NCBI GenBank assembly: GCA_038046765.1
Contig: JBBSVN010000006.1
Span: 1 to 64,000, forward strand
From: Candidatus Micrarchaeota archaeon
GTDB taxonomy: Archaea > Micrarchaeota > Micrarchaeia > Anstonellales > Bilamarchaeaceae
Reading direction: 5' to 3'
Length of the DNA stretch: 64,000 bases
How positions within the stretch are numbered: the first letter of the stretch is position 1; the number at the start of each line of letters is the position of its first letter. Both the position numbers and the translations under genes were made by a program. Under the pieces are notes generated by a model. It was not told the origin of the DNA, ran no database searches, and worked only from the letters and a program-made list of their open reading frames with translations. This document shows positions 1 to 64,000 of this stretch, in pieces.

Positions 1-1390
1 TTTTTTCTGCCATTTCTTTATTATTAAGTAGAAGCATTAACTTTTCTTTTTTCTGCTCGAGGTTTTCGCCCATCGCTTCTTTTGCTTCATTAATGATTGT
101 AGAATCAAGAACAATACTTGGAACATCAGTTTCAGGATACATTCTTGCGCCACCAGATATTGGACGCATATAAGAAGTCGTACCATCTGCATTTGCTTTT
201 CTGGTTTCTTGTAAAACTTCCATCCGCTCTGCTCTTTGGAACACTTTTTCTAAAGCGAATTTCGCTTTTTGTTCGCTAGAAATAACAATTGCAAACGCAT
301 CATGTGCGCTGCATTTTAAATGAGCACGTATTTTTTCTTTTATAGAACTATCTAACCCATATTTTGTAAAATCTTCATCGCTATGGATTATTCCAGCTAC
401 GCCAACAGTTTTTGCATACTCAGATAATTCAGTGCCATACCTGCGATTAGGCAATAGTTCTCTTCCTAAAAATCCGTTATGATTAGGTAGAATAATTGCA
501 ATCGCTTTTTCGCCTTTTTTTAACGCGCTAGAAATAAACGGAGTTGTAGAACTATTAAAAAAAGAAGTTGCATCAAAATATTCATATAAAAATTTGATAG
601 AAGGTTTTTTCAATTCTTCAAATAGTTTAATCATTTCATTTTGTCGTTTTAATTCATTTTCAACAAGCTCTGGAAGCTGCTTTAATTCTTGCGCTCCTTT
701 TATTTCAACTCTAGCTCCGCCTTCGGTTGAAACATTTACATCTTGCCTTATTGTTCCGATTCCACGAGCGACCTTACCTGTAGCTCGAAGCATCATTCCA
801 ATCGTCTGCGCTACTTCAAGTAAATGTTCAGGATCTTTAATATCTGGAGCCGTAGTAATTTCAATAAGCGGAACACCAAGCCGGTCTAGATTATAAACAA
901 CTTTGTCATTTTTATTTTCAACAATGCTTGAACTTTCTTCTTCTAATGCGATTTGAGTAATTCGGACCTTACCTTTTGAAGTTTCCAGGTAACCATTTAA
1001 TGCGATTATCATAGTTCGCTGAAAACCAGACGTATTACTGCCATCGATAATTATTTTTCGCATCACGTGAACTTCATCAACAGTTTTAGCATTTAAGTGG
1101 AAACACATTCCAAGAGATACTAGAAGCGCTTCTTTATCAACTTCATGCGGCGGTTCTTCATCAATTTCAACTAAACAATTAATGTCATTAAAGTAATGGT
1201 ATTCAAAAGACAAATCTTTTTTATGCTGATCGCGGGAAGTCTGATCAACTTCTCCAAGTTCGCTAAAAACAGGATGAAGCTTTCTGGTAATAACTTTATC
1301 CCCCGCTCGCTTTTCAACAACTGCACCTTTACAGGAGCAAAATAGTTTTTTAGTATCCAATCTCTGGTGAATCTCCAATCCGAATTTCAT
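1..1390 (-). CDS. gatE: Glu-tRNA(Gln) amidotransferase subunit E (3' end runs off window)
   Basis: Not in ORF track. Reverse strand from ATG at 1390 reads MKFGLEIHQRLDTKKLFC..., with later DEEPPH, IDGSNTSGFQRT, LDRLGVPLIEITT and RGIGTIRQDVNVS motifs; ATGA overlap with gatD stop. Confidence 0.96.
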   Translation of the reverse strand, partial: MKFGLEIHQRLDTKKLFCSCKGAVVEKRAGDKVITRKLHPVFSELGEVDQTSRDQHKKDLSFEYHYFNDINCLVEIDEEPPHEVDKEALLVSLGMCFHLNAKTVDEVHVMRKIIIDGSNTSGFQRTMIIALNGYLETSKGKVRITQIALEEESSSIVENKNDKVVYNLDRLGVPLIEITTAPDIKDPEHLLEVAQTIGMMLRATGKVARGIGTIRQDVNVSTEGGARVEIKGAQELKQLPELVENELKRQNEMIKLFEELKKPSIKFLYEYFDATSFFNSSTTPFISSALKKGEKAIAIILPNHNGFLGRELLPNRRYGTELSEYAKTVGVAGIIHSDEDFTKYGLDSSIKEKIRAHLKCSAHDAFAIVISSEQKAKFALEKVFQRAERMEVLQETRKANADGTTSYMRPISGGARMYPETDVPSIVLDSTIINEAKEAMGENLEQKKEKLMLLLNNKEMAEK

Positions 1391-2721
1391 ATTGTAACCT
1401 CAAAAGCGCTTCGTTCGCTAAATTCACCAGCATAGTTTGTATAATATTCTTCTTTAATTTTTTTCATGTCTTTTGTATGTCCTAGTATCCAGGATAGTTT
1501 AGTAAACGCGGTTTCAGGAATTATATCTAAATTATGGCCTAAGACCCCAACATCATTAAGAAGACGCCCGGCAGCATAAACATCAAGATTAACCCGCCCA
1601 GATATTGTTTGAGTAGTCATCACAACAGGAATATTACTATCAACAAGATTTTTTACTTCATTTAAAATTGAAACAGAATTTTTATCGTTGCTTGAATTTG
1701 TAGGAACGTGGCCTAAACCAGTGCCGATTAAAACTACGCCATCGTAATCGCTTAAGCTAGATATTAAATTTGGTTTAATATTAGGGTGAACATAAACAAG
1801 CGCGACATTGTTGTTAACCTTGGTATCAACCTTAAGCGTCTTTGTTTTATCAAATTGTTTATATTCTGAAATTTTTTCAAACATATTTGTTTTGTAGTCT
1901 ACTTTAGCAAGTGGCAGCGAATTTATACTCCCAAATGCATCACGCCGTGATGAGTGCATTTTTCTTGCGCGCGTACCCCGATAAAGATGACAGAAATTAT
2001 CGTTTACAGTTGCGTGCATACAGATTGCAACTTCAGCAAAATCTTTTTTAGCACTATAAATAGAATTAAGAAGATTCATCTGATTGTCACTACTTGGACG
2101 ATCGCTACTTCTTTGAGACCCAACAAATATTACTGGAACAGGAAGATTTTGACACATGAAACTTAATGCAGAACTGGTGTAGTGGATAGTATCTGTCCCA
2201 TGCATCAGGACGACTCCTTTAACTCCTTCGTTTATTTCATCAACAATCGCTTTAGCGATAATTTCCCAGTGCGCAGGATTCATGTCTTCAGAAAGCAATG
2301 AAAATAAATTTTTAGTGTGAATTGTCGCGATTTCATTTATTTGCGGAAATGAAGCACGAAATTCAGAAGGGCTTATTGCAGGAAAAACTGCACCAGTCTT
2401 ATAATCGATTTTACTAGCAATAGTACCCCCGCAACTAAGTAGGGCAACATCGCCTCGATGAATGTCCTTTTCAGGTTGTTTATTAGCAAGACCTTGTTTT
2501 TTTATAAGTTTAATTTCTGCGTGCTTAGAATTTATACCAACATTATAGCCAGTATCCATTTTGATAACCAGAATTTCACTTTCTTTTGCCCTAGGCATAA
2601 GTAATCCTTCAATATCAAAATCAGAATTTTTTACATGTATTCTGTCTCCTAGGGAAACATTTAACTTTTGCAATAATCTTTCTAAGTCTTTAGAATACAT
2701 AAATTTAACCTCTAACAACAC
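1387..2721 (-). CDS. gatD: Glu-tRNA(Gln) amidotransferase subunit D
   Basis: Asparaginase-like GGTIAS, HGTDT and GSQRSSDRPSSD motifs; N-terminal KMDTGYNVG; adjacent to gatE. Start may be the Met at 2700. Confidence 0.96.
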   Translation of the reverse strand: MLLEVKFMYSKDLERLLQKLNVSLGDRIHVKNSDFDIEGLLMPRAKESEILVIKMDTGYNVGINSKHAEIKLIKKQGLANKQPEKDIHRGDVALLSCGGTIASKIDYKTGAVFPAISPSEFRASFPQINEIATIHTKNLFSLLSEDMNPAHWEIIAKAIVDEINEGVKGVVLMHGTDTIHYTSSALSFMCQNLPVPVIFVGSQRSSDRPSSDNQMNLLNSIYSAKKDFAEVAICMHATVNDNFCHLYRGTRARKMHSSRRDAFGSINSLPLAKVDYKTNMFEKISEYKQFDKTKTLKVDTKVNNNVALVYVHPNIKPNLISSLSDYDGVVLIGTGLGHVPTNSSNDKNSVSILNEVKNLVDSNIPVVMTTQTISGRVNLDVYAAGRLLNDVGVLGHNLDIIPETAFTKLSWILGHTKDMKKIKEEYYTNYAGEFSERSAFEVTI

Positions 2722-2824
2722 TATTTAACAGGGCAGACATTTAAATCTAGCGAATTTTATTATTTTATTTTGTTCTAAGCAGAATAAGCACATTTTTTAA
2801 ATACCAACAGACATAGATTATCAC

Positions 2825-4117
2825 ATGTCTAGGTTAAAAAAAAGCACATTAGTCGGCCAACATGCGATACAACCAGCAACAGCTTCAAGCCCTACTTTTG
2901 ATAAATTACTTAGTAGAGCACCACTTTTAGAAGAACGTAGAGGAAAAAGAAAAGCACAACGTAAGAGCATGCAGGAAATTAAGAGATCAGTATTACTAAT
3001 CTTAGCTAAAAAAGAAGCAGAAGGTAAAACTTTGCCAGAAATTAAAATAAATGCAGGTTTAAGTGAAACTGAGCAAAAAATTCTTGAAGAATTTGTAATT
3101 AATGATTTAACAACAACCGCAGCTGCAAGAAAAATAGGAGTTAGTACAACTGCGATTATTTTAGGTGTAAGAAGATTAGAAAATAAACTGCTGGGAAAAG
3201 ATAGTCATGCGGATGAAAAGGAAAAGTACATTCAGATGACACATGATGAGCAAAGAGAGGAAATGAGGAAGCTAAATGCTAAAAGCGTAAGAGAAGCTGA
3301 TTATAAAAACAGATATTTATGCAGTGTAGCAAAAGGGACGGGAGTTTTTTATGAATTTTTTCCTAGAAAGACAGATAAATACTTAGAAAGAGCAAACCGA
3401 TTATTAAAGCAGTTTCAGAAGATAACTAAGAAAATGCTTAAAGAAAAAACGAAAGAGCAGATATTATTTTTATTTAAACCACCTGAAAGAGAACTTATAA
3501 GTAAACTATTTTTAGTAGAAAAACAACTGGAAACAGGACACGATTTAGCTACTGGCAAAACATGCCGAATGCTTAGGTTGATTTTAAGAAAATTAAAAAA
3601 TGACACACGTATTGAAGAGCAAAACAGAAAACTCAGGGAAATGATAATTACAACTGAAACAGAGAGGATCATGTTATTTAAGAAACAATTAGATATCCAA
3701 GAAATTATAGTTTTTGAAGATAGGGGGACAAAAGAAGACGGACCAAGTTTATTGGTAGATATAGCAGAAAAACTAGGTATTAGTGATGAACGAGTAAGAC
3801 AAATTGAATCAAACATTTTAAGAAAATTAAAGGATTTTTTAGCTGGGAAAAGGATTATAAAAATAAGCAGATCAAGGCATAGTTTAGAAGTAAAAAAATT
3901 ATTTGAAAAGCTCGAAAAAGAGGGTCTGCTCGAGCAGATCAAAAAACAACTTTCAGGTTTTGAACTGCAAATCTTTTTAATACCAGTAACAGGAAAAACA
4001 CTTAAGAAAATTGCGAATCAGAAGAAATGCTCTTACAAGCATATGTTTGCCAAAAGAAGGGCGCTGATAACTAAGATCCGAAAGATAAGAATTATTTTAA
4101 AAAAAGATAAAAGATAA
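2825..4117 (+). CDS. Basic protein with several HTH motifs, one sigma-70 region 4-like
   Basis: LVDIAEKLGISDERVRQIESNILRKLK resembles sigma70 r4.2; further HTH-like segments TTTAAARKIGVSTTAI and TLKKIANQKKCS. Confidence 0.6.
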   Translation: MSRLKKSTLVGQHAIQPATASSPTFDKLLSRAPLLEERRGKRKAQRKSMQEIKRSVLLILAKKEAEGKTLPEIKINAGLSETEQKILEEFVINDLTTTAAARKIGVSTTAIILGVRRLENKLLGKDSHADEKEKYIQMTHDEQREEMRKLNAKSVREADYKNRYLCSVAKGTGVFYEFFPRKTDKYLERANRLLKQFQKITKKMLKEKTKEQILFLFKPPERELISKLFLVEKQLETGHDLATGKTCRMLRLILRKLKNDTRIEEQNRKLREMIITTETERIMLFKKQLDIQEIIVFEDRGTKEDGPSLLVDIAEKLGISDERVRQIESNILRKLKDFLAGKRIIKISRSRHSLEVKKLFEKLEKEGLLEQIKKQLSGFELQIFLIPVTGKTLKKIANQKKCSYKHMFAKRRALITKIRKIRIILKKDKR

Positions 4118-4130
4118 AATAATTAAAAAG

Positions 4131-7100
4131 CTACCTTAACTTGTATATCTTAACAGCATTATCCTTTGTCTGATAAACTAAGTCAAATCCTTCGAGTTCA
4201 TTAAGGAAGAAACCCTTGTAAATATTGGAGTCATAGAAGTACGTACCACTATTTATCCGATCAGAGTAACCATCTACAACTTCCCCATTTTCAACCCACT
4301 TCTTTTCTTTAGTGTAAAACAGGACTGCAGCAGAGTATTGACCAGAATCAGCACAGTTAAAACCATCATTCGTATTACATACTCCTTTTATGAATGCTTT
4401 ATTTAATTTAAGATCGCCATTAGGGTAAGTTTGATTAAGATAGTACGTTACTTGCATCGTTTCTCCAGTTGCAAGAGTAGTATCTGCGATGCAGTAAGTT
4501 GGTTTAATTGAAAGGGATTTTACAGTCATCCCATTACTTTCTGGGACATATGAAAGTTTAAACGCAGTCACTCCTTGTTTACCAGTTGAAGCTGAAATAA
4601 CACAGGATTGTACATTTTCTTTTGGCACGTAAATTATTTCCCAACGATGATTAAATTCACAAATACTCGTACTTGGTTGATAACTCACATTTGTTTCATT
4701 ATTTCTTGAACAGGATAGGTAATTAAGGGCACCGAATTTACTACCAGTTAAGCCACCTAATACAATTTCCTGATCAAATAAAGCATAATTTGCACCAGTA
4801 TACTTCATGTAGTTTCTAAGCTCAGCAGTTGTACCAGCTACATAGTTATATGCAACTTCACCAATCATTTGAGTTGAAGAATGATCATTTCTAATTACTG
4901 CATTAACCTGACCAAAAAAGTTTTCCCAGTGACCGTAATCCCACCATGAGATTACACGAGAAGTCCTTGGAGTATTTGTTTTAAACCACTCCATGCTATC
5001 AATCCAATATTCTGGCATCCTCTGGCATCTAAAACCAGCACCTTGTCTTTGCTGATCTGAAGGATTATTGATATCTGAAATTAGTGAAACATAACAAAGT
5101 TTTTGATTATACTGATAATTGGTTCCTTGCGAAGCGTATTTTATTGGGTCTGCTGCAGCACCACAAATATCCGGATCAGCGCTACCAGATAATTTCATCT
5201 GATCGCAAATAAACTGGAACTTTGGTTGTAAAGCAACAGGATTATCCTGAAACCTTTGGTTAAATGAAACTGAAAGAATTGCAGGAAAAACACCGTCATG
5301 TGCAAACTGATTAATTATAAAGATTGCAGCAATGAGCAACATAATTACAGTTCCAACTGGTTTACCTAAAATGAATGATTTTGAGATTCGATTAATTAGT
5401 CCTTCAAGTTCTGCAAATGCAATTGCTGTTGCAAAAACCATAAAGAAACCAAAGTAAATAGTAAACTTGGCTTTAATTAGCCCCACGATAGTTGCAGGGA
5501 ATAAAGCTACAAACAAAATAACGATTGGATTAAACTCTTCTTTCTTAACAATTTTGTATATTGTGTATACAAGAGAGGCGAAGAAAAAGAAGAAGATAGT
5601 AGTCATGAAACTATTGGATTTTCCAGCAAATTGCAGATCAAGGTTAAAGACAAAATTAAGTAATAAAAATAAACCAGATATCAGATTATTAGTAATAAAC
5701 GCAAGTGGAGCAAAAATGACATCTAGAACAGGGTAAATAAAGTAGAATGGGTCTGTAGAAGATGACTGTGCATTAAAAACTAATGCAACTACGCCTAGTT
5801 GGTCTTCAAAACCATTTCCAGCTACACCCTGTTCTGCAATCGTCCTTTGTAGAGAATATTTAAACTCAGCTAAGCTAAGTTGAGATGCAAAACTATTTTT
5901 TATGTATCCGCCAAACGGAGTGAAAAAGAATATGCCCAAACCAAGAACAACAATTGCCCCCAGAATGTATAGCGAAGTTTCATTATCTTTGATAAAAGGC
6001 CTTATGTAATATAAAAGATAACTAAACGCAAGGACTAGAGTTAAAATTACAAAATTTTTATTTAATATATCTAGGCTAAAGTTATAGAAACCACTAAGTA
6101 AATGAGCTAATAATACACCAAATAAAAGAATAATCGCATTTAATTTTATAAAATTAAAGAAAACCAGATTGTCTTTTTCATTTAAGAAAAGAATTAACGA
6201 ATATATTGGAATAAAAATCATTAACACTGCTGCAGCCACAGTTGCCGAAGAACTACCTAAAACAAGCCCAGCATAGCCAACACATGCTAATGCCGCATAT
6301 TTTATTGACCTATTTTTTAACATAAGCGCATAAAATGCAAAGAAAATTGAAAGGGACAAAAAGGCAAATGGTTGTATTTCCATTTCACCTGCTGCAAATT
6401 TAATTAGGAATATTGGCATAAAAGCAATTAAACTTGCACTTAGAAGACCAAATTCTCTTTTATAGTAAGAAGATATAGCAAGATAGATAAAAAATGCCAA
6501 GAAAGCTGCTGCGAGGGGCGGATAAATATTTGCAATATCAGCTAGAAGATAATTGTTGTAAGCTCCGGTGCCTTGAGTATAAAATGAGTACCAGATTGCT
6601 TCCATGAAATGAGGCAACGGCGTAGTTCTATGATCAACAATTTTATCAGGAAACCATGCAGTCTGATCATTTATTGGATTTTGGCCAAAAGTTAGAATTT
6701 GTTGAGTAATATAAAGATAAAAGTAAGGATCAAGTTCATAGAACACGGGAGAGTATGATTGTACCCTAACCCAAAATGCCAAAAATATAATTACAATTAA
6801 GATTATTGGAACAATTAATTCTCTTGGATTTTTTAGTATGGAATCTATTGTAGGCATTGTAAATGAAATATTTTCATAAGCTTTTTGTTTTACGAAAAGT
6901 GCAATTGCAATAAGGTAAAAAATAGCAACGGAAATAATTGCAGTGTTAAAATTGAAAAGAACACCTGCCATGTTTAATAAAAATGCAAAAAATGCAGGAA
7001 TAAAAAATCCGATACCAAAGCCAATTAACAATTTTTCAATAAAATTTAACTCTTTCCTATTTTTAAAAATTGCAAAGGACAAAATTGCCCCGGGAAGAAA

Positions 7101-7154
7101 AGAAGTTAAAAAAATCCAAAATAAAAGAGAAAATAAATTAAATGAAATAATCAT
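4131..7154 (-). CDS. aglB: Oligosaccharyltransferase AglB/STT3
   Basis: Multi-TM N-terminal region with ELDPYF and TIAE motifs; catalytic WWDYG motif. Confidence 0.93.
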   Translation of the reverse strand: MIISFNLFSLLFWIFLTSFLPGAILSFAIFKNRKELNFIEKLLIGFGIGFFIPAFFAFLLNMAGVLFNFNTAIISVAIFYLIAIALFVKQKAYENISFTMPTIDSILKNPRELIVPIILIVIIFLAFWVRVQSYSPVFYELDPYFYLYITQQILTFGQNPINDQTAWFPDKIVDHRTTPLPHFMEAIWYSFYTQGTGAYNNYLLADIANIYPPLAAAFLAFFIYLAISSYYKREFGLLSASLIAFMPIFLIKFAAGEMEIQPFAFLSLSIFFAFYALMLKNRSIKYAALACVGYAGLVLGSSSATVAAAVLMIFIPIYSLILFLNEKDNLVFFNFIKLNAIILLFGVLLAHLLSGFYNFSLDILNKNFVILTLVLAFSYLLYYIRPFIKDNETSLYILGAIVVLGLGIFFFTPFGGYIKNSFASQLSLAEFKYSLQRTIAEQGVAGNGFEDQLGVVALVFNAQSSSTDPFYFIYPVLDVIFAPLAFITNNLISGLFLLLNFVFNLDLQFAGKSNSFMTTIFFFFFASLVYTIYKIVKKEEFNPIVILFVALFPATIVGLIKAKFTIYFGFFMVFATAIAFAELEGLINRISKSFILGKPVGTVIMLLIAAIFIINQFAHDGVFPAILSVSFNQRFQDNPVALQPKFQFICDQMKLSGSADPDICGAAADPIKYASQGTNYQYNQKLCYVSLISDINNPSDQQRQGAGFRCQRMPEYWIDSMEWFKTNTPRTSRVISWWDYGHWENFFGQVNAVIRNDHSSTQMIGEVAYNYVAGTTAELRNYMKYTGANYALFDQEIVLGGLTGSKFGALNYLSCSRNNETNVSYQPSTSICEFNHRWEIIYVPKENVQSCVISASTGKQGVTAFKLSYVPESNGMTVKSLSIKPTYCIADTTLATGETMQVTYYLNQTYPNGDLKLNKAFIKGVCNTNDGFNCADSGQYSAAVLFYTKEKKWVENGEVVDGYSDRINSGTYFYDSNIYKGFFLNELEGFDLVYQTKDNAVKIYKLR

Positions 7155-7195
7155 ATAGAACTACCTAGATATAATATTTTAGTTCAGCCAGTTAT

Positions 7196-8323
7196 TTATA
7201 GGTATTGTATGGTTGCAGTTTCAGATTCAAGGCTCATTGTTGGTTCATCCTTTTTTAGAATATTTGTGGATTTAACACCAGTAATTATTGCAGTTACGCG
7301 TATCTTATCAAATAACCCGCTATTTACTCTTGCACCAACTTTGACATTTGCCATGCTATCGAATTTTTCAGTAAGCTTTTCACCGATTTTGATACCATCG
7401 CCTAAAGTTAGGTCATCTCCACCTTCAATGTGAATGAGTGCACCTTTTGCTCCTTCATAATCAACATCAAGTAAGGGATGATCTAATGTATCCTTAATTA
7501 CCGCATCAACGCGGTTTACACCAGATGCTTCACCAAGGGAGATCATACTTAGTCCACCGCCATCCATAATAGAGCGAACATCTGCAAAATCGATGTTCAT
7601 AAGACTTGGGAACATAATTGTATCCGTAATACCAGTTACAGCTCTCCCAGTGATACTATCAGCTAATTCAAATGCCTTATCTAATGGAAGATTCGGAACA
7701 TACGTAGCTAACCGATTATTATCAATTACAATAAGAGTATCGCAAACAGCCATTAAGTTTCGTAATGCTTCGTGTGCCTTTTTGATCCTTACTCGCTCTA
7801 AGTTAAATGGATAAGTAACAATTCCAACTACTATCGCTCCTTGTTCTTTTACAATTCTTGCAACTACAGGAGCAGCACCGCCACCAGTTCCGCCGCCCAT
7901 ACCTGCGCAGATAAATACTAGTTCGTTTTCTCCTAATTCCTGTTTTAACATTGAAATATCAGATTCAGCGCATTTTCTAGCTACATCCATGCTTCCTCCG
8001 GCTCCTAACCCCCTAGTAATGTTTTTACCAAGTAAAATTCTTTTTGAGCATGAGACCATTCGTAGATGTTTTCCATCAGTATTTATTGCGACCGTTTTAG
8101 CGCTTTTTATTCCTTTTTTAGCGAGCCTATCAACACAGTTGCATCCTGCCCCACCTACACCAATAACGCTTATTCGTATACTACTAGAATCAATATCTTC
8201 AGTCTTTTGAGTTGCAGAATTTGCAGAAGTATTTGCAGAAGTTGCTTCACTTTGAACTTGTCCTGAATTAGTTTTTACACTTTCCCTTGCAGCCCTTAAA
8301 ATGTCATCAAACATAAAAAACAC
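7196..8323 (-). CDS. ftsZ: Cell division protein FtsZ
   Basis: GVGGAGCN, AINTD, GMGGGTGGG and NIDFADV tubulin/FtsZ signatures. Confidence 0.97.
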   Translation of the reverse strand: MFFMFDDILRAARESVKTNSGQVQSEATSANTSANSATQKTEDIDSSSIRISVIGVGGAGCNCVDRLAKKGIKSAKTVAINTDGKHLRMVSCSKRILLGKNITRGLGAGGSMDVARKCAESDISMLKQELGENELVFICAGMGGGTGGGAAPVVARIVKEQGAIVVGIVTYPFNLERVRIKKAHEALRNLMAVCDTLIVIDNNRLATYVPNLPLDKAFELADSITGRAVTGITDTIMFPSLMNIDFADVRSIMDGGGLSMISLGEASGVNRVDAVIKDTLDHPLLDVDYEGAKGALIHIEGGDDLTLGDGIKIGEKLTEKFDSMANVKVGARVNSGLFDKIRVTAIITGVKSTNILKKDEPTMSLESETATIQYL

Positions 8324-8584
8324 CCGAAAATCGAACGTATAATCCTTTGTATATTACTTGTTTTGTTTTTAGCAATACTAGTTCAAAGTATATACTAAGA
8401 AAAGAAATATAAAATCGCCTATTTATTGTTGTAGAAATATGTAGTAATGGGATTGTATTCGTCAGTAGAAATATTAATTTCGGTACATACATTTATAAAT
8501 TAACTAAATATATTTCTAATTGAGAACAGATTAAATCAAAAGAAAATAAATAAACATAAAATAAAAATACGAGGTGTAAAATAC

Positions 8585-8807
8585 ATGTACGTAGAAAAAA
8601 GGGATTTACTTTGCAGGGATTAGTGAACAAACTATTTTTAATAAACGGGGTAGACCAAGTTTAGTAACTGGTCAAAAACTAGATTTATTATTTGAACTTT
8701 ATTATACAAAAACGCATTCTATAAGGAAACTGGCGCAGATTTTAGGTGTTTCTAAGACAACAGTTTTACGCACGATAGTGCAAACGAATTATACACAGGT
8801 GGACTAA
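8585..8807 (+). pseudogene. Small Hin/resolvase-like HTH protein gene with apparent frameshift in an A6 run
   Basis: Frame ending TAA at 8807 reads KRGRPSL...SIRKLAQILGVSKTTVLR but has no ATG. The ATG at 8585 (SD GAGGTG at 8571) joins it only if one A of the 8595-8600 run is removed. Confidence 0.55.
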
Positions 8808-8809
8808 AT

Positions 8810-9142
8810 ATGGCCAGACCAGTTTATGCAAAACCAAAACAAAAATGGATAGAATTAAACCAGGAAAGTTTAGGAAGAAGATTTAGAGAAATAGGAGTAC
8901 AATTAAGAGAACCGATAATTGAGCAATTGATTAGGATCGTGATTAGTACTGCCGGATCTAATGACAGCCCTAACCCACATAATACCATGCGCGCTTTAGA
9001 TAAAATGTTTGAAAGATTGAAAATAGCGGGAATTAAAGAAGGAGATAAAGTCGAGAAATTGCTTGGAAGAATAGATGTTGCACCCGAATTATTATATGAA
9101 ACAATACGTAGAGAAACTAAAGATTATGGGGAGCACAAGTAA
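8810..9142 (+). CDS. Hypothetical protein
   Basis: 110-aa ORF with SD-like AGGTGG upstream, directly after the HTH gene. Confidence 0.65.
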   Translation: MARPVYAKPKQKWIELNQESLGRRFREIGVQLREPIIEQLIRIVISTAGSNDSPNPHNTMRALDKMFERLKIAGIKEGDKVEKLLGRIDVAPELLYETIRRETKDYGEHK

Positions 9143-9143
9143 T

Positions 9144-10523
9144 TTATATATTTATCGTATCCCCGATTTTTGGAACAAATGATTTAAATCCGAATTTGCG
9201 AAGCTCTAAAGAAAGAGCTTCTGCGGAGATTTTTTCACCGTGAGTTACGAATATTTTATTCGGTTTATTTTTAAGTTTAGAAATCCACTTAATTAATTGA
9301 TCTGCAGTTGCATGTGAAGAAAAACTATCGATTTTTCTTATTTGTGATTTTACTGCAAAAATAGATCCCATCATCCAAATTGACTTAGCGCCTTCCAGAA
9401 TTATTCTTCCTAGTGTACCCTCTGCCTGATATCCTACAAAAAGCAGAGTATTCTTAGGATTCCATATGTTATGTTTAATGTGATGCCTAATTCTTCCGGC
9501 ATTGCACATCCCACTTCCTGCGATTATTATACAGGGCGCAGCATAGTCATTTAAATCACGAGATTCCTGCTGGGTTTTAAGGCATTTTAATTGATTAAAT
9601 GTAAATGGGTCAGAAAATTCTTTAGTAAGGTTCTTAGAAAAGTATTTCAGATTTTTTTTGAATACTTTAGTGACTTCAATTGCTAACGGACTATCCAGAA
9701 ATATCTTTTGGTTTGGAAAAGAACCATCTCGAATTAACAAATGTAAATAGTACAGTAATTCTTGCGTTCGCTCAACAGCAAACGATGGAATCATCAATTT
9801 TCCACCCCGAGCATATGTTTCTTTTACAACTTTAAGCAGATCTTGTTTTCGCATGCTTAAATTTCCATGGGACCTATTTCCATAAGTAGATTCCACAATT
9901 ACATAGTCTGCATTTTCTATGACTGTTGGATCATCTAAAATAGGGGTTCCACCTTGACCAACATCCCCAGAAAATAAAAACTTAGTAATTTTACCTGATT
10001 CAGAAACATGAATTTCGACCATAGATGAACCTAAGATATGTCCGGCATTATGAAATATTACTTCTAGGTCATTGCTAAGTTTACGTGGATTTTCATAGTT
10101 AACAGGACTAAAAAAACTAAATGATTTAACTGCATCTTCAAGAGTGTAAAGCGGGTCTCTTGGTTCAAGCCCAGCGCGGACTCTGCGTTTATTCTCTTGC
10201 AGCGTTTCATCTTCATTTACATGTGCAGCGTCTTTAAGCATAAGCTGCGTTAAATCAAGGGTTGGGCCTGTTGAAATGATTTTTCCAGTAAATCCATTTT
10301 TAACTAATTTGGGGATTAGACCGCAGTGGTCAACGTGCGCATGCGTTAATAGCACATAAGATATTTCTTTAGGATTAAATGGAAATGGTTCGTAATTTAG
10401 TCTCGTTATTTCTTTAGTTCCTTGAAACATTCCGCAATCAATAAGTATTTTTTTGTTTTCGGTTTCTAAAAGATAACAAGAACCAGTAACAATTCCTGCT
10501 GCACCATTAAAAGTTATTTTCAT
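9144..10523 (-). CDS. MBL-fold beta-CASP ribonuclease (YSH1/aCPSF-like)
   Basis: DCG, THAHVDH, AGHILGS, SGD, VESTYG, FAVERTQE, FSSHA and VTHGE motifs. Confidence 0.93.
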   Translation of the reverse strand: MKITFNGAAGIVTGSCYLLETENKKILIDCGMFQGTKEITRLNYEPFPFNPKEISYVLLTHAHVDHCGLIPKLVKNGFTGKIISTGPTLDLTQLMLKDAAHVNEDETLQENKRRVRAGLEPRDPLYTLEDAVKSFSFFSPVNYENPRKLSNDLEVIFHNAGHILGSSMVEIHVSESGKITKFLFSGDVGQGGTPILDDPTVIENADYVIVESTYGNRSHGNLSMRKQDLLKVVKETYARGGKLMIPSFAVERTQELLYYLHLLIRDGSFPNQKIFLDSPLAIEVTKVFKKNLKYFSKNLTKEFSDPFTFNQLKCLKTQQESRDLNDYAAPCIIIAGSGMCNAGRIRHHIKHNIWNPKNTLLFVGYQAEGTLGRIILEGAKSIWMMGSIFAVKSQIRKIDSFSSHATADQLIKWISKLKNKPNKIFVTHGEKISAEALSLELRKFGFKSFVPKIGDTINI

Positions 10524-10600
10524 ATTTGAAGCTACTGGATTATGGTTTAAGAAGATAACGGTTTGAAATGCTTAAATGAAATATAACGATTTCTTAGACC

Positions 10601-11416
10601 GTGAAAGAAAAAGTGAAAGACATGAGAAATAGAAATGAAATAATTTACAAAGTTTACGTGAATGAAGTTGCACGACCTTTAGGGAAAAATCCGCTTTCAT
10701 TTGTGCAATTTAGTAAAAGAATTGAATTACTTGAAGATATTTATCGGAATGGAAAATTTTATGTTGGACAGAAAACTACTGGGCTAGGTGTATCGATAGA
10801 TTTAGGATTTCTATTATTTGGTTTAAGACCTTATGCACTTTTAGGGATATGTGAGCACGAATGTTCTTGGAGCAGTGCTTTGGAACCTAGAGAAGATGTA
10901 ATAAGGAAATATTTTAGCTACTTAATTAATTCAAGATTAATGATAGAAGCTGGACTTCAAACGCAAGTGCATATCGGACCAATATTATGTCATACGGGTT
11001 TAGGAATTTATAACCCTGAATTAGTGGCACAAGTTTTAGGAATAGAAATTAACTTAGTTAGAGCTACTTTACAGAGTTATAACTTTTACCATCCAGATTC
11101 TTATCGTTTGTTTGGTTACCCCCAACCACCTAGCAATAATGCAAATATTTATTTTGAAATTGATCGTTTTAGGTTTGGCAAGATTGAAAGCGTGATTTGT
11201 CTTTGTGATATAAATATAATCGATATTTCTTACATTCGCGCAATGGCTATTGCAACTTATTTATTCGCGCTTACGATAATAGAAGGTGGATTTGCAGCGC
11301 GAGCGATTATCAGAGTTCCGAATAAAGATACATTGGTGAACGTACTTGAAACAACGGTTTATGTCCAACCAGATGGCGAGATTAAAGAATATTTAAAAGA
11401 CGAAAGACAAGTTTAA
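10601..11416 (+). CDS. Hypothetical protein
   Basis: 271-aa uninterrupted ORF, no recognisable motif. Confidence 0.6.
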   Translation: MKEKVKDMRNRNEIIYKVYVNEVARPLGKNPLSFVQFSKRIELLEDIYRNGKFYVGQKTTGLGVSIDLGFLLFGLRPYALLGICEHECSWSSALEPREDVIRKYFSYLINSRLMIEAGLQTQVHIGPILCHTGLGIYNPELVAQVLGIEINLVRATLQSYNFYHPDSYRLFGYPQPPSNNANIYFEIDRFRFGKIESVICLCDINIIDISYIRAMAIATYLFALTIIEGGFAARAIIRVPNKDTLVNVLETTVYVQPDGEIKEYLKDERQV

Positions 11417-11460
11417 TCCAAAGAAAGTTTTTTTATTCCTTTGTTACATAATAATTATTT

Positions 11461-11760
11461 ATGGGGATATTTGACAACATAATTAATCAGGTAATTGGGA
11501 ATGTTAAACGTGACGTAACTAATCAGGCTAGTTCAGGAATTTCTAGTACTATTAGCGGCGGGATTAACGGTGGCGTTAAAAAAGTAACAACTAAGGACAA
11601 CACACCAAAATGCCCAAAATGTAAAAAAGTAATTACAGATAATTCGCTTAAGTTTTGTTCGGAGTGCGGAACAAAAATGATAGTAAGTTGCACAAAATGC
11701 CAACAAGACTTTGCTGTTGGAACTAAATTCTGTTCGAATTGTGGCGGAACGGTTGGATAA
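11461..11760 (+). CDS. Double zinc-ribbon protein
   Basis: CPKC...FCSECG...CTKC...FCSNCG. Confidence 0.85.
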   Translation: MGIFDNIINQVIGNVKRDVTNQASSGISSTISGGINGGVKKVTTKDNTPKCPKCKKVITDNSLKFCSECGTKMIVSCTKCQQDFAVGTKFCSNCGGTVG

Positions 11761-11779
11761 ATAAAACAATACAAGATTA

Positions 11780-13435
11780 TCAGGTAGTGAATAATTTTTT
11801 AAGAGCTTGAAACAAAAATCTTAGCAATGTTTTCGCATGTCGCTCTTTCTTAGAATTAATAAGCAGATGAATTATCGTCCTTTTTCTTCTTAATAATCTT
11901 AGTAATTTTATAAGTTCTTCTAAGAATTTTAATTGAGTTGAAAGCGCAACTAAAGATTTGCAGTATGGTTTACCCGATTTAAGATTTCTTAATAATTTTA
12001 TTCGCTGAACTAGAAACTTTTCGATTTTTACAATAACTTCTTTGAATTCTTTGACTCCTTGTTTAGTAGAAATTTTTCTAGCTGTTTGTTCTAGTTTAAC
12101 TAATTGACTTGTTATTTTTTTATTCCAAACTCGAGACACTTTTAATTCTTTTTGGTTTTGGTTTAATGGTTTGATTAATTTAACAAGCACTAAACCTTGA
12201 ATAGATGCGAGTATTCTTGAGATCGAATGATTATCTGTTTTGTTAGGGGATTTAAATTTTACTTTTGCTGCGTCTTTGCAGGGATTTTGAGGCTTAGATT
12301 TAGGTTCATTATGCGAGTCGTCTTTTGAAGTTTTTTTACAGATAGTTGAGCGGGTTTTTTTAGTTCTTTTAGTCGGGAAATTAAAAAATGAAAAATCTTC
12401 GTTGTCTGTAATTCCGATCAGATGACCGTACAATCTCCTAAGCCATATGGTAGTTAAAATTTCCACGTAGGTATAGCCATTTATCAAACCACTTTTCGCG
12501 GTTGCGGCTTGACTTAGCGTTTCAGACTTCTTTGAAACAGAATCAGAGTTCTGTTTTGCATCTTCTGCGGCTTCCCATCTTATGGTAAAAGGACCTCTAG
12601 TAATTTCTTTTTCTGCATCTAATGATACACCGATTCCGGATTGAATAAATTGTTTTGGATTATCCGTAGTGGAATTCGATTGTATAGGAAATTTATTTGC
12701 TTTGAATTTTTCAGATTCTACAATTAGCGACGAAATAGATTCAACTTTATCAACACAAGAAGTTGAATCTGTTTTTAACAAAGTATCCGAAATCGGATTT
12801 TGTAACTTGGAATAGACTGGAATATCCAATGGTCTTAACCAGAATTGTTGATAGCTATTAATCATTGATGGTAGTTCTGCAAGACCCAAAACTGTTTTTT
12901 GCCTTAAATCATTAATTTTTGCTTGCATTGAAAGATAACTTATTCCAATATCTGCGTGAGCAACTAAAGACCAGGTATTTGCAGGCACGACTTCATTAGG
13001 TGACGACATGTTCAATATTATTTGCTTATTTAGTGGAACAACTGTAAATGCAGTAGCTACGAAAATAGTTTCGTTTTTTGGTATATTTTTAGTTTCTTGT
13101 GCTTGACTAAGTGATACTTGGGTTTCTAGCTTATTGCTATCCATTTTGTTATCTTTAGTTGCAGAATCATATATACTAACAGATGGTTTTCCTTTGCATT
13201 TGTCGCAACTCCCACCTATGCAATCTGAACAACTACCAGCTGCTTTAAAACCAAAAAATCGGTTTGTTTCCATTCGAATGTTCTTAACTCTAGCCACAAA
13301 TCGTTGCAAAACGGTTTTGTCCACATTTTTTTGTTCTTGTGGTGGCACATTATCAAGCTCCTGCAATAAATTGCTGAATGTCTGGTTCTGGAACGTGGGC
13401 AGCAAACATGCTATCAATTTCGTTTTTAAAATCAC
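11780..13435 (-). CDS. Hypothetical protein with Cys cluster and basic C-terminus (possibly 3' part of a frameshifted gene with 13353..13676)
   Basis: Long ORF with CSDCIGGSCDKC; overlaps the upstream ORF by 83 nt. Confidence 0.55.
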   Translation of the reverse strand: MILKTKLIACLLPTFQNQTFSNLLQELDNVPPQEQKNVDKTVLQRFVARVKNIRMETNRFFGFKAAGSCSDCIGGSCDKCKGKPSVSIYDSATKDNKMDSNKLETQVSLSQAQETKNIPKNETIFVATAFTVVPLNKQIILNMSSPNEVVPANTWSLVAHADIGISYLSMQAKINDLRQKTVLGLAELPSMINSYQQFWLRPLDIPVYSKLQNPISDTLLKTDSTSCVDKVESISSLIVESEKFKANKFPIQSNSTTDNPKQFIQSGIGVSLDAEKEITRGPFTIRWEAAEDAKQNSDSVSKKSETLSQAATAKSGLINGYTYVEILTTIWLRRLYGHLIGITDNEDFSFFNFPTKRTKKTRSTICKKTSKDDSHNEPKSKPQNPCKDAAKVKFKSPNKTDNHSISRILASIQGLVLVKLIKPLNQNQKELKVSRVWNKKITSQLVKLEQTARKISTKQGVKEFKEVIVKIEKFLVQRIKLLRNLKSGKPYCKSLVALSTQLKFLEELIKLLRLLRRKRTIIHLLINSKKERHAKTLLRFLFQALKKLFTT

Positions 13436-13676
13436 CCAAAGAAGAAATTTCTTTGATAAGTAGCTTGACTTCTTTTGATTTAATTAGTGCACTTTTCATG
13501 ATTCCTTTCTTATAATCATCACGCGCTTCGATAAGTTCTCCTCTAATTAATTCTAGTTTAGCTTGAAAATTAGACGGCATAGTTTCGATTGGTTTACTAA
13601 AACAGCTAGAGCACCCATTACAAGAGGACCGAGTTAAAGGATCGGGTTTAGGAATAAAACGTTTAAATAAGCTCAT
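13353..13676 (-). CDS. Small Cys-cluster protein (CNGCSSC)
   Basis: ATG start divergent from the DtxR gene; CxxCxxC motif. Confidence 0.55.
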   Translation of the reverse strand: MSLFKRFIPKPDPLTRSSCNGCSSCFSKPIETMPSNFQAKLELIRGELIEARDDYKKGIMKSALIKSKEVKLLIKEISSLGDFKNEIDSMFAAHVPEPDIQQFIAGA

Positions 13677-13724
13677 GATTATTTTAGTAGTTTTTAGGTG
13701 GATATATAATTTAGCCTAAGAAAG

Positions 13725-13738
13725 TTAGGCATGCCTAA
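13725..13738. promoter_or_regulatory. DtxR/MntR-type operator
   Basis: Perfect palindrome TTAGGCATGCCTAA with TTAGG/CCTAA half-sites like DtxR-family boxes, 33 bp upstream of a DtxR-family gene. Confidence 0.7.
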
Positions 13739-13771
13739 GTTTAAATTATTTTGCTAGTAATATAATCAGAT

Positions 13772-14149
13772 ATGCAAACTAGAGTAGCCGAGAACTATTT
13801 ACGTACGATATACGAAATAATAGAAAATCAGGGTTATGTTAGAACTAAGGATGTTGCTAATTCAATGGGTGTAAAGGCGTCAAGTGCAAGTGAAATGTTA
13901 AATAAACTTGATCAGGCCGGTCTAGTAATATATAAAAAATATAGCGGAATTAGTTTAACTAGTGAAGGAAAAAAATTAGCAAATATAGTCAACCAAAAGT
14001 ACAAAGTTTTTATGGAACTTTTTGAAATCGCAGGAGTAGACTCAAAAGTCGCATATAAAGATGCATGTATTTTAGAGCACTATATAAGCAATGAAACAAA
14101 TCTAAAAATCCAAAATCTTGTTGAGAAACTTAAGAATGACAAACAGTAA
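13772..14149 (+). CDS. DtxR/MntR-family metal-dependent repressor
   Basis: ENYLRTIY, wHTH, DACILEH dimerisation motif. Confidence 0.92.
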   Translation: MQTRVAENYLRTIYEIIENQGYVRTKDVANSMGVKASSASEMLNKLDQAGLVIYKKYSGISLTSEGKKLANIVNQKYKVFMELFEIAGVDSKVAYKDACILEHYISNETNLKIQNLVEKLKNDKQ

Positions 14150-14150
14150 A

Positions 14151-14546
14151 CTATGATAGATCAGAGACAATTTTCTTTACTCTTTCTTCAATTTCATCCC
14201 TTATTTTTCTAAAGGCATCAATCGATTTACCGCCGGGGTCTTCTAAGTTCCAATCGTCTGTCTTTGATGGAGGAGTAAGCGGACAAGAATCAATGCAACC
14301 CATCGTGTATATTTTATAAGCGCCTTGGGCCATAGCAGAAGTTAGAATTTTTGGAGCCTGTTTACTTATGTCAATTCCTTTTTCTTTCATGACTAAGATC
14401 GCGTGAGGTTTTATAGAAACTATCGGATTTGTACCTGCACTTACTCCGACATAAAATGGGTTCGTATTGTAGAAATTGAAAAAACCTTCTGCCATCTGAC
14501 TTCTGGCTGAATTTTCCTTGCAAACAAATAGAATTACTTTTTTCAC
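14151..14546 (-). CDS. arsC: Thioredoxin-dependent arsenate reductase (LMW-PTP fold)
   Basis: CKENSARSQMAEG P-loop, MGC...CP and WNLEDP; likely GTG start at 14546. Confidence 0.88.
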   Translation of the reverse strand: MKKVILFVCKENSARSQMAEGFFNFYNTNPFYVGVSAGTNPIVSIKPHAILVMKEKGIDISKQAPKILTSAMAQGAYKIYTMGCIDSCPLTPPSKTDDWNLEDPGGKSIDAFRKIRDEIEERVKKIVSDLS

Positions 14547-14568
14547 TTGGATCACGAAGAGAAATAAA

Positions 14569-15585
14569 TTATAATCCAAAAATTACCTTAATCGCTAGAA
14601 AAACCCCACCGCCAACAATCGCACTAAAAGGAATTGTAATTACCCATGCCCAGACGATATTCCGGCTAACTCCCCATCGCACGTTTTTAGCATTCTTGGT
14701 TGAGCCAACACCCATTATCGAACCAGCGATAGCATGAGTGGTACTAACAGGAATTCCTAAACTTGCCATGGATACTAAAACTATGCCACCAGCAGTTTCA
14801 GCACAAAAGCCTTGATACGGTCTTAATTGAGTAATTTTATGAGCCATTGTTTTTACGATACGCCAACCACCTAGCCAAGTTCCAAGGGAAATTGCAACGT
14901 GACATGCAATAATAACCCAAAACGGAACATCAAAATTTGTAAGGTATCCACCCACAATTAAAAGAATAGTAATTATTCCCATAGTCTTTTGTGCATCGTT
15001 AGTACCATGAGTTACAGAATAGAAAAATGCCGAGAACAATTGGAGTTTTTTAAACCATTTATTTACCTTTTCAGGAGCACTGTTTTTGAAAATACGCATT
15101 ACGATTAATCCTAATAAAAATGATGCTACAAAACCAATTAAAGGAGAAAGTACGATAAAAATTAAGACTTTGTTAATACCTTCAAACAACAGAACGTTCG
15201 CACCAACAGCAGCTAATGCCGCACCGATTAGTCCACCAATAAGCGCGTGACTGCTTGAAACGGGAATTCCAAAATACCATGTAAGGATATCCCATACGAT
15301 GGCACCAATTAATGCAGAAAGAATCATTACAACAAATGCTTCTTTTGGTAAAAACGTTTGAATAAGCTTAGTGTCAATTATGCCTTTTCCAATTGTTGCA
15401 GCAATCGCAGTTGAAAAGAATAATGGCCCGATCAGATTTCCAATCGCAGCCATCGAAACCGCTTGCATCGGAGTCATGACACGCGTAGCAACAATTGTAG
15501 AGATAGCATTAGCACTATCATGAAAGCCATTGATAAAATCAAATGCTAATGCGACTAATATCGTAAATATGAGTAGTTCGATCAT
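14569..15585 (-). CDS. pit: Inorganic phosphate transporter, PiT family
   Basis: NGFHDSAN, PVSSSHA, HGTNDAQK and PVSTTH signatures. Confidence 0.95.
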   Translation of the reverse strand: MIELLIFTILVALAFDFINGFHDSANAISTIVATRVMTPMQAVSMAAIGNLIGPLFFSTAIAATIGKGIIDTKLIQTFLPKEAFVVMILSALIGAIVWDILTWYFGIPVSSSHALIGGLIGAALAAVGANVLLFEGINKVLIFIVLSPLIGFVASFLLGLIVMRIFKNSAPEKVNKWFKKLQLFSAFFYSVTHGTNDAQKTMGIITILLIVGGYLTNFDVPFWVIIACHVAISLGTWLGGWRIVKTMAHKITQLRPYQGFCAETAGGIVLVSMASLGIPVSTTHAIAGSIMGVGSTKNAKNVRWGVSRNIVWAWVITIPFSAIVGGGVFLAIKVIFGL

Positions 15586-15608
15586 ATGCCATCCAACCGC
15601 TTTAAACT

Positions 15609-16247
15609 TTAACTATGTTTCATTACAATATCTGAAATATATTGAGAGGATTTATCTACTTTGTCTATCGCAGATTCTAATGAATCTAAAATTTCTTTTT
15701 GTTTGATAACTTCGAGTGGTTCGCATTTCTTAAATAAAGCTGCGATAGCTTTAATGTAAGCTTCATCAGCTTTGTTTTCCAGGCTTTTTATGGTTTTACA
15801 GTGTTCCGAAACTTTAGCATATGTCTTGGAATGATTTATAGCAATCACGGCATTTTTAAGTTCCTTTGTTTGATTTACTAAAATATCTGTAAGGTGAATC
15901 ATATCTTGCGAAGGTGATTGAATTTCATACGCAACCATCAAAGTAGCAACATGGTCAATTAGATCTACAATATCGTCAAGAGAACTAGCTAGTGTTGAAA
16001 TATCCGAGTGATCAATTGGAACAATAAATGTCTTATTTAGCGCAGTATAAATATCGCGCATCAGCTGATCCCCCGTGTGTTCAAGTTCTCGAATTTTTTT
16101 GGCCTTTTCGTCAATATTTTTATAATCCGTTAGAAGGCCTGAGAGTTCCTGTGCCGAATCGTGTGCGGTTTCGGCCTGTTTTTGCATAAAATCAAAAAAA
16201 GGACTTTCCTGCGGTACTAAAAAGTTTTTTATTTTGGTTAAAGGCAT
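15609..16247 (-). CDS. DUF47/PhoU-like phosphate transport regulator
   Basis: ELEHTGD, LNKTFIVPIDHSDI and LENKAD motifs; directly upstream of pit. Confidence 0.92.
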   Translation of the reverse strand: MPLTKIKNFLVPQESPFFDFMQKQAETAHDSAQELSGLLTDYKNIDEKAKKIRELEHTGDQLMRDIYTALNKTFIVPIDHSDISTLASSLDDIVDLIDHVATLMVAYEIQSPSQDMIHLTDILVNQTKELKNAVIAINHSKTYAKVSEHCKTIKSLENKADEAYIKAIAALFKKCEPLEVIKQKEILDSLESAIDKVDKSSQYISDIVMKHS

Positions 16248-16382
16248 AATGATTTCACCTGTTAAACATCGTGATTGAAAATTTATTTTTAAGAATACGT
16301 TTTGAACATATTAAGAAGAGTAAATTTTTATAGGTTTGTAATAGATTTAGAATCAAGTAAAAAATAGACAAAAAAATTAGTA

Positions 16383-16466
16383 TGCAGGGGAAGAGATTCG
16401 AACTCTTGAAGGTACTAAACCACCAGCCCCTCAAGCTGGCGCATTTGGCCGCTCTGCCACCCCTGC
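16383..16466 (-). tRNA. tRNA-Leu(GAG)
   Basis: Reverse complement folds as a cloverleaf: GCAGGGG/CCCCTGC acceptor, CCAGC-TTGAGGG-GCTGG anticodon arm, long variable arm, GTTCGAATC T-loop. Confidence 0.96.
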
Positions 16467-16509
16467 ATTTGGATAAACTTATTACAAACTACTTTTCTCA
16501 AATAATTCT

Positions 16510-16625
16510 CGCGAGTATTCAAAGAGAGTACCGCGCTAGATCCAATGAACCAGATAACAGTTCATTGACCGTTCAACTTGCAGTTGAACGCGCAACACAA
16601 TGGAAAAACGAATGGTCGCGTCAGC
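16510..16625 (+). ncRNA. Candidate structured RNA / palindromic element (three hairpins)
   Basis: Stems CGCG-GTATTC/GAGTAC-CGCG (16510-16535), CAATGAAC/GTTCATTG (16543-16567) and CGTTCAAC/GTTGAACG (16570-16590) in a GC-richer patch. Confidence 0.35.
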
Positions 16626-16745
16626 AAATTGTTTATAATAAATATAAACATCTTACTTTAGAGAAAAGAAGTAAAATAATTATATACAATAACCCTTATA
16701 ATAATTCCATAATAATAAATTTCATTCATTTGAGGACTAATTCCT

Positions 16746-17447
16746 ATGATCGAACAAACATTAGCCGATATTAAGTCACTAGAAAATCCAGAAAAAGCCA
16801 AAGTATTGCAAGGCTTCTTTAAAACTAAAAAAGGAGAATATGCAGAAGGAGATATTTTCCTAGGAATAACTGTTCCGCAGTCAAGAGTAATCGCAAAAAA
16901 ATACAACGAGCTAAAAATCGAACAGATTCAAACGTTGTTATCAAGTAAGATTCATGAACATCGTTTGATTGCACTATTTATTTTAATTGAAAAATATAAG
17001 AAAGCAAAAACAAACGAGGGGCAACGAAAGCAAATTGCTGATTTCTATTTAACAAACACAAAAAATATTAACAACTGGGACTTAGTGGATACCTCAGCTC
17101 ATTATGTTTTAGGAAATTATACGTTTGACAAAGATAAAAAGATTATTTATGAACTTGCTAAGTCAACAAACATTTGGGAGCGAAGAATTGCGATAATTTC
17201 TACATTATATTTCATAAGGCAAAATAAATTTGAGGACACGATTAAAATTGCAGAGATTTTACTAAACGATAAACACGACCTAATTCAAAAGGCAGTTGGA
17301 TGGATGCTTAGGGAAGTTGGCAAAAAGAATCAGGGATTAGAAGAAGAGTTTCTAAACAAGTATTCCAAGAAAATGCCAAGAACAATGCTAAGATATGCAA
17401 TAGAAAAATTTAGTGATGATAAAAAAGCTTTTTATATGAGAAAATAG
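16746..17447 (+). CDS. alkD: DNA alkylation repair protein (AlkD-like HEAT glycosylase family)
   Basis: INNWDLVD, WERRIA, DLIQKAVGWMLRE and MPRTMLRYAIE motifs. Confidence 0.88.
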   Translation: MIEQTLADIKSLENPEKAKVLQGFFKTKKGEYAEGDIFLGITVPQSRVIAKKYNELKIEQIQTLLSSKIHEHRLIALFILIEKYKKAKTNEGQRKQIADFYLTNTKNINNWDLVDTSAHYVLGNYTFDKDKKIIYELAKSTNIWERRIAIISTLYFIRQNKFEDTIKIAEILLNDKHDLIQKAVGWMLREVGKKNQGLEEEFLNKYSKKMPRTMLRYAIEKFSDDKKAFYMRK

Positions 17448-17619
17448 ATAAATTAGATAGAAATAACAATTTTTTTAATAATAATTTTACAATTTTTACT
17501 TAATAAGATGTATAAATATAACAAAAAAATATATATTTTGAGTATTTTTATACATAAAATCGTACAAAAACCATATAAACCCAGCATGATCGATCTGATT
17601 GGGAGTAAAATAAAAAATA

Positions 17620-18027
17620 GTGGTGGATGGAATGAAGCGTTGCACATTCTGTAGCGACTTAGTTACAGACTTTATTTGTAAGCATGGAAAAGATTGGAAA
17701 TGCTATTTCTGCGCCAACAGACACACCAGCGTAAAGATTGTTAATAAAAGCATAAAAAAAGAGAGTGAATTGGCAATCTTTGCAAGTAAATTACTTATGC
17801 CGAAACTAATTTCAAAAAGAAGTAACAGATTTGAGATAAAAGTTGATTCAAGAATTATTGAAGAAGGAATTATACCCCCATTTGCAACTGATGAAAACGA
17901 ATTTGTATTACCCCCAGAAACCGAAGGATTAATAAGGTTAACAAAACCACACCGCTCAGTGCCTAGAATGACAAAAAAGAAAACTTACAGATTACATTAT
18001 GGGGGTTCTGCCAGAATTTCAGGTTAG
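17620..18027 (+). CDS. Hypothetical protein with N-terminal Cys/His (Zn-finger-like) motif
   Basis: CTFC...CKH...CYFC..H; basic C-terminus. Confidence 0.55.
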   Translation: MVDGMKRCTFCSDLVTDFICKHGKDWKCYFCANRHTSVKIVNKSIKKESELAIFASKLLMPKLISKRSNRFEIKVDSRIIEEGIIPPFATDENEFVLPPETEGLIRLTKPHRSVPRMTKKKTYRLHYGGSARISG

Positions 18028-18079
18028 TTTGATTTTAGTAAATGTTTTTAAAAAAGTCTATTTATAGTATTAATTAATT

Positions 18080-18264
18080 GCTCCTGTAGTCTAGCCCGGT
18101 CAATTTAAAAAACCGAAAGGACAACGGACTCTCACTCCGTAAACCCGGGTTCAAATAACCGCTTTTTACATTTGTATTTCTTAGGTCAAAAAGCAGTTAT
18201 CGCAAAAAATCTTCACGCTAAAAAGGTATCGTGAACGCGATAATCGAAAATCCCGGCAGGAGCG
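18080..18264 (+). tRNA. tRNA-Glu(CTC) with a 15-nt D-loop intron (18103-18117) and a ~95-nt T-loop intron (18156-18250)
   Basis: Spliced product GCTCCTG TA GTCT AGCCCGGTCAA GGAC A ACGGA CT CTC AC TCCGT AAAC CCGGG TTCAAAT CCCGG CAGGAGC G is a complete cloverleaf. The D-loop intron has a CGGT/ACCG 4-bp helix with CAA and AAA bulges (BHB). Confidence 0.85.
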
Positions 18265-18268
18265 ATTT
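18255..18268 (+). repeat. attL-like direct repeat
   Basis: GGCAGGAGCGATTT overlapping the tRNA-Glu acceptor stem. Confidence 0.7.
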
Positions 18269-18639
18269 TACATCAAAATAAGGCGGATTCTTTTTTCAGT
18301 TCGCTCATATACACGACCAATTAAATAATTTCGATTACCTACCTTAGAATTTTAGAACTGGTTGTGTATGTCAAGAATGACGATTCATTCTTGATCATGC
18401 TCGTGAATGCTGTGGCATTCGCGACATAGATTGAGACGAAAAAATATTTTTGTCTCAGGATATTGTACGAATCTCCAATAGCTAAGACATGTTTTGTTTC
18501 CATGTCTAATATATTTCGCAGAGAAGTATTTTATGATTTAGGGGGATATCGGTACGGTGGGATGAAGTTGCTGATTTTTCAAAGTATTCTCTAAGTATTC
18601 GCCTTCTTTTGGAATTCAAGATAACTTGAAATTGGACTA

Positions 18640-18694
18640 TCTTTATTTCAGCCATGTACCTGCAATCGCCGATAACAATCAGATTTTTTGTCAT
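18640..18694 (-). pseudogene. N-terminal remnant of an N4/N6 DNA methyltransferase
   Basis: MTKNLIVIGDCRYMAEIK matches the typical (I/V)xGDC start of beta-class MTases; no TSPPY/DPPY follows. Confidence 0.4.
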
Positions 18695-18810
18695 GACTAA
18701 ATGTATAACTCAGGGGGTCATTTTATGATTCGTGCCAAATTTGGCACTGGGATGCTAGGTTGAGAGCTAATGAAGATCAATATCGAGATATTTGGACCGA
18801 TTTTCATTGT

Positions 18811-21573
18811 TTAATTCGTACCCACTTCAATAATTGCTATCTCGTCTTCTGTTAGTCCATAAAGTCCGTAAACTAAGCGATCTATTCTGCGGTTGATCTG
18901 TAAAATTTCTTTATCTAGCTTAGCACGTTCATCAGTATTCTTGTCCCCAATTTCCTCAAATCTCTTTTTCTTTGAAAGCACGTCCTTAACAAGTTCAATA
19001 AGATGGTCGGGACGAACCCCAGATGGGAGCGTTTTAATGGGAAGATTTCGGATGGCTTCTGGGTACACATGCAAATTACTACTAAGAATATGTTTAAAGT
19101 AGAAATTCAAGACTCTCGAGTTAATAAGTGCTAGACAGTAAAGTAAACTGTGCTTTGCAGAGTTTTCGAACATTTTGTCGGAAATCTTTTCCCCCTTTAT
19201 CGTTACATTACGCAGACTATTCCAGGGTACACAAAGACTTACGGTGTCATTTGTATAAAAATGTTCATCATCATACGCCGCTAACAATCCCTCGGATGTA
19301 GATATATTCCGGACAATTAATTTTTCGTTCTCGAAAAGTTCGGGAAATTTAGGTCTATGCATCATGGTAGGCTGATAATTAAGATATAACCCTCTCCAAA
19401 CTATTGAGTATCTCGACATATCCTTGCCTTCTATATAAGGCTTGAATGATTCACTTGTTTTTTTCTCAGATATTAGCCTGTCTTTTGATGCACCTGTTTT
19501 AGAATCGTGAGGTACGGCACCAATAACGATGTAGCATATTTCAGAAAGATTAACGCTCCCATGCGCGATTTTATCAATTAGTCTAATTTTCTTTTCATTC
19601 AGTTCAGTTCTTATTGTGCAACCTGGAGTAGAAAGGAACACGTTCTGTTTTATTGAAACTATATTCGTTCTTTCGAGAGATTCTAAACTTGTAGGTTTCA
19701 CAATCTTTATCGAATTGTTTTCAGCTGGTTTATTCTTCTGCAGAACTAAAACACAGGTATTAATCGCAGCAGCTTCAAAAACCTTAATATCAGACAGGTC
19801 TATTAGTGCGACTATTTTGAAATCATTTAATATCCATTCTCTAAGAATTTTTGAGTAATTTTGATTTAGAAAAGAAAAAGGGATTATAAATGAAAAATAC
19901 CCACCGCTTTTAAGTAATTTTAATGCACGTTCAATAAATAGGATATACAAATCAAATCTACCAAAGAACTTATCATATTTTTTTGATTCTAAGTAATATC
20001 TTCGTTCATTCTTTGGCATATTTTCGGGTCTAACATACGGGGGATTTCCAATTATTACATCAAAACCAGACCCATCTTTCAGTTTACCGTTTTCATCAAA
20101 TTGAATTATTTTACTAAATTCTTTGCTCCAATCAAAAGCCCGTAACCCCGCGACAGCTTGATCCTCAATTAGTGAGTTGCCACATTTTATATTCTCTCTT
20201 AAGTCTGGCAAGCGATGTTTTGTTTCTGCAGCTTTTAGCAGTAGGTTAAGTTGTGCAATTTCAACGGCCTTTAAATCCAAATCTACACCATAGATATTGT
20301 TTTTCAGAATTTTTGTTTTTCTAGTTAACTTTGCAGTTTCATTCTCAACGTCAAGTTTTGTTTGAGCGTAATCCTTCTCCTTCCTTTTGTAATAGCTGTC
20401 TAAGGTGTCGAATGCTTTAAGAAGAAAAGAACCAGAGCCGCATGCCATATCAAGTACTTTAATCGTATCGATGTCATCGGGCTTCTTGTGCTTTAATATT
20501 TCGCCAACTGTATTTTTAACAATATAATCTACTATATCTGTTGGCGTGTAATAAATGCCTTGCTCTTTTCGAGTTGATTGGAGGCGTCCGATATACCTTT
20601 CATACATCGAACCTAGAACATCAGCATCTATGTCATCAAATTTGTAGGAGTATATCTCATCCTTTTCGTATGTCTCCTTTAGTATTTTGTAATAAGTCGC
20701 ACTATCTATTTCAACATATTCACATTCGTGTCTTATTTTAGTATTCGATTCATCATAAGTGAAAAGCTTACTATCATAGATTAAGTCGTATTCCTTGAAC
20801 AGTTTTTTCAGACACTCCATTATGCTTATTGATTTATCTTTTTCATACTGATTTAAGATGGCAAGTATAGTTTCGTCAGGTTTGGCTTCATGTTTTCTAT
20901 CCTCCGCCGTACGAATAAAAATTATTCTATCAAGAAGCGTTTGAACGATTTCTTCCAGTTCTTCTTTTGAGTAATCCTTGCTATTGTTGTTCTTTATAGA
21001 GCTTTTTAGTCTCTGATGCCAGCCCCAGATATCATTGAGGAGTTCGTCATCTATTTTAACGGTTTTTTTTACCCTTCCTTCATCCTGAGCCTTTTTTTCG
21101 ATAAGATCGGTTTGGAAAGCTTCTTTTGAAATAAGAAGCAAATCATCCAAACGATGCTGTAATTCTGAATATGGGAACCGTCTAAAAACATGCTTCAGAA
21201 TAGAGGTCTCCTTAGTATCACATATAAGGATAATGGTTTCTTTGAAATTGGAAAGTACGGCCCACCTTTTATTTTTTGCTCGGCCATAATTTACCGCTTG
21301 TTTGAGATCTTTCTCAGTTAATTCTTGCACTTTTTTTGTTTCAAGAAAAAATGAAATATTCCCGTTCAAATAAAAAATATAATCTGGTCGACCATCCGGT
21401 TGGTTTACTTGCTCCTTTACTTCATTTAAATCACGGAAGTTCCAGCCTAATTGCGAAAAAAGCGGCTCGATATATACCCGGCAAACATCTCTCTCTGACT
21501 TTGGCTGATTCTGATTTTTGATAAAGTCTTCGGAAAGAAACTGAATTTCCTTCAAAAGAGATTCTTTATCCAT
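18811..21573 (-). CDS. Type IIG (Eco57I-like) fused restriction-modification enzyme
   Basis: N-terminal PD...ETK nuclease (HsdR_N-like), GIYYTP, LDMACGSGSFL, VIIGNPPY and a TaqI-like C-terminal TRD. Confidence 0.92.
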   Translation of the reverse strand: MDKESLLKEIQFLSEDFIKNQNQPKSERDVCRVYIEPLFSQLGWNFRDLNEVKEQVNQPDGRPDYIFYLNGNISFFLETKKVQELTEKDLKQAVNYGRAKNKRWAVLSNFKETIILICDTKETSILKHVFRRFPYSELQHRLDDLLLISKEAFQTDLIEKKAQDEGRVKKTVKIDDELLNDIWGWHQRLKSSIKNNNSKDYSKEELEEIVQTLLDRIIFIRTAEDRKHEAKPDETILAILNQYEKDKSISIMECLKKLFKEYDLIYDSKLFTYDESNTKIRHECEYVEIDSATYYKILKETYEKDEIYSYKFDDIDADVLGSMYERYIGRLQSTRKEQGIYYTPTDIVDYIVKNTVGEILKHKKPDDIDTIKVLDMACGSGSFLLKAFDTLDSYYKRKEKDYAQTKLDVENETAKLTRKTKILKNNIYGVDLDLKAVEIAQLNLLLKAAETKHRLPDLRENIKCGNSLIEDQAVAGLRAFDWSKEFSKIIQFDENGKLKDGSGFDVIIGNPPYVRPENMPKNERRYYLESKKYDKFFGRFDLYILFIERALKLLKSGGYFSFIIPFSFLNQNYSKILREWILNDFKIVALIDLSDIKVFEAAAINTCVLVLQKNKPAENNSIKIVKPTSLESLERTNIVSIKQNVFLSTPGCTIRTELNEKKIRLIDKIAHGSVNLSEICYIVIGAVPHDSKTGASKDRLISEKKTSESFKPYIEGKDMSRYSIVWRGLYLNYQPTMMHRPKFPELFENEKLIVRNISTSEGLLAAYDDEHFYTNDTVSLCVPWNSLRNVTIKGEKISDKMFENSAKHSLLYCLALINSRVLNFYFKHILSSNLHVYPEAIRNLPIKTLPSGVRPDHLIELVKDVLSKKKRFEEIGDKNTDERAKLDKEILQINRRIDRLVYGLYGLTEDEIAIIEVGTN

Positions 21574-21602
21574 GCGAAAAACACCAGTTTACAATTTTTA
21601 TC

Positions 21603-22199
21603 TTATAATAACGCCAATTTCCCAGCTAATGTTATATGAAATTCTTTATCTACATATCCGTTATCTTTTAACTCTTTTAAATGTTGGTAAAGCATACCTC
21701 GCGTTCGTTCTAGCTTTTTGGCGATATCTGATATTGACTTATTCCCTCGTTTAGAAATTTCTTCAAGCAATTCACGCTTAATTGAGCTTAATCCAAAACT
21801 TAATTTAGGCAATTCAATTATTGAATTATTTTCAAGGTTATTGCAAATTATCTTTTCAACAAGTTCAGGTCTTGCATAGCAACCGTAAAGTACACCCTGA
21901 GCAAGTAATTTCCAACCGCCAGAAACATTAACGATTATTTTATTTTCTTTGTTTTCTTCTATAAGTTCAATAGTTTTAGATGCGATTTCAAGGAAATCCG
22001 AACCTTTAACTTTAACGATTACAATTTCGGAGACCTTTCCATAAACTTCTTTCACTTTAGATATGTCTTGGTTTACCTTTTCGTTCTTTAGACTATCCTC
22101 AGCTACGATCAATATCATCTTAGATGGTGAAAATGCATGCGCTGCAGCCACAAAGGGTTGGAATGAATAAAATGTCGATATAAGCACTGTGTCCGTCAT
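21603..22199 (-). CDS. CARF-like (Csa3/DUF6293-type) domain plus C-terminal wHTH regulator
   Basis: Rossmann-like VLISTF...MILIV...IIVNVSGGWK motif, then SISDIAKKLERTRGMLYQHLKELKDNGYV wHTH. Confidence 0.78.
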   Translation of the reverse strand: MTDTVLISTFYSFQPFVAAAHAFSPSKMILIVAEDSLKNEKVNQDISKVKEVYGKVSEIVIVKVKGSDFLEIASKTIELIEENKENKIIVNVSGGWKLLAQGVLYGCYARPELVEKIICNNLENNSIIELPKLSFGLSSIKRELLEEISKRGNKSISDIAKKLERTRGMLYQHLKELKDNGYVDKEFHITLAGKLALL

Positions 22200-23206
22200 A
22201 ATAATCGCCTTACTTCTTTCTCAAGTTCCTCTTTAGTTGGTAAGTATAATTTGTATTTCGAAATAAATAACTTGTTCGACATACCCGCAGTTGCAAATTC
22301 TACATGGACATTCTCTTTTTCGGTGCATAGGATAATTCCAATTGGTTCAGAATCATTTTCCTTGTTTATCTCTTTTTTCACGTAATTTAAGTAAAAATTC
22401 AATTGCCCCGCGTATTCTGGCTTAAAATTTCCAATCTTTAATTCAATAACTACGTAACATCTAAGATAAATATTGTAAAAAAGAAGGTCGATATAAAAAT
22501 GTTCATTAGCTAGTGTAATTCTTTTTTGCCTGGCTACAAAACTAAACCCCTGTCCAAGTTCAAGGAGAAATTTTTGAAGGTCGTTAAGTATTCTGCCTTC
22601 TAAATCCTTTTCAGCATATTCATGTTTTTCATCCAAATTTAGAAACTCTAGAACGTAAGGGTCTTTTATCAAATCCCCAGGCTTATCTGCAACACTGCCT
22701 TTTGAATCTAGTTTCATCAAAGCGGCTTTATCTTTGCTTAATAAGAGCCTTTCATAATGTAGGGAATAAATCTGTCTTTTTAGCTCTCTTACGCTTAAGT
22801 TTTCAGTTATTGCGTATTTTTCAAAGTATCTTCTTTTTAGTTCTTCATCTATTTTTATTAGTTCACAATAATGTGACCAAGTCAATTTAGGAGACACTGT
22901 CTCCCAATTTTGGTAAACAGAATAAAATCGCCTCATTTTACGAAGGTTGCTTGGGTCAAAACCCTTCCCAAATTCCCTATAAAGTTCTTTAGAAACAGTT
23001 TCAAGTAATTGTTCCCCATAAGCGGCTCTTTCCTCTCCTTTTTGTTCTTCTTCGACAATTTTTCTTCCTATTTCAAAATAAGCTTTTAGCATTTCTGTAT
23101 TGACTGCATAGAATGAATTATGACGTGCATTGTTTAGGATAATTTTAATGTCACGAATTAAAGAACCTACATTGTTTGAGGAAAAACTTCTTTCAGATTT
23201 TAGCAT
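22196..23206 (-). CDS. yhcG: YhcG/DUF1016 PD-(D/E)xK nuclease family protein
   Basis: LTWSHY, IKDPYVLEFL, FLLELGQGFSFVARQ, IDLLFY and IELK motifs; likely ATG at 23206. Confidence 0.92.
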   Translation of the reverse strand: MLKSERSFSSNNVGSLIRDIKIILNNARHNSFYAVNTEMLKAYFEIGRKIVEEEQKGEERAAYGEQLLETVSKELYREFGKGFDPSNLRKMRRFYSVYQNWETVSPKLTWSHYCELIKIDEELKRRYFEKYAITENLSVRELKRQIYSLHYERLLLSKDKAALMKLDSKGSVADKPGDLIKDPYVLEFLNLDEKHEYAEKDLEGRILNDLQKFLLELGQGFSFVARQKRITLANEHFYIDLLFYNIYLRCYVVIELKIGNFKPEYAGQLNFYLNYVKKEINKENDSEPIGIILCTEKENVHVEFATAGMSNKLFISKYKLYLPTKEELEKEVRRLL

Positions 23207-23276
23207 ATCTTCATTTAATATAGTTAAGCTTTTAATTCTTCTTGTACATAAAAACACTATACATTCTAGTTGAAAG

Positions 23277-23960
23277 ATGAAAAATATGTTTAAAGCAGTA
23301 CTTTTTGATTTAGATAATACTTTAATAGATTTCCTAACCTTCAAAAAGGAAACTGCAAAAGCAGCAGCTAAGGCAATGGTTGAACAAGGTTTGCCATTAA
23401 GCGAAGTTCAGGCTTATGGAAAAATATTCTCTGTTTATGATGAAAAAGGAATTGAATACCAGAAAACATTTTATGAAGTTGTAAAACCTTTTAATCTGGA
23501 AATAAACCAAGCAGAAAAAATCCAGCAAGCTGCGATTATCGCTTACTTGAAACGAAAATTTGAAATTTTAAGACCTTATTCGATGGTTAAACCAACACTA
23601 AAAAAATTAAGAGAAAAAGGTCTGAAGCTTGGAATTGTTACTGATGCACCAAGAAATAAAGCTTGGCAGAGACTAGTTATTACAAACTTAGAAAACGAAT
23701 TTGATTTTGTAATTACACATGATGATACGATGGAGAAAAAACCACATCCAACACCATTTTATTTAGCTTTACAGAAACTTAATTTATTAGCTCCAGCTTG
23801 TTTATTTGTTGGAGATAATCCAGAAAGGGATATTAAAGGAGCAGAGGAAATAGGAATGAAAACATGCTTAGCTAAGTACGGATTATGGAATAAACAAAAC
23901 GAAGTGAGAGCGGATTATGATATTGAGAAATTTGAAGATTTGATAGGAGTGGTTGTATGA
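23277..23960 (+). CDS. HAD-superfamily hydrolase
   Basis: FDLDNTL, IVTD, KKPHP and FVGDNPERDI motifs. Confidence 0.93.
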   Translation: MKNMFKAVLFDLDNTLIDFLTFKKETAKAAAKAMVEQGLPLSEVQAYGKIFSVYDEKGIEYQKTFYEVVKPFNLEINQAEKIQQAAIIAYLKRKFEILRPYSMVKPTLKKLREKGLKLGIVTDAPRNKAWQRLVITNLENEFDFVITHDDTMEKKPHPTPFYLALQKLNLLAPACLFVGDNPERDIKGAEEIGMKTCLAKYGLWNKQNEVRADYDIEKFEDLIGVVV

Positions 23961-24976
23961 TTGAAAAAAAATATTGGGCTATTTCTGCATCGGAAGGTGA
24001 TGAAAGAGACTTTTCAGAGATATTTTTTGACTTCGGAATTGCTTGTCTTGGTGGCAAGAATCAAAAGGAAATTGCAAAAAAAGTAAATGCAGGCGATTTA
24101 TTAGTTTTGAAAAAAAGCCGTGGGGATGGAACGTTTTTAATTCAGGCCATTGGTAGAATAATTAAAGCTTTTTCTCTAAACTCTTCTTTTGATGATGTTG
24201 AAGGTTGGAACCTAGACTTTGTTGCTGAGGTTGAATGGTATGCCTCTGGCACTGATGCTCCGGTAGAAGGCCTAAAACAGGGAACAATTTTTTCTATTAA
24301 TAAGGACTCTCCAAAACAGATAGCCGAAAACATTCTTGCACAGGGAAATCGCATTATTCAAAAAAACAAACTTTCAAATCTTCCGAACATTAAATTTCTG
24401 GAGCAGGAAAAACTTTTGAGTTTTTTAATCCAAAATGGATTGAGTTCAACTTATGCTGAGAACTTATCCAGTGCTATAAACCGAGTTAAAAGATTGGCGC
24501 TTTACTATAATGACATTTTAGATAAAAATGATTATAGAAAAGAACACTTACCAACAGAAGACGAAACGCGTGCCTTTCTAGTATTGCCTTTGTTGTTTTC
24601 TTTGGGCTGGTCTGAACAACGCATTCGATTAGAAATAAAAACCGACAAAGGTGGAGAAGTGGATATTGCACTTTACAAAAAACCTCACGAACTAGGAGAT
24701 TCTATTGCCCCCTATGCGATCATTGAAGTTAAGAGGCTTACAAAAGGTTTAGAAAGAGCAAAGAAGCAAGTAATGAATTATTTTGAATGCTATCCTAGTT
24801 GCAAAAGATGTATAGTAACCAACGGATTTTCATATAAAGTATGGGAACGAGGAAAGCCAGATTTTACTGCTTACTTGAATATAACCAAGATGCTTGATGG
24901 CTATCGTTTTAAGGGTGGCGTTGGTGGCGCCCAAGAAGTTTTCAGGGCATTATTACCCCCAGAGTATTCTGAGTGA
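23957..24976 (+). CDS. Putative restriction nuclease: N-terminal PUA/EVE-like domain plus HsdR_N-like PD-(D/E)xK domain
   Basis: N-terminus YWAIS...VNAGDLLVLK...IQAIGRI...VEW; C-terminus TEDETR...PLLFSLGW...VDIALY...IIEVKR...IVTNG. Confidence 0.65.
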   Translation: MIEKKYWAISASEGDERDFSEIFFDFGIACLGGKNQKEIAKKVNAGDLLVLKKSRGDGTFLIQAIGRIIKAFSLNSSFDDVEGWNLDFVAEVEWYASGTDAPVEGLKQGTIFSINKDSPKQIAENILAQGNRIIQKNKLSNLPNIKFLEQEKLLSFLIQNGLSSTYAENLSSAINRVKRLALYYNDILDKNDYRKEHLPTEDETRAFLVLPLLFSLGWSEQRIRLEIKTDKGGEVDIALYKKPHELGDSIAPYAIIEVKRLTKGLERAKKQVMNYFECYPSCKRCIVTNGFSYKVWERGKPDFTAYLNITKMLDGYRFKGGVGGAQEVFRALLPPEYSE

Positions 24977-26436
24977 TGTTTATGGTCTCAATAACAGGTT
25001 ACGGCGGAGTTAACGAAATAGGCGGAAACAAGTTCGTCATTCAGGATGAAAAATCCAAAATAATGCTTGACTTTGGTTTAAGCTTTGGAACAGCAAATAA
25101 ATACCTTGATGAATACCTCCAACCAAGAAAACTAAATGGTCTAGGAGATTACTATGAATTAGGTCTTCTTCCGCAATTAAAAGGAATTTACCGTGAAGAT
25201 TACATTAAGCACATGGGAAACCCGGAAGAACCTTTGGAATACGATGCATTATTCTTAACTCACGCTCATGCTGACCATGCTTCTTATGTTCATTTTCTAA
25301 GAGCTGATTTGCCGATTTACGGCTCCCCAGAAACTCTAGCAATAATGAAAAGCATTGAGGATACTGGTTCAACTGCAAACCTTGACTTAATCACATTAAC
25401 AAAAAGTTTTCAGCAGGGAAAAACCAGAGATGGAAGACCAAAAAGATTAGATGCAAGAGAACCTGGAATGATTGTTAAAAGGCCAATAAACAAAATGAAC
25501 GGAAAGGTAAACATCGGAGATTTTGAAATAGAATCAATAACTGTAAATCATTCTCTTTTAGGTGCTACTGCATTTGTAATAAAAAATCCAAAAGGAGATA
25601 TAGCATTTAGCGGAGATGTAAGATTTCATGGGAGAGGGGGGCATTTTACAGAAAATTTTGTCAAAAAAGCAAGGAACGTAAAATATCTAATGATTGAAGG
25701 AACAAGAATCGATAAACAGGATACTAAATCAGAGGTACAAGTTGAAGCTGAAATCCGTTCGATTATAAGAAATACAAAAGGTTTGGTTTTAGCAAACTGG
25801 CCTTCTAGAGATACGGATAGACTCTGGTCTTTTTACAATGCAACAGTACAGAACGATCGGAAATTAGTTATTTCATCAAAACAGGCTTATTTAATTGAAG
25901 AGCTTGCAAAAGAAGGAGCTGATGTTCCAAACATAAATAGCGACCATATTCGAATATTTGTCTCAAGAAAATACTGGGGATTTTTAGGGAGCAGTGCCAG
26001 CAAAGAAGAAATAGAAAAAGATTATGCATATGCAAAATGGGAAATTCCTTATCTTTATCATAAAAATATGGTAAGTTACAAAGAACTAAAAAATGACTAT
26101 TCCAAGTATGTTTTAAGGGCCGATCTATTTGATATGACGGAATTAATTGATATCAAACCACCAGAAAATTCAATTTACATCAGGTCAGTCGTTGAACCTT
26201 TTGATGATGAAATGAAAGTTTCAGAAGAAAAATTAGGTAACTGGTTAAAGCATTTCAAATTAGAAAAAGTGCAAACCCATTGTTCAGGTCATGCTCCAGG
26301 CCCCGATCTCTTAAGAATTGTTGATGAAATTAACCCAGAATTTGTAATCCCAATACATACGACTCACCCGGAAAAGTTCAGAGACTTAGGTCCAAAATGG
26401 ATTAACCCGGAAGTTGGAAAGAAGATTGAAATTTAG
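24973..26436 (+). CDS. MBL-fold/beta-CASP nuclease (RNase J-like, defence-island type)
   Basis: GGVNEIGGN, LDFG, THAHADH, NHS, SGD, IEGT, HCSGH and PIHT motifs. Confidence 0.85.
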   Translation: MMFMVSITGYGGVNEIGGNKFVIQDEKSKIMLDFGLSFGTANKYLDEYLQPRKLNGLGDYYELGLLPQLKGIYREDYIKHMGNPEEPLEYDALFLTHAHADHASYVHFLRADLPIYGSPETLAIMKSIEDTGSTANLDLITLTKSFQQGKTRDGRPKRLDAREPGMIVKRPINKMNGKVNIGDFEIESITVNHSLLGATAFVIKNPKGDIAFSGDVRFHGRGGHFTENFVKKARNVKYLMIEGTRIDKQDTKSEVQVEAEIRSIIRNTKGLVLANWPSRDTDRLWSFYNATVQNDRKLVISSKQAYLIEELAKEGADVPNINSDHIRIFVSRKYWGFLGSSASKEEIEKDYAYAKWEIPYLYHKNMVSYKELKNDYSKYVLRADLFDMTELIDIKPPENSIYIRSVVEPFDDEMKVSEEKLGNWLKHFKLEKVQTHCSGHAPGPDLLRIVDEINPEFVIPIHTTHPEKFRDLGPKWINPEVGKKIEI

Positions 26437-26709
26437 TATCTTTGATCAAAGCTACAATCCAAAGGTGCTGATTCTAATACACTTGCAAAGAACCAAAATA
26501 CTTCAAAGATATACCTACTGTTTTGAAAATAACGAAAAATGTGCAATACTAGATATATGGTCTAATATTTATGTAAATATTCACTTATTTATCATACAAA
26601 TGGTATTTTTTTATTTTCCATTCCACTGTACTAAAATCTAAGTTTTATAATCTTGCTATAGATTTTTAATCAGTTCTTATATTATATAATAGTATTAACA
26701 GGTTGTAAA

Positions 26710-26949
26710 ATGGTCAATGAAACACCAGTGGGTAAATCCGAGACGAGAAGCGAACGCTTCAAACGGGTAGCTGAAAAAAGGACGCGAAAAATTCTCAATG
26801 AAATTCGTATCTTAAGTAATTGTTCAAATCGTTCAGTGTATGAGTATACTGAAGATGACCTAAACAAAATATTCGGAGCAATCGACGAAGCAGTTAAACA
26901 AGCAAAATCAAAATTTTCAGGTGATAAAAAAATAGAATTTAAACTTTAG
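26710..26949 (+). CDS. Small helical hypothetical protein
   Basis: 79 aa, ETRSERFKRVAEKRT...LSNCSNRSVYEY; first gene of the co-oriented TGT-TIR cluster. Confidence 0.75.
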   Translation: MVNETPVGKSETRSERFKRVAEKRTRKILNEIRILSNCSNRSVYEYTEDDLNKIFGAIDEAVKQAKSKFSGDKKIEFKL

Positions 26950-26985
26950 AATACATCGAGCATTCATCGCTGCGCTAACAGCATC

Positions 26986-27990
26986 GTGCTCGAAGATTCA
27001 GTGATATATATGTCCTATCCCGCAATGTATAAAAATCTTAGTATTAGTAATTCCGAAGAACTAGTAGATGTTTCGTTGTCACTTCCTAAAGCGTTGGTAC
27101 CCGTTATAAAATTAACCGAAATTAGTACCTATTCTCCTTGGGATCATATAAATTGCCAAGCTGTTTTTGTTCGCATGCAAGATTTATTACAAAACAATGG
27201 CAAAAATTTCAATAAGACCTACGAAAAAATTTGCAATGCAGATGGATTCCATAATTTTCTTGGATATAATCGCAAGATCTTCCTTTCAACAATAATGCGT
27301 GACAAGACCTTGTTTGGTTGTAGCGTTGACATGTATACTGAACTTATTCGTAATCTCAAGCCAGATTATTTTATGACTTTGGATTGTGAAACTTATGAAG
27401 GAGAAAATAACCTTGCTGAAAACGAACTTTATCGGGTACTTCGAGAATCAAAGGAAATCATAACTAAATGCAGTAACAGTTCCCCCATCGGTTTAGTCAA
27501 GGGTGCGTGTTTATCTCAAATTCAAGAGTATTCGTATGCCTTATCACTCATGAATATAAAACAAATGATATTCCATATCGGTGATTTTTTGTATCGTGGT
27601 GATAATCTAATGATTGAAAAGGCTCGTCGATATGCAAGTACTATTAGAACTAATTGTGAAACTCTTGCTTTGTATGGAATTGGCTCGCAATGTCATTTCA
27701 GAAAATTCTACTTTGCAGATGCATTCATAACTCAAAGTCATTATGTAAATGCATTTTATGGGCAGGCGTTCTTTAATGGTAAATGGCATCCCTGCCATCG
27801 TAAAGTCGACACAAAACTTATAATGAGTAATCTTCGTGAGATGAATCAATCTCTAGAGGAAATAGATAAACATAAACAAAGAGGATTGATACAATGGGCG
27901 GAGGCACCAGAGCAGATAGACAGTCCTACGCTACTTCCAGACTTGGAGGTGCAGAGGCGCATGCAAAAGACAACAATTTTCGGAGTTTGA
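26986..27990 (+). CDS. tRNA-guanine transglycosylase (TGT)-fold protein with degenerate active site
   Basis: Collinear TGT motifs: LVPV, GFHNFLGYNRKIFLS (cf. GLHxFMGWxGPILTDSGG), DYFMTLD (cf. DIxMxFD), IGLVKG (cf. GIVQG), LYGIG (cf. LMGVG), DAFI (cf. DMFD). Start may be a downstream Met. Confidence 0.72.
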   Translation: MLEDSVIYMSYPAMYKNLSISNSEELVDVSLSLPKALVPVIKLTEISTYSPWDHINCQAVFVRMQDLLQNNGKNFNKTYEKICNADGFHNFLGYNRKIFLSTIMRDKTLFGCSVDMYTELIRNLKPDYFMTLDCETYEGENNLAENELYRVLRESKEIITKCSNSSPIGLVKGACLSQIQEYSYALSLMNIKQMIFHIGDFLYRGDNLMIEKARRYASTIRTNCETLALYGIGSQCHFRKFYFADAFITQSHYVNAFYGQAFFNGKWHPCHRKVDTKLIMSNLREMNQSLEEIDKHKQRGLIQWAEAPEQIDSPTLLPDLEVQRRMQKTTIFGV

Positions 27991-28397
27991 ATAACTACAA
28001 TGAAGGGGTAAAACCAAGAGTTTTTATTAGTTTTCACATTGAAAACGAATCTCAGGTTAATCTTCTAAGGTATCAATCTAAGACTTCAGATAAGCTTGAA
28101 TTTACTGATTACTCTGTTAAAGAACCTTTTGATGAAGCTTGGAAAACACAGTGTACTGAAAGAATACGGCAATCAAGTGTCGTAGTTGTTGTGATAGGTG
28201 AGGAAACTCATACACGGGAAGCGGTTCTCTGGGAGATAAGAAAAGCACATGAGCTAGGTAAACCTGTGATCGGAATGCGCATTCATAGTGATAAAAATCA
28301 TTCAGTTCCAGAACCAATGCTTGAACATGGAGATAAAGTAATTCCATGGAATCTTGATAGACTACAAAACGAGCTCGACAGTCAAGTAAACAACTGA
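27894..28397 (+). CDS. TIR domain protein (ThsB/DUF1863-like) with N-terminal MGGG extension
   Basis: RVFISF, DYSV, IRQSSVVVVVIG and WEI catalytic Glu; GAGG SD at 27881. Confidence 0.88.
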   Translation: MGGGTRADRQSYATSRLGGAEAHAKDNNFRSLNNYNEGVKPRVFISFHIENESQVNLLRYQSKTSDKLEFTDYSVKEPFDEAWKTQCTERIRQSSVVVVVIGEETHTREAVLWEIRKAHELGKPVIGMRIHSDKNHSVPEPMLEHGDKVIPWNLDRLQNELDSQVNN

Positions 28398-28407
28398 GGC
28401 GATTTAA

Positions 28408-28851
28408 ATGGTTAAAACAGACCCAACCTTGTTAAGGCAATATGAACTTCTGGTTAATTCGGCAATTCAAATTACTGAATGGCGGCAAACCACAAATAGT
28501 TTTTATCTTACAGTTAATACTACGCTCTTAGCTGTAGCTTCTTATCTATTTGGTTCTTCTCCCCCCACGGTTCAGGTTATTGGTATTATTGGATTTATTA
28601 TATCTTTCCTTTGGTACCAGAACATAACCTACTTTCGGAATCTAAACAGTGCCAAGTTTAAAGTAATTCACACTCTTGAGAAGAAACTACCAGTACAGAT
28701 GTTCAAATTGGAAGAGGATATTTTCAAAAAAGAAAAGGGTCAATACGCTACTCAAATCGAAAGATGGACTCCATTATTATTTGTTTTAGCATATGGACTA
28801 GTATTAATTATTCAGCTTATGTCTGAGTTAATCAAAATAGTAAAATTTTGA
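28408..28851 (+). CDS. Small multi-TM membrane effector (RipA/8xMP-like)
   Basis: QYELLV...RQTTNSFYLTVNT...LW...YFRNLNSAKFKVIHTLEKKLP; 2-3 hydrophobic helices; follows the TIR gene. Confidence 0.75.
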   Translation: MVKTDPTLLRQYELLVNSAIQITEWRQTTNSFYLTVNTTLLAVASYLFGSSPPTVQVIGIIGFIISFLWYQNITYFRNLNSAKFKVIHTLEKKLPVQMFKLEEDIFKKEKGQYATQIERWTPLLFVLAYGLVLIIQLMSELIKIVKF

Positions 28852-28852
28852 G

Positions 28853-29275
28853 GTGGGTATTATGAAAAATGCGCATATAATTTTGTTATTTTTAGCGTTG
28901 TTTTTATTTGGTTGTGGCGACAAGTTCAAACCAAGTGTAGAATTTCAATTGGACAAATATAGCATAGATGTAAATAATGGCAATATTTCCAGCTACGTAA
29001 CCGCGACAATAATTAGAAATGATAATAATCCGACTCCAACTGAATTTACATTAAAGTTTGATAACAAAGCTGACATATATGCTGTTGATGGAAAAGGGAA
29101 TATAATTAAAACTCTTAATACAAGGATATTACAAGGAACGGGGGCAAAAGACACCATCCAATTTAAAATATTTGGTAAAACCAACCTTGCGAGTGGTTCT
29201 GACATATTAAATATTGTTTTAGATTGGAACAGTACAACGATTGATTCCAGAGCTATAACTGTCAATGTCAAGTGA
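28853..29275 (+). CDS. Predicted lipoprotein, beta-rich (Ig-like)
   Basis: Signal peptide with lipobox-like LFGC. Confidence 0.7.
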   Translation: MGIMKNAHIILLFLALFLFGCGDKFKPSVEFQLDKYSIDVNNGNISSYVTATIIRNDNNPTPTEFTLKFDNKADIYAVDGKGNIIKTLNTRILQGTGAKDTIQFKIFGKTNLASGSDILNIVLDWNSTTIDSRAITVNVK

Positions 29276-29432
29276 TTTTACTCAAGTGCAGTCTTTTTAA
29301 CCTTTGAAACTTGACGAAATAAGTTTCAAAATTTTAAACCCTAGCGCAAGGTTTAAATCCTCTGTCCTTTAGATCAGATATCGGAGAAGTGTCTTAACAA
29401 GAAAGGAACGTTCAGAGCAACCCTAAACGAGT

Positions 29433-29446
29433 GGCAGGAGCGATTT
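29433..29446 (+). repeat. attR-like direct repeat
   Basis: Exact copy of GGCAGGAGCGATTT from the tRNA-Glu 3' end. Confidence 0.7.
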
Positions 29447-29460
29447 ATCTAATATATCGG

Positions 29461-29710
29461 GTAAGCGCTTAAAAAATTTACCGATAACGATGAGAAATGG
29501 AATTTCCTTTTTGTGAGTAATCGCTTTTAGCATGATTTCCTACAATCAAAATTATCTCCCGATTCGACTTAAGAATTTTCCAATTTTTCGAAAAATTGAC
29601 GCTTCAATTTATGGATCATTGGAAGACACCTCGTTCAATTGGTCATAAAATCGATTTTTTCAGGAGGAGGTAATTAAATTTTACGTAATGGGAAAATCTT
29701 GAGCGCTTAC
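29461..29710. mobile_element. Non-autonomous IS66-like element (MITE), 250 bp
   Basis: Terminal inverted repeats GTAAGCGCTTAA / TTGAGCGCTTAC (11/12); flanking 8-bp near-duplication TATATCGG (29453-29460) and TATATCAG (29711-29718). Confidence 0.65.
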
Positions 29711-29733
29711 TATATCAGCCCACTTTTACTAAT

Positions 29734-30270
29734 TCAACAATAACAGCCGCTAGGGCCACGACCACAAGAAATGCAAGCATAGTTTGAACATCTCTTACAT
29801 CCACTGCATTGGGCATCATTAGTACACTCAACTGTTTGACATTTCCCAGAGATACACCTTTGTTTATATCCGCAATCTGAACTTCCGCTACATGAATTAT
29901 CAGTTGAAACGCTTGATGTTGAAGATGAACTGCATTTTCCGTCAGAACAAATATTTGAGCACGTATAGTTTTGCGATCCGATCGCACCATTGGAAGTACA
30001 ATAATACTCCCGAACGATTTTAGAACTACTACTAAAACAATAATCCGTTCCTAATTCGCTTCCTCTTTTAGCCGTACCTTTAACAGCGTAATTAATTCCT
30101 CCATCTGAATCAGTACACTGGATTGAAGTTCCTGATAAATTTTTAGTGGTCGAAGAATTTACCGGAGTCGGTATCGAAATGGAATCACCAGTTTCGATTT
30201 GTTTTTCCAATTCAGAAATCGTACAGCCAGAAAATAGAATTACTATTAATATTAGAATTATTGACTTCAT
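29734..30270 (-). CDS. Cys-rich surface lipoprotein
   Basis: Lipobox-like LFSGC, CTDSDGG module, C-terminal CxxDxxC disulfide-rich repeats. Confidence 0.78.
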   Translation of the reverse strand: MKSIILILIVILFSGCTISELEKQIETGDSISIPTPVNSSTTKNLSGTSIQCTDSDGGINYAVKGTAKRGSELGTDYCFSSSSKIVREYYCTSNGAIGSQNYTCSNICSDGKCSSSSTSSVSTDNSCSGSSDCGYKQRCISGKCQTVECTNDAQCSGCKRCSNYACISCGRGPSGCYC

Positions 30271-30346
30271 AAGTACGTTTCTTAAAAAAGATTAATAAAT
30301 TAATCGTAAACTTTGCCGTTTTTCCTTTTATTTAGAATCAGCAATA

Positions 30347-30994
30347 TTATGCAAGTCGTCGAATAGTTTCTCTTCTTAAAAGTAATCTAAAGGGTTTAGT
30401 AGGCTTGGGTCTATTTTTGAGTAACCTAAGAAAAACATCTCGATTTATGTCAGCTTCCGCCTTAGTAACAGATGCCAAAATTGCAGGTTTTGTTGTTGGT
30501 TTAAGAGAAGCAACTCCGCGAGCTGATCTTGGAATTCCGGAACTCCCGGTAGATTGTTGTGGTTGAGGAATTGTACTTACTGCGCTAGTTTGAGGTGCTT
30601 GAGTCTTTTTCTTTCCGCCTTGTTCAATTGTTTTGACTACGAGTTTCATCCATTTGATATATTCAGATTTACGAACACGCATCCCATGCGTATCGCCAGA
30701 ACTTAGAACATAACATTTTTCTTCTACTTGGCAACTAGAAACCGCATCCTTAGGACTAAAAATTATTATTGCAATAAAATTACTATGATCTTTAAGATTA
30801 AGATTTTCTAATGTGTCTGTTAGGATTCTTTTTGGATATCTATCAAATGGCCTACCTGAGCATTTTTGGCAATAATTAGCTACTTCAGTTGACCATTCAG
30901 AGCGTGTGATAATTGTAATTTTGTAAGTATTAGTAGTATCGGTCGCATGCCCACCCAAACTTTCATATACATGAACTTTTGTGTTTTCATCCAT
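30347..30994 (-). CDS. Hypothetical protein
   Basis: 215-aa ORF with low-complexity linker and Arg-rich C-terminus. Confidence 0.6.
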   Translation of the reverse strand: MDENTKVHVYESLGGHATDTTNTYKITIITRSEWSTEVANYCQKCSGRPFDRYPKRILTDTLENLNLKDHSNFIAIIIFSPKDAVSSCQVEEKCYVLSSGDTHGMRVRKSEYIKWMKLVVKTIEQGGKKKTQAPQTSAVSTIPQPQQSTGSSGIPRSARGVASLKPTTKPAILASVTKAEADINRDVFLRLLKNRPKPTKPFRLLLRRETIRRLA

Positions 30995-31069
30995 TAGCTC
31001 ACATTTTAACGTATTATGAATATTTGTATTGGTATATAATATTTAATCTTATGTCACAAATAGAAAAAA

Positions 31070-32077
31070 CTAATCTAAGACAAATAACCCCCCAACTTCT
31101 TTTCCTTTAATGGCAATAGTGTTATTTAGTAGATGTTCTTTTTTTATCTGAACTATTGTTTGCAGAAGAATGTCATCTGCAATATTGTTATCCAGAAATT
31201 TAAGAGCATTGGTTCGATCGAGTTTAAGCGACCTATCCAGTATGAAAATTTTTAAAAATTCGGCACCATTTTCAGATAAAACAATCGCATCTTTAAGAAC
31301 CCCGCTAATAGTGCTATATGGCTTATGAAGCAATCTAGTACTAGAGTAAACATTAATCAGATTATCTAAAAATAACACACCTTGGATAATTAACTGATCA
31401 TTTTCTTGAAATTTAATAGCACGCTCGATTGCTTCCCAAATAACAACGGTTTTTTGACCAGTTTCATCAGTTACTTCAAACGAGAAAATAAATATATTTT
31501 TCCCATTTTTTATTATGCCCTCTTTTCCAATAATTTTAGAAACAGTAACTTTGAGATTTACAAGACTACCATCTTTTAGATTATTTAATGTATCAAATGG
31601 CGCTTTATTAAGAATTTTAATTTCGCCTTCATAACCAATATTGAGGTTTCCCATTTTTTCATATACATTATTAAGTTGGATTTCATCCCCAACTTTTATT
31701 TTAGATAAAAAAGAGATATCTTCTTCCCAGAATCTAAGTTTAGCATTACCTGTTTCGTCAGATATTTGTACATCACGATATTTCTTACCCGAAGAGGAGA
31801 TAACAATATCGAAAATTCGACTTATCTTGGCTTTTAGATTAATATTTCTGGTTTCGGGTTTGATCTGATTAATTTTGATGTAATCTCCAGTATTTTCCTG
31901 TTTTTTTATTAACCCATAATCTATGGCAAGCATACGCATCGCTGCATCCTTAGTTAATAAACCATGGAATTCATCAATTTTTTTATCAATAGCAGACTCA
32001 AGCTCTGCTTGATTTAACTTTGTAAGTAGTTCGCTTTGAATGGAATTTTCTTTAGAAGAAGAAGGTAGCTCGGCCAT
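31070..32077 (-). CDS. Replication protein A / multi-OB-fold ssDNA-binding protein
   Basis: DEFHGLLTKDAA N-terminal domain, ISDETG..LRFW and VTDETG..VVIW OB folds. Confidence 0.85.
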   Translation of the reverse strand: MAELPSSSKENSIQSELLTKLNQAELESAIDKKIDEFHGLLTKDAAMRMLAIDYGLIKKQENTGDYIKINQIKPETRNINLKAKISRIFDIVISSSGKKYRDVQISDETGNAKLRFWEEDISFLSKIKVGDEIQLNNVYEKMGNLNIGYEGEIKILNKAPFDTLNNLKDGSLVNLKVTVSKIIGKEGIIKNGKNIFIFSFEVTDETGQKTVVIWEAIERAIKFQENDQLIIQGVLFLDNLINVYSSTRLLHKPYSTISGVLKDAIVLSENGAEFLKIFILDRSLKLDRTNALKFLDNNIADDILLQTIVQIKKEHLLNNTIAIKGKEVGGLFVLD

Positions 32078-32178
32078 AACATAGTATTACTTAAGAAAAA
32101 ATTTAAAGCTGACTAAGAAAACCAGATAGAATGCAAATTATACTTAGATTATAAATGTGTTTTGATTAAATAATAACT

Positions 32179-33216
32179 ATGCGTTCTTTAACAAGCTTAG
32201 AATATTCTTACCTAGTAGAAAATGAATTCAAGAAACTTATTGGAAAACACTTTTCCAAAGTCCAACGAATTAGTGAAACCAAGCTTCGATTTAAAATTGG
32301 AGATACCGATCTTATTTTTGAATGCGGAATAAGAATTCATCAAACAAAATACATGGAGGAAGTAGAAGAACCGACGGGATTAGAACTACTGCTAAAAAAA
32401 TATCTTGATAATGCCAAACTCCTAGATGTTTACCAGCACAACAAGGATAGAATAATTGCATTTAATTTTCAGGCAGGAAAGGAAAAATGCTCACTTGTTT
32501 TTGAGATGTTTGGAAAAGGAAATATGATACTAGTTCAAAATGATTTGACACTAGCAGCACTCAAAGAAGAAACTTGGAGTGACCGCGTAATTAAAAAAGC
32601 AGAGGAATACAAATTCCCTAAAAGCAACGTAATAGATAATTTAGATGATGCAATAGAAAATAACAAGGAAAAATATATTGTAATCGCACTTCTTAAATTG
32701 CCTCTAGGAAAAGAGTATGCACTAGATATTTTAGAAAGATGCAAAATTGAGCAAAAAAGCCCATGCGCAACGATTGGAAAATCAGATATTGAAAAACTAA
32801 AAAACGAGATTCAAAAATTGATTTTAGAACAAAAACCAGTTGGATTTTACAAGGACAATAAAATAAATGATTTTGGTTTAACTAGTTTTTCTAAATATGC
32901 AGATTTAGAAGCTAGAGAATTTTCTAAATTAAGTGAAGCAGCTGACGAGCATTACTGGAGCAATAAGGAAGAAAAGAACCATAAACTAGATAAAATAGAA
33001 CGTAGACTAGAAGAACAGATGAAAAAACTGGAAGAACTGGCAGTAGAAGAAAAAGAGCACAAAGAAAGAGGAGATTATATTTATGCAAATTACCAGCAAA
33101 TAGAAGAAATATTAAAAATAGCAAAAACAGCAAAACTTGAGGAATTAGAGCAGAAGCTAGAAAAACTTAAAGCAAAAGTAGATAAAAAGGAAAAAACAAT
33201 TGAAATTGAAATCTAA
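32179..33216 (+). CDS. NFACT/Rqc2-like protein (N-terminal and coiled-coil part only)
   Basis: LLKKYL, DRII, EMFGKGNMIL and GDYIYANY motifs. Confidence 0.8.
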   Translation: MRSLTSLEYSYLVENEFKKLIGKHFSKVQRISETKLRFKIGDTDLIFECGIRIHQTKYMEEVEEPTGLELLLKKYLDNAKLLDVYQHNKDRIIAFNFQAGKEKCSLVFEMFGKGNMILVQNDLTLAALKEETWSDRVIKKAEEYKFPKSNVIDNLDDAIENNKEKYIVIALLKLPLGKEYALDILERCKIEQKSPCATIGKSDIEKLKNEIQKLILEQKPVGFYKDNKINDFGLTSFSKYADLEAREFSKLSEAADEHYWSNKEEKNHKLDKIERRLEEQMKKLEELAVEEKEHKERGDYIYANYQQIEEILKIAKTAKLEELEQKLEKLKAKVDKKEKTIEIEI

Positions 33217-33629
33217 TCCTTTAAATCTTTATTTAGTAAATATTGATCAAGAATCTTAGAAGCTCTTTTTGGATTATCAACGCGAAATGAGAGGATAGTA
33301 TTGCTGCCATCTCTAGATATGATGTGCATTCTCTGAATGCTTATTTTTTCTGCCGCCAACATAGATGTGATCTTACTAAGCTCACCTGGCTGGTCAGTTA
33401 ATTTTACAACTACAGAGTTTTCTTCTTCAGGTGTAAAACCAGAATTTAAAAGAGCAGATTTAGCTTTTGCAAAATCTTTTATTATAAGAGTAATCACAGC
33501 TTTACCAGCTAAAACATCAACCCCGACAGATTCGATATTTATTTTAGCTTTGCCTAGTACATAAGAAATGTCAGCCAATAACCCAACACGATCATCAGCA
33601 GTAATAGTTATAGTTTTCATATGCTCCAC
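33213..33629 (-). CDS. Tandem ACT domain protein
   Basis: DDRVGLLADIS...NIES and DQPGELSKIT. Confidence 0.88.
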   Translation of the reverse strand: MEHMKTITITADDRVGLLADISYVLGKAKINIESVGVDVLAGKAVITLIIKDFAKAKSALLNSGFTPEEENSVVVKLTDQPGELSKITSMLAAEKISIQRMHIISRDGSNTILSFRVDNPKRASKILDQYLLNKDLKD

Positions 33630-33662
33630 CCTTTTATGTAGATATACAATAAGCTATCCAGC

Positions 33663-33962
33663 TCACATATTATAAATCTGCGTATAAGGAACGTCGGCAA
33701 TATGCAAAATATCTTCTTTTGAAACAAATTCTAACTCAAGCAATAATTTGGTCGCTTTTGAACCCACAAAATTAACTGAACCAAATCCGATTTCTAATTC
33801 TCGTTTGACATCTTCTTTTGTTGCTTTTTTTCCGACATAAAAAGATTTGTGACTTTTTAGATCAATTAATTTTTCCCCTTCCTTAAAGACCTTATCTATA
33901 AGATCCTGATCGCACACGGCAATTATTCTTCCCATTTTTGTTTGATGAATGTTAAGATACAT
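33663..33962 (-). CDS. DUF424 family protein
   Basis: IIAVCD, FYVG and SVNFVG motifs. Confidence 0.85.
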   Translation of the reverse strand: MYLNIHQTKMGRIIAVCDQDLIDKVFKEGEKLIDLKSHKSFYVGKKATKEDVKRELEIGFGSVNFVGSKATKLLLELEFVSKEDILHIADVPYTQIYNM

Positions 33963-34022
33963 AAAAAAGAATAAGTAAAGAGAATTAATAATGATTTGGA
34001 AAAAGTTAAAACATAGAAAAAG

Positions 34023-35045
34023 TTAGTTTTCCATAAAATAACTAGGGACATCATTTTCGTATAATAGCGTGCAACCCTTGCTTTCTGCATCAACCCGTTT
34101 CATAAGCTGCCATACTCCAGATTTAGTTTTTACTGCTACCGTGTGCCACGGGGTACCGTAGTTCGTATTTTCTGGAATTATATTTATTGGTACACGATCG
34201 TTTATTACAGCAGCTCTATGCACACTAAGCCGAATTGCATTTGGAAACTGCGCCTTAAGATAATCAGAATATGCCCTATTTCTGCGCATCATTTGTATTG
34301 CAATTTTTTTGCCAATTCGTTTAAGTTCTTCGCAGCCAGTAAGCCCATCATCAGAATCTTGAGCCCAAAATCTAGCTAGACCTACGTACCCATCTCGCAC
34401 TTCTTTAATCGTTTCAATTTCATGCCTGATCGATTCTATAGATTGAGAATAATTTGCATCAAGTATTCGCCAGATGGAGTAATGTTCCAAGTCGGATAAT
34501 GAATTGAGATTATCAAACCACTTTATTATTTGACGATCGGATAGGCGATTATACAGATTAAGATATAGATTGATGATATTTTGCATATACGTAAAAACAG
34601 CAGAATTATCGATGCCAACGATATCTGCGTAAGTAAACCCATCTAAAGCAACGATGAGTTCTGCGTCCCCATCAGTTGCATCCTTGATTTTAACACCAAA
34701 ATCATATAATGATTTAAGTGCAAGCTCTTCCCCCTTATCCGCAAGCGAACCGATAACTTTTGTCCGTTGATTTTTAGATTTAAAGGGAAAGGCCGGAAGA
34801 ACGAACTGTACTGGACTTCGATCACAAAAACTCATATCAATTTTGCGCGAGATATTGGTAATTGCAATCGCTTCTTCCTTTGGATCGACATAAGGTATAC
34901 GAATCTGGGCTAGTGCACTCATAATCAGCTTAGATTTTGATGCATGGCTAAAGCTAGATGTAAATTTTTGAGCAAACATAGATAAACACCTAGATTTGAT
35001 TTGGTTTTTGAACTTCCCGCAGGATAGTGCTCCGGCTAACACCAA
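34023..35045 (-). CDS. L-Tyr/L-Trp isocyanide (isonitrile) synthase, PvcA/Dit1/IsnA family
   Basis: FVLPAFPFKS, KVIGSLADKGEELAL, DG, RNRAYS, AIRLSVH and TPWH motifs; start uncertain. Confidence 0.88.
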   Translation of the reverse strand: MVLAGALSCGKFKNQIKSRCLSMFAQKFTSSFSHASKSKLIMSALAQIRIPYVDPKEEAIAITNISRKIDMSFCDRSPVQFVLPAFPFKSKNQRTKVIGSLADKGEELALKSLYDFGVKIKDATDGDAELIVALDGFTYADIVGIDNSAVFTYMQNIINLYLNLYNRLSDRQIIKWFDNLNSLSDLEHYSIWRILDANYSQSIESIRHEIETIKEVRDGYVGLARFWAQDSDDGLTGCEELKRIGKKIAIQMMRRNRAYSDYLKAQFPNAIRLSVHRAAVINDRVPINIIPENTNYGTPWHTVAVKTKSGVWQLMKRVDAESKGCTLLYENDVPSYFMEN

Positions 35046-35357
35046 AAATTTTACCTAGTGTACGAAGTGACAAAGATTGACTAAAATATAAATCCAAAAG
35101 TTCCGCCCGTTTTTCTTTATTTAGCGAACTAGGCCTGCCAATCTTATTTGTTATATTAGAATTAGTTACGCAACCGCAAAGATCTTCTCCTTCCTCTGAA
35201 AATACACCACCCTTTATTAGTTATCTTAGACTTCGTCTTTTCCACTAATTTCACCTCATTTTTTATGTTGTTAATTTTATTTATATGCGTAAGTATATAT
35301 ATTCGATTTAATTTAAAAAGAAGTGTCACGAAAAGAAAAAAAGAAAATAGAATAAAT

Positions 35358-35738
35358 TTATCTCATCATATTATTCATCATATCCCGCATGTTTGAATAA
35401 TCGGTTCGTACTCCTGTAATTTCTTCACTATCAAACCGTCCATCTTGCATCATTTTTTGCATGTTTTGATTAGATGTTAACTGATTTTGATACAATCGAT
35501 CAAAATTAGCAAAGTCGCCAGAAGTCATTAAATTATTTTTCATCATGGATCCTGCCATCATGCGCATCATACCAGCACCAGCCAAGTTTGAATTAGAATT
35601 AGTCTGCATCATCCCGTACATATTACGATTTAGATTAATAGTTGCATCATAGTTTAGCCATAATAAAAAAATAGCAATTACTAAACCGAAGCTAGTAGTC
35701 CAAACAAACCATTCCGGAAAATTATTATCTTTTGCCAT
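35358..35738 (-). CDS. Single-TM Met-rich protein (paralog of 44768..45148)
   Basis: N-terminal TM helix, many MM pairs. Confidence 0.75.
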   Translation of the reverse strand: MAKDNNFPEWFVWTTSFGLVIAIFLLWLNYDATINLNRNMYGMMQTNSNSNLAGAGMMRMMAGSMMKNNLMTSGDFANFDRLYQNQLTSNQNMQKMMQDGRFDSEEITGVRTDYSNMRDMMNNMMR

Positions 35739-35756
35739 AATGTTTTCACCTTAAAT

Positions 35757-38225
35757 TTATTTCATCTTCGGCTTAAATCCCCTCATAAACAAACTGTTTG
35801 TTACAACACTTACCGAACTAAAAGCCATTGCCGCTCCTGCAATTACAGGACTTAGCAAGAAACCTGAAGCAGGATATAAAATACCCATTGCAACAGGAAT
35901 GCCGATTGTATTATACGCAAATGCCCAGAATAAATTCTGCTTTATCTTTTTCATAGTATATTTGCTTAATTCGATTGCAGTAACAATATCTTTTAAATCA
36001 CTTTTAACTAAAACAATTCCTCCGCTTTCGATTGCAACATCTGTTCCCGCACCGATCGCAATTCCAACATCTGCTTTAGTTAAAGCGGGTGCATCGTTTA
36101 TCCCATCACCAACAAAAGCAACTTTTCTTTTGTTTTGCTGAAGTTTCGCAACTTCGTTAGCTTTATCTTCAGGGAGTACATGCGCTAATACACGATCAAT
36201 TCCAACCTGGTTAGCAATTGCACGCGCAGTTCGCTCATTATCTCCAGTTATCATGACAGTTTCGTAGCCCAATTTATGCAACATTGTTATTGCATCTTTA
36301 GAACTATCTTTTATAGTATCTGCAATTGCAATTAAACCGGCAATTTTTTTACCAGCACCTATAATAACAACAGTCTTTCCTTGAATTTCTAGATCATACA
36401 TCTTCTTTACGATTTCTTCGCTCACAATAATTTTTTTCTTTTTCATTAACTCTGGATTTCCGACAAACACTTCGATTTCATCGACTACTGCTTCGATCCC
36501 GTGCCCCGGAATTGCGTTGAAACTTGAAGGATTACTAAGTTTTGTTTTTTGTTCTTTAGCCTTATTTACAATAGCTTGTGCTAAGTGATGCTCAGAATTA
36601 TTTTCCGCACTACCAGCTAAAAATAAAATTTCATCTTTTTCTAGCGCCATCGGAATTATATCAGTAACTACAGCCTGACCTTTTGTTATAGTACCAGTTT
36701 TGTCAAAAACAACCGTTTTAACTTGATGTAACAATTCTAAGGATTCGGCATTCTTAATCAGAATACCGTTTTCAGCACCCTTTCCGGTTCCAATCATTAC
36801 TGCAGTTGGAGTTGCTAAGCCCATTGCGCATGGACAGGCAATAATCAAGGTTGCGACTAGTATCGTTAATGCGAATAAGAAACTTTGGCCTGCTATAAAA
36901 TACCAATAAGCAAAGGCTAAGAGTGCAAGCGCAATTACAGCCTGAACAAAGTACCCAGCAACAAGATCTACAAGTTTCTGTATAGGTGCTTTACTACCTT
37001 GCGCATCTTCTACTAATTTAATTATTTGAGCAAGCATCGTATCGCTTCCGACTTTTGTTGCTTTAAACTTAAATGAACCTGTTTTGTTTATCGTTGCACC
37101 GATTACTAAATCATCTTTTCTTTTATGAACAGGTAAACTTTCTCCAGTAATCATACTTTCATCAATGCTACTAGTTCCTTCAACAATTACACCATCTACA
37201 GGGATTTTATCTCCTGGTTTTACAATAATTATATCTCCGACAATTACGTCCTTTATCGGAATTTCAATTTCTTCGCCATTACGAACTACGATTGCAGTTT
37301 TTGGAGCAAGTCCAATTAAACGCTTTATCGCTTCTGAGGTTTTTCCTTTTGCAATCGCTTCTAGGTATTTTCCCAATAGAATAAATGTAATAAGCAAGGC
37401 TGCGGTTTCATAATAAATGCTCCCAGTAATGAATTCAAAACCAACTAGCACACTATAAACATAGGCAGTTCCAACCCCTAGTGCAACTAAGCTATCCATT
37501 CCAGGTGCGTTATTTTTTAATCCCTTAAAACCACGAATGAAAAAATCACGGTTTAGATACATAACGGGAGTTGTCAAAAAGAATTGTAATGTTGCCATAT
37601 TTTTCATGAAAAATTCAGGATACTCCAAACCAACTATACCTTTTAACATTTCTGGTAATGCCAAGATTAAAACAGGAATTGTTAAGATAGTAGAAATAAT
37701 TAAACGATTATGAAGTTCTTTCATTTCCTTATCCCGAGCTATTTTTTCTTTATCTACTTCTTCCCCTAAATCCAAGAGTTCGACATCATAACCTGCATCA
37801 ACAACTGCCTTTTTTATTTTGGCAAAGTTAGTCTTTGATTTGTCGATTTCGATTGTGGCTTTTTCTAAACCGAAATTAAGTTCAGTTTTTTTTACTCCTT
37901 CTGTTCGCTTTAGCGCTTTTTCAACAATGTTCGCACAATGTAATGAATCCATTCCAATAATGTGTAAGTATAATTTATCTTCTCCTTTTTGGTCTATTGC
38001 ACCAACATTACCTCCAATGTCCGCACCATATCCCAAGTTCTCAATGATTTGTTTGAAATTGCCGGGTGCAGTTTTAGTTTCTTCATATTCAACAGTTGCC
38101 CGAGTTGTTGCATAATTAGCATTTGCAGTAACTACACCTTCGACCTTCCTAAGCTTTCGTTCAATATTTAGTGCACAACTTGCACAGTGCATTCCTGTTA
38201 TCGGAATTGTGATTTTTTTTACCAT
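35757..38225 (-). CDS. copA: Cu(I)-translocating P1B-1 ATPase
   Basis: [29 protein letters not shown] and MAFSS motifs. Confidence 0.97.
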
Positions 38226-38240
38226 GGATAGATCACCTAA

Positions 38241-39149
38241 TTAAATAGTCAATGGACCTTTTGGCCCGATCAGCATAAATGCGACTAAAAATATAGACAA
38301 AATTGCACTTCGTATAAAAAAGTCTGTAAGTGTATGCTTTTGTTTGTCAATTGCACCGCCTTCGCGATACATCATGTAGCTTAAACCAGCAAGAACGATT
38401 GCACAAAGCCCAAAGAAAATATATAGAAAAGCGACAAGATTGTCGTTAAGGAGCATTATGGAAGTCATTGCACCCATGACTCCCGCCATTATTCCAGCCA
38501 TTATTCCTTCTAGCGCGCCCATTATCCCGCAGCATTTGCCAACATTAACTCCTAGCAATACTCCGATTGCAATGCCCACAACTGAACCGACGAACATCCC
38601 ATTAGTTGCCCCAACTAAAAGACCGATTAGAAAACCGCTAATCATCCCGATGGTCATGCCAGCCATCATACCATTCATGCAAGATAAATTTTTAGCATAG
38701 CAGAGAATGTGCGAGTATGAAAAAAGAATTAAAACTGAACTAAGAAGAACTAGGATAATTACTGGAAGGTAAACTGAAGTAAATGATAAAAATCCAAAGT
38801 AAGTTAAACCACCAAAAAGAATAAACAAACCGGCAAGTGAAGCGATTGCATTGTTAAAAAGAGCAGATTCATTTTCAACATGAGGTTCGTTCACAAGAAT
38901 TGAAGAGAAATAGGCTAAGAATCTTTTTGTGTCCCCTCTTTGTGTTTCTTTATTCTTTTCACTAAATCCTTTTTCAGCAAGGCTTTGCTTTAGAGCAGCA
39001 AACTTATCCTCATCAATAGATAGTTCAACCTTCCCGCTTTTTATGTTGATTAATTTGACTTTCCCGCCTTGTTTTTCAGTTACCATTGTAACTAATTTTT
39101 CGCAAGAATTGCAGGTCATTCCGTTTAGTTCTAAAGTAATATCTTTCAT
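38241..39149 (-). CDS. HMA domain fused to Met/Gly-rich multi-TM domain
   Basis: GMTCNSC; CMNGMMAGMTIGM...CCGIMG...MAGIMAGVMGAM. Confidence 0.8.
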   Translation of the reverse strand: MKDITLELNGMTCNSCEKLVTMVTEKQGGKVKLINIKSGKVELSIDEDKFAALKQSLAEKGFSEKNKETQRGDTKRFLAYFSSILVNEPHVENESALFNNAIASLAGLFILFGGLTYFGFLSFTSVYLPVIILVLLSSVLILFSYSHILCYAKNLSCMNGMMAGMTIGMISGFLIGLLVGATNGMFVGSVVGIAIGVLLGVNVGKCCGIMGALEGIMAGIMAGVMGAMTSIMLLNDNLVAFLYIFFGLCAIVLAGLSYMMYREGGAIDKQKHTLTDFFIRSAILSIFLVAFMLIGPKGPLTI

Positions 39150-39353
39150 TTATTCCACCTGGTAGCCTTCTTTTTTTATGATATTTTTAATCTCATTAAG
39201 AACTAGTTCATTTTCGTAAGAAACCCTAACTTGACCTTTACTAAAGTCAGAATTGACTTTTGTTACGCCTTTTATTTCCGAGATCGAATCATTAAGAATC
39301 ATTTCGCAGGATTTACAGTGCATTCCTTTTACGTTTAAGGTTTTTTCAATCAT
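39150..39353 (-). CDS. copZ: Copper chaperone (HMA)
   Basis: 67 aa, GMHCKSC, C-terminal GY. Confidence 0.88.
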   Translation of the reverse strand: MIEKTLNVKGMHCKSCEMILNDSISEIKGVTKVNSDFSKGQVRVSYENELVLNEIKNIIKKEGYQVE

Positions 39354-39822
39354 ATTTCTTCACCTCACATTTTCCATTTAAAGATTTTAAATTCAAATAC
39401 AACGAAACTAGAAGAAATCCGGTGCTAGCTATTGCAAAGTAAATACTTAATTCAGCAAAGAATCCAGTTATAGACCCTAATCCAAACCAGGCAAATATCG
39501 CCGGCTGGCAAAGAGGACAGGAACTAGCAAATAAAGATGCGAATATACCGAATATTCCTGTTGCTTTCTGCTCACTAATCTTACTAGTTTTTAGTATTTC
39601 ATTTTTATGAAACAAAACTACAAAATTTATTGATATCAAAAACGCAACAATTGCAACCAGAATTAGATTGACTGGTTCTATAAATGGATTAAGTGTCAAT
39701 TCCGGAAAAATTATTGCGTTTGAAGTAAACAAAAGCAAACTAAGAACAGCAAAAAAACTAGCAATAAGCAATGTAACTTGTTTTTTGCTAGCTAATGCTA
39801 AACTTAAGTTTTCAAGTATCAT
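39346..39822 (-). CDS. 4-TM membrane protein with CPLC motif
   Basis: Hydrophobic helices and SSCPLC. Confidence 0.75.
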   Translation of the reverse strand: MILENLSLALASKKQVTLLIASFFAVLSLLLFTSNAIIFPELTLNPFIEPVNLILVAIVAFLISINFVVLFHKNEILKTSKISEQKATGIFGIFASLFASSCPLCQPAIFAWFGLGSITGFFAELSIYFAIASTGFLLVSLYLNLKSLNGKCEVKKYD

Positions 39823-39826
39823 TTAT

Positions 39827-40288
39827 TTACACCACAGTTAATTTACCAGGCTGGAACATCCTCATTCCGCAGTTGTATTCAAAAGTTCCTGCCTGACTTG
39901 GAGTAAAATCGACTATTTGTTCTTGTCCGTTTTGTGAAATTGCACGAACATTAAGTCCATAAATAACCATTGCCCTTCCACAGCCAGCTCCTGGATCTGC
40001 GCTAAAGTGTAGCCGAACTGGAACTCCTTTTTTTACAGTAATTTGTTTGTTATCATAAGTACCTGAACTTAGGGCTTTAATATAAATCTCTTGTACACCC
40101 GCGGAACTACCAGCACCAGTTGGATTAGGATTAGTTGAGGGTGGGTTTGTTGAGGTATCTATTGGATAATCATAATTTGGGTTAACTCCCTTATTTGAAT
40201 TAGTAAACATATAGAATGCAAAAACAGAAACTATTAACAATCCGAATAACATTAATGTTGTTTTGTTAATCTTAATTTCATCCGACAT
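39827..40288 (-). CDS. Membrane-anchored cupredoxin (CupA-like)
   Basis: VKKGVPVRL, GC, FTP..AGTFEYNCGMRM; ATG 40288 with GAGGTTGA SD. Confidence 0.85.
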   Translation of the reverse strand: MSDEIKINKTTLMLFGLLIVSVFAFYMFTNSNKGVNPNYDYPIDTSTNPPSTNPNPTGAGSSAGVQEIYIKALSSGTYDNKQITVKKGVPVRLHFSADPGAGCGRAMVIYGLNVRAISQNGQEQIVDFTPSQAGTFEYNCGMRMFQPGKLTVV

Positions 40289-40320
40289 TTTTTCAACCTC
40301 TTTTGGAATAGATTTATATA

Positions 40321-40401
40321 TTTCATTTAAGTGAAACAATATATAATTAATGATGAAACAATCAAAAACTCAATTGAAACGATATTTCATAATAGTGAAA
40401 C
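40321..40401. promoter_or_regulatory. Operator array in the divergent cop/regulator promoter
   Basis: TGAAAC at 40332, 40354, 40375 and 40396; the outer two lie in TTTCA-N6-TGAAA palindromes. Confidence 0.6.
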
Positions 40402-40423
40402 AACACAGAGTAAGGTTACAATT

Positions 40424-40921
40424 ATGGAAGGAAAAAAGACAATCATATTCGGAATAATGGTATTTTCAATATTTATTTTTTTAGTTACCGTACTTGTAGT
40501 TGTATACGCATTATCTTCTAAAGGGCAAGAAGTTCCTGCGATATTAAACATATTTTTAGACTACCATTTACAGCTTATGATAATAATGGGCGTATTTGGA
40601 GTATTATCTGGTTTAGCTCTTTATAAAATGCTAAGCACAAAAATAGAAAAACAAGAGAAGGTAGTTAAGGGAAATTTAGAAATTATTATGAAATTCTTAG
40701 CGCAAGATGAACGGGAGATTATCAGGCTTCTTATGGATAAAGAAGGCATGACAACACAAAGCGAAATATCAAAACTTCCTGGAATGAGCCGATTAAAGGC
40801 ACACCGAGTAACTAAGAAACTTGAAGAACACGGAATTATTTTTATTGAAAAACATGGAAAGATTAATCTGATAAGACTAGTTGAGGAATTAAGAGGATTG
40901 GAAAAGGACAAGAGCAGCTAG
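40424..40921 (+). CDS. 2-TM membrane-anchored wHTH transcriptional regulator
   Basis: Two TM helices, then LAQDEREII...TTQSEI...MSRLKAHRVTKKLEEHGII; likely ATG at 40424. Confidence 0.8.
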   Translation: MEGKKTIIFGIMVFSIFIFLVTVLVVVYALSSKGQEVPAILNIFLDYHLQLMIIMGVFGVLSGLALYKMLSTKIEKQEKVVKGNLEIIMKFLAQDEREIIRLLMDKEGMTTQSEISKLPGMSRLKAHRVTKKLEEHGIIFIEKHGKINLIRLVEELRGLEKDKSS

Positions 40922-40933
40922 TTAGAAGTTATA

Positions 40934-41734
40934 TTATTTTATCTGAATCCTTGAGCCTTTAGCAAGTTCCTTTGCAGATAATACCCCGCCTTTAAAAGCT
41001 CTTCTAACAGCACTCGGATCGGAATCAGGAGATAACAAAATTTCAGTTTCCCTTAATTTAGTTTCTATTCTTTTCAAAAAATATTCTAAGCTCAAACGCT
41101 TTTTTCCATCTTTTTCGCTTCTTAATTGAATGTCTAACTTTTCCTTTAACTGACCTAGTTCTAAGGTATTAAGAAATTTATCGATGCAAACTTCAATAGC
41201 CAAAACAGCATCAAAAAATATATCTTTATTAGGATTTTGAAGACCTACAATTAGAGAATCTACAATACTAGACATATGACCCGGTTTGATTGGTACGGGA
41301 GTACGTTTTTTAGCTTGAAGAATACATAGTAATGTAAGAGCTACGATATACCGCGTATTTTGATCTGAGTTTTCAAGGCATAAAGTCAAAGGCTCAAAAG
41401 CACGAAAGATCTTGATTTTATGGTCTCCAAGAAATTTCAAAACATAAACTGAATTATAAAGAAGATCTTTATTTGACAGTGCAGTACAAAGTTTATCAAG
41501 TACGATTTCTTCTGTTCTTGGGTCTTGACTAGCAGACATTAAAGCTATAACTGCAGCAGGATTTGAAGTTTTATTTGAATCTAGTACGGATTCAATCAGG
41601 GAATCGATCGCTTTTTCAATGCTAACTCCACTTATAGGAAGATTTGCTAAAGCTAACCCTGCAGCAGAACGGAGATTTTGATCAGGAGACCGTAGATTTT
41701 TTATTAGTTCGTCGATTGTTGATTCAGTGGTCAT
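40934..41734 (-). CDS. HEAT-repeat protein
   Basis: LIKNLRSPDQNLRSAAGLAL and LENSDQNTRYIVALTL repeats. Confidence 0.72.
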   Translation of the reverse strand: MTTESTIDELIKNLRSPDQNLRSAAGLALANLPISGVSIEKAIDSLIESVLDSNKTSNPAAVIALMSASQDPRTEEIVLDKLCTALSNKDLLYNSVYVLKFLGDHKIKIFRAFEPLTLCLENSDQNTRYIVALTLLCILQAKKRTPVPIKPGHMSSIVDSLIVGLQNPNKDIFFDAVLAIEVCIDKFLNTLELGQLKEKLDIQLRSEKDGKKRLSLEYFLKRIETKLRETEILLSPDSDPSAVRRAFKGGVLSAKELAKGSRIQIK

Positions 41735-41846
41735 AGTATCACAATTTTTGTTACAATAATTATACTTAAGTGTATAAACAATTTATAAAGGTTGTGTTTA
41801 CGTTGTAGTTGTCGATTTAACTGAAAACAATGTAAACGAAGAATAA

Positions 41847-42275
41847 CTATTGTTTCCACTTTTTATCTATCGCATACCAAAGAACAAGTATTGAAAGAAT
41901 TCCCAACAGAGGTCTAATCGGATTTATTACATCATACATAAAGCCAAAACCAAACAACAAGACAAGAAGCTTATTGCACGTGGGGCAGCTAAATGCCAGA
42001 AAACCTAAAATCCCCCCTCCAAAAGCAGTTTTGTTTGGTTCACAGATTTTATTTTCCGGAAGTACAAGATAAACCGCAGACAAAATAGATGTTACAACAA
42101 GGAAGATATAATCTAAAGGCGTTGCAGGAATCACGCGTATGTATGAAATTATAGGATTGGACAAAAGAGCTGTAGGTATTGCGAATAGTAGCAATAAACC
42201 AATAAAATAAAGAAATGATTTGACACGAACTTTCGAATCAGTAAATGAGAATATTATTGCGCGTATAAATTTCAT
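41847..42275 (-). CDS. 4-TM membrane protein with CPTC motif (paralog of 59476..59910)
   Basis: FSCPTCNK; about 80% identical to the 59476 product by manual count. Confidence 0.8.
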   Translation of the reverse strand: MKFIRAIIFSFTDSKVRVKSFLYFIGLLLLFAIPTALLSNPIISYIRVIPATPLDYIFLVVTSILSAVYLVLPENKICEPNKTAFGGGILGFLAFSCPTCNKLLVLLFGFGFMYDVINPIRPLLGILSILVLWYAIDKKWKQ

Positions 42276-42281
42276 AGTTGA

Positions 42282-42443
42282 TCAATTCGTTTTTACTGCA
42301 TGTTTTGTAATTTCTAAAGAACAACTTTTGTACTTTTTACAAAAATCTTCACAAGCCTCTGCCAGTTTCTTTTTATTATACCTCAAGTTACATACATCAC
42401 AAAGGTAAATGTTTGTTCCTTTGTATTTTTCTTCTTTTACCAT
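42282..42443 (-). CDS. Small Cys-rich (Zn-finger-like) protein
   Basis: CDVC...CEDFC...CS; ATG 42443 after GTGGTGG. Confidence 0.7.
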   Translation of the reverse strand: MVKEEKYKGTNIYLCDVCNLRYNKKKLAEACEDFCKKYKSCSLEITKHAVKTN

Positions 42444-42453
42444 AGCCACCACT

Positions 42454-42774
42454 TTAGAAACATACAACCTTATCGCTATCTTTAACTAGCGCATAAAGTT
42501 CGCTAATTGATGACATTGGACACAGATTATCGCCAGATTTATTTCGAAGCTTTAAGCAAGTGCCGCACGCAAGAATTGCACCTCCAGATGAAACAAATCT
42601 TTCAGCTTCGCTCTTTGCAGGGAAATGATCTGTACTTTTTTCTTCATAGTCAACTGCTTTTCCTACAAGAAAAACACTTACGTCATCTCCTTCCTTTTTT
42701 GAGAAATTTGCAAGCCTAAATGCGTTCCAGATTGATTCTATATCTTCGCTGGATATTACAACCCCAAGTTTCAT
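42454..42774 (-). CDS. DsrE/DsrF-like sulfur-relay protein
   Basis: WNAFRLANF, VFL, ACGTCLKLR and SDKVV motifs. Confidence 0.85.
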   Translation of the reverse strand: MKLGVVISSEDIESIWNAFRLANFSKKEGDDVSVFLVGKAVDYEEKSTDHFPAKSEAERFVSSGGAILACGTCLKLRNKSGDNLCPMSSISELYALVKDSDKVVCF

Positions 42775-42785
42775 TTTAGATCACC

Positions 42786-43499
42786 TTATTTAGTATTTTT
42801 ATTGCCACTTCCAATTTTATTAAGAATCGGTACAGTATAATATCCTGCTGCAATTCCTGCGATTGCGCCAGTTATCCATCTTATAAGATTGGTACTTTCC
42901 TTTAACCCAAATGAAGAAAGCCAGTAATAAGATGAATTATTAAAAATTCCTGCTAATAGCTGAGATGTGCCATCGATTCCCATTGGAATTAATGCGAAAA
43001 TAAACCATATGCCCGCTTGTTTTCTTGTATCATTTTTTCCAAAAACAAAAGGATAGACGAGCATGATTAAGAACCAGGGTATGTAAATTGCATAATCCCT
43101 TGTGTCATTCGCAAATTTATAACCTATTTTCCCGTTACGCTCTACTTTTTCAGCCTTATTCCTTCCTATCTGGCCTTGCTTATAATCTGAAAAACTGATA
43201 TTAGTATATCTTGGATCTCCATTTGTCGTGTAAAGGGTAAAAATCTTTGCGTCACTTTCCTTTCCCTGCACTATGCAATCTTCATAAGAATACACTCCTT
43301 TTGAATCTTTCATTATACATTCCGAACGATATATCCATTGATGATCATAATTATGCAAATTATAAAGCGCGGCGCCAGCCTGTTCAAAACCGGCAAAAAT
43401 CAGAAAGGGTGGCAGGAGTATTGAAACGTTTAGTAAGAATAATACTGCAATTGCAAAATAATACGCCCTGCTTTCTGTAAATAAATTTTTGTTTAACAT
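42786..43499 (-). CDS. DUF2085-like membrane protein (Cys positions replaced)
   Basis: DHQ...RS, DTRD, PMGIDG.SQ and ESTNLIRWITG motifs. Confidence 0.7.
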   Translation of the reverse strand: MLNKNLFTESRAYYFAIAVLFLLNVSILLPPFLIFAGFEQAGAALYNLHNYDHQWIYRSECIMKDSKGVYSYEDCIVQGKESDAKIFTLYTTNGDPRYTNISFSDYKQGQIGRNKAEKVERNGKIGYKFANDTRDYAIYIPWFLIMLVYPFVFGKNDTRKQAGIWFIFALIPMGIDGTSQLLAGIFNNSSYYWLSSFGLKESTNLIRWITGAIAGIAAGYYTVPILNKIGSGNKNTK

Positions 43500-43503
43500 A
43501 TAT

Positions 43504-43761
43504 CTACCTTTCAAAATACTCGGATATTTTTTCATAAATTACCCCTGTAACAAAACCGAATATGCTCCATATGGCTGCCCCGATTGCAATATTTAATATG
43601 TTAAAGGGCTGTCGCGTATAAACGAATGTGGCATGCGTAAGGTAAGATACTGCATTAGCAACAATTTCCGCTGGTAGTACATAAATCAATGCCGCGCATA
43701 AAACTGAAAGAGCAGGGAACAAAACACCCAGTTTCTTTCCAACCAAAAATTCTTTACCCAT
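43504..43761 (-). CDS. Small 2-TM membrane protein
   Basis: Hydrophobic 85 aa with Cys/His; GGTGA SD. Confidence 0.65.
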   Translation of the reverse strand: MGKEFLVGKKLGVLFPALSVLCAALIYVLPAEIVANAVSYLTHATFVYTRQPFNILNIAIGAAIWSIFGFVTGVIYEKISEYFER

Positions 43762-43806
43762 ATCAGATCACCTTCTTTTTATTTGTTTTTATTATATTAA
43801 TTAAAA

Positions 43807-44763
43807 TCAAACAGCACAGTTCCCCCCGTAGATTTTTACAGCAGGCACATCTTTTACTTTCTCTCTTATGCTGGAAGAACCCGAAGCGCTTGAATAGTTA
43901 AATGATAGAATTTCCCGTGGGTCAATGCTTTCCCAGCTTCTGTTTTGCATATCAAAATAAACCGCAAGCTCATAATATGTTTGCGGGAACCAATAGCTAT
44001 TGGCAATTAAGAGGGCATCATAAATATTCTCCTCGCTTGCATTTTGATAAGCCATCCATTCGATTAACCCAAGTGCAGCCATCCCATGGTTACAATCAGG
44101 AAATGAAGTGGGGTTGTTGCAACACGGCCTATATGTACTTGAGGATATTTTTTCAACAAGCTGTTGCTGCTTTTTGTTCAGTTTTATAATCGGAACGCTC
44201 GAATAAAGTGCACCACCGCTTGCATCCCCAAGAGGCCATCCGCCGGTGCTGGCATATTTTGGAATCATGTAATCCTGTTCTGCCATTGTTCCGTTGTCAA
44301 GTACGTTATTTTTGTTAACCAAACCAAACGCCCAAAACAGATTTAGTAAAAATTGTGAATTTTGCCGATCGATACTTATAAATGCTGTGCTCCCATTTTC
44401 CAGTATCCCCATCTGTTCGCCATCAAGTGGATAACCGTTTCTTTGCATAACTAAACTAAACTTATCCAGGTTCAATGATCCACTTTTAATTGTCTTAGGT
44501 CCAAGATCGTTCCATTTTGCATTTAATATAACCCGCTTTGAAGGCACGACCTTTTCCAAAAGTTCGTTTAGTTTTTCTGTTTCATTTTTTTGAGTATTGT
44601 TAATTGTTTTATTTGCAATGCTGGTTGCGGCAGGGCTTGTACTGAGATTGGATACGAAAGAATTTTTCTCAACAGTAAAAGGTGAAGTTTTTGATCCTGC
44701 ACCAAGGCAGCCGAATGCTGCAAAAATTATAAATGCCAAAAATAAAAAATAAAAAAGTTTCAT
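43807..44763 (-). CDS. Lipoprotein with CC...CxH motif and C-terminal GGNC
   Basis: AFGC lipobox, RPCCNNPTSFPDCNHG, YWFP, GGNCAV. Confidence 0.8.
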   Translation of the reverse strand: MKLFYFLFLAFIIFAAFGCLGAGSKTSPFTVEKNSFVSNLSTSPAATSIANKTINNTQKNETEKLNELLEKVVPSKRVILNAKWNDLGPKTIKSGSLNLDKFSLVMQRNGYPLDGEQMGILENGSTAFISIDRQNSQFLLNLFWAFGLVNKNNVLDNGTMAEQDYMIPKYASTGGWPLGDASGGALYSSVPIIKLNKKQQQLVEKISSSTYRPCCNNPTSFPDCNHGMAALGLIEWMAYQNASEENIYDALLIANSYWFPQTYYELAVYFDMQNRSWESIDPREILSFNYSSASGSSSIREKVKDVPAVKIYGGNCAV

Positions 44764-44767
44764 AATT

Positions 44768-45148
44768 TTACCTCATCATCCCTCCCATCATGTTTCTTGC
44801 GTTAGCCCCATTTTGCATCATTTGATTTAATTCAGAAGAATCTATGTTGCCATTATTCATCATGCTTTGCATATTTTCACCCATACCTAGGGAGCTGTTA
44901 TATAATTTATCGATTTTTTCAAAGTCACTCTGGTTCATTAGGTTATTTTTCATCATCGAACTTGCCATCATGCGCATCATTCCAGAATTCATCATATTTA
45001 TGTTTGCATTAGCTTGCATCATGCCATAATTAGTTCTTGCCAAATCAGTTGTTGCACTGTAATTAAACCAAAGCAGTAAAATTACAATAACTAATCCGCT
45101 TGTTGTTGTCCAGACAAACCATCCTGGAAAATTATTTTCTTTTGCCAT
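44768..45148 (-). CDS. Single-TM Met-rich protein (paralog of 35358..35738)
   Basis: Shared MAK.NNFP.WFVWTT and GMMRMMA.SMMKNNLM; both 126 aa. Confidence 0.75.
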   Translation of the reverse strand: MAKENNFPGWFVWTTTSGLVIVILLLWFNYSATTDLARTNYGMMQANANINMMNSGMMRMMASSMMKNNLMNQSDFEKIDKLYNSSLGMGENMQSMMNNGNIDSSELNQMMQNGANARNMMGGMMR

Positions 45149-45160
45149 ATATTTTCACCT

Positions 45161-45370
45161 CTAATTTTTACCTGTTTCAGACATCTTTAAAATTATTTTA
45201 CCGAACAAAAACCCAGTAGTTATCCATAGGATTGCCCCAATAATCAAAAACAGGTCCGGCTTAAAATTTAGCAAAACCACACATATTGCAAACAAACCGG
45301 AAAATGCCAATGCTAGAGCATATGGCAAGTATTTGTTATAGGCAAGTAATTTCGTTTTTAGTTCATCCAT
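45161..45370 (-). CDS. Small 2-TM membrane protein
   Basis: 69 aa hydrophobic; GAGGT SD, coupled to the upstream gene. Confidence 0.65.
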   Translation of the reverse strand: MDELKTKLLAYNKYLPYALALAFSGLFAICVVLLNFKPDLFLIIGAILWITTGFLFGKIILKMSETGKN

Positions 45371-45624
45371 TATTTTACCTCAGCTAGTTTTCTCCTCAAA
45401 TCTTTTTCGTTTGGCACACCCGTAAATTCAAGTTTGCCATTGATAACTATTCCGGGTGCGGACATGAACGGATACTTTTGCAAAAGCTCCGGGTGCTCAA
45501 GTACATCGTACTCCTTAACTTCAATAGGAATATCCTTACTTATATTCTGAAGCATCCTTTTTACAGTAGCGCACGTCCCGCATCCGGGAGTTGAAAGAAT
45601 TAAAACTTCAATCATGTTGACCAC
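45370..45624 (-). CDS. Thioredoxin/glutaredoxin-like protein
   Basis: TPGCGTC and SAPGIVING. Confidence 0.88.
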   Translation of the reverse strand: MVNMIEVLILSTPGCGTCATVKRMLQNISKDIPIEVKEYDVLEHPELLQKYPFMSAPGIVINGKLEFTGVPNEKDLRRKLAEVK

Positions 45625-45786
45625 CTACATTATTACCTGTGATTTTCCTTTAAGATAATCTTCTGGTGCGCTATCAAAAGCCCATTTGCAGCTTGCACTG
45701 CAAAAATAATATGCTTTACCCTGGTACGTGCTTTTTGCAGCATTTTTTTCATCCACTTCCATATCGCATACAAAATCCTTTTTCAT
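45625..45786 (-). CDS. YHS/TRASH domain metal-binding protein (53 aa)
   Basis: Not in ORF track; translates MKKDFVCDMEVDEKNAAKSTYQGKAYYFCSASCKWAFDSAPEDYL... Confidence 0.88.
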   Translation of the reverse strand: MKKDFVCDMEVDEKNAAKSTYQGKAYYFCSASCKWAFDSAPEDYLKGKSQVIM

Positions 45787-45788
45787 AC

Positions 45789-46904
45789 TTAGCCACCTTC
45801 TATACCGTATAATATTTCATGCGCATTTAACCCGACATTAAATTGTATTAACCCCCAAATTAGGAATATGATTGCAACAATTACAACTTCCTTTTTAGCT
45901 CGGGGATTTCTTATGTAATAAACTCCTACAACGCTTAGGGTGAATAAAAGATTTGCCAAAGCACCGTATTCCACAAAAAGAACTTTTGCTTCAACTTGCT
46001 CAATCACATTTTCTATATTTGCTTCCCCTAACATCTTACCGCCGATTTTCATAAATCCGTAATTAAGACCTTCATGGAATATGCCACCTTCATACCAAAG
46101 ATGCCCAAAAGCACCGTTTAGTAGTATAAAACTGCCCATTAAAACCAAAGCCCACGCTGTTGCTTTTTCAACATTTGATCTGCTCTTTTTTATCAAGTCA
46201 AGTGCATTTACTCCAAGTATTCCCAAGACTACTAAGAATATCAATGGTGTTGCCCTGCCTATTCCGTTCATCGCCATGAGCAAAGCACCCTGAACCGGAT
46301 CTCCTGTTGTTGCTGCAAAGGTAAGAAGAACATAAGTTATCGGATTGGGGCAACCAACTCCGGCATTTCCAAGCAACAGACCCAAAAGGAAAACCTTCAG
46401 ATAATCCGATTGTTGCTCGATAAATTTTGGCATCCCTGCGTAAGTTGGCAGATTTATATTTATCAATTTTAATTCCATTAAGCCAAATATAACCGAGGCA
46501 ATACCGGCAAGCGCGTACATTATTCTAGTTGCGCTGTCAAGCCCCAAATACTGCCCCATTATTGCAACGACTGCACCATATATAGAAAGGGTAATCGTAA
46601 GCCCTAAGCCGAATAATATAGCCATCAGCAATCCTTTTCTCCATGCTACAAGGATACTAATTGGAACTATGACAAAAACCAGCGGAAGGGTACATGGTAA
46701 AAATATGTTCGATATCCCACCTGCATATGCAAGAATCATGGTTGCTGTTGCCTGGGGAGTTGAAGATAAATAAACCAGACTAAAGAGAATAACTGAAAAC
46801 AGAACAAATGCAGATGCTACCAGAATTGTCCTACTGTTTTTTTCTGAATCCGTGACCTCTTTTTTTGGTTGTAGTCTATCTTTTTCTTCCATGGAATCAA
46901 CCAT
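45789..46904 (-). CDS. CcdA/DsbD-beta family membrane thiol transporter
   Basis: FLPCTLP and GCPNP redox Cys in TM helices. Confidence 0.8.
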   Translation of the reverse strand: MVDSMEEKDRLQPKKEVTDSEKNSRTILVASAFVLFSVILFSLVYLSSTPQATATMILAYAGGISNIFLPCTLPLVFVIVPISILVAWRKGLLMAILFGLGLTITLSIYGAVVAIMGQYLGLDSATRIMYALAGIASVIFGLMELKLININLPTYAGMPKFIEQQSDYLKVFLLGLLLGNAGVGCPNPITYVLLTFAATTGDPVQGALLMAMNGIGRATPLIFLVVLGILGVNALDLIKKSRSNVEKATAWALVLMGSFILLNGAFGHLWYEGGIFHEGLNYGFMKIGGKMLGEANIENVIEQVEAKVLFVEYGALANLLFTLSVVGVYYIRNPRAKKEVVIVAIIFLIWGLIQFNVGLNAHEILYGIEGG

Positions 46905-46950
46905 TTATATTTTTTAATTTTTTTAGTTTATCATTTTATCTTTTTTTTAT

Positions 46951-47139
46951 TTATCTGCCTAATATTAATCCGGCAACCAAAATGATTACCAAAACAACTG
47001 CGATTATGGCCATCCAGTTTGTCTGCCCTTGCGGTGACTGTGAACTCTGCGCATTTTGCGAGTTATGGTTAGAATGATCCATCTGCCCTGTATTTTGTGT
47101 TCCTTTATTTCCCGTATCGTTTCCTCCGCAACAACCCAT
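46951..47139 (-). CDS. Small tail-anchored protein with N-terminal MGCCGG and MDH motif
   Basis: AAGGTGA SD before ATG 47139; C-terminal TM. Confidence 0.7.
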   Translation of the reverse strand: MGCCGGNDTGNKGTQNTGQMDHSNHNSQNAQSSQSPQGQTNWMAIIAVVLVIILVAGLILGR

Positions 47140-47185
47140 ATATTTCACCTTGTTTTTTATTGTTTTATTTTTCACTTTTATAGTT

Positions 47186-48058
47186 TCACATCGCTATTAA
47201 GAGCTGGAATAAGTCATGTAATGCAGGTGCTAATCCTGCAATTCCAACTACCAAAAACAAATAATTTTTTTCATCCTCTTTCATTTCATTATCATTTACT
47301 ATCAAGTAGGACATTATTATCGCAAATACAACCTTGATAACAAAAAATCCAAGGTTTGAGCCGCTAAATATTTCCAAGGGCTTTGCAACAATTGATAGGG
47401 GCGTGTATATATTACCGGTAGTTTTTGCGTAAATATCGGTCATTACGTAGGTGATTCCCCCATCAAAAGCTTGTGAGAAAATGGGGAGCAAAGCCCATTT
47501 TGTTATTTTGTATTTTTTTATAGCATAGTAAGATATTGCAACAATAGGAAGAACAAGTGTAAAAGCAAGGATTGCATAATTAAAGTTCCTGAACATTCCT
47601 GCAAGAATAATAAAATTAGGGAGCCAAAGTGCATATCCAAAATAAGGTAGCAAATGTGGCTTTCTTATTTTATAAGTAATTAAAAGTGAGGCAATGAACA
47701 GCATAGCTGAGATAATGTAAATGCCCGGACTTACTGTCAAAAATCCATAGTTATAAATGCCGCTTGATTTAACGATGGAATAAATAAAGCCAAAAGAACC
47801 AGATAAATAATTGTCAATAATTCCGTTATTAATCGAATCAGTTATAGCCCTTACTGTAGTTCCAAAAAGGATAAATGGAAGCAAACCTAAAGCGAAATTT
47901 TTATCTACTAGTATGTCTAGTTTTTTTAACAATTTATATATCAGGAACACTGCTGCTATCGCAATAACTGCGTATGTCAAAGTATTAACAATGTTGTAAC
48001 CGGACTGCATCTGAATAGGATCCAAAAAGTATGTGCTGATAAAATCCTTACTTTCCAT
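47186..48058 (-). CDS. DUF63 family archaeal membrane protein
   Basis: GYNIVNTLTYA, PFILFG, SPGIY, DG..T and GLAPA motifs. Confidence 0.82.
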   Translation of the reverse strand: MESKDFISTYFLDPIQMQSGYNIVNTLTYAVIAIAAVFLIYKLLKKLDILVDKNFALGLLPFILFGTTVRAITDSINNGIIDNYLSGSFGFIYSIVKSSGIYNYGFLTVSPGIYIISAMLFIASLLITYKIRKPHLLPYFGYALWLPNFIILAGMFRNFNYAILAFTLVLPIVAISYYAIKKYKITKWALLPIFSQAFDGGITYVMTDIYAKTTGNIYTPLSIVAKPLEIFSGSNLGFFVIKVVFAIIMSYLIVNDNEMKEDEKNYLFLVVGIAGLAPALHDLFQLLIAM

Positions 48059-48060
48059 TT

Positions 48061-48921
48061 TTACTGCACCTTTTTATTTTCCAATACTTTTTTTATGAGT
48101 AACAAAAATGCCCCAACCAGAATCACTGCAAAAATCCAGTCTGGAATTACCTTTGCATATTCAAGAACACTTTTTTGCGTTCCTTGCAAGTAAAGCGCGA
48201 ACTCGATCTGGCTTTCGGTAGCAACAGTAATCTTATTCGTAAATGCAGCGTACAAAGTAAGGATACCCATAAGTATCAGGACCGCACCAGAAACTAAACT
48301 GGTTGAATGAATCGAAACTGATTTTCCAAATAAATTAAAAACGAAATTTCTCCCCTTAATTAAAGGATTTTCTGCAAGCTTATATTTTTCCCATAAAAGT
48401 GCAAGGGCTACAAGCGGTGCAACCATCCCAAAGACATAAGCCCAGCCAAGTAAAAATGCCTGAAAGAATGATGCACTTATAAGACTCAAAGTCATTACGC
48501 CTGCTAAAACAGGAAGACAACAAGAACTTGCAAAGCCTGAAAATAATCCTAGCTGGTAAACGGCAGGGACATCAAGTTTTTGCATGTTTGGTGCTTGTGG
48601 CTTAAATGGCATTGCAAGTGTTTTTCCTGCAAGCGTAAGAGCGCCTACTATAAGTAGAAAAACTCCACCTGCAATAAAAAGCTGAGTATGAAACTGTGTT
48701 GCAAGCTGACCCAGCCCAGCTAACCCAAGGCCAATCGGAATTAGAATTGTTGCAAGCCCCAGCATGAAAACCAGGGTCATTTTTATTATCTGCTTCCGCT
48801 CCTTTAGGATAAATGAAAAATAAGAGGGAAGAAGAAATGTGACACAGCATGGTGCGAAAAATGCAATAGCTCCGCTTAAAAAAGCGGCCAAAACTGTCGC
48901 AGTAAAGAACTCCACAATCAT
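48061..48921 (-). CDS. ccdA: Cytochrome c biogenesis CcdA family protein
   Basis: AFFAPCC..LLPSY and SCCLPVL. Confidence 0.85.
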   Translation of the reverse strand: MIVEFFTATVLAAFLSGAIAFFAPCCVTFLLPSYFSFILKERKQIIKMTLVFMLGLATILIPIGLGLAGLGQLATQFHTQLFIAGGVFLLIVGALTLAGKTLAMPFKPQAPNMQKLDVPAVYQLGLFSGFASSCCLPVLAGVMTLSLISASFFQAFLLGWAYVFGMVAPLVALALLWEKYKLAENPLIKGRNFVFNLFGKSVSIHSTSLVSGAVLILMGILTLYAAFTNKITVATESQIEFALYLQGTQKSVLEYAKVIPDWIFAVILVGAFLLLIKKVLENKKVQ

Positions 48922-48963
48922 CCTAAATCACCTCTTATTTTTAATCTCACTTTATTTACCTGC

Positions 48964-49590
48964 TTAATTTGCTAATGCAGTTTTCATACTGCTTAACACT
49001 TGTGACACTGGAACATACATCGTACCGCTTCCCCCATGATGATTCGATGGGTCTATTGATGCTTTGTAAGCACTATATCTCCACACGATTTTCCCCTCGG
49101 TATCGACAAGGACAAATATGTGTCCCGGACGCTCACCTGGGTGCATACTATCCTTTAATGTATCATAAAGGTTGGAAGCAACAAGGTCGTTATCGTAAAG
49201 CAGCTTACTTGTTATGCCATATTGCATTTTATTCTTAAGAAGTGCTTGCGGCGGATCTACAGTAATCATTACGATTTCTACATTCATCTTGTCAAGTTCG
49301 ACCTTTTGTTTTTCTAAGTCGACCTGCTGCTGCCAGCATGGTGGGCACATTATACCCTCCTGGAAGTACAGAAGAACATTTTTCTTCCCTTTAAGGTCAG
49401 ATAATTTAAAGGTTCCACCTTCAACTGTCGGCAAGGTAAAATCAGGCGCAATGCTCCCAACATTATATTTCACATTAGCATCCGAACTGCCAGCATTACT
49501 AGTACCTAATAAGCCATAACCTATGAATGCAATAAGCAAAAGTATGCCAACAAAAGGCAAAGATTTTATTAAAACGTCTTTTATCTCCAT
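48964..49590 (-). CDS. Membrane-anchored AhpC/TSA (TlpA/peroxiredoxin-like) redoxin
   Basis: APDFTLP, LSDLKGK, CPPC and VLVDTEGKI motifs. Confidence 0.85.
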   Translation of the reverse strand: MEIKDVLIKSLPFVGILLLIAFIGYGLLGTSNAGSSDANVKYNVGSIAPDFTLPTVEGGTFKLSDLKGKKNVLLYFQEGIMCPPCWQQQVDLEKQKVELDKMNVEIVMITVDPPQALLKNKMQYGITSKLLYDNDLVASNLYDTLKDSMHPGERPGHIFVLVDTEGKIVWRYSAYKASIDPSNHHGGSGTMYVPVSQVLSSMKTALAN

Positions 49591-49599
49591 AGTTTCACC

Positions 49600-49740
49600 T
49601 CAAAATCCAAATACAGTGGTTTCCGGATGCATTGCTTTTTGCATTGCAATGTAACCAACGATTAATACCAATACCCAGAAACCATTCTCTATCCACCCTT
49701 TATATTTTTCAAAAAATGGTTTGATTGCCTTTAATGGCAT
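49600..49740 (-). CDS. Small single-TM protein (46 aa)
   Basis: Not in ORF track; MPLKAIKPFFEKYKGWIENGFWVLVLIVGYIAMQKAMHPETTVFGF fills the operon gap; GGTGG upstream. Confidence 0.55.
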   Translation of the reverse strand: MPLKAIKPFFEKYKGWIENGFWVLVLIVGYIAMQKAMHPETTVFGF

Positions 49741-49997
49741 TTTTGACCACCTTCAGTTTTTGCTTCTGTGTTTGCAGAAGTTACATTTTGCTCGTCCTTT
49801 GGCTTACCTAAAAACATCATCAGGGCATGTGTTCCAACGCAAAGTACCAGTGCAAGTGGAAAGACCCACCATCCTTTAAGCCCGATGAACTGCAACCCGA
49901 ATATCAAGACTACGGGCAATGCACAACAAACTGCCATTGCAGCAAGATGATTTTTTCTTAGGTAATTTAAAATTTTCTGAATCAACAAAATCACCAT
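49731..49997 (-). CDS. Small 2-TM protein, DUF2933-like
   Basis: H...M..CC..P and C...H.LMM motifs; C-terminal CH. Confidence 0.7.
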   Translation of the reverse strand: MVILLIQKILNYLRKNHLAAMAVCCALPVVLIFGLQFIGLKGWWVFPLALVLCVGTHALMMFLGKPKDEQNVTSANTEAKTEGGQKCH

Positions 49998-50006
49998 TTT
50001 AAAAAT

Positions 50007-50306
50007 TTATTTTTTTATGAAATTCGATATGTCCTGCCCTGTTGCCTGCTTGAAAGTTGCAGGGTTGACAAACGGATAACACTGCCCATACTTGTCAGGA
50101 TGGTGGCTTAAGTGTTCTACATTTTTCAGGTCAGTTATATCACCGCATTCACTTGGAACGTTTGCAACTGCTAATTGTACATTTTGTAAGGCATCTTTGC
50201 TTCCGCTACTTTCAATTGAAGTTTGTACGGCAAACACGCCATAAGCTGTAAATGCAAGTACCAGTACAACAATAGCCAATGCAAGGTATATCATTTTTTT
50301 ATCCAT
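50007..50306 (-). CDS. Secreted/anchored small protein with HLSHH motif
   Basis: Signal/TM helix, C...HLSHHP....C. Confidence 0.72.
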   Translation of the reverse strand: MDKKMIYLALAIVVLVLAFTAYGVFAVQTSIESSGSKDALQNVQLAVANVPSECGDITDLKNVEHLSHHPDKYGQCYPFVNPATFKQATGQDISNFIKK

Positions 50307-50337
50307 AAGATCACCATTTTAGTTTTCACCCTACTTT

Positions 50338-51108
50338 TTACATTCCGGGATTTTGGAATGGAATTAATTTATACAAAAGGCTAACCAAAGAAAGGTAATT
50401 GCCGCTAAGGAGCAATATGCCAATCGCAAGGAAAACCAAGCCTACGATGAGGTTTACTTTTTTGATGTTAGATGAAACCCATCTAAGGTGCTCAAGTGCC
50501 CTTGAAAGGAAAATTCCGCTAACTAAAAATGCAAGACCAAGGCCAAGGGAAAAACTTAACATTACCAAACTCCCTCCAAGGAAATCTTTTGCAGTTGCTG
50601 CAAGCATAAGTGAAGGAATCAATGTCGGCGAAATGCAATGTGAACAGACAAGTGTAAAGAACAATCCAACAACAAAAACACCCGTGTATGAAAGCGTGCC
50701 GTCTTTTGACTTCCACCTTTGCGTTACCTTTGAAATTATGGAATCATCTGAAAACACGCCTATTTTCCAAAGAATGCTTTTTATTATTCCCAGGTAATAA
50801 AGCCCCAGAACAACAAAAAGAACACCCGCCAAAATGCTTGCGACATCAAAGAATTTACTTGCAAATGATGCTGTTATTGCTGCTGCAAAGCCGCCCATCA
50901 GGGAAAAAACAATAGTAAATGACGCGATAAATACGAGCGTCTTTAGAAAGACCTGTTTTCTTATTGAAGCTATATTTCCATTTTTTAAAAGAACATCCAG
51001 ATTGAATCCGGTTATCGTAGTCAGATAAACCATTATCATTGGAATAATACATGGCGAAAAAAATGAGATTACTCCTGTAATAAAGGCAAAAATTAATTCA
51101 AAACCCAT
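50338..51108 (-). CDS. ccdA: Cytochrome c biogenesis CcdA family protein
   Basis: SFFSPCIIPM..YL and HCISPTL. Confidence 0.85.
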   Translation of the reverse strand: MGFELIFAFITGVISFFSPCIIPMIMVYLTTITGFNLDVLLKNGNIASIRKQVFLKTLVFIASFTIVFSLMGGFAAAITASFASKFFDVASILAGVLFVVLGLYYLGIIKSILWKIGVFSDDSIISKVTQRWKSKDGTLSYTGVFVVGLFFTLVCSHCISPTLIPSLMLAATAKDFLGGSLVMLSFSLGLGLAFLVSGIFLSRALEHLRWVSSNIKKVNLIVGLVFLAIGILLLSGNYLSLVSLLYKLIPFQNPGM

Positions 51109-51204
51109 GCAGTTTCACCTCTTTTTTTCTCGCACGAAATATCGGGTTGGAAGATATAACCCCAGATCCAAAACCCTAACCCCAAAACTCAAAACACTAA
51201 TCTC

Positions 51205-51426
51205 CTAACATCCCCCTACCTGTGCCGGAGGCAGATTTGCATTCGTTTTTGGAATTTGTACGGCTACTTGTGTTGCAGGAGCATTAGAGCCTGAAGCAAC
51301 AGAATTACCTTGTGCATTCAACCTCCCTGCAATAATATTTCCCAATCCAAGAAGCTGAACTGTTTGCAGCGCGAATATCGCGAACACAACTACCCCGATT
51401 ATAACAAAGACCATTTCTTTTTCCAT
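51205..51426 (-). CDS. Small anchored protein ending QVGGC
   Basis: GAGGTGA SD, TM helix, flexible linker, C-terminal PAQVGGC. Confidence 0.75.
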   Translation of the reverse strand: MEKEMVFVIIGVVVFAIFALQTVQLLGLGNIIAGRLNAQGNSVASGSNAPATQVAVQIPKTNANLPPAQVGGC

Positions 51427-51457
51427 TTTTGTTCACCTCAGATTTTGAATTTTGAAA

Positions 51458-52270
51458 TTAGCACCCACCTACTTGTTGTGCCGCGCCACTTCCGCTTGCA
51501 ACTACCGAAGCGCCATTTTCAATTCCTCTGTACTTGTTTGAAGCCAGGTTTACGTAATTAAACTCAATTCCCTGTTGCTTAAGTACTGCAGCTTTTTGAA
51601 CAAGCGGACCTGGGAAAAATAATGTTTTCCATTTGGCCATCTCTTCAAGAATTTGCATGTCAGTATACTCCTTACCGTGGTTCTTTATCAGATATTTTCC
51701 TAGTCCCCTCATTGCATAACTGTGTGCGCATCCACATGCAGGCTGACCATTACTATTAACTAAAGTTGTCGCCCCACAACAATATTCGCATGCAATGGAA
51801 GACGCAATTAAAACATATCTCTTAAGGTCTTCGCCCTGTAAAACAATTCCGTCATCAAATGAAGCGAGTTTATTTATTGTCTGCTGTGTCAAAGTAGGAT
51901 TTGCTTCTGAGATATCATCATACTTTATCCCAAGTTCAGCGCCATATATTGCAGGAATCCCTTTTGGCAGGATTTCCAATGTACTTTGCGCTGTCTGTGA
52001 TGATGATGCACTTTGACCGTTACCAGAACCCTGTGCATTTGTAGATGCCCCGGCAGCATAAGAAGTTGCTGAAGGATTAAACCCAACTGAAGCAGGAGTT
52101 GCATAAATCCCAAGAATTAACATCTGATTTATTCCTGCAAGTACAGCTAGTGCAATTAGTATCCCAAAAAGTGCCTTGGAATAAAATGACCATTGTTGAT
52201 CTTTTGGTTCTACCCTACGTACACCTTCTTCCTCATTAAACTCCTCATCAACTTTTTCTGCTTTGACCAT
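51458..52270 (-). CDS. Anchored protein with CEYCC...CGCAH motif ending QVGGC
   Basis: AGGTGA SD before ATG 52270; TM helix; Cys cluster. Confidence 0.8.
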   Translation of the reverse strand: MVKAEKVDEEFNEEEGVRRVEPKDQQWSFYSKALFGILIALAVLAGINQMLILGIYATPASVGFNPSATSYAAGASTNAQGSGNGQSASSSQTAQSTLEILPKGIPAIYGAELGIKYDDISEANPTLTQQTINKLASFDDGIVLQGEDLKRYVLIASSIACEYCCGATTLVNSNGQPACGCAHSYAMRGLGKYLIKNHGKEYTDMQILEEMAKWKTLFFPGPLVQKAAVLKQQGIEFNYVNLASNKYRGIENGASVVASGSGAAQQVGGC

Positions 52271-52280
52271 CAGTTCACCT

Positions 52281-52364
52281 TTTATTATTTTGTAAGATTT
52301 ACAAACTATGTAATACTTAAACATATCTATTTTTAAACCTTTGTAAGCCTTATATATTTTGTAA
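52281..52364. promoter_or_regulatory. Putative BlaI/CopY-type operator array
   Basis: Four 15-mers ending TGTAA (52281, 52299, 52332, 52350); best is the palindrome TTACA-N5-TGTAA at 52299-52313. Confidence 0.55.
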
Positions 52365-52384
52365 AGCTTTACCGATATAAAGCT

Positions 52385-52747
52385 GTGAAAAATATGTTAT
52401 CAAAAGGCGTATTAGACGATTTAAGTCCCTTGGAAGCACAAGTCATAAATGTATTTATAAACGGGGGAAAAATGAAAGTACGGGACATTTATTCTATAAT
52501 ATCTAAAAAACAAAAAGTGGTGCTTACAAGTATTGCAGTTATGCTTGACAGATTATATGAGAAAAAATTAGTTGACAGAGAAATTGAAACATGCAGGGGA
52601 GGAACACGTTACATATATTTTTTAAGAACGACTCCGGAACAAATAGAAGAAGACCACATGAAAAAACATGTAGATACGCTTATAAGTAAGTTTGGAGATA
52701 AAGCATTATCATATTTTCATAAAAGATTTTCAGAAGTGAAAAAATGA
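52385..52747 (+). CDS. BlaI/MecI/CopY family repressor
   Basis: LSPLEAQVI, TSIAVMLDRLYEKKLVDR and LISKFG motifs. Confidence 0.88.
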   Translation: MKNMLSKGVLDDLSPLEAQVINVFINGGKMKVRDIYSIISKKQKVVLTSIAVMLDRLYEKKLVDREIETCRGGTRYIYFLRTTPEQIEEDHMKKHVDTLISKFGDKALSYFHKRFSEVKK

Positions 52748-53475
52748 ACAGTTATGCTAATGAATTATCCTGTATAATCGGGTCTTGTTTAAGCACTTTT
52801 TTAAATAACCCGATAGGCATAGGGTCGGTGCTGCTCTTTGGATCGCTTACGATATTTTCTATTTTCAAAATAGCAAAGGCAAACGGAATAAGATCTAAAA
52901 TTAAATGGTCTTATCCCCTTGTATTTAGTTTTCTTTTCCTGATTTCGTATTTCGCATTTTCTATGACGTGCCATGCAAGCGTGCCATTTTGCACCAGCCA
53001 TGCAGCATTTTACAGCATCCCATTATCAATAATAGGTTCAGTATTGTTCGGATATGTCCTTCTGCCAAAAGCATATTTATTTTTGAGTAAAACATTTATA
53101 TCAAAGAAGCTATCGCTTGAATTGCCGTCTTACGTACCGGTTTATATTGCAAACTCCGGCAAACCATTCGCATATTCATACAAGGGATTTGGAAAATGGA
53201 TCGTAATTTCACAGGCAATGATCGATATACTTACAAAAAAAGAACTACAAGCGGTGTTGCTTCACGAGTACGGCCATTTATTAAATAATTCTTCAATTTA
53301 TAAGGGAACAAGTTGGGCATATTCAAAGGTTCCGATCATTCAGGCATTTTTCAATCCCCGTGTACTTGAGAACGAGGAAGAGAACAGGGCAGACTTATTT
53401 TCTATAAAAACACAGGGAACTAAGAGATATCTTAATGCTGCAAAAAGAAAAGTAAAGGATTATTTTGGTTGTTAA
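52744..53475 (+). CDS. M56/M48-family membrane Zn metallopeptidase (BlaR1-like, no sensor domain)
   Basis: TM helices, ELQAVLLHEYGH and EENRAD; ATGA overlap with the repressor. Confidence 0.85.
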   Translation: MNSYANELSCIIGSCLSTFLNNPIGIGSVLLFGSLTIFSIFKIAKANGIRSKIKWSYPLVFSFLFLISYFAFSMTCHASVPFCTSHAAFYSIPLSIIGSVLFGYVLLPKAYLFLSKTFISKKLSLELPSYVPVYIANSGKPFAYSYKGFGKWIVISQAMIDILTKKELQAVLLHEYGHLLNNSSIYKGTSWAYSKVPIIQAFFNPRVLENEEENRADLFSIKTQGTKRYLNAAKRKVKDYFGC

Positions 53476-53511
53476 AGATACGAAGACTTTTGCAAGAATA
53501 AAAAGGACAGG

Positions 53512-54294
53512 ATGATAAAAAACGGTGAAAATTTGAATATTTCGCCCACAAAAACTCGAAGCAGCGTGCCTGACCGATGCTGGGAAATAGACGTAATCCG
53601 AGGTCTTGGAATATTAATGATGATTGTTTTTCATTTTTTCTTTGATCTTGATTATTTTAATCTTTTAAAAAATGATATGTATTCTAGCTCATGGCTGGTT
53701 TTTCAGAGGACAACTGCAACAATGATTCTTCTTGTTGTAGGAATTTGCCTTGCCCTCTGCTATAATAAGCATAATGGTGAGAAAGATCTTTTTGAAAAAT
53801 ATTACCTTAAAAGAGGGTTGTTACTTTTCCTAATCGCCTTACTAATCACTATTGGAACATGGATATACCCAAATAAAGGTTTTATCATCTTTGGAGTAAT
53901 ACATTTTATTGCGTTGTCTACTATCACAGGATATTTCTTCCTTCGATTTTTCTATCTTAATCTGGTTTTGGGTATTTGGGTTATTTTTGCTGGGCTAGAA
54001 ATGGGAAAAATTACAGTAAGTACAAATTTACTTATCTGGCTTGGTTTATCCTATCCAGGTTTTTATGCTCTTGATTATTTTCCAGTGTTCCCCTGGTTTG
54101 GCATCATTCTAATTGGTATTTTCATTGGAAAATATTTTTACAAAGACAACAAAAGCATTTTTGGATTAGACCATGGTAAAAATTTCATTATTAATTCCAT
54201 GAATTATCTTGGAAGAAATTCTATTAAAATCTACCTTGTTCACCAACCTATTTTGATAACAATAATCCAGACTTATTTGTATTTAATAAACTAG
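53512..54294 (+). CDS. DUF1624 / heparan-alpha-glucosaminide N-acetyltransferase-like membrane protein
   Basis: EIDVIRGLGI..M...H, FGVIH, DYFPVFPW and GRNS..IYLVHQP motifs. Confidence 0.88.
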   Translation: MIKNGENLNISPTKTRSSVPDRCWEIDVIRGLGILMMIVFHFFFDLDYFNLLKNDMYSSSWLVFQRTTATMILLVVGICLALCYNKHNGEKDLFEKYYLKRGLLLFLIALLITIGTWIYPNKGFIIFGVIHFIALSTITGYFFLRFFYLNLVLGIWVIFAGLEMGKITVSTNLLIWLGLSYPGFYALDYFPVFPWFGIILIGIFIGKYFYKDNKSIFGLDHGKNFIINSMNYLGRNSIKIYLVHQPILITIIQTYLYLIN

Positions 54295-54343
54295 CTTTTT
54301 TACGGTTTCAATTTGTTTCAATTTATTTGGTGCTGACGAACTA

Positions 54344-54493
54344 TCAAAGCACATTATGGTACACTACCTTAGTTCCAAAAGTAAGCGGAATATTAAATAT
54401 TGAAAACAAGAAGAGTGTAACAAATAATAAAAATAATGACGACAAAAGAATCAAAATAACGATTAAAGCAATCTCGTTAATAGAATACTCCAT
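54344..54493 (-). CDS. Possible small membrane protein (49 aa)
   Basis: MEYSINEIALIVILILLSSLFLLFV..., directly downstream of the HTH gene. Confidence 0.35.
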   Translation of the reverse strand: MEYSINEIALIVILILLSSLFLLFVTLFLFSIFNIPLTFGTKVVYHNVL

Positions 54494-54501
54494 ACAAAAG
54501 C

Positions 54502-54771
54502 CTATTTTTCGCCAAATTCCTTTAAAATTTTCAGTCCTTCTTTTGTTAATATAAGATAATGGGGTTTGCCCATCGGATTTAATATTGAGAGGTATTTTTC
54601 CTGAATTAAAAGGTCTACATGCTTCTTAATTGCGACAGAGCTTACTCCCAACTTTTGAGAAATTATGTTTATGTAGCATGGATCATGCTGGCGTTCACAG
54701 TCTGCAATAATTTTTATTATTTTAACCCGCATATCAGCGCCTTTGCTCCAGTAGAACAGAATCGTATTCAT
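54502..54771 (-). CDS. ArsR-like wHTH regulator
   Basis: RVKIIK...INIISQKLGVSSVAIKKHVDLL...LTKEG. Confidence 0.8.
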   Translation of the reverse strand: MNTILFYWSKGADMRVKIIKIIADCERQHDPCYINIISQKLGVSSVAIKKHVDLLIQEKYLSILNPMGKPHYLILTKEGLKILKEFGEK

Positions 54772-55064
54772 TCCAATCTTTCCCTGATTGATTTCATTTC
54801 TCTATATATTCCATAGCAGGCTACTGCAAAAACTAAAGCCCCGATTATTTCCCCAAATTCCTGTATGAATGCAAGTAGTTCATTATTGACTGTGCTAAAT
54901 GGCCAGAAAATCTTAAGCACATGCGTAATCAGAAAAGAGAATGTTGCAACACAAAAAGAAAGCCAAAACCATTTTCTGTCTGTTTCAAGATAGAGCTTAA
55001 TCGAGAAAATAAATGCAATAAAGAAACCAAGTGTTGCAACATGTGTAATCAGTTCAATCGTCAT
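54768..55064 (-). CDS. 3-TM membrane protein
   Basis: Hydrophobic, His/Glu within TMs; ATGA overlap with the HTH gene. Confidence 0.7.
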   Translation of the reverse strand: MTIELITHVATLGFFIAFIFSIKLYLETDRKWFWLSFCVATFSFLITHVLKIFWPFSTVNNELLAFIQEFGEIIGALVFAVACYGIYREMKSIRERLE

Positions 55065-55121
55065 CTTTCCACCTTTAGCTATTTCTATTCCATAATACTG
55101 GCGAAGGTTTATAAATATTAT

Positions 55122-55139
55122 TAAATTAAGGTTAATTTA
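55122..55139. promoter_or_regulatory. Palindromic operator candidate
   Basis: TAAATTAA-GG-TTAATTTA in the divergent promoter; GTTAAT repeated at 11-bp spacing. Confidence 0.4.
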
Positions 55140-55176
55140 GAGTTAATATAATGTTAATGTAAACAAAGTAAATCTG

Positions 55177-55710
55177 GTGATTTATATAAATAAGAATATT
55201 ATCTATGCATTTGGAGTAATCCTAATAGTCGGAGTTATTTTTCTTATTTCTGGGCAGAGTAATTCGAACGATCAAATACTTGTTTTTAATGCCACGTCTC
55301 CCTATATAGTTCCAAAAACCGCGATTCACTGGCATCCTTTACTTAAGATTACTACAAATGGCAAAGAACAATTCATTCCCGAAAACATAGGAGTTAATAT
55401 AGGAAACATTTTGGATTCTTATTTGGGCGGAGGTATGTCTCCTTTGCATACGCATTCGGGGGCAAATGATTACAATTCTGATGGTCGTGTTTTACACCTT
55501 GAAAATTCCAATCCAAGCAAAAAACCAGAAACTCTTACGCTTGGATATTTCTTTAAGGTTTGGGGGAAAACGTTTAACAGTACCTGCATTCTTGATAAAT
55601 GCAATTCCGCAAATCAGACTGTAAAAATGTTCGTAAATGGCAAGCAAAACTATGATTATCAGAACTACTTTTTGAGACAGAATGACAAGGTCGAAATAAA
55701 ATTTGAGTAG
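55177..55710 (+). CDS. Secreted/anchored His-motif protein
   Basis: IHWHP, IPENIG, PLHTH, LHLE, TLGYFF..WG and MFVNG motifs. Confidence 0.75.
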   Translation: MIYINKNIIYAFGVILIVGVIFLISGQSNSNDQILVFNATSPYIVPKTAIHWHPLLKITTNGKEQFIPENIGVNIGNILDSYLGGGMSPLHTHSGANDYNSDGRVLHLENSNPSKKPETLTLGYFFKVWGKTFNSTCILDKCNSANQTVKMFVNGKQNYDYQNYFLRQNDKVEIKFE

Positions 55711-55720
55711 GTGAAAAGAA

Positions 55721-56569
55721 ATGGAAGACAAATCAGATACAAGAATTAATATGAAAAGAGATGAAGACAAAATAACCCTTAGCAAATCTACGGTTTATTT
55801 AGGTGTTATAGGAATTTTAGTTCTTATACTTTTTGCATCCGTATTTACGCAAGGGTTTGGAATTATAAAACAACCTGCCGCATCGATTGGTTCTTCTGTA
55901 CCAACAGTAACCGGAGGGAATAATGTGCCTAGCAATGCACCTAGCGTTCCAAGGCCACAACCTACAACAGTACAGGCTGCCCCAAACGGAAATGGTGCTT
56001 TAATCGATTCCCTAATTGATGATGACATTCGGGTTGGTTCTGATAATGCATCTGTTGTAGTTGTAGAATTTAGCGATTTCCAATGCCCATTTTGTAGAAA
56101 ATGGTGGAGAGAAAGTTTTTCCAGTTTGCAAAACGAATATATTAAAACCGGCAAAGTGCAGTTCGTATACCGGGATTTCCCTTTAAATTTTCATCCCGCC
56201 GCCATTAAAATGGCAGAAGGTGCTGAATGTGCACGTGACCAGGCAAAATGGGAACAGATGCACGATAAAATATTTATAGAACAGGACAAGCAAGGACAGG
56301 GGACTATACAATTTACTGGAGACGGAAGCAATGAAATTAAAAAATGGGCTTCTGAAATAAGCGGAATGGATGCAACAAAGTTCAATTCCTGCCTTGATTC
56401 TGGAAAGTACACACAGGAAGTACAAAAGGACTTTGCAGATGGAACACAAGTTGGTGTAAGCGGGACTCCTTCATTCTACATTGGAAAAAGAGGAGGGCAG
56501 GCACAAAATATTGTCGGGGCACAGCCATATTCTGCTTTAAAGCAGACAATCGATCAGTTACTTAAGTGA
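55721..56569 (+). CDS. dsbA: DsbA-family thiol-disulfide oxidoreductase
   Basis: EFSDFQCPFC, YRDFPL, GVSGTP and GAQPY motifs. Confidence 0.92.
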   Translation: MEDKSDTRINMKRDEDKITLSKSTVYLGVIGILVLILFASVFTQGFGIIKQPAASIGSSVPTVTGGNNVPSNAPSVPRPQPTTVQAAPNGNGALIDSLIDDDIRVGSDNASVVVVEFSDFQCPFCRKWWRESFSSLQNEYIKTGKVQFVYRDFPLNFHPAAIKMAEGAECARDQAKWEQMHDKIFIEQDKQGQGTIQFTGDGSNEIKKWASEISGMDATKFNSCLDSGKYTQEVQKDFADGTQVGVSGTPSFYIGKRGGQAQNIVGAQPYSALKQTIDQLLK

Positions 56570-56575
56570 AGGCCT

Positions 56576-57118
56576 GTGGTTTTATCAGTAATTTTGCAGG
56601 CATCAAGTGTTGTGTTTAAAGACATCAAATACCTTTTGCTTGCAGTTTTTTTATCTGTTTTTTTCTTTATTTCATACGTTTCAATACCTGTCTTTTCTGT
56701 TCCTGGCAATAGTTATTCTTTCTTTTTTACGATAATCCCTATAAGTGAAATTGCAATAATAATATTACTATCTATAAACGTGTCAATTTTGATTTCGATG
56801 CAGTTTTATGGATGGCGAAAAAAAATAAAGAGCAATAAAACTGCTGCAGGGTCAGGAATTGCAAGCTTTTTTTCTGCTTCAGTATCCACGATATTTAGCT
56901 CTGCAACATGTGCAAGCTGTGTTTCGGCATTATTCTCGTTTCTTGGTTTTGGTCGTGTACTATTTCTGATTGAAAAAAGGACAGAAATAATTGTAATAAG
57001 TTCTTTATTGGTTTTAGTTTCATTATACTTAAATTCTAAAAATATCATGAATAATTCTTGCAATTCTTGTAGTTCTGTAAACTGCGCAACATCCAAAGAA
57101 TTAAAAAATAAAAATTAG
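56576..57118 (+). CDS. 4-TM membrane protein with CASC motif
   Basis: ATCASC; Cys-rich tail. Confidence 0.75.
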   Translation: MVLSVILQASSVVFKDIKYLLLAVFLSVFFFISYVSIPVFSVPGNSYSFFFTIIPISEIAIIILLSINVSILISMQFYGWRKKIKSNKTAAGSGIASFFSASVSTIFSSATCASCVSALFSFLGFGRVLFLIEKRTEIIVISSLLVLVSLYLNSKNIMNNSCNSCSSVNCATSKELKNKN

Positions 57119-57131
57119 AAGGTGTGAAAAA

Positions 57132-57539
57132 ATGACCAATAAATCTATTTTACTAGGAATCTTCTTTATCTTTGCAATCGTAATTGTATACCTGGTTTTT
57201 GCCACCAATACTCAACCGCAACAAGATAGTTTAGTTCAAAAGGCTGAATCTACACCGATTACTAGTTCTTCCGTTCAGGATGTTTATCTTAAGGCTCTTG
57301 GAACTGGTTTATACGATAAAAAAGAGCTTACTGTAAAAAAAGGAGTACTAGTAAGATTGCATTTTACTGCAGAACCTGATTCTGCCTGTGGCAGAGCGTT
57401 AATTTTAAGAAATTTTGGAGTAAATTTACTATCAAAAAATGGAGACGAAGCAATAGCTGAATTTACACCTGAAAAAGAAGGAGTTTATGAATATTCTTGT
57501 CCAATGGGCATGTTTCGTGGTAAATTAATTGTAAACTAA
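57132..57539 (+). CDS. Membrane-anchored cupredoxin (paralog of 39827..40288)
   Basis: VKKGVLVRLHF, ACGR, FTP...YSCPMGM. Confidence 0.85.
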   Translation: MTNKSILLGIFFIFAIVIVYLVFATNTQPQQDSLVQKAESTPITSSSVQDVYLKALGTGLYDKKELTVKKGVLVRLHFTAEPDSACGRALILRNFGVNLLSKNGDEAIAEFTPEKEGVYEYSCPMGMFRGKLIVN

Positions 57540-57554
57540 TTAAAGGATGAGTCT

Positions 57555-59174
57555 ATGGGAGAAAAAATATCAAATAATCTTTTATCAATCTTCATTTTGC
57601 TTTTTCTAATATTAGGGGGGTGTCTATCCTCGAATCAAAAGGCATATAAAATAACTGAAAAAGCTGATACAAGCAACATTTCAAATGACTCAATTCAGGA
57701 AAGAGAAGCCCAAAATGTTGATCTAAATAGATCGATAATTGGTCTTGAAAAAGTTCAAGGTAGCCAGTTTAATGAAGTTTTAAATGGTTCTGTGTTTGAT
57801 CTTAAAGCAGCTCCAGTTTTTTTACCTTTAAGTAGTGGATCAATTCGAGCATACGCTTACAACACTCAAATTCCAGGTCCAATAATTAAGGTAAAACAGG
57901 GAAGTACTATCTACGTTAATTTTACTAATAATTTAGATGCTCCAACAACTGTTCACTGGCATGGTATAAGATTGGAAAATAAATATGATGGAGTACCGGA
58001 CATTACACAAGCAGCAGTTGCACCGGGCGAAAGTTTTCTTTATAAACTAGATTTTCCTGATGAAGGATTTTATTGGTATCATCCCCATATAAGAGAGGAT
58101 ATACAACAGGAACTTGGCCTTTATGGTTCGATAATGGTAGAGCCTAGAAATTCTACTTATTACAATATTGTAGATGAAGAAAAAATAATCATTCTTGATG
58201 ATATACTTTTAGATTCAAAAGATGTTTACCCCTTTAAGAAAAACTCTACAAATTTTGCGATTATGGGTCGCTTTGGTAATACTTATCTAATAAATGGCAA
58301 AATCAACTACTCTCTAAATGTAAAAAAAGGAGAAGTAATCCGGTTTTTCATCCTCAATACTGCGAACGTACGTCCCTTTAATTTGTCTTTTGAAAACATC
58401 TCCTTAAAAATAATTGGTAGCGACAGTGGTAAGTATGAAAAGGAATTTTTTGCAGATTCGATCATAATAAACCCATCTGAAAGGTATATCTTTGAGGTTC
58501 TATTCAATAAATCCGGTGAACTTGCCATTTTTAATATCAATCCAAAGGAGAAGAATGTTTTAGGCAAAATAAATGTTCAGGATGGCTTCGGGGAAGTAGA
58601 TCAACTTACATTTTCAAAGCTTCGAGAAAACAAAGACATTTCCCAAAGCATTTTGCCTTATATCCAATATTTTAATAAAACACCTGACTTTAATTATACT
58701 TTGGATATTGAAATACCTGGGTCAATTCCATTGGATGATATCACCAGAAGTTTATTAGATAAGAGTGAAGACGGAATCGAATGGACTGATGCTATGCCAG
58801 GCATGAATAAATTTTCCAGTTCTGATCGTTTGACCTGGCTAATCAAGGACAACAACACTAAACAAATTAACATGAACGCATCAAGATATGTTCCTACATC
58901 AAAGGTAATTAAAGTAAAGATATACAATGATGATCAAAACTCCATACACCCAATGCAGCACGTTATCCATATTCATGGTACGCGGTTTTTAGTCCTTAAA
59001 AATAATGATCAAATAAATCAAAATCTCGTTTGGAAAGACTCATTACTTATTCCAAGCGGCGGATCAGTTGAACTGCTTTTGGATTTCCCAAATGAAGGGG
59101 AGTGGATGATGCACTGTCACATAGCCGAACATCTTGAATCTGGCATGATGACTAGTTTTAAGGTGTCAAAATGA
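57555..59174 (+). CDS. Three-domain multicopper oxidase (laccase/CueO-like lipoprotein)
   Basis: HWHG, WYHPH, HVIHIHG and HCHIAEHLESGM motifs. Confidence 0.95.
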   Translation: MGEKISNNLLSIFILLFLILGGCLSSNQKAYKITEKADTSNISNDSIQEREAQNVDLNRSIIGLEKVQGSQFNEVLNGSVFDLKAAPVFLPLSSGSIRAYAYNTQIPGPIIKVKQGSTIYVNFTNNLDAPTTVHWHGIRLENKYDGVPDITQAAVAPGESFLYKLDFPDEGFYWYHPHIREDIQQELGLYGSIMVEPRNSTYYNIVDEEKIIILDDILLDSKDVYPFKKNSTNFAIMGRFGNTYLINGKINYSLNVKKGEVIRFFILNTANVRPFNLSFENISLKIIGSDSGKYEKEFFADSIIINPSERYIFEVLFNKSGELAIFNINPKEKNVLGKINVQDGFGEVDQLTFSKLRENKDISQSILPYIQYFNKTPDFNYTLDIEIPGSIPLDDITRSLLDKSEDGIEWTDAMPGMNKFSSSDRLTWLIKDNNTKQINMNASRYVPTSKVIKVKIYNDDQNSIHPMQHVIHIHGTRFLVLKNNDQINQNLVWKDSLLIPSGGSVELLLDFPNEGEWMMHCHIAEHLESGMMTSFKVSK

Positions 59175-59473
59175 CTATTGAAAATAAAAAAGAACCGATG
59201 AGAACCCGGCTCAAAAAGGACATTGTATTTTTTGTTCTGATTTTGTTCTTGTTAGGCAGTGGAATCGCCTCTTTTTTGACAATGAATCCTTATATTTCTT
59301 ATCTGCTAGTAGGATTCTTCATACTCACATTTGGGCCTTATGTTTTAGAATACTATCAGGAAAAAATGGATAAAAAGAATGGAACACAAAACTTAGGTGG
59401 AAAAATAATTGTGGAAGGCATTACGGACAAAGATGGTAAAAAAATTATTTCAATAAAAAGAAAAAGTGATTAG
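59171..59473 (+). CDS. Small 2-TM membrane protein
   Basis: Overlaps the MCO stop; hydrophobic. Confidence 0.65.
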   Translation: MTIENKKEPMRTRLKKDIVFFVLILFLLGSGIASFLTMNPYISYLLVGFFILTFGPYVLEYYQEKMDKKNGTQNLGGKIIVEGITDKDGKKIISIKRKSD

Positions 59474-59475
59474 CT

Positions 59476-59910
59476 ATGAAATTTATAAAAGCAATGATCT
59501 TTGCATTTACTGACTCGAAAGTTCGTGTCAAAGCATTCCTTTATTCTATTGGCTTATTTTTATTATTTGCCATACCGACCGCTCTTTTATCTAATCCAAT
59601 AATTCCTTATGTAAGGATGATTCCTGCAACACCCTTAGATTACATTTTTCTTGTTGCAACATCCATTTTATCTGCTGTTTATATTCTACTTCCGGAAAAT
59701 AAAATTTGCACACCTGACAAAAGTGCTTTTGGAGGGGGAGTCTTAGGTTTCATTGCTTTTAGTTGTCCTACTTGTAATCGACTTCTCGTTCTTTTGTTTG
59801 GTTTTGGATTTATGTATGATATAATAAATCCTATCCGGCCGATTTTGGGGATTCTTTCAATAATAGTTTTATTACATTCGATAAATAAAAAAGCAGAAAG
59901 CTCTTTATGA
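59476..59910 (+). CDS. 4-TM membrane protein with CPTC motif (paralog of 41847..42275)
   Basis: FSCPTCNR. Confidence 0.8.
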   Translation: MKFIKAMIFAFTDSKVRVKAFLYSIGLFLLFAIPTALLSNPIIPYVRMIPATPLDYIFLVATSILSAVYILLPENKICTPDKSAFGGGVLGFIAFSCPTCNRLLVLLFGFGFMYDIINPIRPILGILSIIVLLHSINKKAESSL

Positions 59911-60102
59911 AAATGAGTTCTATGCTGGCACAAATTAATTTTTCCGATTTAGAAAAGACCAGAAAGGTTTTTCTAATTCTTGTGCTCGAAATCCAAAGTT
60001 AATTAGGTGAAGGGGCATAAGCAAACAGCGTACGTTTCTTTTTCTTTAATTTCTTTTTTATCTTCATCGCTAAATCAACAACAAAATCAGGCGTTTCTAA
60101 AA

Positions 60103-60120
60103 AGTTTTATGCATAAAACT
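60103..60120. promoter_or_regulatory. Operator candidate for the downstream DtxR-family repressor
   Basis: Perfect 18-bp palindrome AGTTTTATGCATAAAACT, 36 bp upstream of the ATG. Confidence 0.65.
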
Positions 60121-60156
60121 CAGCTTTTTAATAACTTCTGATTTTAATTATAGTTT

Positions 60157-60558
60157 ATGGAGCAGCGGACAATAGAAGATTATTGTAGAATAATTCTAAA
60201 ATTAGATAAGGGCGAAGGGGTTCGTGCTCTAGATATAAGAAAGGGCCTAAACTTATCTAAAATTACGGTGTCACTTACATTGCAAAAACTTACACACGAA
60301 AATTATATAAAAATGAAAAAATACGGCAAAGCAAAACTAGCACAGAAAGGAATTGCAATTGCAGAGAAAATGAATTTTAGGCACAGAGTAATAGAGACAT
60401 TTCTAGTAAAAGTACTTAAACAAGACAAGGAAAAAGTGCACGAAGAAGCACATAAACTCGAACATGCTTTTAGCGATTATTCAATTAATAAAATATACCA
60501 AATTCTAGGTAAACCAAAAACAGGAGTTCATGGAGAAGATATCAAAGAAGTAAACTAA
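60157..60558 (+). CDS. DtxR/MntR-family metal-dependent repressor
   Basis: IEDY, RHRVIETFL, EEAHKLEH and HGEDI motifs. Confidence 0.92.
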   Translation: MEQRTIEDYCRIILKLDKGEGVRALDIRKGLNLSKITVSLTLQKLTHENYIKMKKYGKAKLAQKGIAIAEKMNFRHRVIETFLVKVLKQDKEKVHEEAHKLEHAFSDYSINKIYQILGKPKTGVHGEDIKEVN

Positions 60559-60589
60559 CGAGAATAGAAAATTTGAAAAGGGAAAAGGA

Positions 60590-61609
60590 ATGCAAAACAA
60601 ATTTATTGTTGTATTTTTAGCATTGCTGCTTATTGGAGTAATAGGCTTAGCCTTAAGCCAAACTGAGTTAAAGCAAAAAGATTACATGGTAAGCATGTTT
60701 GGTAAAATGAAGACAAATATTGTAGGCGATTACGAAAAACCTGCAATAAATGCAACTGAATTTTTAACAACATGGAATTTTAACAACCTAGGAGAACAAG
60801 AAAGATCAAAATATTACAAAGAAACCAACCTTTCAAATGGAACAAAATTACGAGAATACTGGATATACGCAGAAGAAAAGGAACTTGAAGTAGCCCCGGG
60901 AGTTTACTATGCGGGTTGGGCATATAATGGTCAAATACCAGGACCGACAATAAGGGCTACAGAAGGAGATATAGTAAGGATTTACTTTTATAACAAAGGA
61001 AGTTACCCACATACAATGCATTTTCATGGATTTCATAAATCAGGAATGGATGGCGCTGAAGAAGAATATTTTGTAGACCCAGGTAAAAATTTCACTTATG
61101 AATTTATTGCAGACCCAGTTGGAACGCATTTATACCATTGCCATTCTACTCCACTTAAAAAGCACATTGATAAGGGATTGTACGGAATGTTCATTGTAGA
61201 TCCAGTTAATGAAACCCGCGGTAAAGCAGATAAAGAACTCATTATGGTTATGAACGCCTTTGACACCAATTTCGATGGAGAAAATGAAATTTATGCAGTT
61301 AATTCCTTACCTTTTATTTACATGAAAGAACCGATAAAAGTCAAACAAGGGGAATTAGTAAGGATCTATATTGCAAACTTAGTTGAAAATGACCCCATAA
61401 ACTCAATCCATATACATGGAAATTTCTTCTATGAATACGCAACTGGAACATTAAGTAATCCTTCAAAGTACACAGACATAATAGAACTTGGCCAGGGAGA
61501 ACGTTCAATGATAGATATTCGCTTTGCGTCAAAGGGAAGATTCATGTTCCACGCGCACCAAACTGAATTTGCAGAAAAAGGATGGAGTGGATTTTTTGAG
61601 GTCGAGTGA
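60590..61609 (+). CDS. Two-domain multicopper oxidase (type-1 Cu in domain 1)
   Basis: HTMHFHG, YHCH...HIDKGL; domain 2 IHIHG and FHAH. Confidence 0.9.
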   Translation: MQNKFIVVFLALLLIGVIGLALSQTELKQKDYMVSMFGKMKTNIVGDYEKPAINATEFLTTWNFNNLGEQERSKYYKETNLSNGTKLREYWIYAEEKELEVAPGVYYAGWAYNGQIPGPTIRATEGDIVRIYFYNKGSYPHTMHFHGFHKSGMDGAEEEYFVDPGKNFTYEFIADPVGTHLYHCHSTPLKKHIDKGLYGMFIVDPVNETRGKADKELIMVMNAFDTNFDGENEIYAVNSLPFIYMKEPIKVKQGELVRIYIANLVENDPINSIHIHGNFFYEYATGTLSNPSKYTDIIELGQGERSMIDIRFASKGRFMFHAHQTEFAEKGWSGFFEVE

Positions 61610-62796
61610 TTATGGTTCCGGAAAAAATAAAAAACACAATTTTGTTCGCTATTCCATTATTATTAATGATACTATTACTATGGGTATTTTTTGAAACAGG
61701 CCCAATCGGCGTAATAAAAGCAGGGTTTCCACCGGTTGAAAAGGTCGTAATCGAAGATGTTGAATTTAAAGAAGGTAGAATAACCGCATATGTAATAAAC
61801 GACGGACCGGACGAAGTCAAGATATCACAAATTCTCGTAAATGACGCTTACAATACGTTTAGTATTACCCCAAAGAACACTTTGGTCCATCTTGAAAAGG
61901 CTAGGATAGATTTAAGCTACCCATGGGTTTTTGCAGAACCAGTAAAAATAACATTATTAACAAGTTCCGGCACTACGTTCGACAAAGAGATAGCAGTACC
62001 ATTTATACGACCAAAAATAGATTTAGAAAGTATAAAAAATTTTGGGATCATCGGATTTTATGTTGGCGTATTACCGATACTTTTAGGATTTTTATGGTTG
62101 CCTTTTTTAAAAACTCTACACGAAAAGTGGTATCATTTTTTACTTGCATTAACAATGGGTTTGCTCGTATTTTTGGCAATTGACGCATTAGGAGGAGCGT
62201 TTGAACTAGCTCCGCAAATTGCATCTTCATTTAATGGAATCGGACTAATAACTTTAGCATTTCTTTCAACTTTACTGATTCTTTTGGGGATAAATAAGGA
62301 AAAGATTTCTGAAGATAAGAAAAATGATGCAACAAACAGAATGAAAATTGCATACATGATTGCGATTGCAATAGGAGTACACAATTTTGGAGAAGGTTTG
62401 GCAATAGGTGGAGCTTACGCACTAGGTGAAGTTTCTTTAGGAACACTTTTAATTGTCGGATTTATGGTACATAACATAACCGAAGGAATTGCAATTGTTT
62501 CGCCAGTTTCAAAAATCTATAAGGAGATTAAAGGATTTGCTCTAAAACTTATCGGTCTTGGATTAATTGCAGGCTCTCCCGCAATACTTGGAGTTTGGAT
62601 TGGAGGATTTTCTTATTCTGCAATTTTAGCATTGATATTCTTATCAATAGGAGCAGGTGCTGCAGTGCAAGTTGTTGTTGAAGTTTTTAAGCACATGAAA
62701 AGCGAATCAAAAGAACCCCTAATTAATACGACAAACGCAATTGGATTTATCTGCGGACTTTTGATAATGTATGTTACGGGATTGTTTGCTGTTTAA
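61606..62796 (+). CDS. ZIP-family metal transporter with N-terminal extracytoplasmic domain
   Basis: GVHNFGEGLAIG and HNITEG motifs. Confidence 0.9.
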   Translation: MIMVPEKIKNTILFAIPLLLMILLLWVFFETGPIGVIKAGFPPVEKVVIEDVEFKEGRITAYVINDGPDEVKISQILVNDAYNTFSITPKNTLVHLEKARIDLSYPWVFAEPVKITLLTSSGTTFDKEIAVPFIRPKIDLESIKNFGIIGFYVGVLPILLGFLWLPFLKTLHEKWYHFLLALTMGLLVFLAIDALGGAFELAPQIASSFNGIGLITLAFLSTLLILLGINKEKISEDKKNDATNRMKIAYMIAIAIGVHNFGEGLAIGGAYALGEVSLGTLLIVGFMVHNITEGIAIVSPVSKIYKEIKGFALKLIGLGLIAGSPAILGVWIGGFSYSAILALIFLSIGAGAAVQVVVEVFKHMKSESKEPLINTTNAIGFICGLLIMYVTGLFAV

Positions 62797-62862
62797 GCAA
62801 CCCAGAATGCTTTTTTGTAGAAAGCACAAAGCTTATATTCTCTTTCTAACATAATAAATAAC

Positions 62863-64000
62863 ATGTCAAGAAGACAATTACATGGTTCTGGTAGAGTAAT
62901 CGATCCACTTTCAGCCGAAGGCAGGGTAATTGCTGCAAAAATAAAAGAAAGAGAAACTCACGCGAAAGGATTAGCTGCACGGACTAAAGAAAAGCCATTA
63001 AGAGGAGAAAAACTTTTAGTCGAAGCTCCAGAAAAAGATGATGAAGCTAGAACAGTTGGTTTAGAGAAAACCACCGCAGAAGCAACCACCACAACTAGTT
63101 TAGACCATATTAAGGATTTCAAAAAATGGCTAGTTTTATACTTTGCATTAAAAGGTAATTATCGATTAACAAAAAAAGCAATTGAAGAACTTGGAAAAGA
63201 AGAGAAACAAATACAATACTTAGAATTTACTGATCATGCATACTCCAAAAGAACTGATGAAGCAATAAATCGGAAATACGAACCGACAAAAAAACAGATG
63301 GATAGAAATGCAATGGAAAAAATAACCAAAATAATGGAAGAGGGTAAAGTAGAATGGCTTTATGATAATGGATATATAGAAAAACCCAAGAGACTAGACT
63401 GGAAAGATAGAGCTACGAAAATTAGAGTAATAAAAAAATTTGTTGAATTACTTGGAAAAGAATCTATGGAGATAGCCAAAAAAGATTTTTATGGAAATGG
63501 ATTAGGCGGGTTATTAATAGAGTATTATAATGGTTCACCATATCTTGCACTTGTTGAAATTGACAAAGCTTATTCTATTGAAGGGATATTAGAACAAGCA
63601 GAAGACATGAGTTTTGGAACTACTAAGATATATCCTTGGGAAATAGCCAGAACACCATTTATCTGGGATCAGCAAGAAGTAAGAGTTGCAGCAATAAAAT
63701 GGTTAGTTTGGAAAATAAAAAACAGTGACAAACCTAGAGAGCCTAAGGAAATAACTCAGAATGATTTTAATGAAAATGGACTATCAGGATTATTGGGCAA
63801 TTATTATAATTGCTCTCCTTATTTTGCGTTTTTTGAAATTGATAAAACATATTCAGTTGAAGAGATATTAGAACAAGCTAAAACTATGAGTTTTGGAAAA
63901 GAAAAGATTTATCCTTGGGAAATGGATAACGTAAAAGTGTATGATAAAAAAGAGATTCGAATTGCAGCGATAAAATGGATGATTTGGAAAATAAAAAACA
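62863..64000 (+). CDS. Hypothetical repeat protein (runs off window)
   Basis: Not in ORF track. Open from ATG 62863; ~80-aa repeats DF..NGL.GLL..YYN.SPY.A..EIDK.YS...KIYPWE. Confidence 0.7.
   Translation, partial: MSRRQLHGSGRVIDPLSAEGRVIAAKIKERETHAKGLAARTKEKPLRGEKLLVEAPEKDDEARTVGLEKTTAEATTTTSLDHIKDFKKWLVLYFALKGNYRLTKKAIEELGKEEKQIQYLEFTDHAYSKRTDEAINRKYEPTKKQMDRNAMEKITKIMEEGKVEWLYDNGYIEKPKRLDWKDRATKIRVIKKFVELLGKESMEIAKKDFYGNGLGGLLIEYYNGSPYLALVEIDKAYSIEGILEQAEDMSFGTTKIYPWEIARTPFIWDQQEVRVAAIKWLVWKIKNSDKPREPKEITQNDFNENGLSGLLGNYYNCSPYFAFFEIDKTYSVEEILEQAKTMSFGKEKIYPWEMDNVKVYDKKEIRIAAIKWMIWKIKN

Follow-up and report, generated by a model that had tools for sequence, protein, structure and literature searches.

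Type IV CBASS consists of a CD-NTase, a QueC-like protein (Cap9) and a TGT-like protein (Cap10), with or without Cap11, according to the accessible part of the preprint that describes it (Wassarman et al. 2025, 10.1101/2025.04.06.647259), which is the sole relevant find of a literature search joining SMODS, QueC, TGT and OGG. In this part of the preprint, Cap9, NDG, and D248 and D73 of Cap10 are all essential, D73, S74, D122 and K154 of Cap10 are assigned to base reading and D248 and H226 to catalysis, and neither what Cap10 does nor what the proposed transfer of deazaguanine acts on is described as settled. Thoeris operons with cap9, cap10 and cap11 have also been described and proposed to work like type IV CBASS (Yirmiya et al. 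2025, 10.64898/2025.12.03.692087). In the accessible text of that paper, these operons are bacterial, with an example from Pseudomonadales, 29 putative effector classes are given, and type V Thoeris is described as ThsB combined with ThsF/DUF2270, a three-helix membrane effector, with 3'cADPR as the signal. In QatABCD, QatC is QueC-like and QatB has an essential N-terminal MGTS motif, according to the accessible part of its description (PMC13279940).

The window, which is the whole stretch of 64,000 nucleotides of DNA that was analysed, contains a cassette that is similar to each of these systems and identical to none of them, as far as the accessible parts of their descriptions go. As in type IV CBASS, a TGT-fold accessory protein without a Zn site is encoded beside a presumed signal-making enzyme, the unstructured N-terminal extension of this enzyme opens with Met-Gly-Gly-Gly, the loci lie in defence islands and occur in archaea, and one related locus (L008) carries the same tail on its cyclase. 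Unlike in type IV CBASS, no Cap9/QueC is found in the scanned neighbours of the cassette or, above cut-off, in the genomes that carry it, the TGT-like protein lacks counterparts of D73 and D248 of Cap10, a TIR serves as the presumed signal enzyme in most loci (the tailed gene of the window encodes ThsB_TIR, and a CD-NTase is found only in L008), and the tail runs on as xRGxRxxY instead of being Gly/Ser-rich. The cassette shares with the Thoeris operons containing cap9, cap10 and cap11 the combination of a ThsB-type TIR and a putative effector with a TGT-like accessory protein. These operons, however, keep cap9 (and cap11), whereas the cassette is without Cap9, its TGT-like protein is catalytically dead, its hosts are archaeal and its presumed effector is 8xMP, a name that is absent from the text of Yirmiya et al., Table S1 and Figure 1 aside. 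As in type V Thoeris, a short ThsB TIR is accompanied by a membrane protein that is small, has several helices and is predicted to form oligomers, but this protein belongs to PF24838, not to PF10028, and in the cassette the TIR is tailed and has a TGT-like protein as an additional partner. With QatABCD, it shares an N-terminal Gly motif on a partner protein and the use of deazaguanine-pathway-derived proteins in immunity, and is its mirror image, because Qat has a QueC-like protein and no TGT and the cassette has a TGT-like protein and no QueC. The original prediction, in which the cassette is a candidate new defence system, is overstated, because Thoeris operons with cap9, cap10 and cap11 are already in print. 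The novelty lies in the variant, which lacks Cap9 and has a dead TGT.

Four co-oriented ORFs are confirmed at 26710..28851. The first ORF (26710..26949, +) encodes 79 residues, is assigned to no family because it has no match in Pfam or NCBIfam, and matches only unnamed clusters in the protein atlas. It may be the first gene of the operon, and is regarded as non-core because, among the related loci, a homologue is found in the same position only at L001. Directly 3' of the fourth ORF lies a lipoprotein-like ORF of 140 residues (28853..29275, +) without family match, which is absent downstream of the cassette in L001 and the remaining related loci and is probably outside the system. The cassette had been placed in a tRNA-anchored defence island. 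The defence island stands, with a type IIG RM system, YhcG/PDC-S02 and a CARF-wHTH protein around the cassette. Anchoring to a tRNA is not borne out: tRNA-Leu is 10 kb off, a search of 15.5-31 kb gives no att-like direct repeat, and the interval from the tRNA to the cassette encodes no integrase. The related loci are flanked by RM systems, GmrSD and integrases. The sequencing runs listed are 11 in number, all of which are DNA metagenomes.

The second ORF (26986..27990, +) encodes a protein of 334 residues from a GTG start, which is classified by its fold and by profile alignment as a TGT-fold pseudoenzyme and a putative Cap10-like partner. An alternative ATG at 27010 gives 326 residues, the length of the homologue P0003. 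The genome's own gene call for this protein (P0001, 271 residues) was rejected as too short, because it begins downstream of conserved positions including P39 and R63. Sequence searches hardly reveal the relationship of this protein to TGT. It has no match in Pfam, including the TGT family PF01702, at E≤0.1, distant members of its family give only sub-threshold matches to PF01702, and the PADLOC 'TGT' profile PDLC00912 matches it with an E-value of only 0.0025. Neither its family profile A2 (at E≤10) nor a phmmer search with the distant member P0114 gives a match among PDB sequences, and hhalign of A2 with three bacterial-type TGTs from order-level relatives gives a probability of only 13.6%. 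Over 401 genomes of the phylum, PDLC00912 gives only two weak matches, and a genuine Cap10 is lacking for comparison because both of them belong to the TGT-like family itself.

The fold is clearer. The AF2 model of the TGT-like protein has a pLDDT of 81.7, with values above 90 in the core (residues 30-300) and low confidence for residues 1-30 and 300-334. The best Foldseek matches of this model are Z. mobilis TGT (E ~5e-10). When it was compared by VIA-align, the Z score is 26.6 for archaeosine TGT (ArcTGT, 1iq8_A; rmsd 2.8 over 277 aligned residues), 21.9 for QTRT2 (6fv5), 21.9 for TGT, 20.8 for DpdA and 16.3 for Cap10 (9ntn_B), and at most 16.4 for generic TIM barrels as a control. This result indicates that the modelled protein has the predicted TGT fold and resembles archaeosine TGT more closely in structure than it does Cap10. 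The Z score for Cap10 is no better than that for the TIM barrels and thus does not establish a specific relationship to Cap10. Like QTRT2 and ArcTGT, the protein is a TGT TIM barrel, and like QTRT2, a non-catalytic TGT paralogue, it is a TGT fold without catalysis. Unlike these two proteins, it lacks the Zn site and the C-terminal domains of ArcTGT, and its gene sits in a defence operon without an encoded catalytic TGT partner.

The key residues of the TGT-like protein are D133, K172, S101, D106, H197, D200 and D245. The profile of the wider family (A5) is aligned with ArcTGT with an E-value of 3.5e-5. In this alignment, D133 is opposite the Asp of 'FLD', K172 is opposite the Gln of 'IQG', D245 and I248 are opposite the first and second Asp of 'VDLFDS' respectively, 'DSG' is inserted next to S101, and nothing corresponds to the CxCxxC Zn region. 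This mapping of the catalytic positions (L100/S101 and I248) runs through ArcTGT and not directly onto Cap10. D133 is present in all 71 representatives of the TGT-like family, in which position 248 is always I, V, A, M or L and position 100 is never Asp. Thus, the motif assignment made from the sequence, in which the base-reading Asp is kept and both transglycosylase Asp residues and the Zn site are missing, is reproduced, and the reading of the protein as a pseudoenzyme holds. Having lost the Asp at both catalytic positions as well as the Zn site, the protein is considered unable to exchange bases.

The third ORF (27894..28397, +) encodes a ThsB-type TIR of 167 residues (PF08937, E 8e-18; PADLOC ThsB, 7.8e-16), with the TIR domain at residues 44-134 (28023-28295, +). 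Its profile matches the ThsB structures 8fz9, 8wcf, 6lhy and 9b7d. The Glu of 'WEI' is retained as predicted. This putative catalytic residue, E114 (28233-28235, +), is conserved in all 13 aligned TIR homologues that cover the position (alignment A4), and is opposite the Glu of 'YEI' in ThsB 6LHY, which we take to be the catalytic Glu of ThsB. The N-terminal extension starts with MGGG, as had been proposed, but is about 41 residues long rather than about 38. Its motif, M-G-G-G-x-R-(G/A)-x-R-x-x-Y-A (27894..27932, +), is encoded in a stretch shared with the 3' end of the TGT-like ORF, which is read in another frame. The start does not map downstream of MGGG, because an RBS-like GAGGA lies 8 nt 5' of it, an in-frame stop lies 18 nt 5' of it, and the glycine next to the initiator is conserved. 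In the 23 loci in which the tail can be read, G2 and G3 are found 23 times each, G4 22 times, and R6, R9 and Y12 21 times each. The tailed gene starts with MGGG in 22 of these loci and with MGGS in one, positions 5 and 6 being x-R, not G-G. Variants of the tail are found in L015, L032 and L033, and the net charge of residues 2-16 ranges from +1 to +7. In many related loci, the TGT-like gene stops before the start of the tailed gene. A TTG start at 27987, which overlaps the upstream stop, was also considered for the TIR and was discarded in view of the conservation of the MGGG start across 23 loci.

The fourth ORF (28408..28851, +) encodes 8xMP, a small membrane protein of 147 residues and the presumed effector. 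Its assignment as an 8xMP-like membrane protein following the TIR is confirmed by PF24838 (E 5e-28; 98 bits against a cut-off of 30; positions 1-135 of the 136 of the profile). Its AF2 model consists of four helices (pLDDT 81.6), and residues 55-73 and 117-145 are strongly hydrophobic. Neither phmmer against PDB nor Foldseek of the model against PDB (best E 0.81) gives a match, and a literature search on 8xMP, including the RipA family, yielded nothing relevant and no demonstrated function. 8xMP is adjacent to the TIR in all 15 informative TIR loci, and a second, untailed TIR lies beside it in L006 and L015.

A first profile search of genome contigs (A1) and a search of viral contigs with A2 give no relatives of the TGT-like protein. 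The family is patchy, being present in five of 401 genomes sampled from the phylum. Related loci are found in several archaeal phyla, with Bathyarchaeota, Methanosarcinales, Woesearchaeota and GW2011_AR20 among the named hosts, and their TGT-like proteins are 31 to 72% identical to that of the window. The gene with the Gly tail follows the TGT-like gene in all 23 readable loci, so that the two genes co-occur in other genomes as well. The tailed protein is a TIR in 20 of these loci, a CBASS cyclase in one and a protein of unknown family in two (L010 and L032). The cyclase is that of L008 (NF041117, 285 bits against a cut-off of 200), and its gene is followed by that of a Cap17-like effector. 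Because the TGT-like gene and the tail are constant while the cargo changes, the pair appears to be a Cap10-like regulatory module, and because the same TGT-like protein and tail occur with the cyclase of L008, this module appears to be tied to the logic of type IV CBASS.

Absence of QueC from the window had been noted from the sequence and is borne out, because no PF06508 match lies within it. The PF06508 matches of the window's genome (G000) are GuaA, a TtuA-like protein and ThiI, all of which are encoded outside the window. Among 126 neighbour and window ORFs scanned with Pfam, a subset of the ORFs of the loci, none is QueC, and no family of the OGG/Cap11 type is listed among the Pfam matches of the neighbours. 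TIGR00364 (QueC) has no match above its cut-off in G000 and 20 relatives (0/21 genomes), nor in the five other genomes that carry the cassette, so that 0/6 carriers have one, including that of L039, which is titled a complete genome. In addition, G000 has no match to PF01702 (TGT) or PTPS (QueD), and TGT is absent from 12 relatives of the same family, while a housekeeping TGT is present in four of the five other carriers. These results disfavour the proposal that QueC is supplied in trans. The proposed analogy between the cassette and type IV CBASS is supported in part, by the linkage of the genes, the presence of 8xMP, the tailed cyclase of L008 and the pseudoenzyme. A system without counterparts of Cap9, NDG, and D248 and D73 of Cap10 may nonetheless have a different working principle than type IV CBASS. 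As QueC/Cap9 is found neither in the scanned neighbours nor, above cut-off, in the carrier genomes, recognition of the tail most likely involves no deazaguanylation.

The interaction between the TGT-like protein and the TIR was examined by complex prediction. The score is 0.51 for this pair and 0.01 for the best of three controls, at least 67% of contacts are shared between the runs, and the pLDDT of the partner is at least 64. Of 157 solved complexes, 116 reach the mark for this score, but only 18 of the 157 do so with a score of 0.60 or less; of 215 mismatched pairs, two reach it, both with a score of 0.60 or less. These counts hold only roughly, because our own alignments were used. That the pair passes may also reflect likeness, because a like complex (Cap10-CdnD) is already solved. 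The prediction therefore weakly supports a complex of the two proteins.

Whether the cassette is a three-gene, Thoeris-like abortive-infection system, in which a dead TGT holds the tail of a TIR without deazaguanylation and the signal of the TIR opens an effector, is an evenly balanced question, and this is the reading that we prefer. The cassette would follow the design of type IV CBASS, minus the tagging enzyme. Its TGT-fold protein, having retained the Asp of the base pocket and other invariant pocket residues, would act as a Cap10-like partner that binds the GGGxRGxRxxY tail of the ThsB-type TIR and thereby governs the timing of its activity. Upon infection, the TIR would be released or activated and would make an NAD-derived signal, by which 8xMP would be activated to damage the membrane. 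The net charge of the TGT-like proteins (-1 to +17) would also suit nucleic-acid binding and counts against this reading.

It is unlikely, but worth considering, that a 7-deazaguanine (NDG-like) adduct is attached to G2 of the TIR by an enzyme whose gene lies elsewhere, such as an unrecognised host ligase, the metabolite pathway of a symbiotic host or a virus-encoded QueC, and that the pocket of the TGT-like protein reads this adduct as Cap10 would. The first glycines of the tail (G2 and G3 invariant, G4 nearly so in 23 loci) match the beginning of the acceptor M(G/S)G(G/S)GG of type IV CBASS, which has G-G where the tail has x-R at positions 5 and 6. Glycines so strictly conserved at the extreme N-terminus are what a modified N-terminus would show, which argues for some modification and against the preferred reading. 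D133 is invariant in the 71 representatives, and K172 is at the position of the base-reading Lys of Cap10 and the Gln of TGT. QatB, another partner of QueC, also requires an N-terminal Gly motif, according to the accessible part of its description (PMC13279940). The failure to find QueC in the scanned neighbours and in any carrier, including the one titled complete, weighs against this explanation, as do the lack of QueD/PTPS and TGT in G000 and of TGT in its 12 same-family relatives. The tail after GGG is rich in Arg and Tyr, in contrast to the Gly/Ser-rich tails of CBASS cyclases. In addition, no housekeeping QueC is, to our knowledge, able to accept a protein.

Two further explanations, both improbable, let the pocket sense the virus. 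In one, the dead TGT is a sensor of a viral ligand, either guanine or a modified base flipped from viral nucleic acid or free 7-deazaguanine made by virus-encoded enzymes, which displaces an Arg-rich, autoinhibitory pseudo-substrate tail and thereby frees the TIR. Viruses make 7-deazaguanine DNA. The fold of the TGT-like protein is nearest to those of nucleic-acid-binding TGTs (ArcTGT and DpdA, as opposed to the remodelled Cap10), its net charge reaches +17, and its pocket residues are conserved despite the loss of catalysis. Because the host lineage of the window is without deazaguanine synthesis, deazaguanine would be a non-self signal there. It may not be foreign to other carriers, however, because four of these five have a housekeeping TGT, the ligand itself is purely conjectural, and this explanation by itself leaves the invariance of the first three glycines unexplained. 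The other explanation, which we rate just as low, is that the tail plugs the relic guanine pocket, with its free Gly N-terminus or with an Arg guanidinium that mimics the edge of guanine against D133, until a competing viral ligand empties it. This ligand would be a base of viral nucleic acid, either flipped or a 7-deazaguanine, or else free deazaguanine made by viral enzymes in hosts that make none. If this is true, clamping of tails and sensing would be the root function of Cap10-type proteins, to which type IV CBASS would have added deazaguanylation later. A tail that serves in targeting or assembly, such as by bringing the enzyme to the membrane or the effector, with an unrelated role for the TGT-like protein, would fit the tail's basic charge and the membrane protein that is the TIR's usual partner, but is very improbable, because the same tail is found on a CBASS cyclase whose Cap17-like effector has no membrane-family match and on the cargo of L010 and L032 without 8xMP, and because it tracks the TGT-like gene in 23/23 loci while the untailed TIRs of L006 and L015 adjoin 8xMP.

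In the preferred reading, in which the tail is held without deazaguanylation, this archaeal family is a natural minimal version of the tail-based principle, with no Cap9, no catalytic Asp residues and, in at least two carriers, no deazaguanine pathway of the host. In this minimal version, the tail is still strictly kept, and the pair of TGT-like protein and tail is re-used with both TIR and CBASS cargo. If the cassette defends its hosts, binding of the tail by the TGT fold, and not base transfer, would be the conserved core of the regulatory principle, 8xMP would join the effectors of Thoeris, and tail-regulated TIR signalling would extend to DPANN, Bathyarchaeia and Methanosarcinales.

Five co-oriented ORFs lie between positions 26710 and 29275 of the window: a 79-aa ORF (26710-26949, + strand), the 334-aa TGT-like ORF (26986-27990, +; GTG start, with an ATG at 27010), a 167-aa TIR ORF (27894-28397, +) that overlaps the 334-aa ORF by 97 nt, a 147-aa ORF (28408-28851, +) and a 140-aa lipoprotein-like ORF (28853-29275, +). 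The first four are packed as tightly as the original prediction had described. The 79-aa, TGT-like and lipoprotein-like ORFs have no Pfam match, the 167-aa protein matches ThsB_TIR at residues 44-134 (8e-18), and the 147-aa protein matches 8xMP (5e-28), in agreement with the RipA/8xMP-like membrane protein described as following the TIR. PADLOC assigns the TIR to ThsB and gives the 334-aa protein a marginal 'TGT' match only (E 0.0025). According to Pfam and PADLOC, the defence island around the cassette contains a type IIG RM gene (18811-21573), a CARF-wHTH regulator gene (21603-22199, -), located 4.8 kb upstream of the cassette, and a YhcG/PDC-S02 nuclease gene (22196-23344). The island had been described as tRNA-anchored; its defence-gene surroundings stand, but the anchoring is not supported: no integrase or att-like repeat tying it to the tRNA-Leu gene of the window (16382-16467) was found. 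The island also includes the genes for an HSDR_N-like 339-aa protein and an MBL/RMMBL 487-aa protein (23957-26436, with a 4-nt overlap), immediately 5' of the cassette, which may represent a separate two-gene nuclease module; an RMMBL fragment is located at the equivalent place in the related locus L001 (414-722). A CARF(Csa3-like)-wHTH homologue (34-35% identity, E 1e-30 to 7e-33) adjoins the cassette upstream in divergent orientation in L016 (7240-7824, -), L018 (707-1291, -) and L041 (4779-5378, -), and could be either a linked regulator or merely a gene that is frequent in archaeal defence islands. Tyrosine-recombinase genes of the phage integrase family are located directly upstream of the cassette in L006 (162-1103), L011 (712-1707, -) and L037 (4769-5931, split in two), suggesting that the cassette is mobile on small integrative elements. 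The window also encodes a DIT1_PvcA family protein (pyoverdine/dityrosine biosynthesis, isonitrile-synthase-like; 34023-35045, -; E 2e-53), which is unexpected in a small archaeal genome. That the genome is archaeal is indicated by its TFIIB match (98 bits); among 14 control genomes, this family matched the four archaea and no others.

The AlphaFold2 model of the TGT-like protein, built from a 20-sequence alignment, has a mean pLDDT of 81.7, with values above 90 for the core (residues 30-300) and low confidence for residues 1-30 and 300-334. The best Foldseek matches of this model in the PDB are all tRNA-guanine transglycosylases (E ~5e-10). A fold search against representatives ranks archaeosine TGT (ArcTGT) first (1iq8_A, Z 26.6, rmsd 2.8 over 277 residues), followed by QTRT2 (Z 21.9), bacterial TGT (21.9) and DpdA (20.8), so that the proposed TGT fold is confirmed; Cap10 (9ntn_B, Z 16.3) is level with generic TIM barrels (at most 16.4). 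The sequence evidence is thinner than the structural evidence. A PDB search with the close-family profile gives no match, and hhalign of the family against three TGTs gives a probability of 13.6%. The profile that includes distant relatives matches ArcTGT (E 3.5e-5 over 264 positions), and residues were mapped to ArcTGT from this alignment and the strand ends of the model. D133 corresponds to the base-recognising Asp of ArcTGT 'FLD', K172 to the Gln of 'IQG', and Y230-G231-x-G233 to 'FGAG'. The first Asp of ArcTGT 'VDLFDS' corresponds to D245 and the second to I248, 'DSG' is an insertion beside S101, and the Cys-rich Zn segment is without counterpart in the alignment. Among 71 family representatives (50% identity, at least 250 aa), D133 and Y137 are each conserved in all 71, S101 and H197 in 68, K172 in 67, D106 in 66, D200 in 62 and D245 in 60. 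At position 248 all 71 have one of I, V, A, M and L, and at position 100 none has Asp. The base-reading Asp is thus kept, and both transglycosylase Asps and the Zn site are absent, as had been claimed; judged from these residues, the protein can be read as a pseudoenzyme whose pocket is conserved. The public gene call (P0001, 271 aa) begins at Met64 and is probably too short, because this start is downstream of the conserved P39, V62 and R63. The final 35 residues of the ORF, whose coding sequence runs into the TIR start, have low model confidence and are present in only part of the family. Distant relatives match the PADLOC TGT model better (up to 3e-11), a hint, short of proof, of a continuum between the TGT-like family and Cap10-like proteins. 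Some distant relatives are fused to a calcineurin-like metallophosphoesterase, and another subgroup has a Cys-rich N-terminus, some members of which have a C-terminal CxCxxC resembling the TGT Zn site (proteins of the fused and Cys-rich subgroups: P0108, P0114; P0104, P0105, P0111, P0112, P0115, P0118, P0126).

Relatives of the TGT-like gene were collected from 18 metagenome loci, 4 genomes (401 sampled from the phylum) and 6 named archaeal genome records. L039 and L016 are one contig, and L036 resembles L002; with each pair counted once, 26 distinct loci remain in addition to the window, and in four of them (L002/L036, L018, L028 and L029) the contig ends before the downstream gene is readable. 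In all 22 readable loci, as in the window, the gene adjoining the TGT-like gene downstream begins with start-Gly-Gly-Gly (Gly-Gly-Ser in L041), the first residues of a tail of the form M-G-G-G-x-R-(G/A)-x-R-x-x-Y-A. G2 and G3 are conserved in 23/23 loci, G4 in 22, R6, R9 and Y12 in 21 each, G7 in 18 and A13 in 15. The tailed gene starts with ATG in 15 loci, TTG in 4 and GTG in 4, in most cases after a GGAGG-like RBS. Of the 17 loci examined for an upstream in-frame stop, 16 have one 0-51 nt 5' of the start, and L004 has its stop at 162 nt. The TIR start of the window is the ATG at 27894, preceded by GAGGA at 8 nt and by an in-frame stop at 18 nt. The overlap in the window does not account for this start, because the TGT-like gene (~267 aa in many loci) terminates before the tailed-gene start in those loci. 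Both the MGGG start of the TIR and its pairing with the TGT-like gene, proposed from one sequence, recur in related loci, and the observation is real, far beyond chance.

The tailed protein is a ThsB-type TIR in 20 of the 23 loci, as assigned by Pfam in 4, by alignment in 14 (37-88% identity) and solely by the 'RVFISFH' start in L038 and L040. 8xMP is present in all 15 TIR loci long enough to show it (five end too early): 13 have it directly downstream on the same strand, and L006 and L011 have it on the opposite strand. A second, untailed TIR adjoins 8xMP in L006 and L015. The AF2 model of 8xMP contains four helices (pLDDT 81.6), with two strongly hydrophobic segments, and no solved relative was found in the PDB by sequence search or by fold search with the model. 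In L008 the tail heads a CBASS oligonucleotide cyclase, identified by NF041117 (5e-85; 285 bits, with the cut-off at 200) and by the Pfam family SMODS, and a Cap17-like protein follows. No QueC-like gene is present within this 10.6-kb locus, which makes it a relative of type IV CBASS that lacks Cap9. The region 1837-4741 of L008 can be described as a CBASS operon consisting of a dead-TGT family member, the cyclase with the tail VGGGTRGKRHRYAG, and the Cap17-like effector. The tailed proteins of L010 (178 aa; region 2334-4020, where a 98-aa ORF and then a DUF4209 protein come next) and L032 (225 aa; 6913-7590, -) have no family match in Pfam or NCBIfam, and may represent additional types of cargo or effector. 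Occurring together with differing cargo, the tail and the TGT-like gene behave as a transferable pair on different signal enzymes.

In type IV CBASS, as described in Wassarman et al. (2025, bioRxiv 10.1101/2025.04.06.647259), Cap9 joins 7-amido-7-deazaguanine to Gly2 of a cyclase with the N-terminus M(G/S)G(G/S)GG, Cap10, a TGT fold without the Zn site, binds the adduct via D73, S74, D122 and K154, and both Cap9 and the Gly motif, as well as D73 and D248 of Cap10, are needed for defence. Yirmiya et al. (2025, bioRxiv 10.64898/2025.12.03.692087) describe Thoeris operons that contain cap9, cap10 and cap11, and model ThsB together with Cap10 and Cap9 in AF3, so that a TIR version of this scheme has already been published as a prediction. 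The archaeal family differs from both systems in being without Cap9, and from Cap10 in being without the catalytic residues and in having a fold nearer ArcTGT; its tail continues differently from the Gly motif of type IV CBASS. No description of a Cap9-less TGT-like system was found in a literature search whose reach ended short of the supplements of the Yirmiya et al. preprint.

QueC, originally noted as absent from the window, was not found in the carrier genomes either. QueC is found in none of the 126 ORFs of the window and related loci given to Pfam, which are part of all ORFs, and the three PF06508 matches in the window's genome (1.52 Mb, 20 contigs, 89.7% complete) belong to GMP synthase, to a TtuA-like PP-loop protein and to ThiI. 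None of 21 genomes (the window's and 20 relatives) exceeds the cut-off of TIGR00364, the QueC equivalog model (best 35 bits against 150), and neither does any of the five other carrier genomes, which give just partial PP-loop matches to PF06508. Neither PF01702 TGT nor PTPS/QueD was found in the window's genome; PF01702 is present in 0 of 12 same-family and 3 of 8 same-order relatives, and a housekeeping TGT in four of the five other carriers, the exception being a genome titled complete. The lack of QueC in all six carriers, incomplete genomes included, so that absence is no proof, is difficult to reconcile with a step of the Cap9 type. In two Bathyarchaeota genomes, G403 and G404, which hold L037 and L038, a 541-543-aa frame matches TGT (E 1e-83 to 1e-87) and QueC is below cut-off; this combination could reflect incompleteness, salvage or a divergent QueC.

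The proposal of a TIR-based analogue of type IV CBASS survives in part. The analogy is well supported, by the linkage of TGT-like gene and tail and by the tailed cyclase of L008. The specific reading of a deazaguanine is not well supported, and a QueC supplied in trans is disfavoured by QueC in 0/6 carriers. The predicted TGT-like/TIR complex scores 0.51 against 0.01 for the best control, a value that lends weak support to binding; the calibration behind it is approximate, and the pass may stem from likeness to the solved Cap10-CdnD complex. The TGT-like protein would bind the TIR tail and, by analogy with the inactive CdnD in the Cap10 complex, would hold the TIR inactive until infection, upon which the TIR would make an NAD-derived signal that activates 8xMP. 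The pocket may be occupied by the Gly N-terminus in its free form, by the side chain of an Arg, by an adduct that an unrecognised enzyme installs, or by a viral ligand. The TGT-like proteins have net charges from -1 to +17, and the positive values leave room for a nucleic-acid-sensing role. What sets the family apart is that it uncouples recognition of the tail from both deazaguanylation and transglycosylase chemistry.
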